A stretch of DNA of 63,061 nucleotides, the filler included, from Craspedostauros australis (taxonomy: Eukaryota): NCBI GenBank assembly GCA_030167865.1. It is 14 parts of 14 records of this genome, joined end to end, with 100 filler letters (N's around TTAATTAATTAA, not from the genome) between each part and the next. Parts side by side here need not be neighbours in the genome. Positions count along the whole stretch, not along the records: positions 6,109 to 8,875 come from JALAGF010005247.1; 13 more parts are not named here. One strand, given 5' to 3'. The notes under the pieces are model-generated. The model had not been told where the DNA came from and searched no databases. It saw nothing but the letters and a program-made list of their open reading frames with translations. Each line of letters opens with the position of its first letter. Within the stretch, counting starts at the first letter, position 1. The position numbers and the translations under genes were made by a program. Below, in pieces: positions 1-63,061 of the stretch.

Positions 1-614
1 AGCAACGGCAGCAACGGCAGCAACGGAAGCAACGGAAGCAACAGCGATGATGGTAACAGCAACGGAAGCAACGCTAGCAACGGCAGCAACGGCAGCAACG
101 GAAGCAACGGCAGCAACGGAAGCAACAGCGATGATGGTAACAGCAACGGAAGCAACGCTAGCAATGGAAGCAACGCTAGCAATGGAAGCAACGCTAGCAA
201 CGGCAGCAANNNNNNNNNNNNNNNNNNNNNNNNNNNNNNNNNNNNNNNNNNNNNNNNNNTAACAGCAACGGAAGCAACGCTAGCAATGGAAGCAACGCTA
301 GCAATGGAAGCAACGGAAGCAACAACGATGATGGTAACAGCAATGGAAGCAACGGCAGCAACGGCAGCAATGGAAGCAACGGAAGCAACAGCGATGATGG
401 TAACAGCAACGGAAGCAACGCTAGCAACGGCAGCAATGGAAGCAACGGCAGCAATGGAAGCAACGCTAGCAACGGCAGCAACGCTAGCAACGGCAGCAAC
501 GCTAGCAACGGCAGCAACGCTAGCAACGGCAGCAATGGAAGCAACGGAAGCAACAGCGATGATGGTAACAGCAACGGAAGCAACGCTAGCAATGGAAGCA
601 ACGGCAGCGACTAA
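1..614 (+). CDS. 3' part of a low-complexity Ser-Asn-Gly repeat protein ((SNG)n with SNSDDGN and SNA variants); 5' end outside the window
   Basis: 9-bp repeat agcaacggc. The variants aac/aat and ggc/gga are synonymous only in the S-N-G frame, and that frame stops (TAA 612-614) exactly where the repeat ends. N gap at 210-259. Confidence 0.55.
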
Positions 615-1603
615 ACTGGACACCTCGCAACAGCTACTGCTGCCCAAACCAAGAAGGATAACACATGCATACAAAGAAAAATTAGAGTTAAACCACCATA
701 TTTTGTGCTTGTCGACGGCAGATTTGTTGTGCGCACTTGGGATTCCTGTGCAAATCGCGAGAAGCGACCAACCTTGAGCCTCGGGTTCCCTCCGACTCGT
801 AGAGTAGTTTGGCCTGTTTTCCGGCACACCCATTCTAATCAATTAATATTTCGTACGATCAGGTCGTAGTTGAGCGCAAGTATGGAGCAAGCGCAGGTAC
901 GAGATTGGACTCTGCACTCTTTGCGCAGGCTGCGATCCCAAAGCGACGCAGATGGTTCGGAACTGCCTCAATTCCGCCTAGTCGACCCGGCTAAAATTGT
1001 ATTCCGGCGAATCGGAGCAGTCCGCTGTTGGCGAAAAGTTTTTGGCGAAACAGAAACTGCGCCAACACAACCATGTTTTGTCTGTCGTCGTTTGAATTGG
1101 TGCTTTGGCACTGATTGTCGTGTTGCGTTGTGTTGGATTCTGTTTGTTTCCATCCCCCGAAAGCCGCAATGACACAATCAACACAATCAATACAATCAAT
1201 ACAATCAACGATATCACCTCCTGACAAGTGCGGTGGCGAGGGAGCGAGGTTGTACATGGAGCGCACTCATTGTCTGCCTGATCGCACTCGTAGCCAATAT
1301 CATATAGAGTGCGTGCCTTGACGTACCATCAGAAGGTGCAGATACAAGCCAAGTACGGTCGTGACTTGGGCGGATCGAGGGTGCAGCACTCCGCACAAGA
1401 CCACCGATCGCCATTCACAGCTGCCACACGCGCAACCACAACAACAAGAGCAAGTAAACACAAGAGGAAGATACTCAACGATATCCGACGATAACCAACA
1501 GCTCCTTCGAATACGTGAGAGTTCCATTGCTAGGAGAGCACTCTACTCTACTCTATTCACATTCACATCCATATTCACAGCAATCTGGGCGATCGCAAGC
1601 ACC

Positions 1604-4600
1604 ATGCCGTCACCGTTGCAGGGCGCAATGCAGACCATCCCGCAGCTCGTGGGGCCTGTCTACGATGTCGCAGCTGCATACCTGCGGCACGTGGTGCAAC
1701 GCATGGACATTCCAGCGTGGGATGTGTACTCCACGGCCTTCCAGACCTGCGCCCATGACTTGGTGCAATCCAGCCAATCGACGGCGACCTTCCTGTACTT
1801 GACATTCCGACCCGTCGCCATTTTATGCTGGATCATCCTGGAGATACTGGGGCGTGTTGGTCAGGTGCTATTCCAGCATCTGCTGGCTCAGGGTTGGCGC
1901 AGCGCGCAGAACGGCGCCATGCAGGCCAAGGCCGGCATCGTTTGGTTCTACATGTTCCAGCGGTCGCTGAGCCGAACGGAGGCTTTGGGCGAGATCGCCA
2001 TTTGCTGCGCGTTGGTGGTTGGCTACTATCTGCGGAAATGGCTCAAACGCCAAACCTACGTCGAGAGGGCCAGCAGATGGTGCTCTCGCAAGAAGCGGTA
2101 CATGGTCCAGGTACGTCCGCATGATCGTGCGCATGTGTGCGTGCGTGCGTGCGTGCATTTGTATGTCTGCGTGCGATGTGCTCTCCTGGACTGCATTGGT
2201 ATGGCATGGTATTATATTCCAGACAGTGTGTGGATGCAATATGCAACGTAGATTGGGCTCCAATTATCCATGAAGAGATGGAAGTGGAAGGGAGGAGAGA
2301 GATCAGCACAAGCCAAACAACATGAAGTCTCTGGACTCCACTCCCGAGTCGTGGATGGATCATCCCCACCACCACCATCGGCATTTTCCGTTACTTTGTG
2401 TTCCAAGTCCGTGTTTTGTGTGGAATGGTTTTTGACCGTTTTTCCACGGTCGCTGTCCTCTTTGTTGGCTTGACACTCCTCGCTCATTTTCTCACACACA
2501 TCACATCATTCGCCCTCAACCACCCTCCCACACACATCCATCGCACAAACGCAAACACAAATACAAACAAAATCCCACTGCGACCCGTCCCCGAACGAAC
2601 ATTCAACTGCACATGCGCACCTATCCGTATCATATGCGCATGATAGCAATACACCAGGACAGTCAACCGAATTGCCAAATTCTCGCTCCTTCTGGCCATG
2701 CTGACGCCTCATGCGGCCTTCTGGGGCGCTGCGGCGCTCTGCAAGATCATGCTCCCGCGAGTGCTTCGATGGCTGGCCATGGATACGTACGCCACCGTCC
2801 TTATCAGCGTTGCCTTCCCCATGATTAGCACGATTGGTTGGATTCACGCACAGCGCAATCCAGGATTGGAGACTGATGAAGCGAAGAAGAATGCAAAGAG
2901 TGCTAGCAATGTGAATGGCGTTGCTGCCAGCAACCAGGTAGCAGCTGTGGACAAACGCAACGCCAAGGAATCCTCGCCCAGGAAAGCACCGTCTCGCATT
3001 GCGACACGGTCATCTGCTCGCATCGCCGAGGCAAAATCGAAGCGAGCTGCATCTGCATCATCCTCATTGTCGTCATCCTCGTCGTCCGAACGCAAATCGA
3101 AGGACCTGCCAGCGTACATGAAGACCACCAAGGCGCAGCAGAGCCGAGAGGAGACGACGAGATCGAGAACGAGTGCACGCAAGAAGCTGGATGTCTTCCC
3201 TCGCACCTCGCCGTCCAAAAAGCGACGCGGGGATAGCTCCAAAGACAGCAGCAACCAAGCAGTGGCATCAGCACAATCTCAACCGCCCATCATCCCAATG
3301 GACTCCGGTTCCTACTGGCTGCGATATTGGATCGTTTATGCGTCCTTCCAGCTTCTGGGAAGATCAATCATGCTGGTTCCCATCTTCGGAAGAATGGTCA
3401 CGCGCCACACCATGCTGGTGACGTTGACGTCGGAATTCCGGCTGTTCTTCTTCATCTGGATCTTCACCATGGAACGCACTCTGCGCCAAAATTTCGATAC
3501 CAGCGATGGATTCGTGGCTCAGGCATTGCCGCTCCAGCTGCTCCTGCAGAGAATCCAGCCCATCGTCACCTCATTCCATGAACAAGTATCGCAGGCAGTC
3601 TCGGTCGAAACATGGGAATCCATGGCTGTCAGTCGCGCGAAACAAGTGCTGGGTGCTCTGGTGCTCATCCGTTTCATCTCGGAAGACCGTAAGGCCTGGC
3701 TGATCCATCTCATCGAAGAGGGGCGCGTGCTCGTCATTCCGTCCATCACGCTGATGATGCCCGGCTTCGTAACCCAATTCGGCGTCATGTACGTTCAATT
3801 TCTCCTCCCAGCGGCAAAATCCATCAATAACTACGAGAATGACAGCACGGATGGTAAGCAGCTGCACCTGGAGTATTGGACTCTCAACATCATCGTCGCC
3901 GGCTTTTTGCAATGGTTCTCGTCATTGCTTTGGTGGATTCCATTTTCCACACACGCCATCTTCATTCTGTGGTGCTACCTCACGCTGCCGAAGACCATCA
4001 CGCAGCTGTACGACATCTTTGAATTGGAGCTGGTCGCATTTGGACTGATTGCGAAGCCGGGTCACGAGAGCATGGATATCAACGATACTCGCACCATGCG
4101 ATTGGTCAAGGTCGTGGCTGCCCGGCTCCCAAGCGCGGACGCATCTGACAACAGCAAGGACGATCAAGAGGGCCCTGCTGTAGGCGATCATGACAGCCGT
4201 GGTGGTGGCAGCGTATCTGACAATGACAGCGTCTACAATGATGGCGATGACAAGAGCAACGAGCCCACAGCTCAGGCCAAGCCACTCATCGATGATGGGA
4301 CACAAGAACAGAAGCAGGCGTCAGGGCAGGCACAGAGTCAACCACAATCGGCGACTGCAACAGACCCAACTGCGCCAACCACCACCATCACCATCAACAA
4401 GGAAAACAATGGCGCCGCAAACGCAGAAGTTGACGAGAGCCCGGGCGTGTGCAAGAAGCAGGGCGCATGGCAGAACGCCAACCCCACGCAGAAGCGCGCA
4501 CAGGCAGCGGAGAATGGTCCGGAGCATGAATCATCGTCATCATCCTCTGGGACTGCGACTGCAAAGAGAGGAATGGGAGTACTGGGGGATGTCTCCTGCA

Positions 4601-4605
4601 ATTGA
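1604..4605 (+). CDS. Membrane protein with two HVA22/TB2-DP1 (REEP)-like segments; exons 1604-2110 and 2647-4605 (~821 aa)
   Basis: CAG|GTACGT donor at 2111 and TAG| acceptor at 2646 join the two long ORFs in phase 0 (..RYMVQ|QYTRTVNR..). Motifs YWLRYWIVYA..FFIWIF and LEYWTLN..WWIPF..FILWCYL resemble HVA22. Start codon uncertain. Confidence 0.7.
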
Positions 4606-4982
4606 ATCGGCGTTCACAATCGACGCCGCGCGTGACGAGCTGCACAAGGAGACAAGCACGCAGGTATCTCACGGCATCGATGAATGAATGAATGAATGGA
4701 TGGATTTGGAATCCTTCCACCCACTCCGATGCTCGTCGATGCAATCCCATTCACACTTATGAGTACGTAGGAAACTGATTCAAGTCGAACGGAGCAGTAT
4801 AGGGCATTGGAATTTTAACGCGCTTGCAAGATCAGCAACGTGAACACCCTGTCATTTTAGAAGCACGTCGCAGCTGCAGCTATCCCATTCAATACGACGA
4901 CAGCAACAACCATGTGCTCTTTGGTGTAAGTGCGATTGTGTTATGCCATCATGACGAAGTACATGCATCTGTCATCACTACC

Positions 4983-5906
4983 TCACGACTTGTACGCAAC
5001 GATGTAGGCAATCCAAGACCCATCGTTCGGAGCGCTTTTCGCAGGAACGAACTCGCCAAAGTTGCCATCGAAGGCGTCCCCTTCCTCCTCCTCCAACTCC
5101 CAGTACACCTGCACCTTGTGGAAGTGCGCCCCTAGCAGAACGTCTCTCAGCTCCGGCAAGGACCACAGCCTCCATTCGTATGAGAATGCCTTGTGATGAC
5201 CCGTGCCATCGGGGAAGCTGAAGTGGATGTGGCACCTGGCAACGTTGGTGATGGCATCGAACGAAGCTTGTTCCCACCAATACGTGAATCCCACGTCCTT
5301 GTGCTTCGTGGATTCCAGACAGACGGTCTGCGCATCGGGACCACCATGGAGATCCAGCACCATGCATCCCTCCTCGTGCAAGGCATCGCGGCAGGTTTTG
5401 AAGTACTCGCGCAGCTGCCGTCGATCTTGAAAGAGCATCCATGAGAAGTTCTGCGCTGCAATGACATTAAACCGAATGGCGTCGTCATCCGCGTTTGATG
5501 TTGTGGTTGATTTCGACCACGGTACAGGATGCGACGATGGCACCCCATCCAACACGTCCCCCTCAATCAACATCAGACGCGATTGCTGCTCGTGCGTCAG
5601 CCGCGACACGTGATTTTCCTTGCCATACTCCAACGTATCGTGATCCAAATGAATACCGCATGCCTTGTTGTCGGGATGCAGCTTGATCCATTCGCATGCC
5701 ATGACGGCCGTACCACAGAAGTCTTCGCGGATCGTGCGTGGTGAGCGTCGGTACCGATCACCGAAGGCGACTTCCAGGAACTCTGCATCGGCTTGCGGAG
5801 ATTGGACACTGTATTCGTACAGCTGGTGGATGTTCCAGTCCTGAGCTTCTGTGCGAGGGTGGCTGGCCTTCTTCTTCGCTCTCTTTGTCTTCTTTCTACG
5901 CATCAT
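4983..5906 (-). CDS. Class I SAM-dependent methyltransferase (REDFCGTA-motif family), intronless
   Basis: 307-aa ORF with LYEYSVQSP, REDFCGTA, AQNFSW, GCMVLDLHGG, YWWEQ..FD, FSYEWRLWSLPELRD and terminal WIAYIVA. Confidence 0.85.
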   Translation of the reverse strand: MMRRKKTKRAKKKASHPRTEAQDWNIHQLYEYSVQSPQADAEFLEVAFGDRYRRSPRTIREDFCGTAVMACEWIKLHPDNKACGIHLDHDTLEYGKENHVSRLTHEQQSRLMLIEGDVLDGVPSSHPVPWSKSTTTSNADDDAIRFNVIAAQNFSWMLFQDRRQLREYFKTCRDALHEEGCMVLDLHGGPDAQTVCLESTKHKDVGFTYWWEQASFDAITNVARCHIHFSFPDGTGHHKAFSYEWRLWSLPELRDVLLGAHFHKVQVYWELEEEEGDAFDGNFGEFVPAKSAPNDGSWIAYIVAYKS

Positions 5907-6052
5907 TGCCTTCTTCGGTGCTTGTGCTGTCCTGCACGGTTGCTCCGTGGATGCACTTGGTGCCGTTGGATCGGTCGCTTTCGAACATGATTGGATATTT
6001 GTGGCAACNNNNNNNNNNNNNNNNNNNNNNNNNNNNNNNNNNNNNNNNNNNN

Positions 6053-6064
6053 TTAATTAATTAA
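6053..6064. other. Artificial contig linker TTAATTAATTAA flanked by Ns (also at ~8920, 11886, 21086, 22480, 26232, 27807, 30525, 43797, 53663, 56082, 57322, 60348)
   Basis: Identical 12-mer with stops in all six frames, always embedded in N runs. Confidence 0.97.
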
Positions 6065-6240
6065 NNNNNNNNNNNNNNNNNNNNNNNNNNNNNNNNNNNN
6101 NNNNNNNNCAGTGGTGTGCTGTGCTTGTTGCATGTTCATGCAGTGTTTGTATTGTCACCTTCTTGCACTCCTCTTGCTCAGTTCACTTCCATCGAGACTA
6201 GTCTTCTCCATCCACTCTTCAGTATCAATCAATCAACATC

Positions 6241-6840
6241 ATGCTCGTCTCTACTGCGAAAGCTGCGTCCAAGACTGCTTGTCATTCCCCCTCCAAGAAG
6301 CAACGTCTGCCTTCCTCTCCGTCCAATCCAATTGATCCCATGGGACTGTCTGCGCCATCCACTGCTGAGAACGTGTTGCCTTGATTGGATATGGATGGTA
6401 AGCAGCACATTCCACCACCTACAACGGACAAGCTCAAGCCTCCTATGCTCAATGGCGTGGCCTTCGACAACGAGCGTGACGTTGAAATCATAACCAACAA
6501 AGAACAGAATCGCACACTCCAGCAAAAGCGCAACAAACACAACGAACACAACAACCTCGCAACCACCGACGAACACAAACAACACTGATGCAGGAATCGT
6601 GCCTGTACAACAAACAACATCAGAAGAGGAGGAAATCGCATGAGACGCAAACCATGTAGGAAAAATACAGAGTCTCGTGAGATGGTGGAACAAAATGTGA
6701 GGACACAATTGCTTGGAAGAGTCAGAGCCGCAATGCAGGGACTAAACAAACAGATTAGCATTGGAGTTGACGTCGACAATCCTGTTGTTGGCGATACCAG
6801 CAAAGGCACCAAGACACCAAGTCTGGTCGTGGTGAGCTAG
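6241..6840 (+). pseudogene. Putative ~200-codon reading frame with two in-frame TGA stops; product unknown
   Basis: ATG at 6241 is in frame with track ORFs 6385-6588 and 6640-6840; the only interruptions are TGA at 6382-6384 and 6586-6588. Confidence 0.35.
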
Positions 6841-7367
6841 CCGTGTCTAGATATGCACACAATCAATGGGTCGATATCAATTAAAATATTGCCTTCTAGC
6901 AAAATCGGGTTCCACTAAGAATCTAAAAATTATATCTAGTTTAAGAGTATGTGAGTAGTATGGTTGAAAGCCCCGTATGTTGCCACCACTCCATGACCGA
7001 CTGCAGGTGCCGTCACACAACCTCAAGTGGTAAATCACTTGAGGTCGTTGGGAATTGTCGGAGATGAAACACGGGCAGTTGTTGGCATCTCGGCGACAGA
7101 TCCGCAGTAGGACACCTGCGGCAATGGCTGTGCGATCGTATCCAAAACCAATCCAGCCTCCGACTTCTGACCCTCCATCATCGTGTGCTTGTTGCGCCGC
7201 CTGTGCGCTCTCATCATTTGTGCGCTCACATCACTCGCGTAAATTTAGCAACAATGGATTGAAGCACGTGTCCTCACATCCTCACAAAAAGCAAAACCTG
7301 TATAGATTCACCCATCAAACGCCAAAAGCCAACACCAACCAACAAAACAACAACCAACGCCAACACC

Positions 7368-8642
7368 ATGAAGCTCTCCGTTTCCTCTGCCATCGCTGCC
7401 ACCCTCATGGGCATGTTCTCCGCCACCAATGCCGACATCCGCTTGGCGGACTTTACCTATGGCAGCAACGGCTGGGAGACGAAGTTCGACAACGTCATCC
7501 CTGGTGGATCCTCCGTGGGCAAATTCATGCCGGTAGGTGGTGGTTCCTGTTGGAAATCCGGGGTTAGTGTTAGTAAGACCTAATTCGTTGTTAGACCGTA
7601 CTATTCAGAACTGTGAGCTCATTCTCTTCNNNNNNNNNNNNNNNNNNNNNNNNNNNNNNNNNNNNNNNNNNNNNNNNNNNNNNNNNNNNNNNNNNNNNNN
7701 NNNNNNNNNNNNNNNNNNNNNNNNNNNNTCATGCACATCGTCGTGCATATCCGTAGGCATTCTTTCCATGCACCTTGTCGTGCATATCCTTATTCTACAT
7801 TCCCTGCGGTACAATTCCACAGTCTTGCGTTTTGCTCTTGATCTCCTGACACCGAACTTTCCGATTGGTGTCATGATTGGTGTCATGGCTGATGCGCTTT
7901 CTGAGTTGTTCTAGTCCGTGGGTGACACGTGCCATGATCTCCAGATGGGGTGATCATCAATGTGTCGGTCATCATCTTCCTTCACATGATTTAGATATCG
8001 TGGCCTTTTCTTGATTCATAGAGGACAGGCTTGTTTGCTTGGTAAGACTGAGGTCATTCCCGTGTGATTCGTGTCGTGGGTGGAATGGANAATATTCAAT
8101 GGTGTGACGAATAATATCCAAAGGTGTGACAAATAATGTTGGGAGTTGCGGCAATCATGGGTATCTTTCCGACATAGTCGTACCCTCGATTCCTGACAGG
8201 TTCCACCTTTGTTGGGTTTGTCAATTTCCAGCCATTCATCGGCGGACCAGGATTCGTCAAGACCGTTGGCACCAAGTCCTTCCCCAACATCGCTGGCTGC
8301 GCTGCCATCGAGATCACCATGATCCCCTTCAACGGCTACAAGGCATACTGCGTCACCTTCGGAGATGTTCCTCCAACTCCCGATATGCCAATTCCATTCG
8401 AGTGGCGCGCCGCCATCCCTATCTCTGGACCAGGCATCAACAGATACACCATCCCACTCGATGAGTTCAGCAATGCCTGGGACTTTGCCACCGGCAAGAT
8501 CATCACCCCATGCTCTGCTGACCAAAGTGTCTGCCCAACCCCAGCTGTGCTGTCCAACATCCAGTTCATGGAAATCTGGGCCCAAGGAGTCGAGGGACCG
8601 TTCTCCACTGCTCTCTTCACCATCAAGGCAGTCGGTTGCTAA
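7368..8642 (+). CDS. Secreted CIA30 (complex I intermediate-associated protein 30)-like domain protein, interrupted by an insertion at 7548-8198
   Basis: Signal peptide MKLSVSSAIAATLMGMFSATNA. Removing the insertion plus one TSD gives an unbroken frame ..WETKFDNVIPGGSS..PVGGGS|TFVGFV..PGFVK..FPNIAGC..IPLDEFSNAWDFATG..EIWAQGVEGPF..IKAVGC*. Confidence 0.7.
7548..8198 (-). mobile_element. Short TG...CA element (solo-LTR-like or non-autonomous), 6-bp TSD GGTTCC
   Basis: Ends TGTTGGAAATCCGGGG ... GTACCCTCGATTCCTGACA; GGTTCC at 7542-7547 and 8199-8204. Strand is relative to the TGTCAGG-first copies. Confidence 0.9.
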
Positions 8643-9376
8643 ATTGACAGTCGTGGCCTCCGCCCTCTTCGAGTAGGGTTGTGGATATGGATCCGGGTGC
8701 GCGAATTCAAGCAGATCCTGCCAATGCCAACTGGATGATGATTGCAAACCTAGCACATCATCACGCAGAATCGGGTGTTGCCATGCGGACCCATGAACAG
8801 CTGCAGCAGCACCCGCACCATTCACATGTCCAAACTCCTTGTCAATAGAAATGCAAAGACCGAATCTTTCGCCACNNNNNNNNNNNNNNNNNNNNNNNNN
8901 NNNNNNNNNNNNNNNNNNNTTAATTAATTAANNNNNNNNNNNNNNNNNNNNNNNNNNNNNNNNNNNNNNNNNNNNTCTGCCTCTGGAATTTTGGGGAAGG
9001 CAAACGCCAAGAGCAAACGGGATGCATCTTCAGGAACGTTCTCAGAATGATGCAAGAGGTCAAGGGAAAACCTCGTTCCTACAATGCACAGGATGTTTCC
9101 CTTTTTGCCTCCTGTCACCCAATCGAGCGTTCATGTGAGTCAGTGGTTGTGGAAAAGGGATCCACAGTTGTGTGAGAAGACAGATGAGGTTGNNNNNNNN
9201 NNNNNNNNNNNNNNNNNNNNNNNNNNNNNNNNNNNNNNNNNNNNNNNNNNNNNNNNNNNNNNNNNNNNNNNNNNNNNNNNNNNNNNNNNNNNNNNNNNNN
9301 NNNNNNNNNNNNNNNNNNNNNNNNNNNNNNNNNNNNNNGATACGTTTCATCTTGTGCATTCAGATATAGATGGGTG

Positions 9377-11445
9377 CTAGTTGGGAAATTGTGCACATGT
9401 TCCACATTTCCGATGCGACTCCTCTTTCAGTTTTGTGTTCTGAGTTGTTCTCGTCTTCATCTCTACAATGAATACCTCATTGTGTGCATCATTGGTTGGA
9501 TCCCCCACAATGCTCAGGAAATCGATGGAGGCATGTACGTAGGTTTTGCTCTGTTTCTGGACGAGGCCAGCATGAAATGCGGCCTTGATGGTCATGTTGA
9601 TTCCACTCACATGTTCGCAGTCCATGGCTGCTCTCATCAGTAGTTCCTCGTTTGCGTGTCCCAGACGTGTGTAGGCATAGGATTTACCATACCAGGCCTT
9701 CATGAACCATGCCTGCAAAGCCGTCTTTGCAAGCCGTTGCTGCAGTTCCAGAAACTGGGGTGATGCGGTGCCATCACTTCCTTTGCTGGGCACATCATTT
9801 TCGTTGCATTCTCCTTGTGTATCAGTCTTGAGACTGGAGGTACTGTTCCTTGTTGCTGCCGTGGCTTCTTCTGCATTGTTGGACAGGGATGACAGAGCGC
9901 TGTGCTCTGAGCTACCTCTATTTTCACGTGCAGCTGTGCTATCATCTGGTAGGCATGCGTCAGTGAATGCTGATGTGTCTGCAGCCTCTGCTCTACTGGA
10001 AGCACCTGCATTCGACACAGATGTGGCAGTAGTGGGTGGACCAGAGGCAGATGTGATCGATGCTGCAGTGTTGGAAGCTGGCATGCCTGATGTGCAAGGG
10101 GTCGGTGTGTTGAATGTGGACGATGTAGATTGTGAGGCAGGTGAGTCCGAAGTCTTGGGCGCAGATGCCGCAGCTGCGGCTTCTTCAGTGGGGTGTGTGT
10201 TGCATGCCGAAGTTTGAAGATATGGAGGATTGAGCTGGAGATGAAGGGAGAGCGAAAGTGCTGGCAACTGAGGTTGTAGATGTTCAAGTCTGCCAGCAGA
10301 CAAAGATTGTCCTTGATGGCAGTGGACGGACTTTGTGCGCCTTGATGCTGGTGTGAGTCGAGATGGCCTCGTCCATGTAGAAGCAGATGACCTCGTGCTG
10401 TGCATTGTAGCTGTGGATGGAGGAGGAGCTAATGTGGCAGACATCAGTGCGGACGATGTGAATGAAGGGGAGGCACAACAACTGCATGTACTAGGTGCAA
10501 TTGTATACCTTCCAGAGTCGCGGTTGATGCTGGCTGCAGCATCACTTGACTGCTGGGTTGCAGCAGCCTGAGCAGCACTGACTCCCTTCTCACGGGCGAT
10601 GCCGTGCGAGTCCTGCAGTTGTTTGTCGTCTGGCTAGGAGATGGGATGGAATGGTTTGCATTGGTCGAAGCAGCCATCATTGCAGTCTTGTAGAGGATGT
10701 CCATGTCCTTTGAAAGCTGCTTCATGCACAGCCATTGAAAACGGTTTGGCAGCACCATGCAGTGCTTGCGATTTGCCTTCCCATGGGTGCTCAGGGTGAG
10801 GCTGAGCTTGTTTTGCAACGTCTTGGCTGGACGCTTGTTTCCGTTGCACGAGTGCAGACAGGTGCAGACTTTCTGCTGAGCAGTCATCCTCTGACCATTG
10901 CGCAACAGAGGCTCATAGGTTGGCCTCTAATTTCAATGAGTTGTCTTGTTCATTTGTGAGCTGCTTGTAGTGCACCTTTGCATCAAGCAAGGCCTTTCCC
11001 ACAGCAACACAAACTCTACCGTGTTGGGATCCAGCATCTTCCATTGCAGGCCCATAGAAGCCACTTGTTCTGGTTCTGTCAGAGCTGGTTGTTCAACAGT
11101 TCCGGATGTGCCAGTTGCAGATGTGCTGGTTGTAGTTGTGTTAGTGCGAGCATCATTAGGGATAATGATGTTGGTGGCAGCAACAATGGCAGCAATCAGC
11201 ATGGCTGCTGGTGCATCGTTGGCCACATGAGCATTGCCAACAGGGTAGACACCAGTATCGACGTTGTTGGCGTCAACATTGCTTTCGTTGTGGACACCAA
11301 GGATGTCATCATTGTTGTCACTGTCAAGATCGATTGGGGTATCAATAACCCAGTCTACGTATGAACTGTCGGTGTCATTGTTGCTGTGGTTGGTTGCGTC
11401 TGCTATGTGCTCGATGAGGGATGCGATGTCAGGCAAAGTACTCAC
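9377..11445 (-). pseudogene. Decayed long ORF with a C-terminal YqaJ/lambda-exonuclease-like PD-(D/E)xK domain; probably transposon-derived
   Basis: Motif order LGHANE..AGLV..HASIDF..VEMKTR at ~9420-9670; collinear minus-strand ORF pieces broken by stops and frameshifts; CpG-poor, TG/CA-rich. Confidence 0.5.
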
Positions 11446-11941
11446 GATGAAACAAGCTTCTTGAAGCTGGTGGGAACCTAAACAGTGTTATATTAGAGGA
11501 ACATTTGATGATGAAAGACGTTGATGGTACTGAAGGGGACGACAATTATGATAAAAAGCTTGTGGTTACATACAAAGTTGTTGTGTTACTGTCTACAAGT
11601 CTATTGAAGTCCAAGGATGCGGTTGACAACACGTAAATCAACGCGACAAAATACGAAGCCAGCATCACAACCAGAACGCAACCGAGAGAAACAGGGAAAT
11701 TGGAGGAGGTGGAGTGGTCAAAGTAGTCTTTTCTCAGATGAGCGAAATTCGACTACTTTTCGAATGATTCTGGCTTGCTTGCGTGCTCAGGACGCGAAAT
11801 GAAGCACTCGCAGGCACACAGATGACAGTCTTCTATTGCTTNNNNNNNNNNNNNNNNNNNNNNNNNNNNNNNNNNNNNNNNNNNNTTAATTAATTAANNN
11901 NNNNNNNNNNNNNNNNNNNNNNNNNNNNNNNNNNNNNNNNN

Positions 11942-12001
<60 letters not shown>

Positions 12002-12288
12002 AGTGTGTGTTTGAGTGTGTGTTTGAGTGCGAGGGTTAGTGTGTGTGTGTGTGTGTTTGAGTGTGTGTGTGTGTGTGTTTGAGTGTGTGTTTGAGTGTGA
12101 GTGAGTGTGTGTTTGAGTGTGAGTGAGTGTGTGTTTGAGTGCGAGGGTGAGTGTGAGTGTGAGTGTGAGTGTGAGTGTGAGTGTGAGTGTGNNNNNNNNN
12201 NNNNNNNNNNNNNNNNNNNNNNNNNNNNNNNNNNNNNNNNNGTGAGTGTGAGTGTGAGTGTGAGTGTGAGTGTGAGTGTGAGTGTGTG
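11942..12288. repeat. (TG)n / (TGAGTG)n / TGTTTGAG compound microsatellite
   Basis: Seen directly. Confidence 0.95.
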
Positions 12289-12796
12289 CCATTGCTGCTC
12301 ATGTGTGTCGTGGGTGTAGTAATGTCCTTGTATTGTGGGTTATCGTGCAATGGCGTGTTGTGTGATCAAGTTTTGACTTTGTGGGCATTGTTCGGGCACT
12401 TGTGTGTGTGCATGTTTTTGCTGCCAGTGTGTTAGGGGCTATTAGCAACATTGTTTTGGGGTTATTGTGCATTGGGGTGTAGTGAGCTGTGTCTTGATGT
12501 ATGATTGGTGCTGTCAATTGTTAGGGTGATGCTTTTGTGTCCTGGATTATCGTGCTTTGGCCTGCAGTGAGCAGTGTCTTAGTGTATGATGGGTGCTGGA
12601 AATTGCCCTGTTCTTTTGTGTGGTTGGTTATCATGCATGGGTGTGTAGTGAGCAGTTGGTGACATGTTGTGCCATGGCCTTGTCTCTGTGCATGCCTTGT
12701 GTGTCTTGTGTGCCTTTGCTACTCGTGTATGGAGGGTTGCGGGTTATTAGTGATGTTGTATCTTGTGTTTTTGTGCATTTCCTTGTTGTGAGCACT

Positions 12797-12852
12797 GTAT
12801 GGGCACTGTATGGGCAGTGTATGGGCAGTGTATGGGCAGTGTATGGGCAGTG
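12797..12852. repeat. 11-bp tandem repeat TGTATGGGCA(C/G), about 5 copies
   Basis: Seen directly. Confidence 0.85.
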
Positions 12853-12959
12853 TGTTGTGATTTGGCCATTTAAGTTTGCAGGGAACCATGTGATCAGTGT
12901 GTGTGCACTGTGTGCATTGTGTGCACTGTCTATGTGTGCGTGTTGGCCAGTGAGTGAGG

Positions 12960-15900
12960 GGCTGCAAGTGACTGCACATGACTGCAAGTGACTGCAAGTG
13001 TGAGATATTGTGATCCAAAATGGTCCATCTTTGAGGCTGATAATGAACATCGTGAAGTTGCCAGCTGCATGTGATATGGTGGTGGAGTATTGCGCGTGCC
13101 ATGGGGCACGTGTGAACGTTGTGAGATGTGCGATTACAGCAATTGGCAGTGGTGAGAGAGTATCCGGAAATGTGTGCAAGTGTGAGATATTGTGATCCAT
13201 CATGGTCCATCCTTGAGCATGACAATGAATATGATTGAGTAGCCAGCTGTATGTTCCACGCTTGGTGCCACGTCAAGGTAGCTTCGAAGTGTGTATGACC
13301 ATTGTTGGATGTGTGATTACTGCAGTTGGAGGTGTTGAGATATGGGCCGGAAGTGACTGCAATTGTGAGATATTATTGTGATCCAACACGATCCATCATG
13401 ATCCATCTTTGAGTGTGACAATGAGCACGTTGGGGTGGCTGGCCGCATGTGATACACTTGGTCGATGTCATGCATGGTATGGGCGAGTGCGGCCATTGTT
13501 GGATGTGTAAAGTATATTGCTGTTGATGGTGTTGAGACATGGGCTGGAAGTGACTGCAATTGTGAGATATTATTGTGATCCAACATGATCCACCATGGTC
13601 CATCTTTGAGTGTTACTGTGACAGTAACAATGAGCATCTTGGAGTTGCTGGCCGCATGTGCCACGCTTGTATCGTGCCAATAGTGTTATGGGGCGTGTGT
13701 GAGCGTTGTTGGTTGTGCCATCACCACAATTGGTGGTGGTGAGAGAGGATCTGGAAATGTGTGCAAGTGTGAGATATTATTTTGATCCATCATGATCCAG
13801 GTTTGTGTGCAAAACTGAAGATCCTGGAGTCGCCAGCCACACGTGATACAGATGTGATGTATTGTGTATGGTGTATTGTATGTGCCATGGTGCGTGTGTG
13901 AGCGTTGTGGGGTGCGCGAGTATCACAGTTGATGGTGTTGTGAGAGTGGCCAGAAGCATCTGCATAATTCGAGATTGTGTGATCCATCATGGTCCATCTG
14001 TTGAGCGTGACTGTGACACCGAACATCGTGGAGTTGCCAGCCACGTGTGACATGGAGGTGGTGTATTGTACATTGTACGCTGTACGCTGTACGTGCTATA
14101 GCTATGGAGCGTGTGCATACGATGTTGGATGTGTGATACATTGCATTAGATGGTGTTTGCAGAGGGACTGGAAATGACAGCATGTGCGAGAAATTGTGCT
14201 CCACCATGATCCACATGTGAGTGTGAAGGCAACAACGAGTATCTTTGAGTTGCCGACCGCATGTGATACGGATGTACCATGTCATGCGTGCCATCAAACA
14301 TGTGCGAGTGATGCTGGATGTGCGATTAGTGCAGTTGATCATGTTGTGAGAGTTAGGGTTAGCCGTTAGGGTTAGGGTTAGTATTGTATCTGCAAGTATG
14401 TGATTTTGTGAGCCATCTTGGTTCATCTTTGAGTGTTACTGTTACAGTGACAACGAGCATCATGTCGTTGCCAGCCACATGTGATATGGATGTGGTGTAT
14501 TGTGTATTGTACGTGCCATGGGGCGTGTGTGAGTGTTGTGGGATGTGCGAGGATTGCAGTTGTTGGTGTTGTTGTGAGAGGGGACGGAAGTGTCTGCATG
14601 TGTGAGAGTTTGTGATCCCCATCATCCATCATCCATCATCCATCATCCATCATCCATCATGGTCCATCTTTGAGTGTGAAAACGAACATCATGGCGTTGC
14701 CGGTCGCATGTGATATGGATGTGTTGTATTGTGTATTGTGCATGCCATGGGGCGTGTGTACGCGTTGTGGTATGTGCGAGTATTGCAGCTGATGGTGTTG
14801 TGAGAGTTAGGGTTAGCTGTTAGGGTTAGTATCAGCAAGTGTGAGATTTTGGGATTCATCATGGTCCATCTTTGAGTGTTACTGTGGCTGTGACAATGAG
14901 CATCCTGTAGTTGCTGGCCAGATGTGTTACGGATGTGCCATGCCAGGTGTGCCATGGGACATGTGTGATTGTTGGTGGTTGTGCAAGGATTGCAGTTGAT
15001 GGTGTTGTGAGAGTTAGGGTTAGCCGTTAGGGTTAGCATTGTGTCTGCAAGTATGTGATTTTGTGAGCCATCTTGGTTCATCTTTGAGTATGTCAACGAG
15101 CATCATGTCATTGCCGGCCACATGTGATATGGATGTGGCATGTCATGTGTTCCATGCGACGTGTGCGAGCGTTGTGAGATGTGCAAGGATTGCAGCTGAT
15201 GGTGTTGTGAGAGTTAGGGTAAGCCAGAAGTATCAGCAAGTTTGAGGTTTTGCAATCCATCATGGTCCATCTTTGAGTGTGACAATGGGCATCATGTCGT
15301 TGCTGGCCAGATGTGATACAGATGTGGTGTATTGTGTATTGTGTATTGTGCGTGCCATGGGGCGTGTGTATGCGATGTTGGATGTGTGAAATATTGTAGT
15401 TGATCGTCTTGTGAGAGTTAGGGTTAGCCGTCAGGGTTAGCATTGTATCTGCAAGTTTGAGGTTTTGTGATCCATCATCCACCATGATCCATCTTTGAGT
15501 GTGACAATGAGCGTCATGTCATTGCTGACCACATGTAACATGGATGTGGTGTATTACATGTGCCATGGGGTGTGTGTATGGGATGTTGGATGTGTGGCTA
15601 CCGCAATCGGAGGTGTTAAGAGAGAAGCCGGAAGTGACTGCAAGTGGGTGATTTTGTGATCCTTCTTGGATCATGTTTGAGTGTGACGGTAACAATGAGC
15701 ATCATGTCGTTTCTGACCAGATGTGATATGGATGTGGCATGTCATGCATGCCATTGGGCATGTGCAAACGTTGTGAGATGTGCGAGGATTGCAGCGGATG
15801 GTGTTGTGAGAGGGGCCAGAAGTGTCTGCATGTGTGAGAATTCGTGATCCATCATCCATCATCCATCATCCATCATGATCCATCTTTGAGTGTGGCAACG

Positions 15901-16080
15901 AGCATCATGGAGTTGCCAACCACAAGTGCCACGCTTCTGCCATGTCATATGTGGTGTGGGGCGCCTCCTGGCGTTGTTGGATGTGTGACTACCGCAATCA
16001 GAGGTGTTGAGAGAGAGAGAGAAGCCAGAAGTGACTGCAAGTGGGTGCTGTGTGGTGAGTGATGGCAGTTGCTGTGCATT
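12960..16080. repeat. Satellite A: about 15 diverged ~200-bp monomers, some containing TTAGGG runs
   Basis: Anchor CATGGTCCATCTTTGAGTGT recurs at ~13021, 13203, 13400, 13598, 13793, 13990, 14208, 14421, 14660, 14862, 15075, 15264, 15487, 15670, 15877. Confidence 0.9.
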
Positions 16081-16169
16081 CCATTTTGGGTGTGTGAGTG
16101 AGTGTGAGTGTGTGAGTGTGTGAGTGTGTGTGTGTGTGAGCACGTGTGTGAGCACGTGTATGTGTGTGT

Positions 16170-17520
16170 ATGTGTGATGAATTTGTATCATGGGTTAGGT
16201 TGGGCAATACTTTTAGGAGTTAGTTAGGGTATGCATGGTTGGGGTTAGGGTATGGGGTTAGGGTATAGGAATGGATATCAGCTAGTTTTCGTTGTGCTGT
16301 GTGTGATGGTAAGGGTCAGGGTGTTATGAATTTGTAGCAAGGGTTAATAGGGTGTTGCTGTGTGACGAATTTGTATCAAGGGCTAGGGTGTTAATGTGTG
16401 TTGGATTTGTATCAAGGGCTAGGGTGTTGCTGTGTGATGAATTTGTATCAAGGGCTAGGGTGTTAATCGATGATGAATTTGTATCAAGGGTTATTTAGGG
16501 CAATACTTTTAGGAGTTAGTTGCGTGGTTGGGGGTTAGGGTATGGGGTATAGGAATGGATATCAGCCAATGTGCGCTGTATGGTGAGTGATGAAAAGGGT
16601 TGGTGCTTTATGAACTTGTAGCAAGGGTTAATAGGGTGATGAATTTGTTAGGGTGTTAATGTGTGATGAATTGGTATCAAGGGTTAGGTTGGGCAATACT
16701 TGCAGCAGTTAGTTGCGTGGTTGGGGGTGGGGTATAGGAATAGATATTGGCCAATGTGTGTTGTATGGTGAGTGATGAAAAGGGTTCCAGCATTTTGAAC
16801 TTGTGGCAAGGGTGAATGGCTGATGAATTTGTTAGGGTGTTAATGTGTGATGAATTGGTATCAAGGGTTAGGTTGGGCAATACTTGTAGGAGTTAGTTGG
16901 GTGGTTGGGGGTTAGGGTATGGGGTATAGGAATAGATATTGGCCAATGTGTGTTGTGCCATGAGTAATGACAAGGGTCAGGGTGTTATGAACTTGTGGCA
17001 AGGGTGAATGGCTGATGAATTTGTTAGAGTGTTAATGTGCGATGAATTGGTATCAAGGGTTAGTTTGGGCAATACTTGCAGCAGTTAGTTGCGTGGTTGG
17101 GGTTAGGGTATGGGGTATAGGAATAGATATCTGCTAATTTTCGTTGTGCTGTGAGTGATGGTCAGGGTCAGGGTGTTCTGAACTTGTGGCAAGGGTGAAT
17201 GGCTGATGAATTTGTATCAAGGGTTAATGGGTGATGAATTGGTATCAAGGGTTAGTTTGGGCAATACTTCCAGCAGTTAGTTGGTTGGTTGGGGGTGGGG
17301 TATAGGAATAGATATTGGCCAATGTGTGTTGTATGGTGAGTGATGAAAAGGGTTGGTGCTTTATGAACTTGTAGCAAGGGTTAATTTGTGATGAACTTGT
17401 ATCAAGGGTTAATGTGTGATGAATTGGTATCAAGGGTTAGTTTGGGCAATACTTGCAGCAGTTAGTTGCGTGGTTGGGGGTGGGGTATAGGAATAGATAT
17501 CTGCTAATTTTCGGTGTGCC
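16170..17520. repeat. Satellite B: about 7 monomers of ~185-190 bp rich in degenerate TTAGGG/CAAGGGTTA
   Basis: Anchor GGGTATAGGAAT recurs at ~16262, 16545, 16731, 16922, 17114, 17298, 17484. Confidence 0.9.
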
Positions 17521-18031
17521 GTTAGCGATGGCAATTGATGTTTATTGCATTTTTGGGTGTATGAGTTGTGTTTGGCTTGCAACATCATGAGTGAGCTATG
17601 TTCCAACCATGTGTCAACCATGTGGACAGTGTGTGCGGTGTTTGGAGTGTGTGCATGTGCTTGGGGGTCGAGATTGGCCAGTTGTTGTTGTGGGTTGAGT
17701 GATGGCCATTCCTGTACAATGCATTTTGGTAGAGTGAGTTGTATATAGCTTGCAGAACTGTGTGTCAACCATTGTCAACCATGTTGTCAGTGTGCAAGGT
17801 GGCTGGAGTGTGTGTATGGGCTGTGACTACATATGGCTCAGTGTGAATTATGTGGTGGGTGATGGAAATGGCTGTGCCTTGCATTTTGGACTATCCGCAG
17901 CATGAACCTTTATGTGTGAGCCGTATGTGAGCAGTGTGTGAGCCATTTGTGAGCAGTGTGTGAGCAGTGTGTGAGTCATGTGTGAGTCATGTGTGAGCTT
18001 GGTAGGACCAATGGGTTACCTACTTGACAGT

Positions 18032-18773
18032 TGTTGGAAATCAAGGGTTATAGTCAGCATGAATCTAAGCTGTTTTTAGATCATACCGTTTTAGAACTGT
18101 GAGCACATCCTCACTCTCACTCTCTTTCTCACTCTCTCTTTCAATTTCAATTTCATTGTTGGCGTTCTCTGTGGTGCCATAGCGAGGCATTGTTGTATTC
18201 CTGAACATATTCGATGTGTCTTGCTCATGCATCCTCCTGCACCTTCTATCATGCCCTCATCCTGATGCTTCATCGTCCGCATCTGCACACTTGTACCCTT
18301 CCACATATGTGTGGTAGGGGTCCACAGTCCTGCATGCTATCTTGTCATGTATTTCGGCTCTCGACCTCGTGACATCTCGTTTCCACTTGTTTACGATTGG
18401 TGTCACCCTCAGTGATGTCCCAAACCTGCGGTCGTAGTGACCCTTTCTGAAGTTCCAAACCTGCAGTTGTTTTGTCCGTAGGGGGGGCGCATGCTGTCCC
18501 CCCAGATGGAATGAAGCTCTCGCCCACTGCCCTGCTGACGTCTTTGTTTGTGTCGTTGTCTTGTTTGGGTTAGTGTCAGGACATCCTGTCGAGCGTCATC
18601 ATGGTTGTTCTTGATTCATGAGGACGGGCTGTTTTTCCTGGTTCACGAGTGTGATGAGTAGGACTCGAATGTGTGATGGATAGTGGACAATCATGTGATG
18701 AATAATGTCCAAAGGTGTGATGAATAGTCTCTGAACATGTGACGAATAATCTTGGGAGGTGCAGCAATCATGG
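18032..18773 (-). mobile_element. Short TG...CA family element, one end truncated
   Basis: Starts TGTTGGAAATCAAGGG..TTTAGAACTGTGAG and ends TTGGGAGGTGCAGCAATCATGG; lacks the final ~35 bp. Confidence 0.8.
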
Positions 18774-19122
18774 CCTTTGAGTTGAACGCTGTCTGTCATC
18801 GTTTGTAAGAAGAGAAGGGTACAACGAGGAATGCAGGTTTGAGTAGTAGTGTTCATCACAGTGTCAAATGAGTGCTATTGGGATGGTTGTTGAGCATGCT
18901 TGCATGTACAACCATGTCAATCCATGCTTGTTAAGTATTGGTTTGATGTCATGCACAGACTATGATTTGGCATATAGGTGTTGGCCCTTATGTAGCGAAT
19001 GCTATCACGAGTGTGGCTTCTGCCTTCCAACATCAAATCAGTCCACCAGTTTGCACTGGATATTGATGACCCATTCCAAACTGTTTTTGGGCACTTCTTG
19101 ATTCCCCCAATAGTACCACCCA

Positions 19123-20640
19123 TCACATGGAGGTGGTGTAGCGTAGAAACGGTCGGACAAGCAGATCGAATTGGGCATAGTGGAATCGCATGTTGGTTTC
19201 GTTTCTCCGTCCTCCTCCTGGTCCTGGTTTCTCCCAACATTGACCAGTTTGGTGTCACCTTTCGCTCACCTTTTGCTCCAGAGCGCGTGTGTCCGAGGCT
19301 TGCCTGAAAGATTGAAAACAGTGGTAGCTTTCGCGTAGCTTGGATGCATTGGTGATGTCAGGAGGAAACAACCCTTGGTTGGTCTCCCATATACCCTCCA
19401 AGACATCATGGAGTGCATCGTTGAGATCTTTTGGAGTGTAGAGGGTACCTTGTTTCAATGAAATCGCGGGACCGTGATATTGTTGCGACTTCTGCTTCAC
19501 ACTCAGGGGTGTGTTGATGATGCCTTGGACGTTGATACCCGATTTGGTTCGCTTGGATAGAGGGATGATATGTTTGTATGACTGATGTTTGCCTTTGAAT
19601 TTGCCTTGTAGTAGTACAATGGTGATATGGTCGTCTGGCTTTTGGCATGATTGTTCCTTGATGGTGGCCCTGGGGTCCAACATCTGTGCCTCAGAACCCC
19701 AAAGAGATATGGTGTAGGATAACATAGCACAGGTCATGAAAGCAGCCCATCGATGTTGTTCTGGGGTTGTTGTGTTCACATTCGTCGAATTGTTGTTGTG
19801 CCATGTCCAAGATTGCCAATACAAGTGCTGTGGAGAAGCCTTTGTTGGGTCTCCAGTCCTGTCCCATTCAGTGTCAACAGCCCTCGTTGAACCTGGAGAA
19901 CCAGAAGGAGCCACATGGGTCATGAGCGATCCATTGGTACTTATCATTCTGATTGCCCATGCTCAATGATTGTTGTGTGGAGGCAGCTGACGCGCGAACT
20001 TGGTTGGAGTAGGTGGCACGCAATTTGCGGATAGTGTCGTACTGGATGTGAGTTTTGGAGTATTGTCCCGGTTTCAGCAACGCGAGTACCATTAGAATGG
20101 CCACTTGATAACTGCAATGGTCGTATGCGGGTAGCGGACCTTTGGCTTCGAATGGTCCCTCCAGACCGAGTTCTTGTGCTGCCTTAATCATCTGTTTGGC
20201 TCTGCTGGTGTTCGCCTTGGCGGTGGTGGAGGCTCGACTCCAGAAAGCATCCAGATTGACTCTCCGGATGGCACCCATAATCCGTTTGTCAACAGCGTTG
20301 AGTGTGATGGGTTGTCTGTGCTTCAGCTTGACAAATATGCAATAATCGCGCTCGAAAGGAATCAGTAGGTGGTCACCATCGCGTGCTTGGCTGTATGCTG
20401 CACGATCAACGCTTCTGGCACCCCAGCTGATCAACATTCTCTTGTCCAGATCGCTTGCGTTTTGTGTTGCCGTCTTGAAGATGGAAGTGATGAAAGCCAA
20501 GGTGGTTGTCCGAAGTATAGCAATAGCACCTGCCACACCACATATTTCGGCATGCTGGAAAACTGCCGATGCTCCAGTAGAAATTAACACAAAAGATGCC
20601 CTCTGTCCAGGTTCGGAGTCTTGAACATCTTCGACGCGTC
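19123..20640 (-). pseudogene. Decayed tyrosine recombinase of a DIRS/Ngaro-like retroelement
   Basis: Cys-rich start GIFCVNF..PACRNMWCGRCY, then RDGDHLLIPFE, IRRVNLDAFWSR, SYTISL(W)GSE (catalytic Arg position), HCFQSFRQASDTRA and MRFHY (catalytic Tyr); several frameshifts and stops. Confidence 0.65.
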
Positions 20641-20649
20641 TCTTTCGCC

Positions 20650-21041
20650 TGTCCAGAGCAATGAGGCGGCATGGCATCATGGCGCGGTAGGCAGCCCATG
20701 GAGGATGGGAGTTGGAGAGCCAGTTGGTCCAAGCAGCAACCTCCTTGCGGAGATGCTTGGACTTGCTGCCAAAACCGCAGGAACCAGTTTCCCAGATGGA
20801 CAGCATCAAGACCGCCTGGACCGGACCAGCCTCCCCGGAGAGTTTGCAAGCAACTGATCCAACCACCTCATTTGGTGATCTTGACAGGGACAGGGGTGGG
20901 AGCAGGACCGTCATATGGCTCGAATGCTCTTGTCCCGTTGCCACTGATGTCAGGATCACGTATGACATGACAGGATGCCTGAGTCTCAGTGTCTCCTCCA
21001 CGGGCAGACCAGACTTGGTGTCGATTTCTGCTGGCAAGAGG
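20650..21041 (-). mobile_element. Fragment of a CRE-like non-LTR retrotransposon (region just before the RT core)
   Basis: KLSGEAGP..FGSKSKHLRKEVA..WLSNSHPPWAAYRAMMPCRLIALD; breaks off where K.PGVRP would follow. Confidence 0.6.
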
Positions 21042-21141
21042 NNNNNNNNNNNNNNNNNNNNNNNNNNNNNNNNNNNNNNNNNNNNTTAATTAATTAANNN
21101 NNNNNNNNNNNNNNNNNNNNNNNNNNNNNNNNNNNNNNNNN

Positions 21142-22435
21142 GAGCGCGGCAGATCCGTGCCTGTTCTACAGGAAGACGAACAAAGGAAGCATGATTTTGG
21201 CCATCTACGTGGACGATTGCTTCTGCTGCGGAGACTCCAAGGCACTGGAGACATTCCTGAAGGACATCCAAGGCAACAAATTCAAAGTGACAATCGAGCG
21301 CGGACTCGGAGATTACCTCAGCTGCAACATCGAACTGAACCANNNNNNNNNNNNNNNNNNNNNNNNNNNNNNNNNNNNNNNNNNNNNNNNNNCATGATCG
21401 TGGCCATCTACGTGGACGATTGCTTCTGTTGCAGAGACTCCAAGGCACTGGAGACATTCCTGAAGGACATCCAAGGTAGCAAATTCAAGGTAACGATCGA
21501 GCGCGGACTCGGAGACTACCTCAGCTGCAACATCGAACTGAACCACGACAAGACCAGAGCGACATTACGTCAACCACATCTCATCCGACACCTCATCAAA
21601 GAGTTCAGAACCAAGGTTGAGAAGATGCAACGCTATGGGACACCAGGAACCCTGGGTCAAATCATCGTACGACCATCCAAAGATAACGGACTGCAGAAGG
21701 TCGGACTGGAAGAACATGCCNNNNNNNNNNNNNNNNNNGGTATGCTACTCTTCCTCATCAAGCACTCGCGACCAGATATCGCGAACCCTGTGAGGGAACT
21801 CTCCAAGGTATTGATTGGACCCACCAAGGCTGCAATGAAGGAGATGTATCAGATCATAAAGTATGTGATCGATACGAAGGACTATGGATTGAAAATCCAT
21901 CCAGCGCGTCCAGATGACGACGGCTGGGACATGGAGCTCTTCTACAATAGCGAATATGCAGGAGACAAGAACACAAGAATCAGCGTAGGGGGATTCATCC
22001 TATACCTGTGCAAGGTACCAATCCTTTGGCGATCCAAAGCACAGAAGGCCGTCACACTCAGCTCATCCGAAGCAGAATACATTGCCCTTTCCAAAGCGGC
22101 AAAGGAGATCTTCTTCGTTGTGCAGCTACTCGAAAGTGTGGGCATCCCAGTGAAGACACCGATCAAGGTCCGTGTGGACAACATCGGAGCGATCTTCATC
22201 GCCAAGAATCCATCAACATCCCAACGATCGCGGCACATTGACGTGCGCCATCACTACGTGAGGAACATTGTAATCAACAAGACCATTGAAATCATTTTTG
22301 TTAAATCCGAGCAGAGCACAAGCAATGGATTCACCAAGAACATCAAGGCCAACTTACAACGCGAACACGAGAAGTCGTACCTTGACACATCAAGAACATT
22401 CGAATGACCGAATGCACACAGGAAGGGTGTCGAGA
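21142..22435 (+). mobile_element. Ty1/copia pol 3' part (RT C-terminus + RNase H), polypurine tract and start of the 3' LTR
   Basis: IYVDD, SRPDIA, WRSKAQKAVTLSSSEAEY, VDNIGAI, RSRHIDVRHHYVR; stop at 22405-22407; GGAAGGG then TGTCGAGA at 22428. Confidence 0.92.
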
Positions 22436-22697
22436 NNNNNNNNNNNNNNNNNNNNNNNNNNNNNNNNNNNNNNNNNNNNTTAATTAATTAANNNNNNNNN
22501 NNNNNNNNNNNNNNNNNNNNNNNNNNNNNNNNNNNGATTAATGAGATTCCCGACAACTCTCCTCACCACACTTGTACGATTTTGATGCTGATGTTCGTGC
22601 CACCTGTTTCTCTCTCTCTCTTCCTCTTGAGCCAACAAGAAGGCAATTGAAGATGAACAACAGCAGACATTCGATGGACACGGAGTAAGACACATAA

Positions 22698-22950
22698 GCG
22701 AAGGGGGACATTGAGGGGGACAAAAAAGCGAAGGGGGACATTGAGGGGGACATTGAGGGAGACAAAAAAAGCGAAGGGGGACATTGAGGGGGACAAAAAG
22801 CGAAGGGGGACATTCAGGTGGACGTCGAGGGGGACATTCAGTCACGTGTATTCGGATGNNNNNNNNNNNNNNNNNNNNNNNNNNNNNNNNNNNNNNNNNN
22901 NNNNNNNNAAAAAGCGAAGGGGGACATTCAGGTGGACGTCGAGGGGGACA
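22698..22950. repeat. Array of the 12-bp unit (G/A)AGGGGGACATT inside ~30-bp higher-order units
   Basis: About 10 GGGGGACA cores seen directly. Confidence 0.85.
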
Positions 22951-24358
22951 TTCAGTCACGTGTATTCGGATGCAAAACGCGCAGCCATGCTGGCGCGAAG
23001 AAGAGCCGGCTGGAGCGTAACGTTATATGTGGGTAATATAGTACTTTCATAGACCCAAATTTGAATATCGATGATACCACAAATACGCGTAACTCTACCA
23101 GTTCGGTGAGACACGGATGGTGAGCACATGGCCATGCCGGCGCGTTCTTCGACTGGCTGGCGCGCACTGTAGGCCTAAAACATTATAGGTCTATCTAAGT
23201 ACCTTCTCGTTTGGGCCTACTGGGGACAATTTACCGTGCGCCCCAGAGAGCGACGACGGCTTCGTCATCATGCATCCGGGGCAAAGCCAAGGCAAGTGCA
23301 AAACCGCAACGCAGAATTCCAGCCAACTGTCAACCAATCCTTGTCAACCAATCCTCGCCAACCAATCCTCGCCAATGCAAAGCAAAAGCAAGACACAGGC
23401 ACATGCCCACTTCGCCACTCTCAGCAAACTGCAGAGACAAGCGGAACGATGTCACAATACTATGTACTCTACATACGAATACTGATACCACTAGATATAC
23501 CATTGTCACTATACTAATTACGCACACTGTCATACTTCACAGCGGAATGCAATGCACTGCGCAGATCCCCAACAACGATGAGAGCAGATGCAGCAATGCG
23601 CAAAGAGAGAGAGAGAGCGAGGACAGCTTCAGTAGAAGCGCCATGGATACCAATCCAAATACTCCTGCGAAGGCAGCACAGGCACGGCGGCGGATTCTAT
23701 TCAGTTCCAAGAGCGCCCAGCATCGACATACACAACGTTGACGAAGACAGACAGATTGTGGCATGAATCATGTCATTATCGACTGCACATCGACTGCACG
23801 CCAATAGTCGCGCCGCTGATGGCTGCATCAACGGTAAGCAATACAACCGAAGATGCAGTGAAGGATACAATGGGAAATATATTTGATCCGATGTCACCGA
23901 TGAAGAGGAGCCCACTGTGATCAACGAACCAAGAACAAATCCGTCGGCTGCATCCGGAAAACGCCCGACCTCCAGGTCGAAATCGGTCCCGGTCAACTCA
24001 TTTGTCCATGTCAAACTGCATCTCCTGGCGGATGCAACAACACGATCTGAAAAGGGCCAGTTCTTCCCCACCAGCATGATCTTGCACACCGCAGGGAAGA
24101 CAGACCGTACCAACGCTAACGCTGACTGATCACGTTTCAGCATCAGAAGAGTGTCCTTCGGCGAGTCCTCAATGGTGTCCTCATTGGAGTTGCATCATCC
24201 TCTCTGCAGAGGTTGTTGGATGTGGTTGATTCAAACTCCTACTTGTACAGAGTAGTGCAACACAGCAACCAGAATCGAAAGAACACAGGTCAAGCATGCC
24301 CCTGAGACGGGGGTTGGCAGCCACGAAGGGAAAACCTCACAAGATGACAAGGACCATA

Positions 24359-24849
24359 TGTCAGGAATTGGATGTTCTGAAACACTGGATTGCTGCACCT
24401 CCCTCTTTGGATCATTATGTGACACCAACCATGTGAGCTGCACCAAGAGGCAGAGAACACTGTATGGCAAGCGCAAACCAGATTGTGATGTCCATGACCG
24501 CAATTCAGGAATGGAAGTCACACATGTCTGTCACAAGAGGCAGCGATGTTGGATTTGTGACCAACATCACAAAATGCACAGTTACGGCCCCTATGTTGCA
24601 ATGGACAAGAAAGGCATTTTTGGGATGGCCAGCATGACGAAGTACAAGATGACATGCAAACATATCTCTAACAATGAACCAGTGAAAATTGGAGAGGAAT
24701 GGAGATTGTCCCAAGATGATAGAACAATACTGCAAACAAGAGACTTACTGAATGCTGAAGGGTGATCAATCCGTAGGAGAGAATTAGGAGTACAAGTTTG
24801 TGGTTGAGTGTGTGAGTCTTTAGTCTGATAGCTGTAACAAATCCAAACA
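24359..24849 (+). mobile_element. Old, internally deleted copy of the short TG...CA family (subfamily B)
   Basis: TGTCAGGAATTGGATGTTCTGAAACACTGGATTGCTGCACCTCCC; collinear with the 24942 and 34332 copies with many CG>TG changes; right end approximate. Confidence 0.7.
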
Positions 24850-24941
24850 AGACTTTTGAAAGGATTGTGAGCAGGTGATGAGCAGCATCCGTTCTAGTTG
24901 GATCTGCAGCATCTCTATTTGTAGTGGTATACCGGAGAATT

Positions 24942-25753
24942 TGTCAGGAATCGAGTGTTCTGAAACACCTAATTGCCGCACCTCCCAGGGGTAGGGGAAT
25001 CGAATGTCATGAAATGATACATTACCGCAACCCCAGACTTTGGATCTTTGTGACAGAAAATGTGAGCTACACGCGTTTTGTGGTGGAGAACGCCTCGTGC
25101 CGAATGCAAACCGGACCATAACGTTCGTGACCTCAATACAGGAATACGAATCACACGTGTATGTCGCAGGGGGCAGGGATGTTGGAATCGTGACCAGCAT
25201 CACGATACACGCGACTACGGCTCCCATGTCGCAACCAATGAGAAAATAATACTCGAGACAGACCGATGTCACGGTGAGATGGCCTGTGAACGGATCACTA
25301 ATGACGAACCTGCAAAGGATCGGTGAAGTGTCAGTGAGGTGATCGGAGAGGCATCGGAGAAGTATCGGAGATGATCGGGGATGTGTGACCATGAGGAGCT
25401 GAGAGAGCCCCCATCCAAGGTGTTCCTGTGATGAATGGAAGACCGCGATCCGATCGAATGAAACGAGCTATGTGATGCCTACGACTTGGCAATGTCTAAG
25501 CCAACAAAACTATTGGTGGCAAGACAACGTGCCTTTGTGCACGAACATGGGGTACTTGGTGGTGCATGCATGTCCATGATGAATTTGCGATGAATGCAAG
25601 ATGGATGCATGCTAGACTAGTAGATGGACCCATGGAGATCTCAGGAGGAGATCGAACTTTGCAATTGAGAGCAATGAAGAGCTCACAGTTCAGAGAAGTA
25701 GATTCTAACAAACGATTAGCTTTATACTATCACACCACCCCGGATTTCCAACA
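24942..25753 (+). mobile_element. Short TG...CA element (subfamily B); flanks AGAATT / AGCGTT (4 of 6 match)
   Basis: TGTCAGGAATCGAGTGTTCTGAAACAC ... CTCACAGTTC ... CCCGGATTTCCAACA. Confidence 0.88.
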
Positions 25754-26103
25754 AGCGTTGAGTCTCATATGTGCAATCATCGCGGTGTCCATGTTGCCAT
25801 TCGAGAGAGGAGACATCAATTTGTGACGATCGGAGAGCGAGTTTGTTGTTCACTCTTCTCCGATCAATTGGGGAGGGGAGACGGCATTGTTCATCCAACG
25901 GTTTGGTCAGTTTGCCCATCCACGACAGGTAATGTCACACCCATAAGTGGCGTGGGATGGCACGATCGCTCAAACCCAAATTCAGCAGACGAGCGATTCC
26001 GTCCTGAGTCGAACACGATTCGTGGGGTGGGACCCCATCCCACCGACATCAAGTCACGCTTCAATCCCGCTCAAACATTCTGAGCAGACGGACAGTTGAC
26101 TAA

Positions 26104-26187
26104 TGTTAGGAATTGAGGGTACGACTTTATCGGAATACCCGTGATTGCCGCACCTCCCAACATTGTTCGTCACAGCTTTGAATATTA
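26104..26187 (+). mobile_element. Left end of a short TG...CA element (subfamily A), cut by the contig end
   Basis: Nearly identical to 45119-45202. Confidence 0.85.
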
Positions 26188-26996
26188 NNNNNNNNNNNNN
26201 NNNNNNNNNNNNNNNNNNNNNNNNNNNNNNNTTAATTAATTAANNNNNNNNNNNNNNNNNNNNNNNNNNNNNNNNNNNNNNNNNNNNATGCAGCTGCACA
26301 AGACAGTATTGAAGGCAGTTGCCATAGCTGTCTATTGATCAGGGCTTCTTCCAGCCTTGCCAAGTCAGGTAGTAGAGAAAGAGACAGACTAAGTGATTAG
26401 AGCAGAACAGAGAAATTGGTTGTATGCCTGTGAACAAAGTGTTGTACAGAAGACCCGTGTTGCCTGTCATTGGAACGATTTTGGGTTTGCACAGTTGTCA
26501 ATTTGAATGAATCCCATTGGGTCTTCGTTCTAAGACCAAAGGGAAAATATATATTACCATAGCTCCCAGTTTTTGAGTTGGACAAGCANNNNNNNNNNNN
26601 NNNNNNNNNNNNNNNNNNNNNNNNNNNNNNNNNNNNNNGTGAGAACTCTCAATTCCTACTTCCGACGAAGAACAAGGAATCACCAACATGTCACGATCAT
26701 TGACTGGATGGACTCGTTTTTAACCAATCATAGCGCGCGACGTGGACAATGCGAATCGAAAGCGGACTTCGACAGATGTCAACATCACAAGTGTCGCGCG
26801 CGTGCGCGGAGCGCAAAAAATTCTTGTGCGGTCAAACGTTGCCCAGGCAGAGTGACAAATTTGAGTGTGCGAGATGCGTGTTGCCCCCAACGATGAATTC
26901 AGTAGTGGATGCCGGTTGTGCTTTCAATCACTTCCATGGAACGATGACAATTGGCAGTTGCAACACAGATTCTTCAGGAGCTGCTTTTGTGGTTAG

Positions 26997-27161
26997 ATTG
27001 TTGTTGCCGTTATTGTCGTTATTGTCGTTATTGTCGTTGTTGCCATTGTTGTTGTCATTGTTGTCATTGCTGTTGGCATTGTTGTTGTTGTTGTTGTCAT
27101 TGCTGTTGTCATTGCTGTTGTCATTGTTGTCATTGTTGTCATTGTTGTTGTTGTTGTTGTT
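26997..27161. repeat. (TTG)n / TTGTTGTCA trinucleotide-type repeat (poly-Asn/Asp if read on the minus strand)
   Basis: Seen directly; coding status not established. Confidence 0.85.
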
Positions 27162-27862
27162 AGCATCATAGCTCGTCGTGTGTTGGTGTGATGGAGGTTG
27201 GCGAACTTGGGGAGATTGCACCCGACACAACAGGACGACGAGCTGGGCTCTCTCCCACCAAGATCCCAATCGCCGCTGGTATTCGCTGCCAAATATAAGG
27301 TCTGTCCCTCTTTCGAAAAGACGCTGCGCGTCATCGAGAAGAAATGATTGGTCGCTGAAAATTCAAACAGGTTGGTGGAGAACACCTCTCGCAGACACAT
27401 GATCTGAAATCAGAAATTTGGAATCTATATTTGATGACGTTAGGCCTTTGTTCTGGTCCAAAACGTGAAATACGTCGAGAACAAGAAAATCACACTTGTT
27501 TGGAAACAGGAAAGCACACGAAACTGAGTTCGATTCGGAAGAATTAAGTGATTGACACCAAAACAAGAAGCCAAGAGCAAAGCAGATGAACAACGGCCAG
27601 AAGCCAACGATGGCCAAGGACAGCAGCAGAACAGAGAACAAGGCAGTGTGAAAGTCAAGCTGGGCATCAAGATCTGGATTACCCACCAACCCACAACTCT
27701 GGATTGTGATGCCTGATCTGCAGCCGGAACGAAGCATTGGCCTCAGCATGCCTGCCACCACTNNNNNNNNNNNNNNNNNNNNNNNNNNNNNNNNNNNNNN
27801 NNNNNNTTAATTAATTAANNNNNNNNNNNNNNNNNNNNNNNNNNNNNNNNNNNNNNNNNNNN

Positions 27863-30356
27863 TCCGGACCATGGTGCGGACATTGATGTCGTCGCAACCA
27901 ATGAGGTGGTTAAGGAGCGTGCGGCGTTGTTGCGCGTCGGAGACTTATTGATCCGGGTTGGTAGCCAGGAAATTCACGTTCGCGAATATATCTTGGATTT
28001 CCTTCACGTAGGATCCCAGGTCCTGTCTGCTGGGGTTGAAGTCGTGTACTCTCTTCATCAGAGAGTCGACCTCCNNNNNNNNNNNNNNNNNNNNNNNNNN
28101 NNNNNNNNNNNNNNNNNNNNNNNNNNNNNNNNNNNNNNNNNNNNNNNNNNNNNNNNNNNNNNNNNNNNNNNNNNNNNNNNNNNNNNNNNNNNNNNNNNNN
28201 NNNNNNNNNNNGACCTGTTCTGGCGAGGTGGTTGTTGGCACTCCTGTCACCGGGTCGATGTGGTCCTTGATCGCGTGGATTCCTTGGGAATGGTAACGGT
28301 GCCGAAACTGGTCGTTGATCAGGTACGCCATGTCGTTTCCAAGGAGATGAGCATGGATTTGGTGTTTCACCACTTGGAAGGATGCCGCATCACTCGTGAA
28401 CTTGACGGAGTCAGGGATGGGGCGTCGCTTCGTTAGCTTGACCTGGGCGACTTGTGGTTCGCCGCGGGTGGGTCCACGATGGGATGTATACCCGGGTTCG
28501 TGTTGCCCGTGTGGGGTGTTTGGGCCCATGTTGCGTAGGTCATGTCTTCCGAAACCTCCATTGGGATCGGTTGGGCGGTACTCATACGCGGGTGGTCGTG
28601 GTGGATACCCGGGGTGAGGGGGTCCAACAGGGGTGAAGGCTCCTGGTGGCATTGGAAAACCTCCGGCTCCATGGGGAAAATGGCCCATGGGGATAGGGAT
28701 TCCAATGGGCGGGAATCCTCCTGGTTGGGTTCCGTGGTACATCGGAATCGGTGGGCCATGAGGGAGTTGGTTTCCCAGGTTAGGGGGATACCCATACGGA
28801 TTACCGTCATTGTGTCCATGGTTAATTGGAGGTCCATGGTTGTCACGGTGCGGGCGGTCTGTCCCATGGTTCGCGGGTGGGTTGCTGGCAGGGTTTCGGT
28901 TCACGGGTCCGTGTCCGTTGTTACCTCGATAGTTACCCACGCCATGTGAGGCTGGTGTATCCGCGGTACCGTGGTAGGGATGCGGGTTCCGATCGTGGGG
29001 TGGATGGTTCCCGTCGTTCTCTGGGTAGTTCATCCGGGGTGCATTGGTACCTCCTGGGCCTCTGGCGGTCGTTTCGGGGGCGAAGGTTACTACCTTGGCG
29101 CCGGTTGGGTTGCGGTTGTAGTCGCCGATCGTCGCAGGGTCTACGTTGGGGAAAAGTCGGTTCCGTCCTGTGGGACCGCGGTTGTCGGGTGCGTCTACGG
29201 TATCGTCGTTACCAGGGTGTTGGTCGTAATCGGTGCCTGGTTCGGTGTCTTCGTTGGGCAGAGTGGTACCACGGGTGTCGATGATTACTGGTGACATGTT
29301 TTGTGATCCTTGCTTGGCGATGCTGGAGAGTTGGGTTTCGTTCTGGAAGTCGGGTGGGGTACGGTGCGGGGTGTTCCCACCGAGCATGAGGGAGAGCCCA
29401 GATGGGGTTCCTCTTTGGTGGCTGTCGTTGTCGCGTCCGGTTCTATGGGTAGATGCTTCTGACCCAGATGAGACGCTGGTCGCGGATGCGTTGGAGAGTG
29501 CCTTCTTGTGCTCCGCGATGGCAATCAACCACGTGGCATTGTGGTCGCGTTTGCCGCGTCTTTCGAAACGGTTGAAGTCGTTCATGGTCTTGACGGTGAT
29601 GGTTGCGTCGGCGAACATCATGTCGAGGGTGCGTCCGAGTGTGGATTCATCCTCAACATCGATGGATCTGATCCATTCACCGATGTGGTAGATGAAGAGT
29701 CCCATCTCGTAGTTCCTTGCAACGTCGTCTGGGTCCTTGAAGTTGACCATGATTGACGCTGGGGTCATGTCGTTGGTTCCTTCATGGATGATATACAACA
29801 GTTGGGAGATGGTATTCTCTTCTGCGAGGGTCCTGGGTAAGAAGAGGTCAAAGATCATGGCGGTTTCGATGCTGATCCCGAACTCTTCCTTGAGTTCCGT
29901 GAACGCGTTCCAGGTGGTCTTGTGGACTTGGCGCACGATTTTGGATTCGTAGGTTCTTTCCTTTCGATTCCATGCATCCACGATGATGGGGTGTCGGAAG
30001 GTGACCTCGATGAAGTTGACTCCGATGTCCACGAAGGAGAGCGAAGACGGCCCAGTCGTGGGGTAGCCTGGCGTACCATCAAGGATGGCAGAGAGGCTTG
30101 GGTCCTTNNNNNNNNNNNNNNNNNNNNNNNNNNNNNNNNNNNNNNNNNNNNNNNNNNNNNNNNNNNNNNNNNNNNNNNNNNNNNNNNNNNNNNNNNNNNN
30201 NNNNNNNNNNNNNNNNNNNNNNNNNNNNNNNNNNNNNNNNNNNNNNNNNNNNNNNNNNNNNNNNNNNNNNNNNNNNNNNNNNNNNNNNNNNNNNNNNNNN
30301 NNNNNNNNNNAGAGGCTTGACTGGCAAGCGATCCGGACGAGAGTCTTCTGTTCCAC
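27863..30356 (-). mobile_element. Gag-like ORF of a diatom-type LTR retrotransposon, with a Pro/Gly/His-rich linker; copy 1
   Basis: Long ORF with KRRPIPDSVKFTSDAASFQVVKHQIHAHL..YLINDQFRHRY; close paralogue at 53719-56037; contig ends in repeats. Confidence 0.6.
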
Positions 30357-31538
30357 AAGTAGTCAATTTAGAATACTGGTAGATGGTGAAGAAACATGCG
30401 GATTATGAGATTAGTGCTATGGTTCTTCTCTTCGAGGGGAATCTCCTGTGATGTCCTGTATGACAATGCGTGTGGGTTGTNNNNNNNNNNNNNNNNNNNN
30501 NNNNNNNNNNNNNNNNNNNNNNNNTTAATTAATTAANNNNNNNNNNNNNNNNNNNNNNNNNNNNNNNNNNNNNNNNNNNNGGGGGGGCTACGAAGAGGAT
30601 CGTGCCAACGCGGACTTGGAATACGGGAAACAATAAATAGTATGGCGTCCATGGCTCGTCCACCCTGGTCTTCCCCTGGTGTTGACGATTGACACTGTGC
30701 GGTGTCTCTCTCATCTGGTATGCAAGATAGCGTCGTCACCTTGAGATTTATTGTCCAAATCACAAAGTGCCATGCAGGATCTTGACGTTCAGGGTCAAGA
30801 AGAGCAGGGTTGCGTGCTCAGACATCACAGAGAAGACGGCCACAGTTCTTGCTCTGCCGAATGCGGTGCGCGATTAATACAAGTTTGGAAGTGTGTATGG
30901 TTTCTCGCAGTAGGTTGTGAGATTTATGAGGTTGAGAGTGATGGACTTGACAATGCTCTCGACGAGCTAGTCATGCCCGGTTCGGATTTGCTCCTACATG
31001 CCTCCATGTTGTCACGATTCCAACTTGCCTCGACGTCGGTGATTGACACTACGCGGTTTCTCTCTCATCTGATATGCAAGATAGCATCGAATTGGGATTT
31101 ATGGTCCATAGGAGAAACATGTTGGCTATGAATGTTCTCGAGATTCCTGTGGCTGGGTCAACACACCAGCACTTCAAATGGCACCTGGTTGGAAGAGAAG
31201 AAATAAACGCAGGTTGCGGCGACTTGAGGTGCACTTCATCTAACACTGCACCCCGCAGCTGAGAGAGTGAGGAGTCAGCGCGACTGGCCTTATCGAATTT
31301 GCGTCTATCTCGTTGCTGGGAGCCAGTGTTGGATCATTCCCAACGTTTCGTCGTATTGTGTACAGGGCAGAGCAACACTTCACCGTTGCACAATCGTCGC
31401 CGTTGGCAGCAATGATGAAGATGGTTTCATCAATCCAAATCAAAGCCTCACAATTCCGAGATGGATCATCTTCACAAGCATCGTCACCTCAAGGAACTAC
31501 CAATCGTCAACAACTAGCCAGAGCAAGACTGAGTCATC

Positions 31539-34013
31539 ATGGTTGCACCTTTCGCCATTAGCGATCGTCTCATTGCTCTCGTAGCATTTTCTTGCCTTGT
31601 GCTTGTGAGTGGAGACACGGCCAATCCAGCGGTCAACATCAACAACGACACAGCAGGCGGTTCGGTACGTTGTCCACGATCCCCGGCGTACTTGATGCTG
31701 CCAAGAAACGGCTTTTCCTTGTCTGTTTCCACATGTGCGCCGTTCCCATCATTCTTCGCAATGGCGCCCTTCATACCATAATCGGTCACTCAATCAATCA
31801 TCTTCGTTTCTCAAACAATAACTGCATTCAAAACTTCTCAATCAAACCGCGCCAAATTCCAACTGCCATAGAGCGGTCAAGATATCAACAAATGCGACCC
31901 AAAACAAGCCACATTCCGTCCCATCGGCGTGACTGCTGCAGTCTCGATGCGCGACGGAGCCCTCGACGTCACATGGGGCCCTACGAAGATCATCCACCCC
32001 GTCCACGGAGAATTTGCAGCCGAGGAGTGCGAAGGCTTTGTGCACGAGCTCTTTGTCGCAGAGGGCGAAATCAACTTTGCGGAGTGGGAGCTTGAAGATC
32101 TTCGCGCAAACAACACAGTGCACAATCATGAGAGTACCAACTTTACCCATACTTTGAAGGATCTCAAGAGTGGATTACCTCACACTGTCCTCGTTATCGC
32201 AAAGGGTCGCAAAGACTGGGTTTCTTCGAACCGAGAGGGCAAGCATCTGAACATCTCAGCGACCAATCCCATCTTGAAGGAAGATGTGACCTCCTTGGAA
32301 AATGTCACGGACGATGTGGTGCTGATGGAGGAGGATGGACACCACAAAGCGTACTTTTTAGCCCAGCACGCAACGCATTTCAAGAAAGGAGCTTGGATCA
32401 CAGGCGTGGACATGAACGGTGACCCATACATCGTCGAGCTACTCGCTTTTCAGACGGCTGCCGGTGTGTTGGGACGATCTCCCAAAGGCCTAAGTGTGTG
32501 GACGGTGCAGCATGGAGCCCTTTCGGATATCTACCACCAGCTCGAAATCCATGCGTCCGTACATGTCCCACCACATCCGGACGATGCCAGTGACGATGGT
32601 TCCAGTGGCGATGGTGCCAGTGACGATGGTTCCAGTGGCGATGGTGCCAGTGACGATGGTGCCAGTGGCAGTGATGTCGGCGGTGGTAAGAAACTGATGA
32701 TGAGCGCTCGTGGGGTGGGCGCTAAAGCGACACACAGACACGAAAAGAAGTTCCATGTGAGTCACACTCAGAACGTCGAAGCTCTTCAATTTCACTATTC
32801 CGTTGACTTTGGCTTTTGGTTGGACTACCATGCGAGGATTAAACGCAAAGGATTCCATCCGGTGATCGATGCCTCTGCGAAGCTTGCAGTCTTTGCTGAT
32901 CAAACAGCATCATTCAAGATGAAAAAATCCATCTCGACCGCAATATCGAAAACCGTGTCACTGAAGAAGTGGAAGAAGAAAAAGATCAAGTTTGAGGTTG
33001 GTCCAGTTCCTGTATGGGCCACAGTGACTCCCATCACCGACGTTGTTGTCACGGCCGAAGCGAAACTCCAAGGATCATTCAACGCGACTGCAAGCTCGAA
33101 CGATACCTTTGACTGGCAAGTTCGCTACTATTCTGGACGAAAGACGAAATGGAGCGGAGGCCCAAGCATCCCATCGCCGCATAGGGACCTCGAATACAAC
33201 ATCGATGGCCGTGCGTCGCTAGATCTTTATGGAGGACTCCGCCTGGGCGGTCACGTGTCAGTGTATGGGGTCTTCACACTGGATGCTCTCGCTGAGGCTG
33301 GACCTGACCTTTCTATCAAGGCTGAAGCTAATCCAACTGACGTTGTGTTTGACAATCAGCGCTCTGACAATAATCGCTTTCGCTTCACCAAATTCGACGT
33401 GCGCTCCAAAGGAGACCTTCGAGTGGACGCGAGACTCCATGTCTTCACTCGAAAATATCATCACCACTTTGCGCATTCATTCAACCAGACCCTGTACAGA
33501 CTCCCGTCTGTGGATATTTTTATCACCGGGCACGCACGCTGTGCAGACAAGGATGCGATTCTCCTAACTGTCGAGATGCATCCGAGGCACTACGAAGGCC
33601 TGGTCGCAAACCGGCTCATACATGACTACGAAAGCGTCTTGGTACCAAGCAAACACTGGGTGCTTCAGAACCAAAGCCATAACCCAGCAACGATGAGCTT
33701 GGCATTGAAACGTTCAGTCATCAAGGACGTCGATTTCTTCCGACTTCCTGAGGATGGTGAGGTTCTCTACTTTGCGACTGGCGCAACCATTCCTCCTCTT
33801 CCATTTCCTTATCTTCTCTTTCAGCAAGATCTGGAGAGCATCAAAGGGATGCCGGACATCAAGAAGTTTGACTGCTGCGATGACAATGATTGTGAAATGA
33901 AACAGAAGCGCAGCGAGGAGGCATGGGGACCTCGTGTTTGCAAAAATTACGAGTGCGTCAAAGATCGTGAGTTGCATGAGCCGGACGATTCTGAGTCTAA
34001 TTCGGAGTTGTGA
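31539..34013 (+). CDS. Large secreted protein (~755 aa): signal peptide, FN3-like domain, GASDDG repeats, beta-rich domain, Cys-rich C-terminus; exons 31539-31664 and 31872-34013
   Basis: TCG|GTACGT donor at 31665 and ATAG| acceptor at 31871 join in phase 0. LDVTWGP..LKDLKSGLPHTVLVIA fits FN3; terminal CCDDNDC..C..C. Confidence 0.75.
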
Positions 34014-34331
34014 AGGCCTCAGGCTGAACAGGAAGTATCTGACCATTGCTCTACATGTATTTGCATCGAACCTTTGATTGCCCGACATTGAGTACCCGCG
34101 ATCTAGAGGTAGATGCATGGGGTGTAACAGCAGAATACAATCATATCTGAATAATAGTAGAGTTCTGTTTACACCACAAATTCTTGATGTGCCATACAGA
34201 GAGTGCACAGTAAGCACACAGTTGAGATTCAATAAGGGACAGACTATCACCGAACACAGTGTTTTCCTTCCATGAGAGAAATTCTTGTTTTGGCGCGAAA
34301 TCTTCCGACCTGATCGACCACCAAATCTGTT

Positions 34332-35150
34332 TGTCAGGAATCGGGTGTTCTGAAACACCGAATCGCCGCACCTCCCAATAGTGGGGAGTCGAGCGTCATG
34401 AAACGCTGTGTTACCGCAACTCTCACTTTGGATCTTTGTGACAGAAAATGTGAGCTGCACGCGTCTTGCGGTGGAGAACGCCACGTGCCGAATGCGAACA
34501 GGGTTGTGACGTTCGTGACCTCAATGCAGGAATGGGAGTCACACGCGTATGTCGCAGGGGGCGGCGATGTTGGATTCGTGACCAGCATCACGATACACGA
34601 GACTACGGCCCCCATGTCGCAACGAACATGAAAGGAGGATTCAAAGATGGCCGGCGCAACGAAGTGTGAGATGGCCTGTGAACGAATCCCTGATGACGAA
34701 CCGGTGATGGATTGGTGAAGTATCGGAGAAGTATTGAAGAGGATCAGAGATGTCCCAGGATGAGAAGATTGGGAGCAATCGTCCGAGCTCTTTTGTGAAA
34801 CATGGAGACTGTGATCTGATCGAATGAAGCAAGTCAAGAATGCCTGTGAATTGGATGACTGATGTCTATGCTAATGAAACTATTGGTAGAGAGCAGGAGA
34901 TGGAATATCTGAGATGCATCAATACTGCAAGATGAGATGTACATGGAGTACATGCTGCATGACATGATGAAGCAGAAGGACAGCACTACATGAGCAAGCG
35001 CAAGACTGTGTGCTACTGTGGATGATGTATGCTTTGGCAAATGGAATTGAAAGAAATGGAGATGTTGTACTCACAGTTCCAACAATGCAATAACATGAAT
35101 AGGTAACCAGAGACTACTACTAGAGACTGGGGTACCCTGGATTTCCAACA
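34332..35150 (+). mobile_element. Short TG...CA element (subfamily B); flanks TCTGTT / TCTTTT (5 of 6 match)
   Basis: TGTCAGGAATCGGGTGTTCTGAAACAC ... CTCACAGTTC ... CCCTGGATTTCCAACA. Confidence 0.88.
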
Positions 35151-36157
35151 TCTTTTCTCCCCCTTTCTCTCTTCCATTCGCGAATCTGTCCTGACTCATG
35201 ACATGACCGATCTGACTCATACTCACCTTGGGAACTATATGCTCTTCAAATCCTTTCACTACAACATACTTCGATTCCCTCCATGCCAATGACTACTACA
35301 TCATCACTGTAGTCTTGGTGCGTATATCTAACTTGCTTCAACTCAAGCAAAGGAATCCGAGAGTGAACTCCGACCACAGCCGTTGCTTCATGACCATCTC
35401 CATTGAGAGTCATGAACTATACTGCAGTGTGTCTACATGTGAAGAGAGCAAGGAGCAACAGTCAGCACCTGCCCTTGAGCATTGAACCAAGTGCATCAGT
35501 GCAGGGTCCGAACAGTTGTGTGACATCGTTTCTTCATCCTACCAACACTACTAGCTAACTCACAATAAGCAGACAAAGATTAGCTCCAAAGCACTCATCT
35601 ACTCATCATTACAGAAACGCATCTTCAATCCAGTACACCCCTCTTGAACTGCATCACACGGTTGTCTCGAAACTGGCAGATTCAGAGGCATCTCCTACTG
35701 ATTCGTGTCGACTGAGCCCGAATCCTAACTGGTAGCTGCAAGTGGTTGCCAAATACTCTCTTATCAACTCCATCGAGCATCTTCCTCTGCCAACCGATCG
35801 CAAGAGTCTCTCTGAGACCAAGCCAAAAGGCACAGCTCGTAAACCGAGCATCTTCCCAAGGACCAAGTCCTCACTGAATGTATCTGATTTGAGATCAGAT
35901 CCCAACACTCGAAAACCAAGCCACTCAAGAGGACAAAAGTCCCAACTGAAGGTAAGCGACTAACGTCGACCCTCAGTAGCCTCTGCCAAAGCAAGCTATA
36001 ACCGCACTCGCTGACCGAGTACGAGCCCTTTCCAAGCCTGCATCGAACTTCAGTGCACACCTTCCAAACGAAGTGAAGTCGAGCAAGAGCAGAAGAAGGT
36101 AACCAGATCAATCCCCTCGAAGTCCAAAGACCCCTCGAGAAGTCCCTGCTATCCATC

Positions 36158-39100
36158 ATGGCGGAAGAGACGAACCCTGCCGCGCTGGAAAAGCTGCAAG
36201 AGCGGCTCAATGCGATCACGGCCGAAAACGTCCGCCTCACACAGGTAGCGTCAGTGACCGAAGCCGCTACAGAAGCAGCGAACGCTGCTGTAGCTGCTGC
36301 TCAAGAAACAACAGCCATGGCCACTCCGAGTCGCTCCGGAACCGGGGCAGTCGATCCGCTGATGCCACTCAATTCCAAACAAACAAGTCCTTCTTCGACA
36401 ACAGCATCTTCAACATGGACACACCCATGCCCAAGAAGGACAAGAAGTCAGGAAGCGGCAGCGATGACAAGGACGACGACCTCTCTGGGAAACCCATCGT
36501 TCCCATCATGGAAGGCCTCCACAAGCAAGGACGCAACTGGGTACCCTGGACAGAAGGCGCACCAAATGCGGAATGGACCGGACTCCAAGACAAGTCACAG
36601 ACCATGTGGACCAACTCTCAACAACAGAAGCTCCTCCACAATGGTGCTGACTCCATGAACCAGTCCAAGCAAGAGCAGAGATTCCCCAACAAGTTCAGGA
36701 AGGGAGGCAACATCCAGCAGTTCATCCGCTTGGTGTGCAACCACATGTCCAAGACTGGACTCCTCACCATGGCGTACATTGCCAATGACACCTCAACATC
36801 CAAGATGACCTGTGTCCTTGACGCCCCCGCCTCCTTCACTCTCGAAGATGCCACTGAGCACTACGACGAGTACCACCTGAAGTGGGATCACGACGACCTC
36901 CAGAACAACTGGATGGCTGCAGCGTTCTTCCGCGACTGTCTTGACCCAAGTCTAGAAGACCAGCTCATGAACCAACTTGAGCCGAAGTTCCACGACAACT
37001 TCATCACTCTCTTCATTGAGTTCATGAACAGCATCATGGCCAACTCCCTGGACGAGCAAGACGCGCTCACAGCAAAGATCCGCGAAGTTAACTGCAGCAA
37101 CTTCCCCAACAAAAACGTTGGAGCCATGGCAGTCCACCTTCGCTCGCTCTGCAAGCACCTCGATGTCGCCGGTCACTTCGACCTTCGTCTCCTCCGCAAC
37201 ATCCTTGACACCTTCCTCCAGGCAGGAGGAAAGCTCCTGTCCAGTGAGCAGTACCAACGTCCTCTCTATGTGATGAAGGATGACCTTGAGGAAATCCTCA
37301 TGCGTCTCCCTGTCTTCATGTACAAGCACGTTCTCCCCAAGCTCGCCGCAAAGGATCTCATGTGGATGGCAATCTGCAACAAAGCCCAGTCGTCGTACGA
37401 CAACGAGGTGCGCGGAAATCGCTGGCATGCCATCAGGCGTACCAAAGATAGCAACGTGCCCAGGTACTCGTACGCCAACAACGCCATCCATCATCCAAGC
37501 GCCAATGTTCTTGAGCAACACAAGGGTTTCTCTAAGAATGGCGGAAAGAGAAACAACTCCAGGAAGCCCAAGGAATGCGACACCAAACGCAACGCGAGCC
37601 AAAGCTGGTCGTCCAAGCCCCCAAGTCCAGTGAACCACAGCACAAGCTTGTCAACGACAAGACGTTCATGTGGTGCGCGAAGTGTTGCTGCTGGCGCCTC
37701 TTGCACAACACCAAGAGCCATCAGGACAACTTCAAGTTCAAGGCAAAGACCAAAGGCAAGGGCAATCCTAAGCAAGACAACCTTGCGATCGACATGGCAG
37801 CGTGGACGTGCTTCACAGCCACCGCAAGCCAGGACGAAAACACTCAGTGGTCTCTCATCTGGAACCTTTTCACCTCCTTCAACTACCTGAGCAGTATTGT
37901 TGGATCGATCCTCCTCTTCGCTTCACTCCAAGTCATTGCCATTGGAGTAGAGTATGGGTGGTACATCGCAACAGCAAATTCCTGGATGCTTGTCACCATA
38001 TCCCTCCTACTCCTCCACACGAACGTTCCTCAAAGACATGATCCAATCAACTCCGCTGGCCTAGCTGATAACAAGGCACGGGTCAAAGAAGATTTCAAGC
38101 AACACTATATACATCCAACGTTCTTCAATGGAGCTGTAAAACGCAGCCTCTACGACCTCATGATGGCAAACAGCGAACCGACAGGACCCAATCCAGCGCA
38201 TGTGTCCAATGGAAAATCACCAAGGACAAAGCGAGTGTGGCATCGCCACGCTCGGGCCAAAACTCAAAACCAAAGGTCAAAACGTCGTCACCGGGATCAC
38301 TCAAAAAGGTCACCAAGAAATTCCACTTATGGCGAGAACAAAAACCTCACGACTGCAAGAACGCCCGCCTAGAAGGTCGCACCTCGTCCATCTCATGCAA
38401 TCTCTGGAGCCTCTACCCTACACTCAGCATTGACCTGGTGTGCGGCAGAAGACAGAAGCAGCAATGCAATACGGATATGCCAGCCCTTCTAACCCTACAA
38501 GGCCTAGCATCCTACTTCTCCAACTGCAATGCTTTCGCATCTCCAGCCAAAGCTGAGAGCTATCTCTCTCCCGATGCTCCATTCGGGCTTGTATGGGACA
38601 GCAGAGCTTCAATCTCATTGACTAATGACCTCAACGATTTCTGTTCTACTCCAAGCCCCCACCACCAAGACCAACCTGTCTCAACGGATTTCTCAAGAAA
38701 ATCCAAGTGAATGCGCTGGGAACCATCGAATGGTATGTCCTTGATGTCACTGGAAACCCTCACAAACTACGATTGCCCGCCTTTCACGTTCCCCAACCTA
38801 AGGTCAAGCTCATCAGCACCTCAAGTCTTATTGAAGAGTACCAAGGAGAGACAATCGTATTCAACAACTCCTCCTGCAAGCTCAGCGGAATCCAAGGAAA
38901 CAATGATCGCAACGCAATCGTGGCAAACTACAAGAAACCAACGAGATTGCCAACTTCCGTCAGCTACAGCTCAGATAACATCCATGATTTGCCAGCAGCG
39001 CTAACGTTCATCGTATCTACCGTATCAGACCACAACGTGAACCTCACCCAACCGCAAAAGGAACTTCTTCAGTGGCACTATCGTCTCGGACATTTATCCT

Positions 39101-39915
39101 TCAGCCGAGTGAAGTTCCTGCTGCGTTCGGGTGCACTCACCGGGTCCGAATCGTCAAGAAAGATGCATACAACCGCAGCAAAGGTCACAAGTCTTTTCCT
39201 CTGCGCCGAATGTCAGTTTGTAAAGTTACACCGCCGTCCCTCATCAGGAATAACCCAACATGTCATTCGTGACAAACAGGGAGCCCTGTGCACTGACCAC
39301 TTGTTCCCAGGACAACAGGTTTCAGTGGACCACTTCTTCGGCCGAACTCCAGGACGCCTCTTCTCAGGGCGAGGAAAAGGAGACCCCACCAACATGTACA
39401 AGGTGCAATCTTCATCGACCATGCCTCTGGATACATTCATGTAGAGCCAGTGGCCGCGCTGACTACGCACGCCACTCTCGAAGCCAAGGAACGATTCGAA
39501 CTGATGTGCCGTGATGTGGGAGTTCCTGTGCGATCCTACCTATCGGACAATGCAACAACCTTCACCTTGCCTGAATACTCCAAGCACCTCAAAACATTCC
39601 ACCAGGTCCATCGATTCGCGGGTGTTGGCACACACCACCACAATGATATAGCTGAATGGAGCATTCGAACAATCGTTTCGATGGCTCGAACAATGATGAT
39701 GCATCAGAGCATTCATTGGCCAACTATGTTCGACGCTCAGCTGTGACCAATGGCTGTAGTGCATGCAGCGTACATCTACAACCGTGTGCCCAATCCAGCT
39801 ACAGGTCTCGCACCCTATGACGTCCTCTCACGCATTCGGCTCCCTCTCAAGCAACTTCACAATTTGCACGTATGGGGCAGCCCCGTCTACGTTCTGCTCA
39901 AGACACTAGTCGATT
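36158..39915 (+). mobile_element. Decayed Ty1/copia (CoDi-like) gag-protease-integrase, truncated before RT
   Basis: Gag with WCAKCCCWRLLHNTKSH knuckle; protease WDSRAS (degenerate DSG); QKELLQWHYRLGHLSF; integrase PGQQVSVDHF, YLSDNA, HHHNDIAE, WGSPVYVL; multiple frameshifts. Confidence 0.88.
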
Positions 39916-41234
39916 CCAACACACAGATGACCTTGATCTACATGGATTGCACAAACTAGCTTCAAGGCAACAACGAGCATACCAACAAGAAGGCCAATGC
40001 TCCTGCACAAGAGCAGAGTGATGTTCTTTCCTGTACCTTCGTCAGATTTATGACAAGCCGTCCTTTGCATGGCTCACAGCACATCAAGCGACCGCAGTTC
40101 TCCTTTTCCGACAGAATGCACACTTTGTACGAGGTCCCCCGACACATGCAAAACGACCAAAGGAGAGAAATTTGTGGAAAGAAGCGCCAGCTCTGTCTTT
40201 TGGTCTCTCAAGGGTGCCCACCGGGCACTACTTTCGATAGACGGAGAGATTGCTCGGGTGTGCTTCCACATGCACTGGCAACAGCTGTTGGAAGTCTTCA
40301 TGCACGTTTGTGTAATTCACTACAACTTCTCGATACAAGATTGCAACATGTCGCAGAAGAAGACAGGTGGAAGTTTCGCGCAGTTTCGTCAACGACGAAC
40401 CAAGCCAGATCATGTTCTCTCCATTCCCGATCTTGAAGAATTCAGGACAAGCAGAGCTTCTTCGCTTTCTCGACTCACCTGCACTCATCGTGGACAGAAC
40501 AACAGAAGAAGAACAAAGAGAAGAAATGAGGAATTTGGGCATGAAGTCGAGAGAACGTTGAATACCGATTCAGTTTGATCCCCCGAGGGTTGAGCGGAAT
40601 ATGTCATTGATGGGATGCTGTTTATGGAGCATCTGTTTGAACACGGTTTGAGGCTGAGGAAGATACGCTCATTGTTATTGCTTCTCACAATGACACAACT
40701 TGACAAGTGTGACATACGAAATGAATATTGTGAGGATGCGGCGTTGTGGTCCGGCATATGTTGACGTGGACATCATCAACGAGGTCGCGTCTCCGCCACC
40801 ACTCACTCACCTCTGCCAACTTTTGCTCGCCTTGGGTCGTCCATTTTTGGCACCCCTGTGACACGAAACGGAGAACCACCTCTGTGCCCTTGGAGTGATG
40901 CGTGGGAGGCAACGGATGCACAATGTTGAGCCAGAGTGCGAGCGCGATGACGATGACGATGATGATGATGGCAACAGAGACAGTTCACTCGCGATGATCT
41001 TTGTGGCACAAATCCACACCAGGCTCCCTCATACGACACAATTCAGAATCTTGCTCCCTTCAAGTCTCCTCCACATCATTCTTCACGCCATCGCTACTGG
41101 TACCGACAGCATCTCCAGAGACAACCAATCCATCAACAGACGACCCTGCGCTTACGACTACTCTCTCTGTCTCTCCAGAATCAAACAACAACAACAACAG
41201 ACAACAAGAACAAGAACGGAAAGCTGAATCCACC

Positions 41235-43752
41235 ATGATCGAACGCACGGACGATCTCCCCCCGTTCGCCAAGTACGCTGGACAGGAGTCCTTCTTTGGC
41301 GGTGAGGCACCGCTGTCTGAGACTGTTGGCTACGCCGTGGTCTTGGGCTTCGGGCTCTTCTTCTCCATCATAACCACCCTCCTCGTTTGTCTCAACAGGA
41401 CATTTGGGAACCATGCCGTCGCCACCTCCGAGCATTTCAAGTGAGTTGCTTCATGTCCTCGCATGAGTCGATCATGGCTGGCCTCCGTACTGTTATACAT
41501 GCATACACACGTACATACTCGTGTCTTACATACCAATACTCGCACCGACTGAAGCATGACTGCGGAATACCAGCGCTTGAAGCACTCGTCACTCACGGCG
41601 CAAACTGCTGTCGCCGTTGATCTCCTTTGTCGCAATTGTGAACGCTGTCAATTGCCATGAACTGACATTCATTGCCATCCATCGCCATTCATTCACTTCC
41701 AACAGCACCGCCGGACGCATGATCAAGACCGGTCTCACCGCCTCCGTCATCGTCAGTCAGTGGACTTGGGCCGCCACCCTCCTCCAATCGTCAAACGTCG
41801 CCTGGGCCTACGGTGTTTCTGGTCCATTCTGGTAAGTTCCAAATGCCTCCTGTGTTTTATTTTGCTTTCTGCCTTCTATGATACCTTCTGCTCTTCTCGC
41901 ATACCAATGTCCCGATTCCCTCAATTGGACGTCTCATTTCCGAACTTTGCCATGCTCAACTTGTACACTACTATTATGCAAAAACTGTTCTACATGATAT
42001 TACATTACATTATATTGTAATATATTGTATACTATTTTGCACTCCCCTTCACCAATCCACGCTCAAAAAACAGGTACGCATCCGGTGCCACGATTCAGGT
42101 TCTGCTCTTCGGTGTCCTCGCCATCTCCCTCAAGAAGGTCGCTCCGTCCGCCCACACCGTCGCCGAGATCGTCAACGCACGATGGGGACGTTCTGCGCAC
42201 AAGACCTTCCTCTGCTTCTGCTTCGCCGCCAACATCATCGTCACCTCCATGCTCTTGCTCGGTGGTGCCGCCACCGTCGAGGCCCTCACAGGAATGGACT
42301 ACAGGCTGGCATCCTTCCTCATCCCATGGGGTGTCATCCTCTACACCGCCTCCGGTGGTCTCCAGGCAACATTCCTGGCCAGTTACATCCACACCGTCAT
42401 CATCTTCGCCGTCCTCATCATCATGATCTTCATCGTGTACATCAAGGTGTACTCCAGCGATGTCATCTACGCCTTCCTCGACAAGACCATCTCGTACACC
42501 GAGGAGGAGTGCAAGATCATCTTCTCTTCCAACAACACAGTTGAGGGAACCTTCTTCGAGGCCGGAACCTACGCCTGCGGCGAGGTCAGCGGAAACCGCG
42601 ACGGATCCTACCTCACCATGCTCTCCAGCGACGGCCTCATGTTCGGAATCATCAACATCGTGGGTAACTTCGGAACCGTCTTCGTCGACCAGTCCTACTG
42701 GCAATCCGCCATCGCCGCGCGCCCATCCTCTGCCGCTCGCGGATACCTGCTCGGAGGTATCTGCTGGTTCGCCATCCCATTCTCCCTCGCCACCTCTTTG
42801 GGACTCGCCTCCACCGCTCTGCAGCTCCCAATCACAGCCGATGAGGCTGGATCTGGACTTGTTCCACCCGCCGTTGCCACGGAATTGCTCGGAGATGCCG
42901 GTGCCGTCCTCATCCTCGTCATGCTCTTCATGGCCATCGTGTCCACGGGATCCGCAGAATCTATCGCCGTGTCCTCCCTCGTCGCCTACGACATCTATCG
43001 CGAGTACCTCAACCCAGACGCCACCGGAGAGCAGATCCTCTTCGTCTCGCGCTGCGTCGTCGTCGGATTCGGGCTGGTGATGGGAGCCCTGTCCATCCTC
43101 CTCTTCGAACTCGGACTCAACCTCGGATGGGTCTACCTCTTCATGGGAGTCGTCATCGGGTCCGCCGTCGTGCCGCTCTGGAACATGATGACTTGGAAGA
43201 AGGCATCCGGAACCGGCGCGTGCGTGGCTGCATGGACCGGGCTTCTCCTCGCGATCGTCGGTTGGCTGGTGGCTGCCCAAGCCCAATCGGGAGAGATCAC
43301 CGTCGACAGCCTCGGTACCAACGAGGTCATGCTTTCCGGAAACCTCATCGCCATCTGTTCCAGCGGCATCATCCACTTCGTTTACTCGACGGTCGTCGAT
43401 CCGCAGGACTATGACTTTGCTGAGCTCGACAAGCACATCACCCTCGTCGAGGACGACCAGCGTGGACTGACCGCGGAAGAGCAGGACCCAGAGCTGCTGG
43501 CCGAGGCCGAGCAGTGGATCACGCGCCGCGGATACGCCCTCACCTTTCTTCTCATCTTCGTGTGGCCGCTTCTCAGCATCCCCGCCGGAGTCTTCTCCGA
43601 GTCCTACTTCGCCTTCTGGGTGCTCGTCGCCATCGCTTGGGGTTTCGGTGCCGCCTTGGTCATCACCATCCTGCCGTTGGTGGAGTCCGCCGATGACATC
43701 ACCCGCGTGCTCGGTGGTATGATGGGCATGAAGCCAGAGGAAGAACCAGAGA
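41235..43752 (+). CDS. DUR3: Urea transporter DUR3 (sodium:solute symporter family); exons 41235-41440, 41706-41831, 42074->43752; 3' end lost in a gap
   Basis: Spliced frame reads [46 protein letters not shown]..; also [18 protein letters not shown] and [14 protein letters not shown]; canonical GT-AG introns. Confidence 0.96.
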
Positions 43753-45118
43753 NNNNNNNNNNNNNNNNNNNNNNNNNNNNNNNNNNNNNNNNNNNNTTAA
43801 TTAATTAANNNNNNNNNNNNNNNNNNNNNNNNNNNNNNNNNNNNNNNNNNNNATTCTCAAAAAGGAAACAATTCAAGGGCCTACGAAAGTACCCATGTGT
43901 ACCAAATGAGAAGCACAAAGACCGAATCATGGACGCGACGAAAATGCCGCATTTTCGATCTGCGCGAACTTTGTCTGTGGCGAAGAGAACGCTTCGCGAA
44001 ACAGCCACAGCCAACGCGGCGATGAACGGCACGCATCTGCTTTTGCCGACGTTGGCAACAAAACGGAAGATCGCNNNNNNNNNNNNNNNNNNNNNNNNNN
44101 NNNNNNNNNNNNNNNNNNNNNNNNAAGATCGCGTTGGATACGACTACTTGGGTGGCAAGAGACACCTTCTCCTGACCTCTCTTGTGTGTTGTCCTCATTG
44201 CGATTGCTTTTCTGAGACAAAAGCTGGATATCAGATCAAAAGTCTATATTCACCTTAGTCTATGTCTAATCTTGTTCTCCGTAGACTGCGTTAGGTCACG
44301 CATGAGACTTTTGGTCATGAACCGTTTTATCTTTCTCTGTTGACCTCATTTCCCGCAACTCCCAAAGGCGCTCAGATACCTGTCTTGGTGTCTGAAGGTG
44401 GTAATGAGTTGAAGGATGGATGTCAGGCCCTGCCTGTCATCCTCCTTATGTGCACCTGAACATCTATGTCTGCATCCCTGCGAATCCACCTTCACAGGGC
44501 ATGTCTACTGTCTTGTTGAGTGAATGTATCTGAGCATCTTGGCTCAGATACAAGCTCATCAATCCCATCAAATTTGGCAAGATCGCATTTCTGCAATGAT
44601 TGGATTTACTGCATGCATCATTGTTGTTCCAAGAAGCAATATCAGTATTGGAGGCACCATGAACCTCCTCTGTCTTGTAAACTTGACAACACCTTCATGC
44701 TCTGCACTTCATGCACTGCAATTCATGCTCTGCACTTCATGCTCTGCTGTGTGTTGCAACACATGTTGCCTCAGCATCATTTTCATCATTTCATCTCCAT
44801 CTGCTCACAATTCAGACTCCAACAGTTCTGAATTGGGCCAGCTAACATCATCTAATACTATTAACCACTCAGAGCACACTGACAATTCCTACCAGCTTCA
44901 CTATACTTCATTTGACGGACCTGATCACTCCCAATCTCGAGGTTTGTACCCATTTTTGTCTGTGTTCTATCAAGGAGATGACCTTCATCACATCCACCCT
45001 TGGGCGCATCGACCAAGCCATCCAGCATCCAGATGGCACAATTGTGGCTTCCTTGACCTTTGCACCAACCCTCACTGCAATCAACATTGGAAACATCCAA
45101 CACATCTTTGCATATGCC

Positions 45119-45829
45119 TGTTAGGAATTGAGGGTACGACTTTGTCGGAATACCCGTAATTGCCGCACCTCCCAACATTGTTGGTCACAGCTTTGAATAT
45201 TATTCGTCACATGTTCGGAGACTATTTGTCACACCTTTGTATACCATGTCATTATGACTATGACTAAGCATACGGACGCGATTGATACCTGTATAACCGC
45301 GAGGAGGGTAGCCTGTCCTCCAGTAACGTAAGGACGACACCCACGGCGGATCAGGAGGTCCCGATACCACGCCAACCATGGCAACTATCCAGACGACGAC
45401 GTCGATCAGAACAGCATGTCCATGGGCAAGTGACGCACCTTCTTCAGAGGACAGCACGCGCCCATCCTGCGGACAAGAACATCCACAGGTTTGGAACATC
45501 ACCAAAGGTGACATCGGCCATGAGACGATGGTGTCATGAGATCAACGATGGAAACATGAGACAGGCAAGTGCTCAGGACTGCAGATCCCTACCATGCACA
45601 CGTAGACAGCTACGACAATGCAGAGACAAGGAAGCAAGAACAGAGCATGATGAATGAAGAGGGAAGCACCTAAGAGACAACAGGATGCCCCGTGTCGTTA
45701 CCGCGNNNNNNNNNNNNNNNNNNNNNNNNNNNNNAAGAGAAAGTGAGATTGTGCTCACAGTTCTAAAACGGTACAGTTTCTAACAGCAGATTAGAATTTA
45801 GTACTAACTATAACCCCGGATTTCCAACA
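45119..45829 (+). mobile_element. Short TG...CA element (subfamily A), 6-bp TSD TATGCC, inserted in copia gag
   Basis: TATGCC at 45113-45118 and 45830-45835; removal restores the frame HIFAYA|RSNTID. Confidence 0.92.
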
Positions 45830-48800
45830 TATGCCAGATCCAATACAATTGACTCCACCACCAACTGGACTGCCATTGATGAATACATTGAACAGACAAC
45901 TATGTGCCTCCAAAGATCAAGACCCCTGTTACAAACGCAGCAGCTCACACAAGAAACGAGATGGCCATCAAAGACGCAGCGGCGGTGGAGCCCCCAGTGG
46001 CAAACAATGAGATAGCCATGATGTCTCCATGACGTGGAGCCACCCTCGCACAATCACCCTCAACACCAACAGGTTGGTGCTAGGACAAGGTATCCATGCC
46101 CAAAGCTCTGACCTTCTCTGGACTGAACAAAGCCTGGCATGATTGGGAGATTGCATTTGCCAGATCGATGGCAACAATGAGATACACGAAGTGTATCAAT
46201 CCCAAGCAACCAACCAACTACAATTCACAGATCAACAACCAATTCTACACCATCCTCAACAGCAAGACCTATGAGGTGACACGGATTTCATCGTGCCATC
46301 ACACATTGGCAGTGGTCATGACACCTTCCAGGCACTGGTCCGGATGTACAAATTCAAGGAGAACAAGGCAGAGATCGTGGCTGAGCTGGAAGAGCTCCTG
46401 GCAAAGCCTATCTACGATGGATCAGAGCTGTTCAGCAAGTTTGTCAACGCCTTCTCGAAGTCCATCCGCACGATGGAGGACAATGGAAAGGTCATGAACA
46501 ATAAGGAGACCACCGCAAAGCTCTTTTCCAACATCAATGACAAACAATTCTTGAGTGAGATTTCTTGGCTTCGCAACGTCAATCAGTCATTTGACTGGAT
46601 CCGCAATGAGTTGATGAGACATGACAGCTCCATCGCCAACTCCAAGATTGAACAATCCCCATGGCGCAACCAGTGCTAACAGCAGAAGAAGGATAGGCGA
46701 ACCAACCGTAAGCGTCGCTACGAGGCGCCAATGGCGGTTCAAAGGCCCTCGGCAATGTCCCAGCTGATGGACAGCGTCTTCTGCCGGCTTCAGACCCACA
46801 TGCAGGTGCTCGTCGTGAAGTCTGCGCTTTACTTCCGCAAACATGGCAAGCCAATCGACGAGGACGCTCAAGAAACTCAAACCAGCGGAGTACGCAAAGA
46901 ACCTCCAACTTCCCACCACATGAAGATCTCACAAGAGAGCCTGGACCAAAGCTTCCCTGGCGTGCAGTGGAAAGGAATACGGACCATGCAACAACAGCTT
47001 GTGACAATCAATGACAGACACAACTTGCCGCCAGTCGGAGATCATCATACATATCAAGCCCCACAACTGTAGGGGGAGACGCGCACAGCTGCGGAGAGAA
47101 GACCCAGGTGTGCACGCCTGGAGGTACTACAAGAGTCGGTGCCAAATGGAACCCACCCGACCATCGAACACTTTCTTCGCAGGGCAAGAGTAACAAGCAG
47201 TAGACAAGGCTACATCATTTGACTCAGGGGCGGACGGCGACATCGTACATGAATCCGGATGGGTCGTGACCCGACAACACTAACAGACGTTCCGTGCTCA
47301 CAGGGCAACCATGGACTCACCAATCAAGGCATTCCAGATGGTTGGCGCGGTGGCAGTATATGAATCTCCAACAGGCAATGTAATCCTCATCAAGGAAAAA
47401 TATGTGGCTCTGGATAAGCACCCACATCAGATGGCATCATTGTTTAATACACATCACATGTGCGTGCCTGGACTGAATGCATACGATCGCCTCATCCAAC
47501 ACCAGGGGCAACAGCGCATTGCATCAGGCGACATCAGCATCCCACTGGTCAACCATGGTGGCAACACCCTGCGCATCCCCATTTGGAAATCCACAGCTCA
47601 TGAGCTAACACTCAATAAGCATATCACGATATGCAACAGACACCAGCACCTTTGGCGGAATAACCAGGGAATCCATTTCAACAACGTGATCAAACACTTC
47701 CCACACCAATTTGTCGAGAAGACAATGATGGCATCCACCCAACTGGCGGACAGACCAATCGAGGCAGAGTCATGACTCATCCCATGGCAGTACCAAACAC
47801 AACGAGCTGGAGTGCTCCAGCCGCAACGAATCCAAGGTAGAGTCGACACGGACCCCTTCTTTTCCACAGTGCAATCAATTTGGCATTACAAGTGCTTCCA
47901 ACTCTTCATCCACAGCAAACCAAAATTCATCTGTGCCAAGCCGCTCTGAAGAGAGGCAATGGCGCCAGGGACGCTCATGGACTTCATCCTCAATGTTGGC
48001 GCACCGGGTGCCCTTGTGTCCAACAACTTGCAGGTCTAATCAGGAAAGGCCCTGGAAGGCAATCACATCCAAGCACATGATCAAGCACTACTTCACTATG
48101 CCCATGAACCAGAACCAGAACAGAGCAGAGCGCATGATCGGCGACATCAAGTGGCATGCTTATCAGTTGATATGGGCGGCGTCCACACCACTCGAATTCT
48201 GGTGTTTTGCATTGCAGCATGCCATCGACATGTGGAACTATATGGACAAGGGCAGCATCCAGTGGAGGACACCAGTTGAACTCGTCCATGGCAACATGCC
48301 CAACATTTCCATGTTTCGATCCACTTTCTTCCAGCCTGTGTTGTTCTTCGGGCCAATGACAAAGTTCCCTGAGCATCCATTCAAACCAGGCTATATCCTG
48401 GGCATCGCGTGGATTCACAGGGATCCATTCACTTACCATATGTGGTCGCCACAAGACAAGGATATCAAGTGGGGCACAGTCCTCATGTGCAACATTGCCA
48501 AGCCGCATATTCTGGAATACACAGACACTCCGTGCATCAGCGACGGAGAGATACAACGAATCGCGAGGCTTGACCTCATTGACACAACCACAAACGGCGC
48601 TTTGGGTGGCAGGGCACGAACGAAGGCTATACCAGCTGAGCTCGCTCGGCAGGTCTGAGAGGCCATCGATGCGATTGCTGTGCGGTCAGGGGCAGCGGCT
48701 CGCATCCCGGAACCTGGTCCAACGAGGGTCAAGAAAATCGAGGTCAACGCAAACACAGCTTCGCTAGAGGACCAATGGTTTGGACAGCCAATTGTTGTGC

Positions 48801-50515
48801 CTGATGACGAAGACACGAGTGTAAATGACGCTGCAGATGTGATCTTGGATGGTGATGATGATGGTGACAGCCAAATACCTGACGATGTCTCTGGGTAGCT
48901 GAATGATTTGGCGGCGGTACCCATGCTAGATCCTTTGGAGCACCGGACTCAGGGGCATCAAAGCACTCTCGCAGAACAAGAGCACAACGAGATGTCCCAA
49001 AATCAATGGATAAGGTCAACAAGAACAAACCTGAAATCACCAGCATCGCAGGACACAGCTTTCGCAATGGACACCTACACCTCAACGCCAAATAGGGAAT
49101 GGAGACAAGAACATGGTTCCGATATGACATCATTCGAGCGGACCATCCGGAGCTGGTGGCGCGGTACATCATCGCAAACAAACCAACTCGGCACGGACGA
49201 CACAATTGGCAATCGGAACTGATGCTACAATGGACCAATCATGCAATCCGAGCAATCAAGCGGCGCATCCAGCGTAGCGAACGTACACACCAATTCACGA
49301 TCGACGGCAATTACAATGTCACTGTACTACAGCGGATTCGACCAGGCAAAAAGAAGCCGAAACAGGACTTCTTCGCCACAGTATTCCAGTACAGGGGCGA
49401 AGTGCTACGCAACATGAAGCATGCACTACAACTCGACCAAGCCAACAACAACGACATGTGGAAGGCGGAAGCCAAGAAGGAGATTGATGCACTCATCAAC
49501 CTTGCCTGCTTCGAGTTTCGTCCATCCACACATCGACCATCAACTGAATACCAGAGCACGAAGCTCAGGCTCATCTTCGTGGTCAAACGAAACCTGTGGC
49601 GCAAGGTAAGGCTCATAGCTGGAGGACACCTCATCAAGCTTGTAGACAACATACACATGTCCTCATGAACAGTCAACTCCACCAGCGTGCGTATCCTCCA
49701 TGTAATTGCAGATGCAAACAAATTCCAGCAACTCTGCAGCGATATTGGCAACACATTTGTCAACACCTACACCAACAAGAAGATATACGCAAGAGCAGGA
49801 AAGGAATTCAATCACAGAGAGGGCCAGACAATTGTACTCAAGAAATCATTGTATGGACTCCAATCCAGTGCCCAACAATTCCACGCTCACTTCGCCGACA
49901 CACTATCTTGCATGGGATTCAAGCCATTGCGCCACAACCAAGATGTATGGATCAGACTCCAAGACGAATCCGGAGACGACTACATCTGCACACATGTTGA
50001 CGATTTCAAGATCATACTGAAGGACCCAAATCAATACATGAAGTCAATCCAACAGGTCAACACAATCAAGGATATTGGCCCATCCATCTACTATCTCAGG
50101 AATGACTATTCCAGAAATGCAAAAGGCAAATGGAGCGTTGGATGCAGTAAATACATCTCAAATGCACTGGACAAAGGCAAGTGCCAGCATGGATCGCTTC
50201 ACAGCCAACATGTTCCCATGAGGAACAAGGACCATCCAGAAACAGATGACTCCAAACTACTAACACCTGGCAAGCAACAAAAAATCCAGCAGCTCATTGG
50301 CATGCTAAACTGGGCTGTCCAGCTTGGACATTTCAACATCACATTTGCAACTTCCTCACTTTCACACTTCACTGCATCACTACAGAAAGGACATCTTGAA
50401 CGCGCACTCAAAGTATGGGGCTATCTCAAGCACAAGTCCACTCTGCAAACACAGATCGATTCCAGGCTGATGATATTTGACAACTTCAATGCAATGCCAT
50501 CAAACCCAGAACTGG

Positions 50516-51269
50516 TGTTGGAAATCCGGGGTTAGGTAGTAGATTAATCTGTTATCAATCTGTACCAATTTAGAACTGTGAGAACAAACTCCTTGACTCT
50601 TCAATTCCAATTCAGCAGCAAGTGTAATCCGTAGCAGTTCACCATGATCATGCACATGTCCATGGTTGCTTTCATCTGCTTTATCAGCTTGCTCTCATGC
50701 TCTCTTCTGCAGATTCATCATGCATCATCGTGGTGATTTGCATCTTCTACATTCGAGCAGCATCTCTCATAGACGTACAGGTACCTTCAGCATGGGTCTC
50801 AGTCTGATCGATCCCACTTGACCTCGGTTCCTCAGCATTCCTCCTGTGCCATCATCACATACTCACCGGTCATGTTCATTCCATGTCGCGTCGTCAATCG
50901 TGCTCTTGAGCGGATAGGGGCGTCGCTCCCGTTTCTCTTTCTCGGAGAGGCGATCCCTTGTCCGTCGATGCGCGTCGACATGTCTGATACATATCGGCAG
51001 TTTCGCCCATAGTCTTGGCTCATGTGCGATTACATCCCTAGAGGTCGATCCATAGGTTCGCCCTCATCACAGCGGTGGTACATGGATAGGTTCCATGGTG
51101 GGACATGACTGATGTTGATGTCATTCATGAACAGAGAGTTGATGGGGGACAGGCTGCAAGGTGGTCCGAGTGTTACCAACAAAGTTGACCTCGTCGAGTT
51201 GTGAAGATATTATTGGGAGGTGCGGCAATCATGGGTATCTTAGTAAAAGCGTACCCCCGATTCCTGACA
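50516..51269 (-). mobile_element. Short TG...CA element, 6-bp TSD AACTGG, inserted between copia RT and RNase H
   Basis: AACTGG at 50510-50515 and 51270-51275; removal restores PSNPEL|VAQMKEEYP. Confidence 0.92.
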
Positions 51270-51841
51270 AACTGGTAGCACAGATGAAGGAGGAATATCC
51301 CAAGGCCACAGAAGACATCGATGACAGATCACCAAAGCCAATCTACCCAGAGCTACCAATGTATGCATTCGTGGACGCAGACCACGCTCACGATCTGGTG
51401 ATCAGGAGATCCAACACAGGCATCATACGATTCCTGGGTAGGACGCCAGTATACTTCTCCAGCAAGCAACAAACATCCATCACAACATCCACATATGGCG
51501 CGGAATTCAACGCAATGAGATCGGTAAACGAGGAGACTATTTCGCTCAGATACGCACTCCGATTGCTGGGAGTCCAAGTCAAGTCTTCGGCTATCACATT
51601 ATGCAACAACAATGCTGTGATCTCGAACAAGACGATCGCAGACAGCCTGCTACAAAAGAAGCATGTGGCAACATCATTCCACAAAGTGCGCGAGTCTGTG
51701 GGAGCCGATATACTGGTTCCAGTATACGTTTCATCAGCACAGAACCTCGCGGATATGCTCACCAAGGCATTGGCGCGGCCAACACTAACCACTTTTGTCA
51801 CAGCTCTGTTCTACAGGGGTCATCCTCAAGATGAAGGGGCG

Positions 51842-52400
51842 TGACAGCTTTCACTGTACATCTTACCTTTTCACTAGTCGTATTAATCGAAAATACTGGT
51901 CAGAGATCGTCCTCAAATGACTCACAATACAACAACAAGAGGTCCGACCAGGGCATGCAACAACGGGTCAATACGTCTTCAGTAGTTACTTGTGCAGTTT
52001 GACAATTGATACCGAAATAGAAAGCTGAGAGGAGAGCAGATGAACAACGGCCAGAAGCCAACAGCCGTTGTTGGCGACGACTAGCAGAGAGGAGGTCCAA
52101 ACACACAGGCAGGGAATAGACCTGAATCGAGGACGAAGCTGTACCATAGAGTAGACATATGGAGGGAAGGCAGTGTGTGCTGATTGAGGTGAGGACGAAG
52201 CTCAACGTCCAAGTGCATGAACGGCGGCAGAACTGAGAATAAGACAGTGTGAAAGTCAAGCTGGGGTCAAGGTCTGGATTTCCCACCAACCCAAAACTCT
52301 AGATTTCGACCACTGATCCACGGTCCAGACGAAGTAGCAGCCTCATTATGCCTACCGCTACCACGCAATCCTCAACATTTCATCGAAACCGACCACCTCA
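51842..52400 (+). repeat. Putative 3' LTR of the copia element; part of it is homologous to 27583-27762
   Basis: Purine run GAAGGGGCG then TG directly at the pol stop; shared blocks GCAGATGAACAACGGCCAGAAGCCAAC and GTGTGAAAGTCAAGCTGGG..CCCACCAACCC. Right boundary not defined. Confidence 0.5.
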
Positions 52401-53718
52401 CCCACGCGAAATGTGGGAGCGTCGATAATAGACACGACTGGACAACAAGCCGAAGCACGACTGGCGATTCGGAACCGCATTTTTCCCTCTACGTCCGCAT
52501 GCTTGACGTTTATAGACGTAGACTAGTGCGAAAAATATAAACTTTTTAACTACGGGGCCCAGGAGCTTGTTACTTCACACATATACTCTCTACAACATAA
52601 TAGGATGATCGAAGTGTTTATCTCAAAAATCCGCAAATGACTACATGAGAACCCTGAACGGGGTCATACATTGCTGTCCCCTTCCGGAGGCTATCATCTC
52701 CAAGAACGAACAGAAAGATGAGCAGCACTCAACCAGTGTTGAGTGAGGAAAGGTTCATGGGCATGTATGAAGACCACAGACAGATAGTCGACGAGGACGG
52801 AACGCAACAGCGTTGCCGATGATGCTGCAACTTGAAGGCCACAAATAAGAATACTGGCCTAGAAAGAAACACTCCAAAGAGGTTAAAACAGATCTGCAGC
52901 TTATGCGGATTCCAGATCTGAAAAGAAAATCGGGGTATCTACTATGGAAGATGATGAAGTATGGTGAAACAATAATTCAGTGGTTCCCAACGGTACCACT
53001 AGTAATCAAAGGTACCGATTTAGTGTTTGCGTAGGCCGTGGTAGGACAAACGCGTTCAAAAATTAACACGGTGTCGAGATAAACGATATAATAGTGCACT
53101 TATCTCTGGGTCATGAAGGGATAATAGTAGTGCCCTTGGGAACGACAACACCACCTGAATTCGCTGCAAAGAAAGACCAAAATGGTGAGACGCAGAACAT
53201 CAAATTCTTGTTGGTGATGCTGCGGTGTTGTTCCAAGCCACGAAACCGAGCAACAAGCGCAGAACGCATCTTGCACATGCTCGGCTGCGGACCATCATGC
53301 TCCACTCACCATGACAACACTGGAACTGTCGCCTGTCATCTCTCCAATGTTGCACGGAGGAAGAGTCGAGTGGCTCCTTGGTGGATCGGTGCAACGATAC
53401 CTTGTACAGTATACTAGAATAGAATAGTAATTCGCTCTCGTGCACGCGTTTTCTCTCGCTCGTTGGAGCCGAAAGGTCGGCCCATCACTCCGAACATCCC
53501 GTTAGCCTCTGGAGCGGTGGGGCCGCAAACACCCTTGTTGGCAAGTTCCGCGCACGGTAACCTACGATCGTGGAAGATGGTGTTGGTTGATAGTCGTCTG
53601 TTTGCTATTTCATTACTTNNNNNNNNNNNNNNNNNNNNNNNNNNNNNNNNNNNNNNNNNNNNTTAATTAATTAANNNNNNNNNNNNNNNNNNNNNNNNNN
53701 NNNNNNNNNNNNNNNNNN

Positions 53719-56037
53719 CCTCGGTGGATCCTGCGGTGTACCTGGCCAGGTTCGCGTGGGTGACACCTCCATACTGCTTGTGTGGCTTGGTTTCCTCCCC
53801 TTCTTCTGGGGGCTTCACGCTGGCAGGTGGTTGGGGTTCTTCCTGCTCCTTCTTGCCCTCGATGCGGGTGAATCCGGATCCGTTCCGGTCGTTATTGCGG
53901 CGGGCCCAGCGGAGGGAACTGCGGAGTTTCATGATCACTCGACGGACNNNNNNNNNNNNNNNNNNNNNNNNNNNNNNNNNNNNNNNNNNNNNNNNNNNNN
54001 NNNNNNNNNNNNNNNNNNNNNNNNNNNNNNNNNNNNNNNNNNNNNNNNNNNNNNNNNNNNNNNNNNNNNNNNNNNNNNNNNNNNNGGTTGTTGGCTACCG
54101 CATTGTCCCTGGCGGACTCGGAGATGAGGTACATGCAGGTGGCTCCCATCGACTGCATGTCCGCGCTTCGTTCGATGCTCCGGACCATGGTGCGGACATT
54201 GATGTCGTCGCAACCGATGAGGTGGTTAAGGAGCGTGCGGCGTTGTTGCGCGTCGGAGACTTGTTGATCCGGGTTGGTAGCCAGGAAATTCACGTTCGCN
54301 NNNNNNNNNNNNNNNNNNNNNNNNNNNNNNNNNNNNNNNNNNNNNNNNNNNNNNNNNNNNNNNNNNNNNNNNNNNNNNNNNNNNNNNNNNNNNNNNNNNN
54401 NNNNNNNNNNNNNNNNNNNNNNNNNNNNNNNNNNNNNNNNNNNNNNNNNNNNNNNNNNNNNNNNNNNNNNNNNNNNNNNNNNNNNNNNNNNNNNNNNNNN
54501 NNNNNNNNNNTATAGTCCCGCGAATAGGGTCCTGACGTCGCTCGCGACCTGTTCTGGCGAGGTGGTTGTTGGCACACCTGTCACCGGGTCGATGTGGTCC
54601 TTGATCGCGTGGATTCCTTGGGAATGGTATCGGTGTCGGAACTGGTCGTTGATCAGGTACGCCATGTCGTTTCCAAGGAGGTGGGCATGGATTTGGTGTT
54701 TCACCATTTGGAAGGACGCCGCATCACTCGTGAATTTGACGGAGTCCGGGATGGGGCGTCGTTTCGTTAGCTTGGCCTGGGCGACTGGTGGTTCGCCGCG
54801 GGTGGATCCTCGATGTGGTGTATACCCGGGTTCGTGTTGCCCGTGTGGGGTGTTCGGACCCATGTTGCGAGGGTCATGTCTTCCGAAACCTCCGTTGGGT
54901 TCGGTTGGGCGGTACCCATACGCGGGTGGTCGTGGTGGATACCCGGGGTGAGGAGGTCCGACAGGGGTGAAGGCTCCTTGCGGCATTGGAAAAACTCCGG
55001 CTCCATGGGGAAAATGGCCCATGGGGATAGGGATTCCAATGGGCGGGAATCCTCCTGGATGGGTTCCGTGGTACATCGGGAGCGGTGGGCCATGAGGGAA
55101 TTGGTTTCCCATGTTAGGGGGATGCCCATACGGGTTGTCGCCGTGGTGTCCATGGTTAATTGGAGGTCCATGGTTGTCACGATGCGGACAGCTTGTCCCA
55201 TGGTTCGCGGGTGGGTTGCTGGCAGGGTTTCGGTTCACGGGTTCGTGCCCGTTGTTGCCTCGATAGTTACTCACGCCATGTGAGGCTGGTGTATCCGCGG
55301 TACCGTGGTAGGGATGCGGGTTCCGATCGTAGGGTGGGCGGTTCCCGTCGTTCTCTGGGTAGTTCATCTGGGGTGGGTTGGTACCTCCTGGGCCTCCGGC
55401 GGTCGTTTCGGGGGCGAAGGTTACTACCTTGGCGCCGGTGGGGTTGCGGTTGTAATCGCCGATCGTCGCGGGGTCTACGTTGGGGAAGAGTCGGTTCCGT
55501 CCTGTGGGGCCGCGGTTGTCGGGTACGTCAACGGTTTCGTCGTTACCAGGGTGTTGGTCGTAGTCGGTGCCTGGTTCGGTATCTTTGTTGGGCGGAGTGG
55601 TGCCATGGGTGTCGATGATCACTGGTGACGTGTTTTGTGATCCTTGCTTGGCGATGCTGGAGAGTTGGGTTTCGTTCTGGAAGTTGGGTGGGGTACGGTG
55701 CGGNNNNNNNNNNNNNNNNNNNNNNNNNNNNNNNNNNNNNNNNNNNNNNNNNNNNNNNNNNNNNNNNNNNNNNNNNNNNNNNNNNNNNGCTTCTGACCCA
55801 GATGAGATGCTGGTTGCGGATGCGTTGGAGAGTGCTTTCTTGTGTTCCCCGATGGCATTCAACCAGGCTTGGTTGTGATGGCGTTTACCGCATCGTTCGG
55901 AACGGCAGAAGTCTGCCATGGCTTTGGCAGTGGTGTCCGTGTTGGTGAACATTGCGTCAAGGGTGGATTCGAGAGTGGATTCCTCTTCAACTTCGATGGA
56001 TCTGATCCATTCTCCGATGTGGTAGATGAGGAGTCCT
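53719..56037 (-). mobile_element. Gag-like ORF, copy 2 (close paralogue of 27863-30356)
   Basis: Collinear protein with scattered substitutions. Confidence 0.6.
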
Positions 56038-57377
56038 NNNNNNNNNNNNNNNNNNNNNNNNNNNNNNNNNNNNNNNNNNNNTTAATTAATTAANNNNNNN
56101 NNNNNNNNNNNNNNNNNNNNNNNNNNNNNNNNNNNNNTCTATTACTGTGGCGTCATGGAGATCATGGATATGTAAAGGAGGAGTTCAAGCAAGACATTGA
56201 AAACTCCACATGAAGTAGTAGATCAATATGAGACAGGACAATTGAGTACGTATCGAATACAGAGTATCGCGCAGTGATAACATGGAGAGAGAGAGAGAGA
56301 GAGTGTTGGAAGGCTCCGCGCATGGAGAATTGGTAGTAGTCACACTCTTTGGCTGTAANNNNNNNNNNNNNNNNNNNNNNNNNNNNNNNNNNNNNNNNNN
56401 NNNNNNNNTTGGTAGTAGTCACACTCTTTGGCTGTAAGTGTTTCCGTTACTTGTTACTGTTACTGTTATCGATTGTTGATGAGCGAGCGTGCGGAATGAG
56501 ATGATCAAGATGCTCTCTTGATCCATCTCTTCCTTGCTCTCATTGTTGGTGCAGTACTCTTGCACCTCCATGCACATTGCTCTCCTTGTTGCTCGTTGAT
56601 GTTGACTTGATTGTTGTGTTGTTGTTTCTCTCTCGTTGTCTCGTCGTTGTTCCATTCTCAGGTTTTGTTGAATCTGATGATTGATGGAATCTGATGGAAT
56701 ATTTAAAACATATTTCATTCCTGTAGACCTGGTAGGTAAGGCCTTGAGGTGACGTCACATGTGGTGGATACTGTGGTATCTGCTGGTATCGTGGTATCCT
56801 GGCATTGTAGTATTGTAGTATCCTTGTGGTATCATGGTGGTATCGTTGTGACGTCATTAGTTTTGGGTCTTGATTCCACCACCAAATATTCTTGATGGCA
56901 CGCAAGTGTGACTGATGCATACACATCCGAGTACACACATTCCGACAATGTCATCCATATCGAGGTCAAGCCCAAGGGTGTCATCGCTCCCGGAAAGGGA
57001 CACGGTCCATCGGAAACTCGCGCCGAACGGATCACCGATGAAATGGACCCCAGGACTGAATCTGGATCAGAAGGGACAGTCGTACGCAGGATGGCTGCTC
57101 ACGCATGCGTGGGGATGTTCGCAAGCTCTCCAAGTGGCAAAGGCATGCGCGCTGCAATCTTGACGCAGTCACGGGACGGAGCTCGCGTTGCAGGATAGGA
57201 AGCACAGCTGGGATGGAAACTGCATCGGGTTGATGTTCCTGAAGGACAAGGTTGTACAGGAGCTGCGGCCCTGGCAANNNNNNNNNNNNNNNNNNNNNNN
57301 NNNNNNNNNNNNNNNNNNNNNTTAATTAATTAANNNNNNNNNNNNNNNNNNNNNNNNNNNNNNNNNNNNNNNNNNNN

Positions 57378-58680
57378 ATCACTCACCATACAACGCACAT
57401 TGGCTGATTTCTATTCCTATACCCCACCCCCAACCACCCAACTAAATGCTGCAAGTATTGCCCAAACTAACCCTTGATACAAATTCATCACACATTAACA
57501 CCCTAGCCCTTGCTACAAATTCATCACACGTTAACACCCTAACACCCTAACACCCTAACCCTTGCTACAAGTTCATAAAGCCCCAACCCTTTTCATCACT
57601 CACCATACAACGCACATTGGCTGATTTCTATTCCTATACCCCACCCCCAACCAACCAACTAACTTCGTCATGTATTGCCCAAACTAACCCTTGATACAAA
57701 TTCATCACCCACTACACCTTGATACAAGTTCATCACACATTAACACCCTAACCCTCGATACAAATTCATATCACCCTAACCCTTGCCACAACTCACACCC
57801 TGACACCCAAACATGCAGTGAACAGCTATTACCATCAGTCACCACACAAAAAACACTGTCCGATATCCATCACGCTCACACACACACACTCACACACACA
57901 CNNNNNNNNNNNNNNNNNNNNNNNNNNNNNNNNNNNNNNNNNNNNNNNNNNNNNNNNNNNNNNNNNNNNNNNNNNNNNNNNNNNNNNNNNNNNNNNNNNN
58001 NNNNNNNNNNNNNNNNNNNNNNNNNNNNNNNNNNNNNNNNNNNNNNNNNNNNNNNNNNNNNNNNNNNNNNNNNNNNNNNNNNNACACTCACACACACACT
58101 CACACACACACTCACACACACACTCACACACACACTCACACACACACTCACACACACACTCACACACTCACACTCACACTAACACTAACACTAACACTAA
58201 CACTCACACACGGTTGGAACACACTGTGGAGTGGCTGACACACTATCAGTACGATTCCGTTAGCCATGCACAACTCATATGCTCAAATGGAATGCACAGC
58301 AACGGCCATCAATCACCACACATCACACAAAAGCAAACACTGGCCAAATATCCACCCACAGCCCATGGACACACCCCACATTCCAAAAACACTGTCAGCA
58401 CGGTTCACACACGCGGTTATGCAAGCCGCACACACACACACATCTCACACACCCTAAAATGCAATGCACAGCAATTGCCATCACTCACCACACAACACAC
58501 ACTTGCAGTCACTTCCGTTCCCTCTCTCTCTCTCTGAACACCTCTGATCACTGTAGTCACACATGCAACAACTCCAGGAGACGTCCCACACCACGCATGA
58601 CATGGCAGGAGCATGGCACATATGGCTGTCAACTCCGTGATGCTCGTTGCTACCGCCACACTCAAAGACCGATCATGATA
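57378..58680. repeat. Reverse-complement satellite B monomers, (CA)n tract and one satellite A monomer
   Basis: ATTCCTATACCCC and AACCCTTGATAC anchors; 58450-58680 matches the reverse complement of ~15870-16090. Confidence 0.9.
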
Positions 58681-58928
58681 TGCCTTCCTTCCTGCCCATC
58701 CTGCTGTGGTGGATCCATACCGCAGTGGTGCTGCCAACAGTGGCATTGTCATCAACGATGATAGCTGCAGCAACAGTGCCAACAATGCCAACAACACAGG
58801 CAATTGTGGTGCCACCAACCAGACCACTGATGCTGATACTGCTGCCCCACCCCAGCAGCTCACGCCCCCTCCTCCACCTGTCCCTGAGGCAGCTGCGGCG
58901 CCAATAGCCGCTCCTGTTCCCACTGACT

Positions 58929-60006
58929 ATGTGGAGGTCCTTCCTGCACCTGAGGGATCCGATCCTGCTCGATCCAAGGCTGCCACCACTGCCAGAGCCT
59001 CTCCGTTGCTGTGATGGGCCTGTGCCCGCTCCTGACAACGTTGTGACTCCTGGCGAGGACACAGATCTCCCTGGCTATGTCGCACCTCCTACAGATGTCA
59101 AGCTGGATCAGGTGTACAGCAACCACGCCCACAACAATGACAATTACGGCTCCCACCTCCATGGTGGTGTTGGCGGAGATGCTGTGTGGCAGCAGTGCTT
59201 GGCTTGCATCGTCATTGCATTCTCCCCACAACGACACTTGGTCCCACATTGTTGCATTGGCCACAGATTCCTTCACCTTCTCTCTCTTTCTCTCTGGAGC
59301 TCAGGGGGGTTCGCGACCAGCTGCGGAACTTGGAGCAACCGCTGTTGCCTGCGACAGTGGCCCTCCAGATCACCCCTGGTGTACCTGGCCGCAGCAAAGT
59401 ACGGAAGCGGCTGTCGTCTCGCATGGATTTGTGGGAGACCAGCAAGTTTGCTGCGCTGGTCGAGGCCACCGAGTCACAGCTGCGCCAGCATGCCATTCCA
59501 TCTGGTGGCACCCGTGACGATGCACCACATGCCCGCGCCTTCAACACACAGGTTCTCTCTGGTCGTCTGTGTGCTGCAGTTTGCACCCTCACACATCTCA
59601 TGAAGGTGGTGATCCCCTCTTGCCAGCAGAAATCGACACCAAGTCTGGTCTGCCCGTGGAGGAGACACTGAGACTCAGGCATCCTGTCATGTCATACGTG
59701 ATCCTGACATCAGTGGCAACGGGACAAGAGCATTCGAGCCATATGACGGTCCTGCTCCCACCCCTGTCCCTGTCAAGATCACCAAATGAGGTGGTTGGAT
59801 CAGTTGCTTGCAAACTCTCCGGGGAGGCTGGTCCGGTCCAGGCGGTCTTGATGCTGTCCATCTGGGAAACTGGTTCCTGCGGTTTTGGCAGCAAGTCCAA
59901 GCATCTCCGCAAGGAGGTTGCTGCTTGGACCAACTGGCTCTCCAACTCCCATCCTCCATGGGCTGCCTACCGCGCCATGATGCCATGCCGCCTCATTGCT
60001 CTGGAC
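58929..60006 (+). mobile_element. Decayed CRE-like non-LTR retrotransposon, 5' part of the ORF
   Basis: DLPGY..LDQVY..HAHNND..HLHGGV..DAVWQ; RMDLWE..LVE; RAFNTQVLSGRL; PPWAAYRAMMPCRLIALD; frameshifted. Confidence 0.6.
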
Positions 60007-60403
60007 AGGCGAAAGAGACGCGTCGAAGATGTTCAAGACTCCGAACCTGGACAGAGGGCATCTTTTGTGTTAATTTCTACTGGAGCATCGGCAGTTTTCC
60101 AGCATGCCGAAATATGTGGTGTGGCAGGTGCTATTGCTATACTTCGGACAACCACCTTGGCTTTCATCACTTCCATCTTCAAGACGGCAACACAAAACGC
60201 AAGCGATCTGGACAAGAGAATGTTGATCAGCTGGGGTGCCAGAAGCGTTGATCGTGCAGCATACAGCCAAGCACGCGATGGTGACCACCTACTGATTCCT
60301 TTCNNNNNNNNNNNNNNNNNNNNNNNNNNNNNNNNNNNNNNNNNNNNTTAATTAATTAANNNNNNNNNNNNNNNNNNNNNNNNNNNNNNNNNNNNNNNNN
60401 NNN

Positions 60404-63061
60404 CACCCATACGATCCAGCCACAGGATCTCATCGGAACAGTACAATTCCATCGGACTACGCGCAACTACCCAATGACATGGATGACAGAGATCATCATC
60501 CTCCATACAACGAAGATGGAGTTCACGAAGACGACGACGACGGCAGCTTCAACGACGAGATAGCTGCAGCAGCCGTGGAGCAGCTCCACGAGCTGAGCAC
60601 CAAGTACAAGGACAAGGTCAACAAGGACACCTGGCTCGCCGACAGTGGAGCTNNNNNNNNNNNNNNNNNNNNNNNNNNNNNNNNNNNNNNNNNNNNNNNN
60701 NNTTCAGACGCCGCTCTCTTCAACGTGCGGCACATCAAGTCCTTCGTCCAAGTGGGAGACAGCACGAAGCTGGACTCTCCCAAGATAGGATCCATTCGCT
60801 TGAAGGTCAAGCAGCGAGACAACACTGGCCACATCATCCGGCTCGATGATGTGAAGTACACACCCAAGATGGCGGTGAACCTTTTCTCCACGAACAAGGC
60901 TCTGTACAACNNNNNNNNNNNNNNNNNNNNNNNNNNNNNNNNNNNNNNNNNNNNNGGATCCGGAACGAAGATCGTGTTCGATCGAGTCTTCCCCACATCC
61001 AACGGATTCATCACGGGAGTGCAGATGCATCCCATCATGCCATCGAACGACGACAAGGCTTGCACAGCCATCGTCAAGAATCCATCCAAGGAGATCAGCG
61101 CGGTAAACCTGCATCGAATGCTCGGCCACGCACCACTCGAGACCATGAAGCGGACAGCCGCCCAATACGGATGGAAGATTATCGGCGAGATGCCGGTATG
61201 TCGCGACTGCGCGGTCGCGAACGCAAGAGTGAAGAACATTCCGAAGGCAACCATTCCCAGAGCAACTCGCCGTGGCGAACGGCTCTTCATTGACATTAGT
61301 TACACTAAACACATAAGCTTCGGAGAGAAACGCTACTGGACTCTGATTGTGGACGACTGCATGGATCACTGCTGGAGTTTCTTTCTCAAGAACAAGAGTG
61401 ACCAACCAGGATACATCAAACGATTCGTCCAGACGATCAAATCACAGACTGGTGACCAACAGATCATCTTCCGAGGTGACAACAGCGGAGAGAACAAATC
61501 CACGCAGGATATTCTCATCGATGCAGGACTCAACGTGAAATTCAAATTCATGGCATCGAACACGCCGCAACAGAACGGCAGAGTGGAACGCAAGTTCGCG
61601 TATCTCTACACCAAGATCCGCTCCATGCTCAACGGAGCACAGCTCGATGAAGAGTATAGGCATGGCCTGTGGGCAGCAGCTGCTAGCACTGCCACCGCCA
61701 TCGCCAACATCACCGTAGCGAAGAACCAGAAGGAGTCACCACATCAACAATTCTTCGGCAACGATCCACCATATGCGGATGCACTCCGCACATTTGGAGA
61801 GGTAGGTGTTGTGAAGACCACCTACGGCGGGATCACCACCAAACTCAAGAACAGAGGAGAAGAGATGGTGTTCATCGGATATGCACACCACCATGCATCA
61901 GGGGTCTACAACATGTACAGACCATCAACCAAATCACTGGTCTGCTCTCGTGACATCAAGTGGCTCAACCAATCATACAGACAGTTCTGTGGCTGGGCAC
62001 CAGCACCGAACATATCCATCGAAGCAGGAACGACGGATGCAGACGGCTTCACAACCATTGGACGGAAGGGAGCAATGCCAAAGACGGCAACGCGTCAGGC
62101 ATCAGAAGCGAAGAGAGTATCTTTCGCTGACAGCAACAGCTATTACATCCTATCGGATAGCGACGATGAGGATGATGAGGACGATGGAGCAGTAACCCAA
62201 CTAATCCATAACGACGAGGAAGATCGGAGCGAATCCAACCATAAGGATGACGAGATCACACCATCCGGCGACGAAGCCGACGATGATACAGGCGTCACTC
62301 CTCCGAACACACCAGCGAGGTCTACACATGACACACCATCCAGACCTCCACCAAGCAAACCAAGCAAGCGTGACATAGCTAGAAAGGAGAGGATCCGACG
62401 TCACGAAGCACAAGGCAGGAAGGGAGAAGCTAATCCCAAGCCAACTGCAGGGAAGAATATTCCCAGAGTTCTGCGTGAGCTCGCAGACTTCAATGAACGA
62501 GGACGAAAGGAAGAAGGCTATGAGAGTAAATCATCATCCAATGAGGCGAGTGACGAACTCAGCGACGAGATGATCGATGATTCCAACAACGAGACTACAG
62601 ATGATGAAGAAATCATGGATGAAGGAGAGATCGAAATCATCCATCATAGCACAACAGGACTATATGGGATGAACGCAATCATCACCAAGGCACCAGCGAT
62701 TGACATCGGACTGTCGATGCAGGACGAGAACAAGGAACCAGAGAAGCACATCGAACCAACAACATTCGATGGAGCCTTTAATCATCCAAATCCCATCCAT
62801 CGAAAGGGATATCGAGCAGCCATCAAAAAGGAATTCAACTCCATGGATACACGCAAGGTGTACAACAAGATCAAACGAGACGCCATTCCACGCGGCCACA
62901 GATGCTGCAAGTGCAAATGGGTCTTCAAGCTGAAACGCGACGGCACACATCGAGCGCGACTTGTTGCATGTGGCTACTCACAAATCGCAGGAGTAGACTT
63001 CCAAGAGCATTACTCACCCGTCATCCATGACGTGACCTATCGGGTCATGATGGTGATCATG
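60404..63061 (+). mobile_element. Ty1/copia pol (protease, integrase, RT N-terminus), apparently intact and open at both ends
   Basis: WLADSGA; LHRMLGH..CRDC; LFIDIS..IVDD..RGDNSGE..TPQQNGRVER; CKWVFKLKRDGTHRARLVACGYSQIAGVDF. Missing from the ORF track because it runs off the window. Confidence 0.93.

Follow-up and report, generated by a model that had tools for sequence, protein, structure and literature searches.

An LTR-like insertion in a coding exon of a CIA30-like gene of Craspedostauros australis: probable disruption weighed against intron gain

In the raphid pennate diatom Craspedostauros australis, one copy of an LTR-like repeat splits a 205-codon CIA30-like gene that is a member of a multi-copy family. 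Judging from the sequence of the gene and of the repeat, the resulting allele is probably disrupted and without productive splicing. A pair of splice dinucleotides at the edges of the insertion would restore the gene exactly if used, and the first-pass annotation had taken this as a sign that the repeat may be creating introns. We found no support for that proposal in the sites or in the behaviour of the repeat family.

The element lies in a coding exon

The window analysed here (63,061 nt) is a chain of small scaffolds, not a single piece of chromosome. Its parts are separated by identical linkers (n = 13 in the whole window) of 44 N, TTAATTAATTAA and 44 N. Such a spacer is a six-frame stop linker, a device for stringing unjoined scaffolds together as one pseudomolecule. 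The features of the interrupted gene are as follows.

6109..8875, no strand: scaffold with the insertion, 2.77 kb, with artificial 44N-TTAATTAATTAA-44N linkers on both sides
7368..7547, + strand: 5' coding part (60 codons) of the interrupted gene, whose product is a small secreted CIA30-like protein; the N-terminus resembles a signal peptide
7542..7547, + strand: left copy of the target-site duplication (TSD), GGTTCC, from sequence
7548..8198, + strand: LTR-like element, copy A, 651 bp as assembled, starting TGTTGGAAATCC and ending ATTCCTGACA
7630..7728, no strand: assembly gap of 99 N within copy A; a related copy has a CT-rich low-complexity tract there (18108-18150)
8199..8204, + strand: right copy of the TSD, GGTTCC, from sequence
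8205..8642, + strand: 3' coding part of the CIA30-like gene, 145 codons plus a TAA stop (TAA at 8640-8642)

The annotation had described a mobile-element insertion with LTR-like TG...CA ends, and this was confirmed by the perfect 6-bp TSD on either side of copy A, whose edges read TGTTGG from 7548 and CTGACA to 8198. Both exons are open, as it had also stated: the frame that begins with the ATG at 7368 runs for 60 codons, and reading from 8199 gives 147 codons before the stop. Deleting 7543-8199 (657 nt) joins 7542 to 8200 and gives the empty site exactly, with 205 codons and a stop. Translation of the unspliced allele instead continues for 11 codons of the element before a stop is reached, for a product of 71 residues.

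A protein search with the 3' part of the gene returned eight homologues of 200-206 residues (E-values 1e-42 to 1e-68) from diatom transcriptomes and JGI data, the best of them from Craspedostauros and 80% identical. When the 205-aa protein of the empty site was aligned with these sequences, its two halves abutted without a gap against all eight, and FVGFVNFQPF, encoded directly after the insertion, was found to be conserved coding sequence in the homologues. The element thus sits within an exon. An older intron at this position was considered and rejected on the same conserved flanking residues. Pfam gave no significant match to either half of the gene, and weak CIA30 matches were found in six of the eight homologues, one of them above the Pfam cut-off. 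The N-terminus of the interrupted protein looks like a signal peptide.

We also checked the gene for decay. The interrupted protein differs from its homologues at 11 of the 73 columns that are invariant among them, whilst the expressed homologue P0008 differs at 15 of 77, in leave-one-out counts that are not independent because two homologue pairs share identical halves. There is thus no clear sign of decay. Several distinct homologues of the interrupted gene are expressed in one Craspedostauros transcriptome. Neither a second copy of the gene nor an empty allele was found within the 63-kb window. An argument from the missing transcript in the Craspedostauros transcriptome was dropped, as the organism is not represented in the protein and transcriptome collection: best identities there are 80-84%, and no entry exceeds 83-84% identity to the DUR3 urea transporter of the window.

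Splice sites in and around the element

Donors were scored as matches to MAG/GTRAGT over nine positions (the slash marks the splice point); this is a generic consensus, and the reference from the genome itself consists of only two introns, both in DUR3. The sites that bear on splicing of the insertion are listed below with these two introns.

7533..7538, + strand: CCG/GTAGGT, the strongest donor-like site nearby, 7/9, in the upstream exon; pairs in frame with each of two acceptor-like sites, 8231 and 8177
7543..7548, + strand: TSD-borne donor GTG/GTTCCT, 4/9
7573..7578, + strand: element-borne donor TTA/GTAAGA, 5/9; with the acceptor at 8199 in frame, adding 10 residues
8193..8199, + strand: acceptor CTGACAG/, formed by the element end and the first TSD base; 10 of the 14 upstream bases are pyrimidine and there is a C at -3
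8225..8231, + strand: TTTCCAG/, an acceptor-like site within the downstream exon and 35 nt past the terminal CTGAC, with no AG between beyond 8199
41441-41705: DUR3 intron, 265 nt, CAA/GTGAGT...AACAG/, donor 8/9, placed by homology
41832-42073: DUR3 intron, 242 nt, CTG/GTAAGT...AACAG/, donor 8/9, placed by homology

The second donor to which the annotation had drawn attention, TTA/GTAAGA at 7573, is present and in phase with the acceptor at 8199, as claimed. Being in phase is a common property here. Five of the seven donor-acceptor pairs that we translated keep the frame and meet no stop (7543..8199, 7573..8199, 7533..8231, 7563..8231 and 7533..8177), and so it weighs little.

These pairs raise the prospect of cryptic splicing, in which the donor at 7533 or 7573 would be joined to an acceptor at 8199, 8231 or 8177, giving in-frame variants together with retained, prematurely terminated transcripts. 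In maize, transposon and retrotransposon insertion alleles of waxy, adh1 and bronze are partly spliced out, and their splicing has been shown experimentally. The present case is like these alleles in being an exonic insertion with cryptic donors and acceptors in or near the element that could give leaky, altered mRNAs; such mRNAs are a possibility here. The number of stop-free pairs speaks for this reading, as do the best local donor, which is the one at 7533, and the placing of the acceptor-like site at 8231 relative to the terminal CTGAC. The variants from the cryptic routes, of +10, -14, -4 or +5 residues, would be of uncertain function. The -14 route deletes an FDGFVNFQ-like block that is conserved in all eight homologues, the +10 route adds residues where no homologue has any, and some in-frame pairs are expected by chance among so many candidate sites. 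On this balance, cryptic in-frame splicing is unlikely.

The repeat family and the extent of the inserted copy

Copies of the family were found by local BLAST and a terminal-motif search of the window. Besides copy A, seven were recovered, and copia-type remnants were located by Pfam on ORFs.

50516..51269, + strand: copy B, 754 bp, perfect TSD AACTGG, nested in a copia-type RT/RNase H ORF
45119..45829, - strand: copy C, 711 bp including 29 N, perfect TSD GGCATA (element orientation)
34332..35150, - strand: copy D, 819 bp, flanking 6-mers matching at 5/6 positions
24942..25753, - strand: copy E, 812 bp, flanking 6-mers matching at 4/6 positions
24359..24941, - strand: copy F, partial, adjoining copy E
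18032..18773, + strand: copy G, truncated at its 3' end
26104..26187, - strand: copy H, last 84 bp only, cut by a scaffold end
38629-39441, 49669-51841 and 60956-63061: copia-type remnants

The family has members of 650-820 bp with TG...CA ends, a 6-bp TSD and no ORF. The TSD is perfect in three of the five complete copies (A, B and C) and degenerate in the other two. Similarity between copies is limited to approximately the first 80 and last 60-100 bases, except for copies D and E, which are 75% identical over 585 bp. Within these ends, alignment revealed a block TGTTGGAAATC that is invariant in all six left ends, a second block GAACTGTGAG about 60 nt in that is likewise invariant (6/6), a block GGGAGGTGC(G/A)GCAAT some 50 nt before the right end and a terminal block ATTCCT(G/A)ACA (ATTCCTRACA) in all seven right ends. 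The termini are invariant exactly up to the element boundaries in the six left and seven right ends. By manual count, the left and right termini match at 12 of 19 positions as a short imperfect inverted repeat. The search with the right-end pattern also picked up the left end of copy D.

No long terminal inverted or direct repeats were found in the gap-free copies B, D and E, where a repeat search gave only chance-level matches of 12-29 nt; a TRIM or MITE structure was rejected on these grounds. The TG...CA ends, the fixed 6-bp TSD, the length of 650-820 bp and the lack of coding capacity would fit a solo LTR or another non-autonomous element mobilised by an integrase, and we infer that the inserted copy may be a solo LTR. 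The repeat was not found in the window as a pair around a gag-pol internal region with primer-binding site and polypurine tract, an absence that weighs little in short-read assemblies, where LTR pairs collapse. Two more specific relationships were tried and rejected. Copies D and E are not the two LTRs of one element, given that they are only 75% identical, each has its own degenerate TSD and the flanking 6-mers of the cross-pairs mismatch. No link could be made between the family and the copia-type remnants of the window; in the copia element at 46-52 kb, the sequence after the pol stop (51842) starts differently from the family terminus.

Elsewhere in the searches, the 19-mer of the left terminus had no match in metagenome contigs and a 21-mer common to copies A and B had none in viral contigs. 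For so abundant a family this indicates that the species is evidently outside that metagenome collection. The Protein Atlas offered no usable lead for two unexplained long ORFs.

Copy A itself is interrupted in the assembly. Its scaffold (6109-8875) consists of two contigs that each end within the repeat and are bridged by the 99-N gap, and a single N at 8090 also falls within the element. The element length of 651 bp, and with it the intron length of 657 nt, are thus estimates. The gap might hide more than its nominal size if copy A were a full-length LTR retrotransposon whose identical LTRs had been collapsed over the gap by a short-read assembler, in which case the supposed intron would measure several kb. 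This is a separate question from that of splicing or of an assembly artefact, and its likelihood is judged separately. The position of the gap and of the contig ends within the repeat would suit such an element, and the window has many coding remnants of copia type (Pfam matches were found in 4 of 58 ORFs scanned, and three of these four are copia domains). Against it, gap sizes across the window vary from 18 to 211 N and so look estimated, not conventional. A gap also interrupts copy C in the corresponding position, where copy G carries the CT-rich tract, which suggests a local problem of assembly and not a hidden internal region. The gap-free copies B, D and E, at 754-819 bp, have no internal coding region. 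A full-length element at this site is quite improbable.

Exact excision and the introner proposal

The annotation had further observed that the element and one TSD copy could leave the transcript as a TSD-assisted GT...AG intron at 7543-8199, whose donor would come from the left TSD and whose acceptor would consist of the terminal CA of the element and the first G of the right TSD, so that a wild-type mRNA would result. Such excision is formally possible. The interval starts GTTCCT and ends GACAG, a U2-type boundary check found GT at 7543 and AG at 8198-8199, and the geometry is exact, leaving a 205-codon ORF whose product is colinear with the homologues. The acceptor context, CTGACAG/, appears respectable and both exons are intact. 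There is also precedent. Algal introners are an established case of introns created with the help of a TSD, according to the available text of a review (PMC11282704), and copia solo LTRs form functional introns in Panicum virgatum, according to that of a genome survey (Gozashti et al. 2025, PMC12130899).

The donor, by contrast, is poor. The annotation had itself flagged GTTCCT as weak, rightly so: it matches the consensus at 4/9 positions, with neither a purine at +3 nor G at +5, and is thus not close to the consensus of the genome's own introns, whose donors GTGAGT and GTAAGT both score 8/9 (two introns). Among the 17 GTs in 7450-7628, nine score higher than the one at 7543, five tie with it and two score lower; stronger ones lie 10 nt upstream (7/9) and 20-30 nt downstream (6/9 and 5/9). 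The candidate intron is 657 nt as assembled with its gap, compared with 265 and 242 nt for the authentic introns (n = 2). The best branch-point-like motif close to the element's 3' end is the terminal CTGAC, only 3 nt from the AG at 8199, and the usual spacing of branch points speaks against its use.

The geometry is also no more than chance would give. For an element with TG...CA ends, exact restoration of the target by GT...AG excision is open to 175 of the 4096 possible 6-bp TSDs (4.3%; 4.5% after weighting by composition). Of those 175, 64 belong to the GGTNNN class to which the present TSD belongs, and a target starting with GGT is expected by chance in 1 of 64 cases. Exact excision in one of three copies with perfect TSDs is unremarkable.

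At the level of the family, the proposal that an introner-like LTR repeat is creating introns found no support: the TSD geometry is expected in about 1 in 23 random insertions, the donor is poor and the other copies with perfect TSDs are not excisable as GT...AG. The TSD of copy B, AACTGG, gives no GT...AG in any register and that of copy C, GGCATA, gives GC...AG, so boundary splice sites are not consistent across copies and GT...AG is found in copy A only. The only GT near the left end that is conserved in position (element bases 16-17), if used with the terminal CAG, would leave +20 nt, a length not divisible by three. Nor are the copies found as introns of many different host genes. Of the five complete copies in the small scaffolds covered (63 kb), A alone interrupts a host gene; B is in a copia pol ORF, and C, D and E are in non-coding or repeat DNA, with no convincing host ORF spanning their empty sites.

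Two biases that would be expected of exonic copies had been put forward. The TSDs show no excess of G as first base (G, A, G, A and A for copies A to E, n = 5), and both copies that interrupt an ORF (A and B) are in sense orientation (n = 2); neither count has statistical power. With the empty site restored, the copia RT/RNase H ORF around copy B reads through 470 codons without a stop. The presence of copy B in an otherwise intact copia pol ORF indicates that recent insertions leave open flanking frames with no need for splicing. None of this evidence resembles an introner family as defined in the available text of PMC12130899. With the donor, the putative branch point, the chance rate of the geometry and the family-level pattern all against it, exact splicing of the insertion is very improbable.

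Discussion

The preferred reading of this allele is a disrupted one. A family member would have integrated by an integrase-type, 6-bp staggered cut into a coding exon of the CIA30-like gene, and the assembled allele is most likely disrupted, either null or at best leaky through cryptic sites. The pair of sites that would restore the gene exactly is then probably a coincidence of a target that starts with GGT, and nothing in the element or family appears to be built for clean removal. The perfect TSD and the still open halves of the gene point to a recent insertion, and the allele is presumably non-functional or heterozygous. Diatoms are diploid and this gene has paralogues, so such an allele could persist, perhaps in the heterozygous state. 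In the other direction, gene halves free of stops and frameshifts are equally expected of a maintained, spliced gene and count against disruption. The respectable acceptor CTGACAG/, the several in-frame splice routes and the absence of a clear sign of decay are further points against it. That the insertion is an assembly chimera and absent from the genome is hardly credible: the assembly is highly fragmented and the family repetitive, but both gene-element junctions lie inside contigs, the flanks share the 6-bp duplication and are consecutive halves of one homologous protein, and the window holds no second copy of the gene.

The disrupted allele can be set beside insertions and introns already described. 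The element is like the Copia introners of Panicum virgatum (solo-LTR and full-length) and the LTR-derived introner families, as far as these are described in PMC12130899, in its TG...CA ends, TSD, sense orientation in a gene and GT...AG at or near the boundaries. Those families were defined from numerous annotated introns whose splice sites agree and whose splicing is supported by transcripts; the present family, by contrast, has one genic copy in the window, with a weak donor, and the other copies are not excisable in the same way. The likeness to the introners of Micromonas and Aureococcus (PMC11282704, in its available text) is that a TSD completes one splice site and the element is removed exactly with one TSD copy. 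As outlined there, these introners are short TIR or MITE-like DNA transposons that carry a splice signal of their own, so that nearly every insertion is spliceable, and they are present in genes in hundreds to thousands. Unlike in those introners, exact removal here needs a GGT-initial target, with the odds given above for that register. The primary paper on the Micromonas and Aureococcus introners is reportedly that of Huff et al. 2016.

Among diatoms, the closest parallel is Blackbeard of Phaeodactylum tricornutum (Maumus et al. 2009, PMC2806351), which is also of LTR type, has a short TSD and inserted recently, and which may likewise persist in one haplotype beside an intact allele; many LTR-retrotransposon insertions in Phaeodactylum are found in one haplotype only, according to the available text of that paper. 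Blackbeard differs in being a full-length CoDi copia with a 4-bp TSD (TTCC according to the figure legend), as opposed to the approximately 650 bp, 6-bp TSD and coding-exon position found here.

LTR-derived introners, solo LTRs included, are already published, and the idea is no longer new: in a survey that covered 8,716 genomes, approximately 12% of the introners classified with confidence are attributed to LTR retrotransposons (PMC12130899, available text). The same text reports one dominant introner family of unknown mechanism in Parmales sp., described there as a marine diatom, and, its datasets aside, contains no case of an introner in a raphid pennate diatom. Our search of the introner literature found no report of LTR-derived introns in diatoms.

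If a correctly spliced mRNA were produced from this allele, it would be a rare snapshot of the birth of an intron in a single event, from an LTR family not specialised for it, and the first in a diatom. It would extend to diatoms the LTR-derived intron gain that has been reported in plants and dinoflagellates. As it stands, the insertion is best regarded as an ordinary case, in a draft diatom genome, of an abundant LTR-like repeat that disrupts a single member of a small gene family, and the repeat family itself now has a usable description in its termini, 6-bp TSD and conserved internal blocks.

Scaffold joins and tandem repeats

All 13 spacers between the parts of the window were identical, each consisting of 44 N, TTAATTAATTAA and a further 44 N:

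6009-6108, 8876-8975, 11842-11941, 21042-21141, 22436-22535: spacers 1-5
26188-26287, 27763-27862, 30481-30580, 43753-43852, 53619-53718: spacers 6-10
56038-56137, 57278-57377, 60304-60403: spacers 11-13

The TTAATTAATTAA spacer is a six-frame stop linker chaining separate small scaffolds into the window, and adjacency across spacers is therefore artificial.

Satellite-like arrays with a unit of ~185-200 bp were found at two positions:

12982-16047: satellite-like array
16164-17534: satellite-like array

An inverted relative of these arrays is present at 57378-57848, and (TG)n / (GTGAGT)n microsatellites border them at 11942-12300 and 58084-58223. The window itself starts with a dense tandem repeat of 9-bp period (1-611), broken by a 50-N gap.

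A urea transporter gene

A transporter gene lies on the plus strand:

41229-43751, +: urea-proton symporter gene (DUR3/SSF)

Its product shares 83-84% identity with other pennate diatom proteins. Both of its introns (41441-41705 and 41832-42073) are GT-AG, and its 3' end is missing, truncated by the scaffold end.

Dispersed repeats and the LTR-like family

Two further repeats were dispersed across the window. The arms of a 688-bp inverted repeat (20354-21041 and 59616-60303) are 100% identical and each terminates exactly at a scaffold end; this is probably a single repeated element where two contigs break. A 1.16-kb pair (28212-29369 and 54546-55703, the latter on the minus strand; 93.6% identity) sits within long ORFs, one of 632 aa and the other of 397 aa or more. 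Neither ORF had a Pfam family or a usable Protein Atlas match, and they may encode an unclassified mobile-element protein.

In the LTR-like TG...CA family, a GAACTGTGAG block lies ~60 nt inside the left end, invariant in 6/6, and is followed by a CT-rich tract:

7605-7629: left-end GAACTGTGAG block region, copy A
45735-45760, -: the same, copy C
18095-18150: the same with the CT-rich tract, copy G

Copies A and C each have an assembly gap exactly at the position of the CT-rich tract. A second conserved block, GGGAGGTGC(G/A)GCAAT, lies ~50 nt from the right end.

Copia-type sequences were found at three positions:

38629-39441: copia remnant, gag-pre-integrase
49669-51841, +: copia-type RT/RNase H ORF (Pfam RVT_2)
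60956-63061: copia remnant, integrase SH3 and RVT_2, extending past the window end

Copy B of the LTR-like family (50516-51269, +) splits the second of these. In the empty site, the target with the element and one TSD copy removed, the reading frame of this ORF continues through the insertion point for 470 codons without a stop. Copy B is a recent nested insertion in the copia-type ORF.
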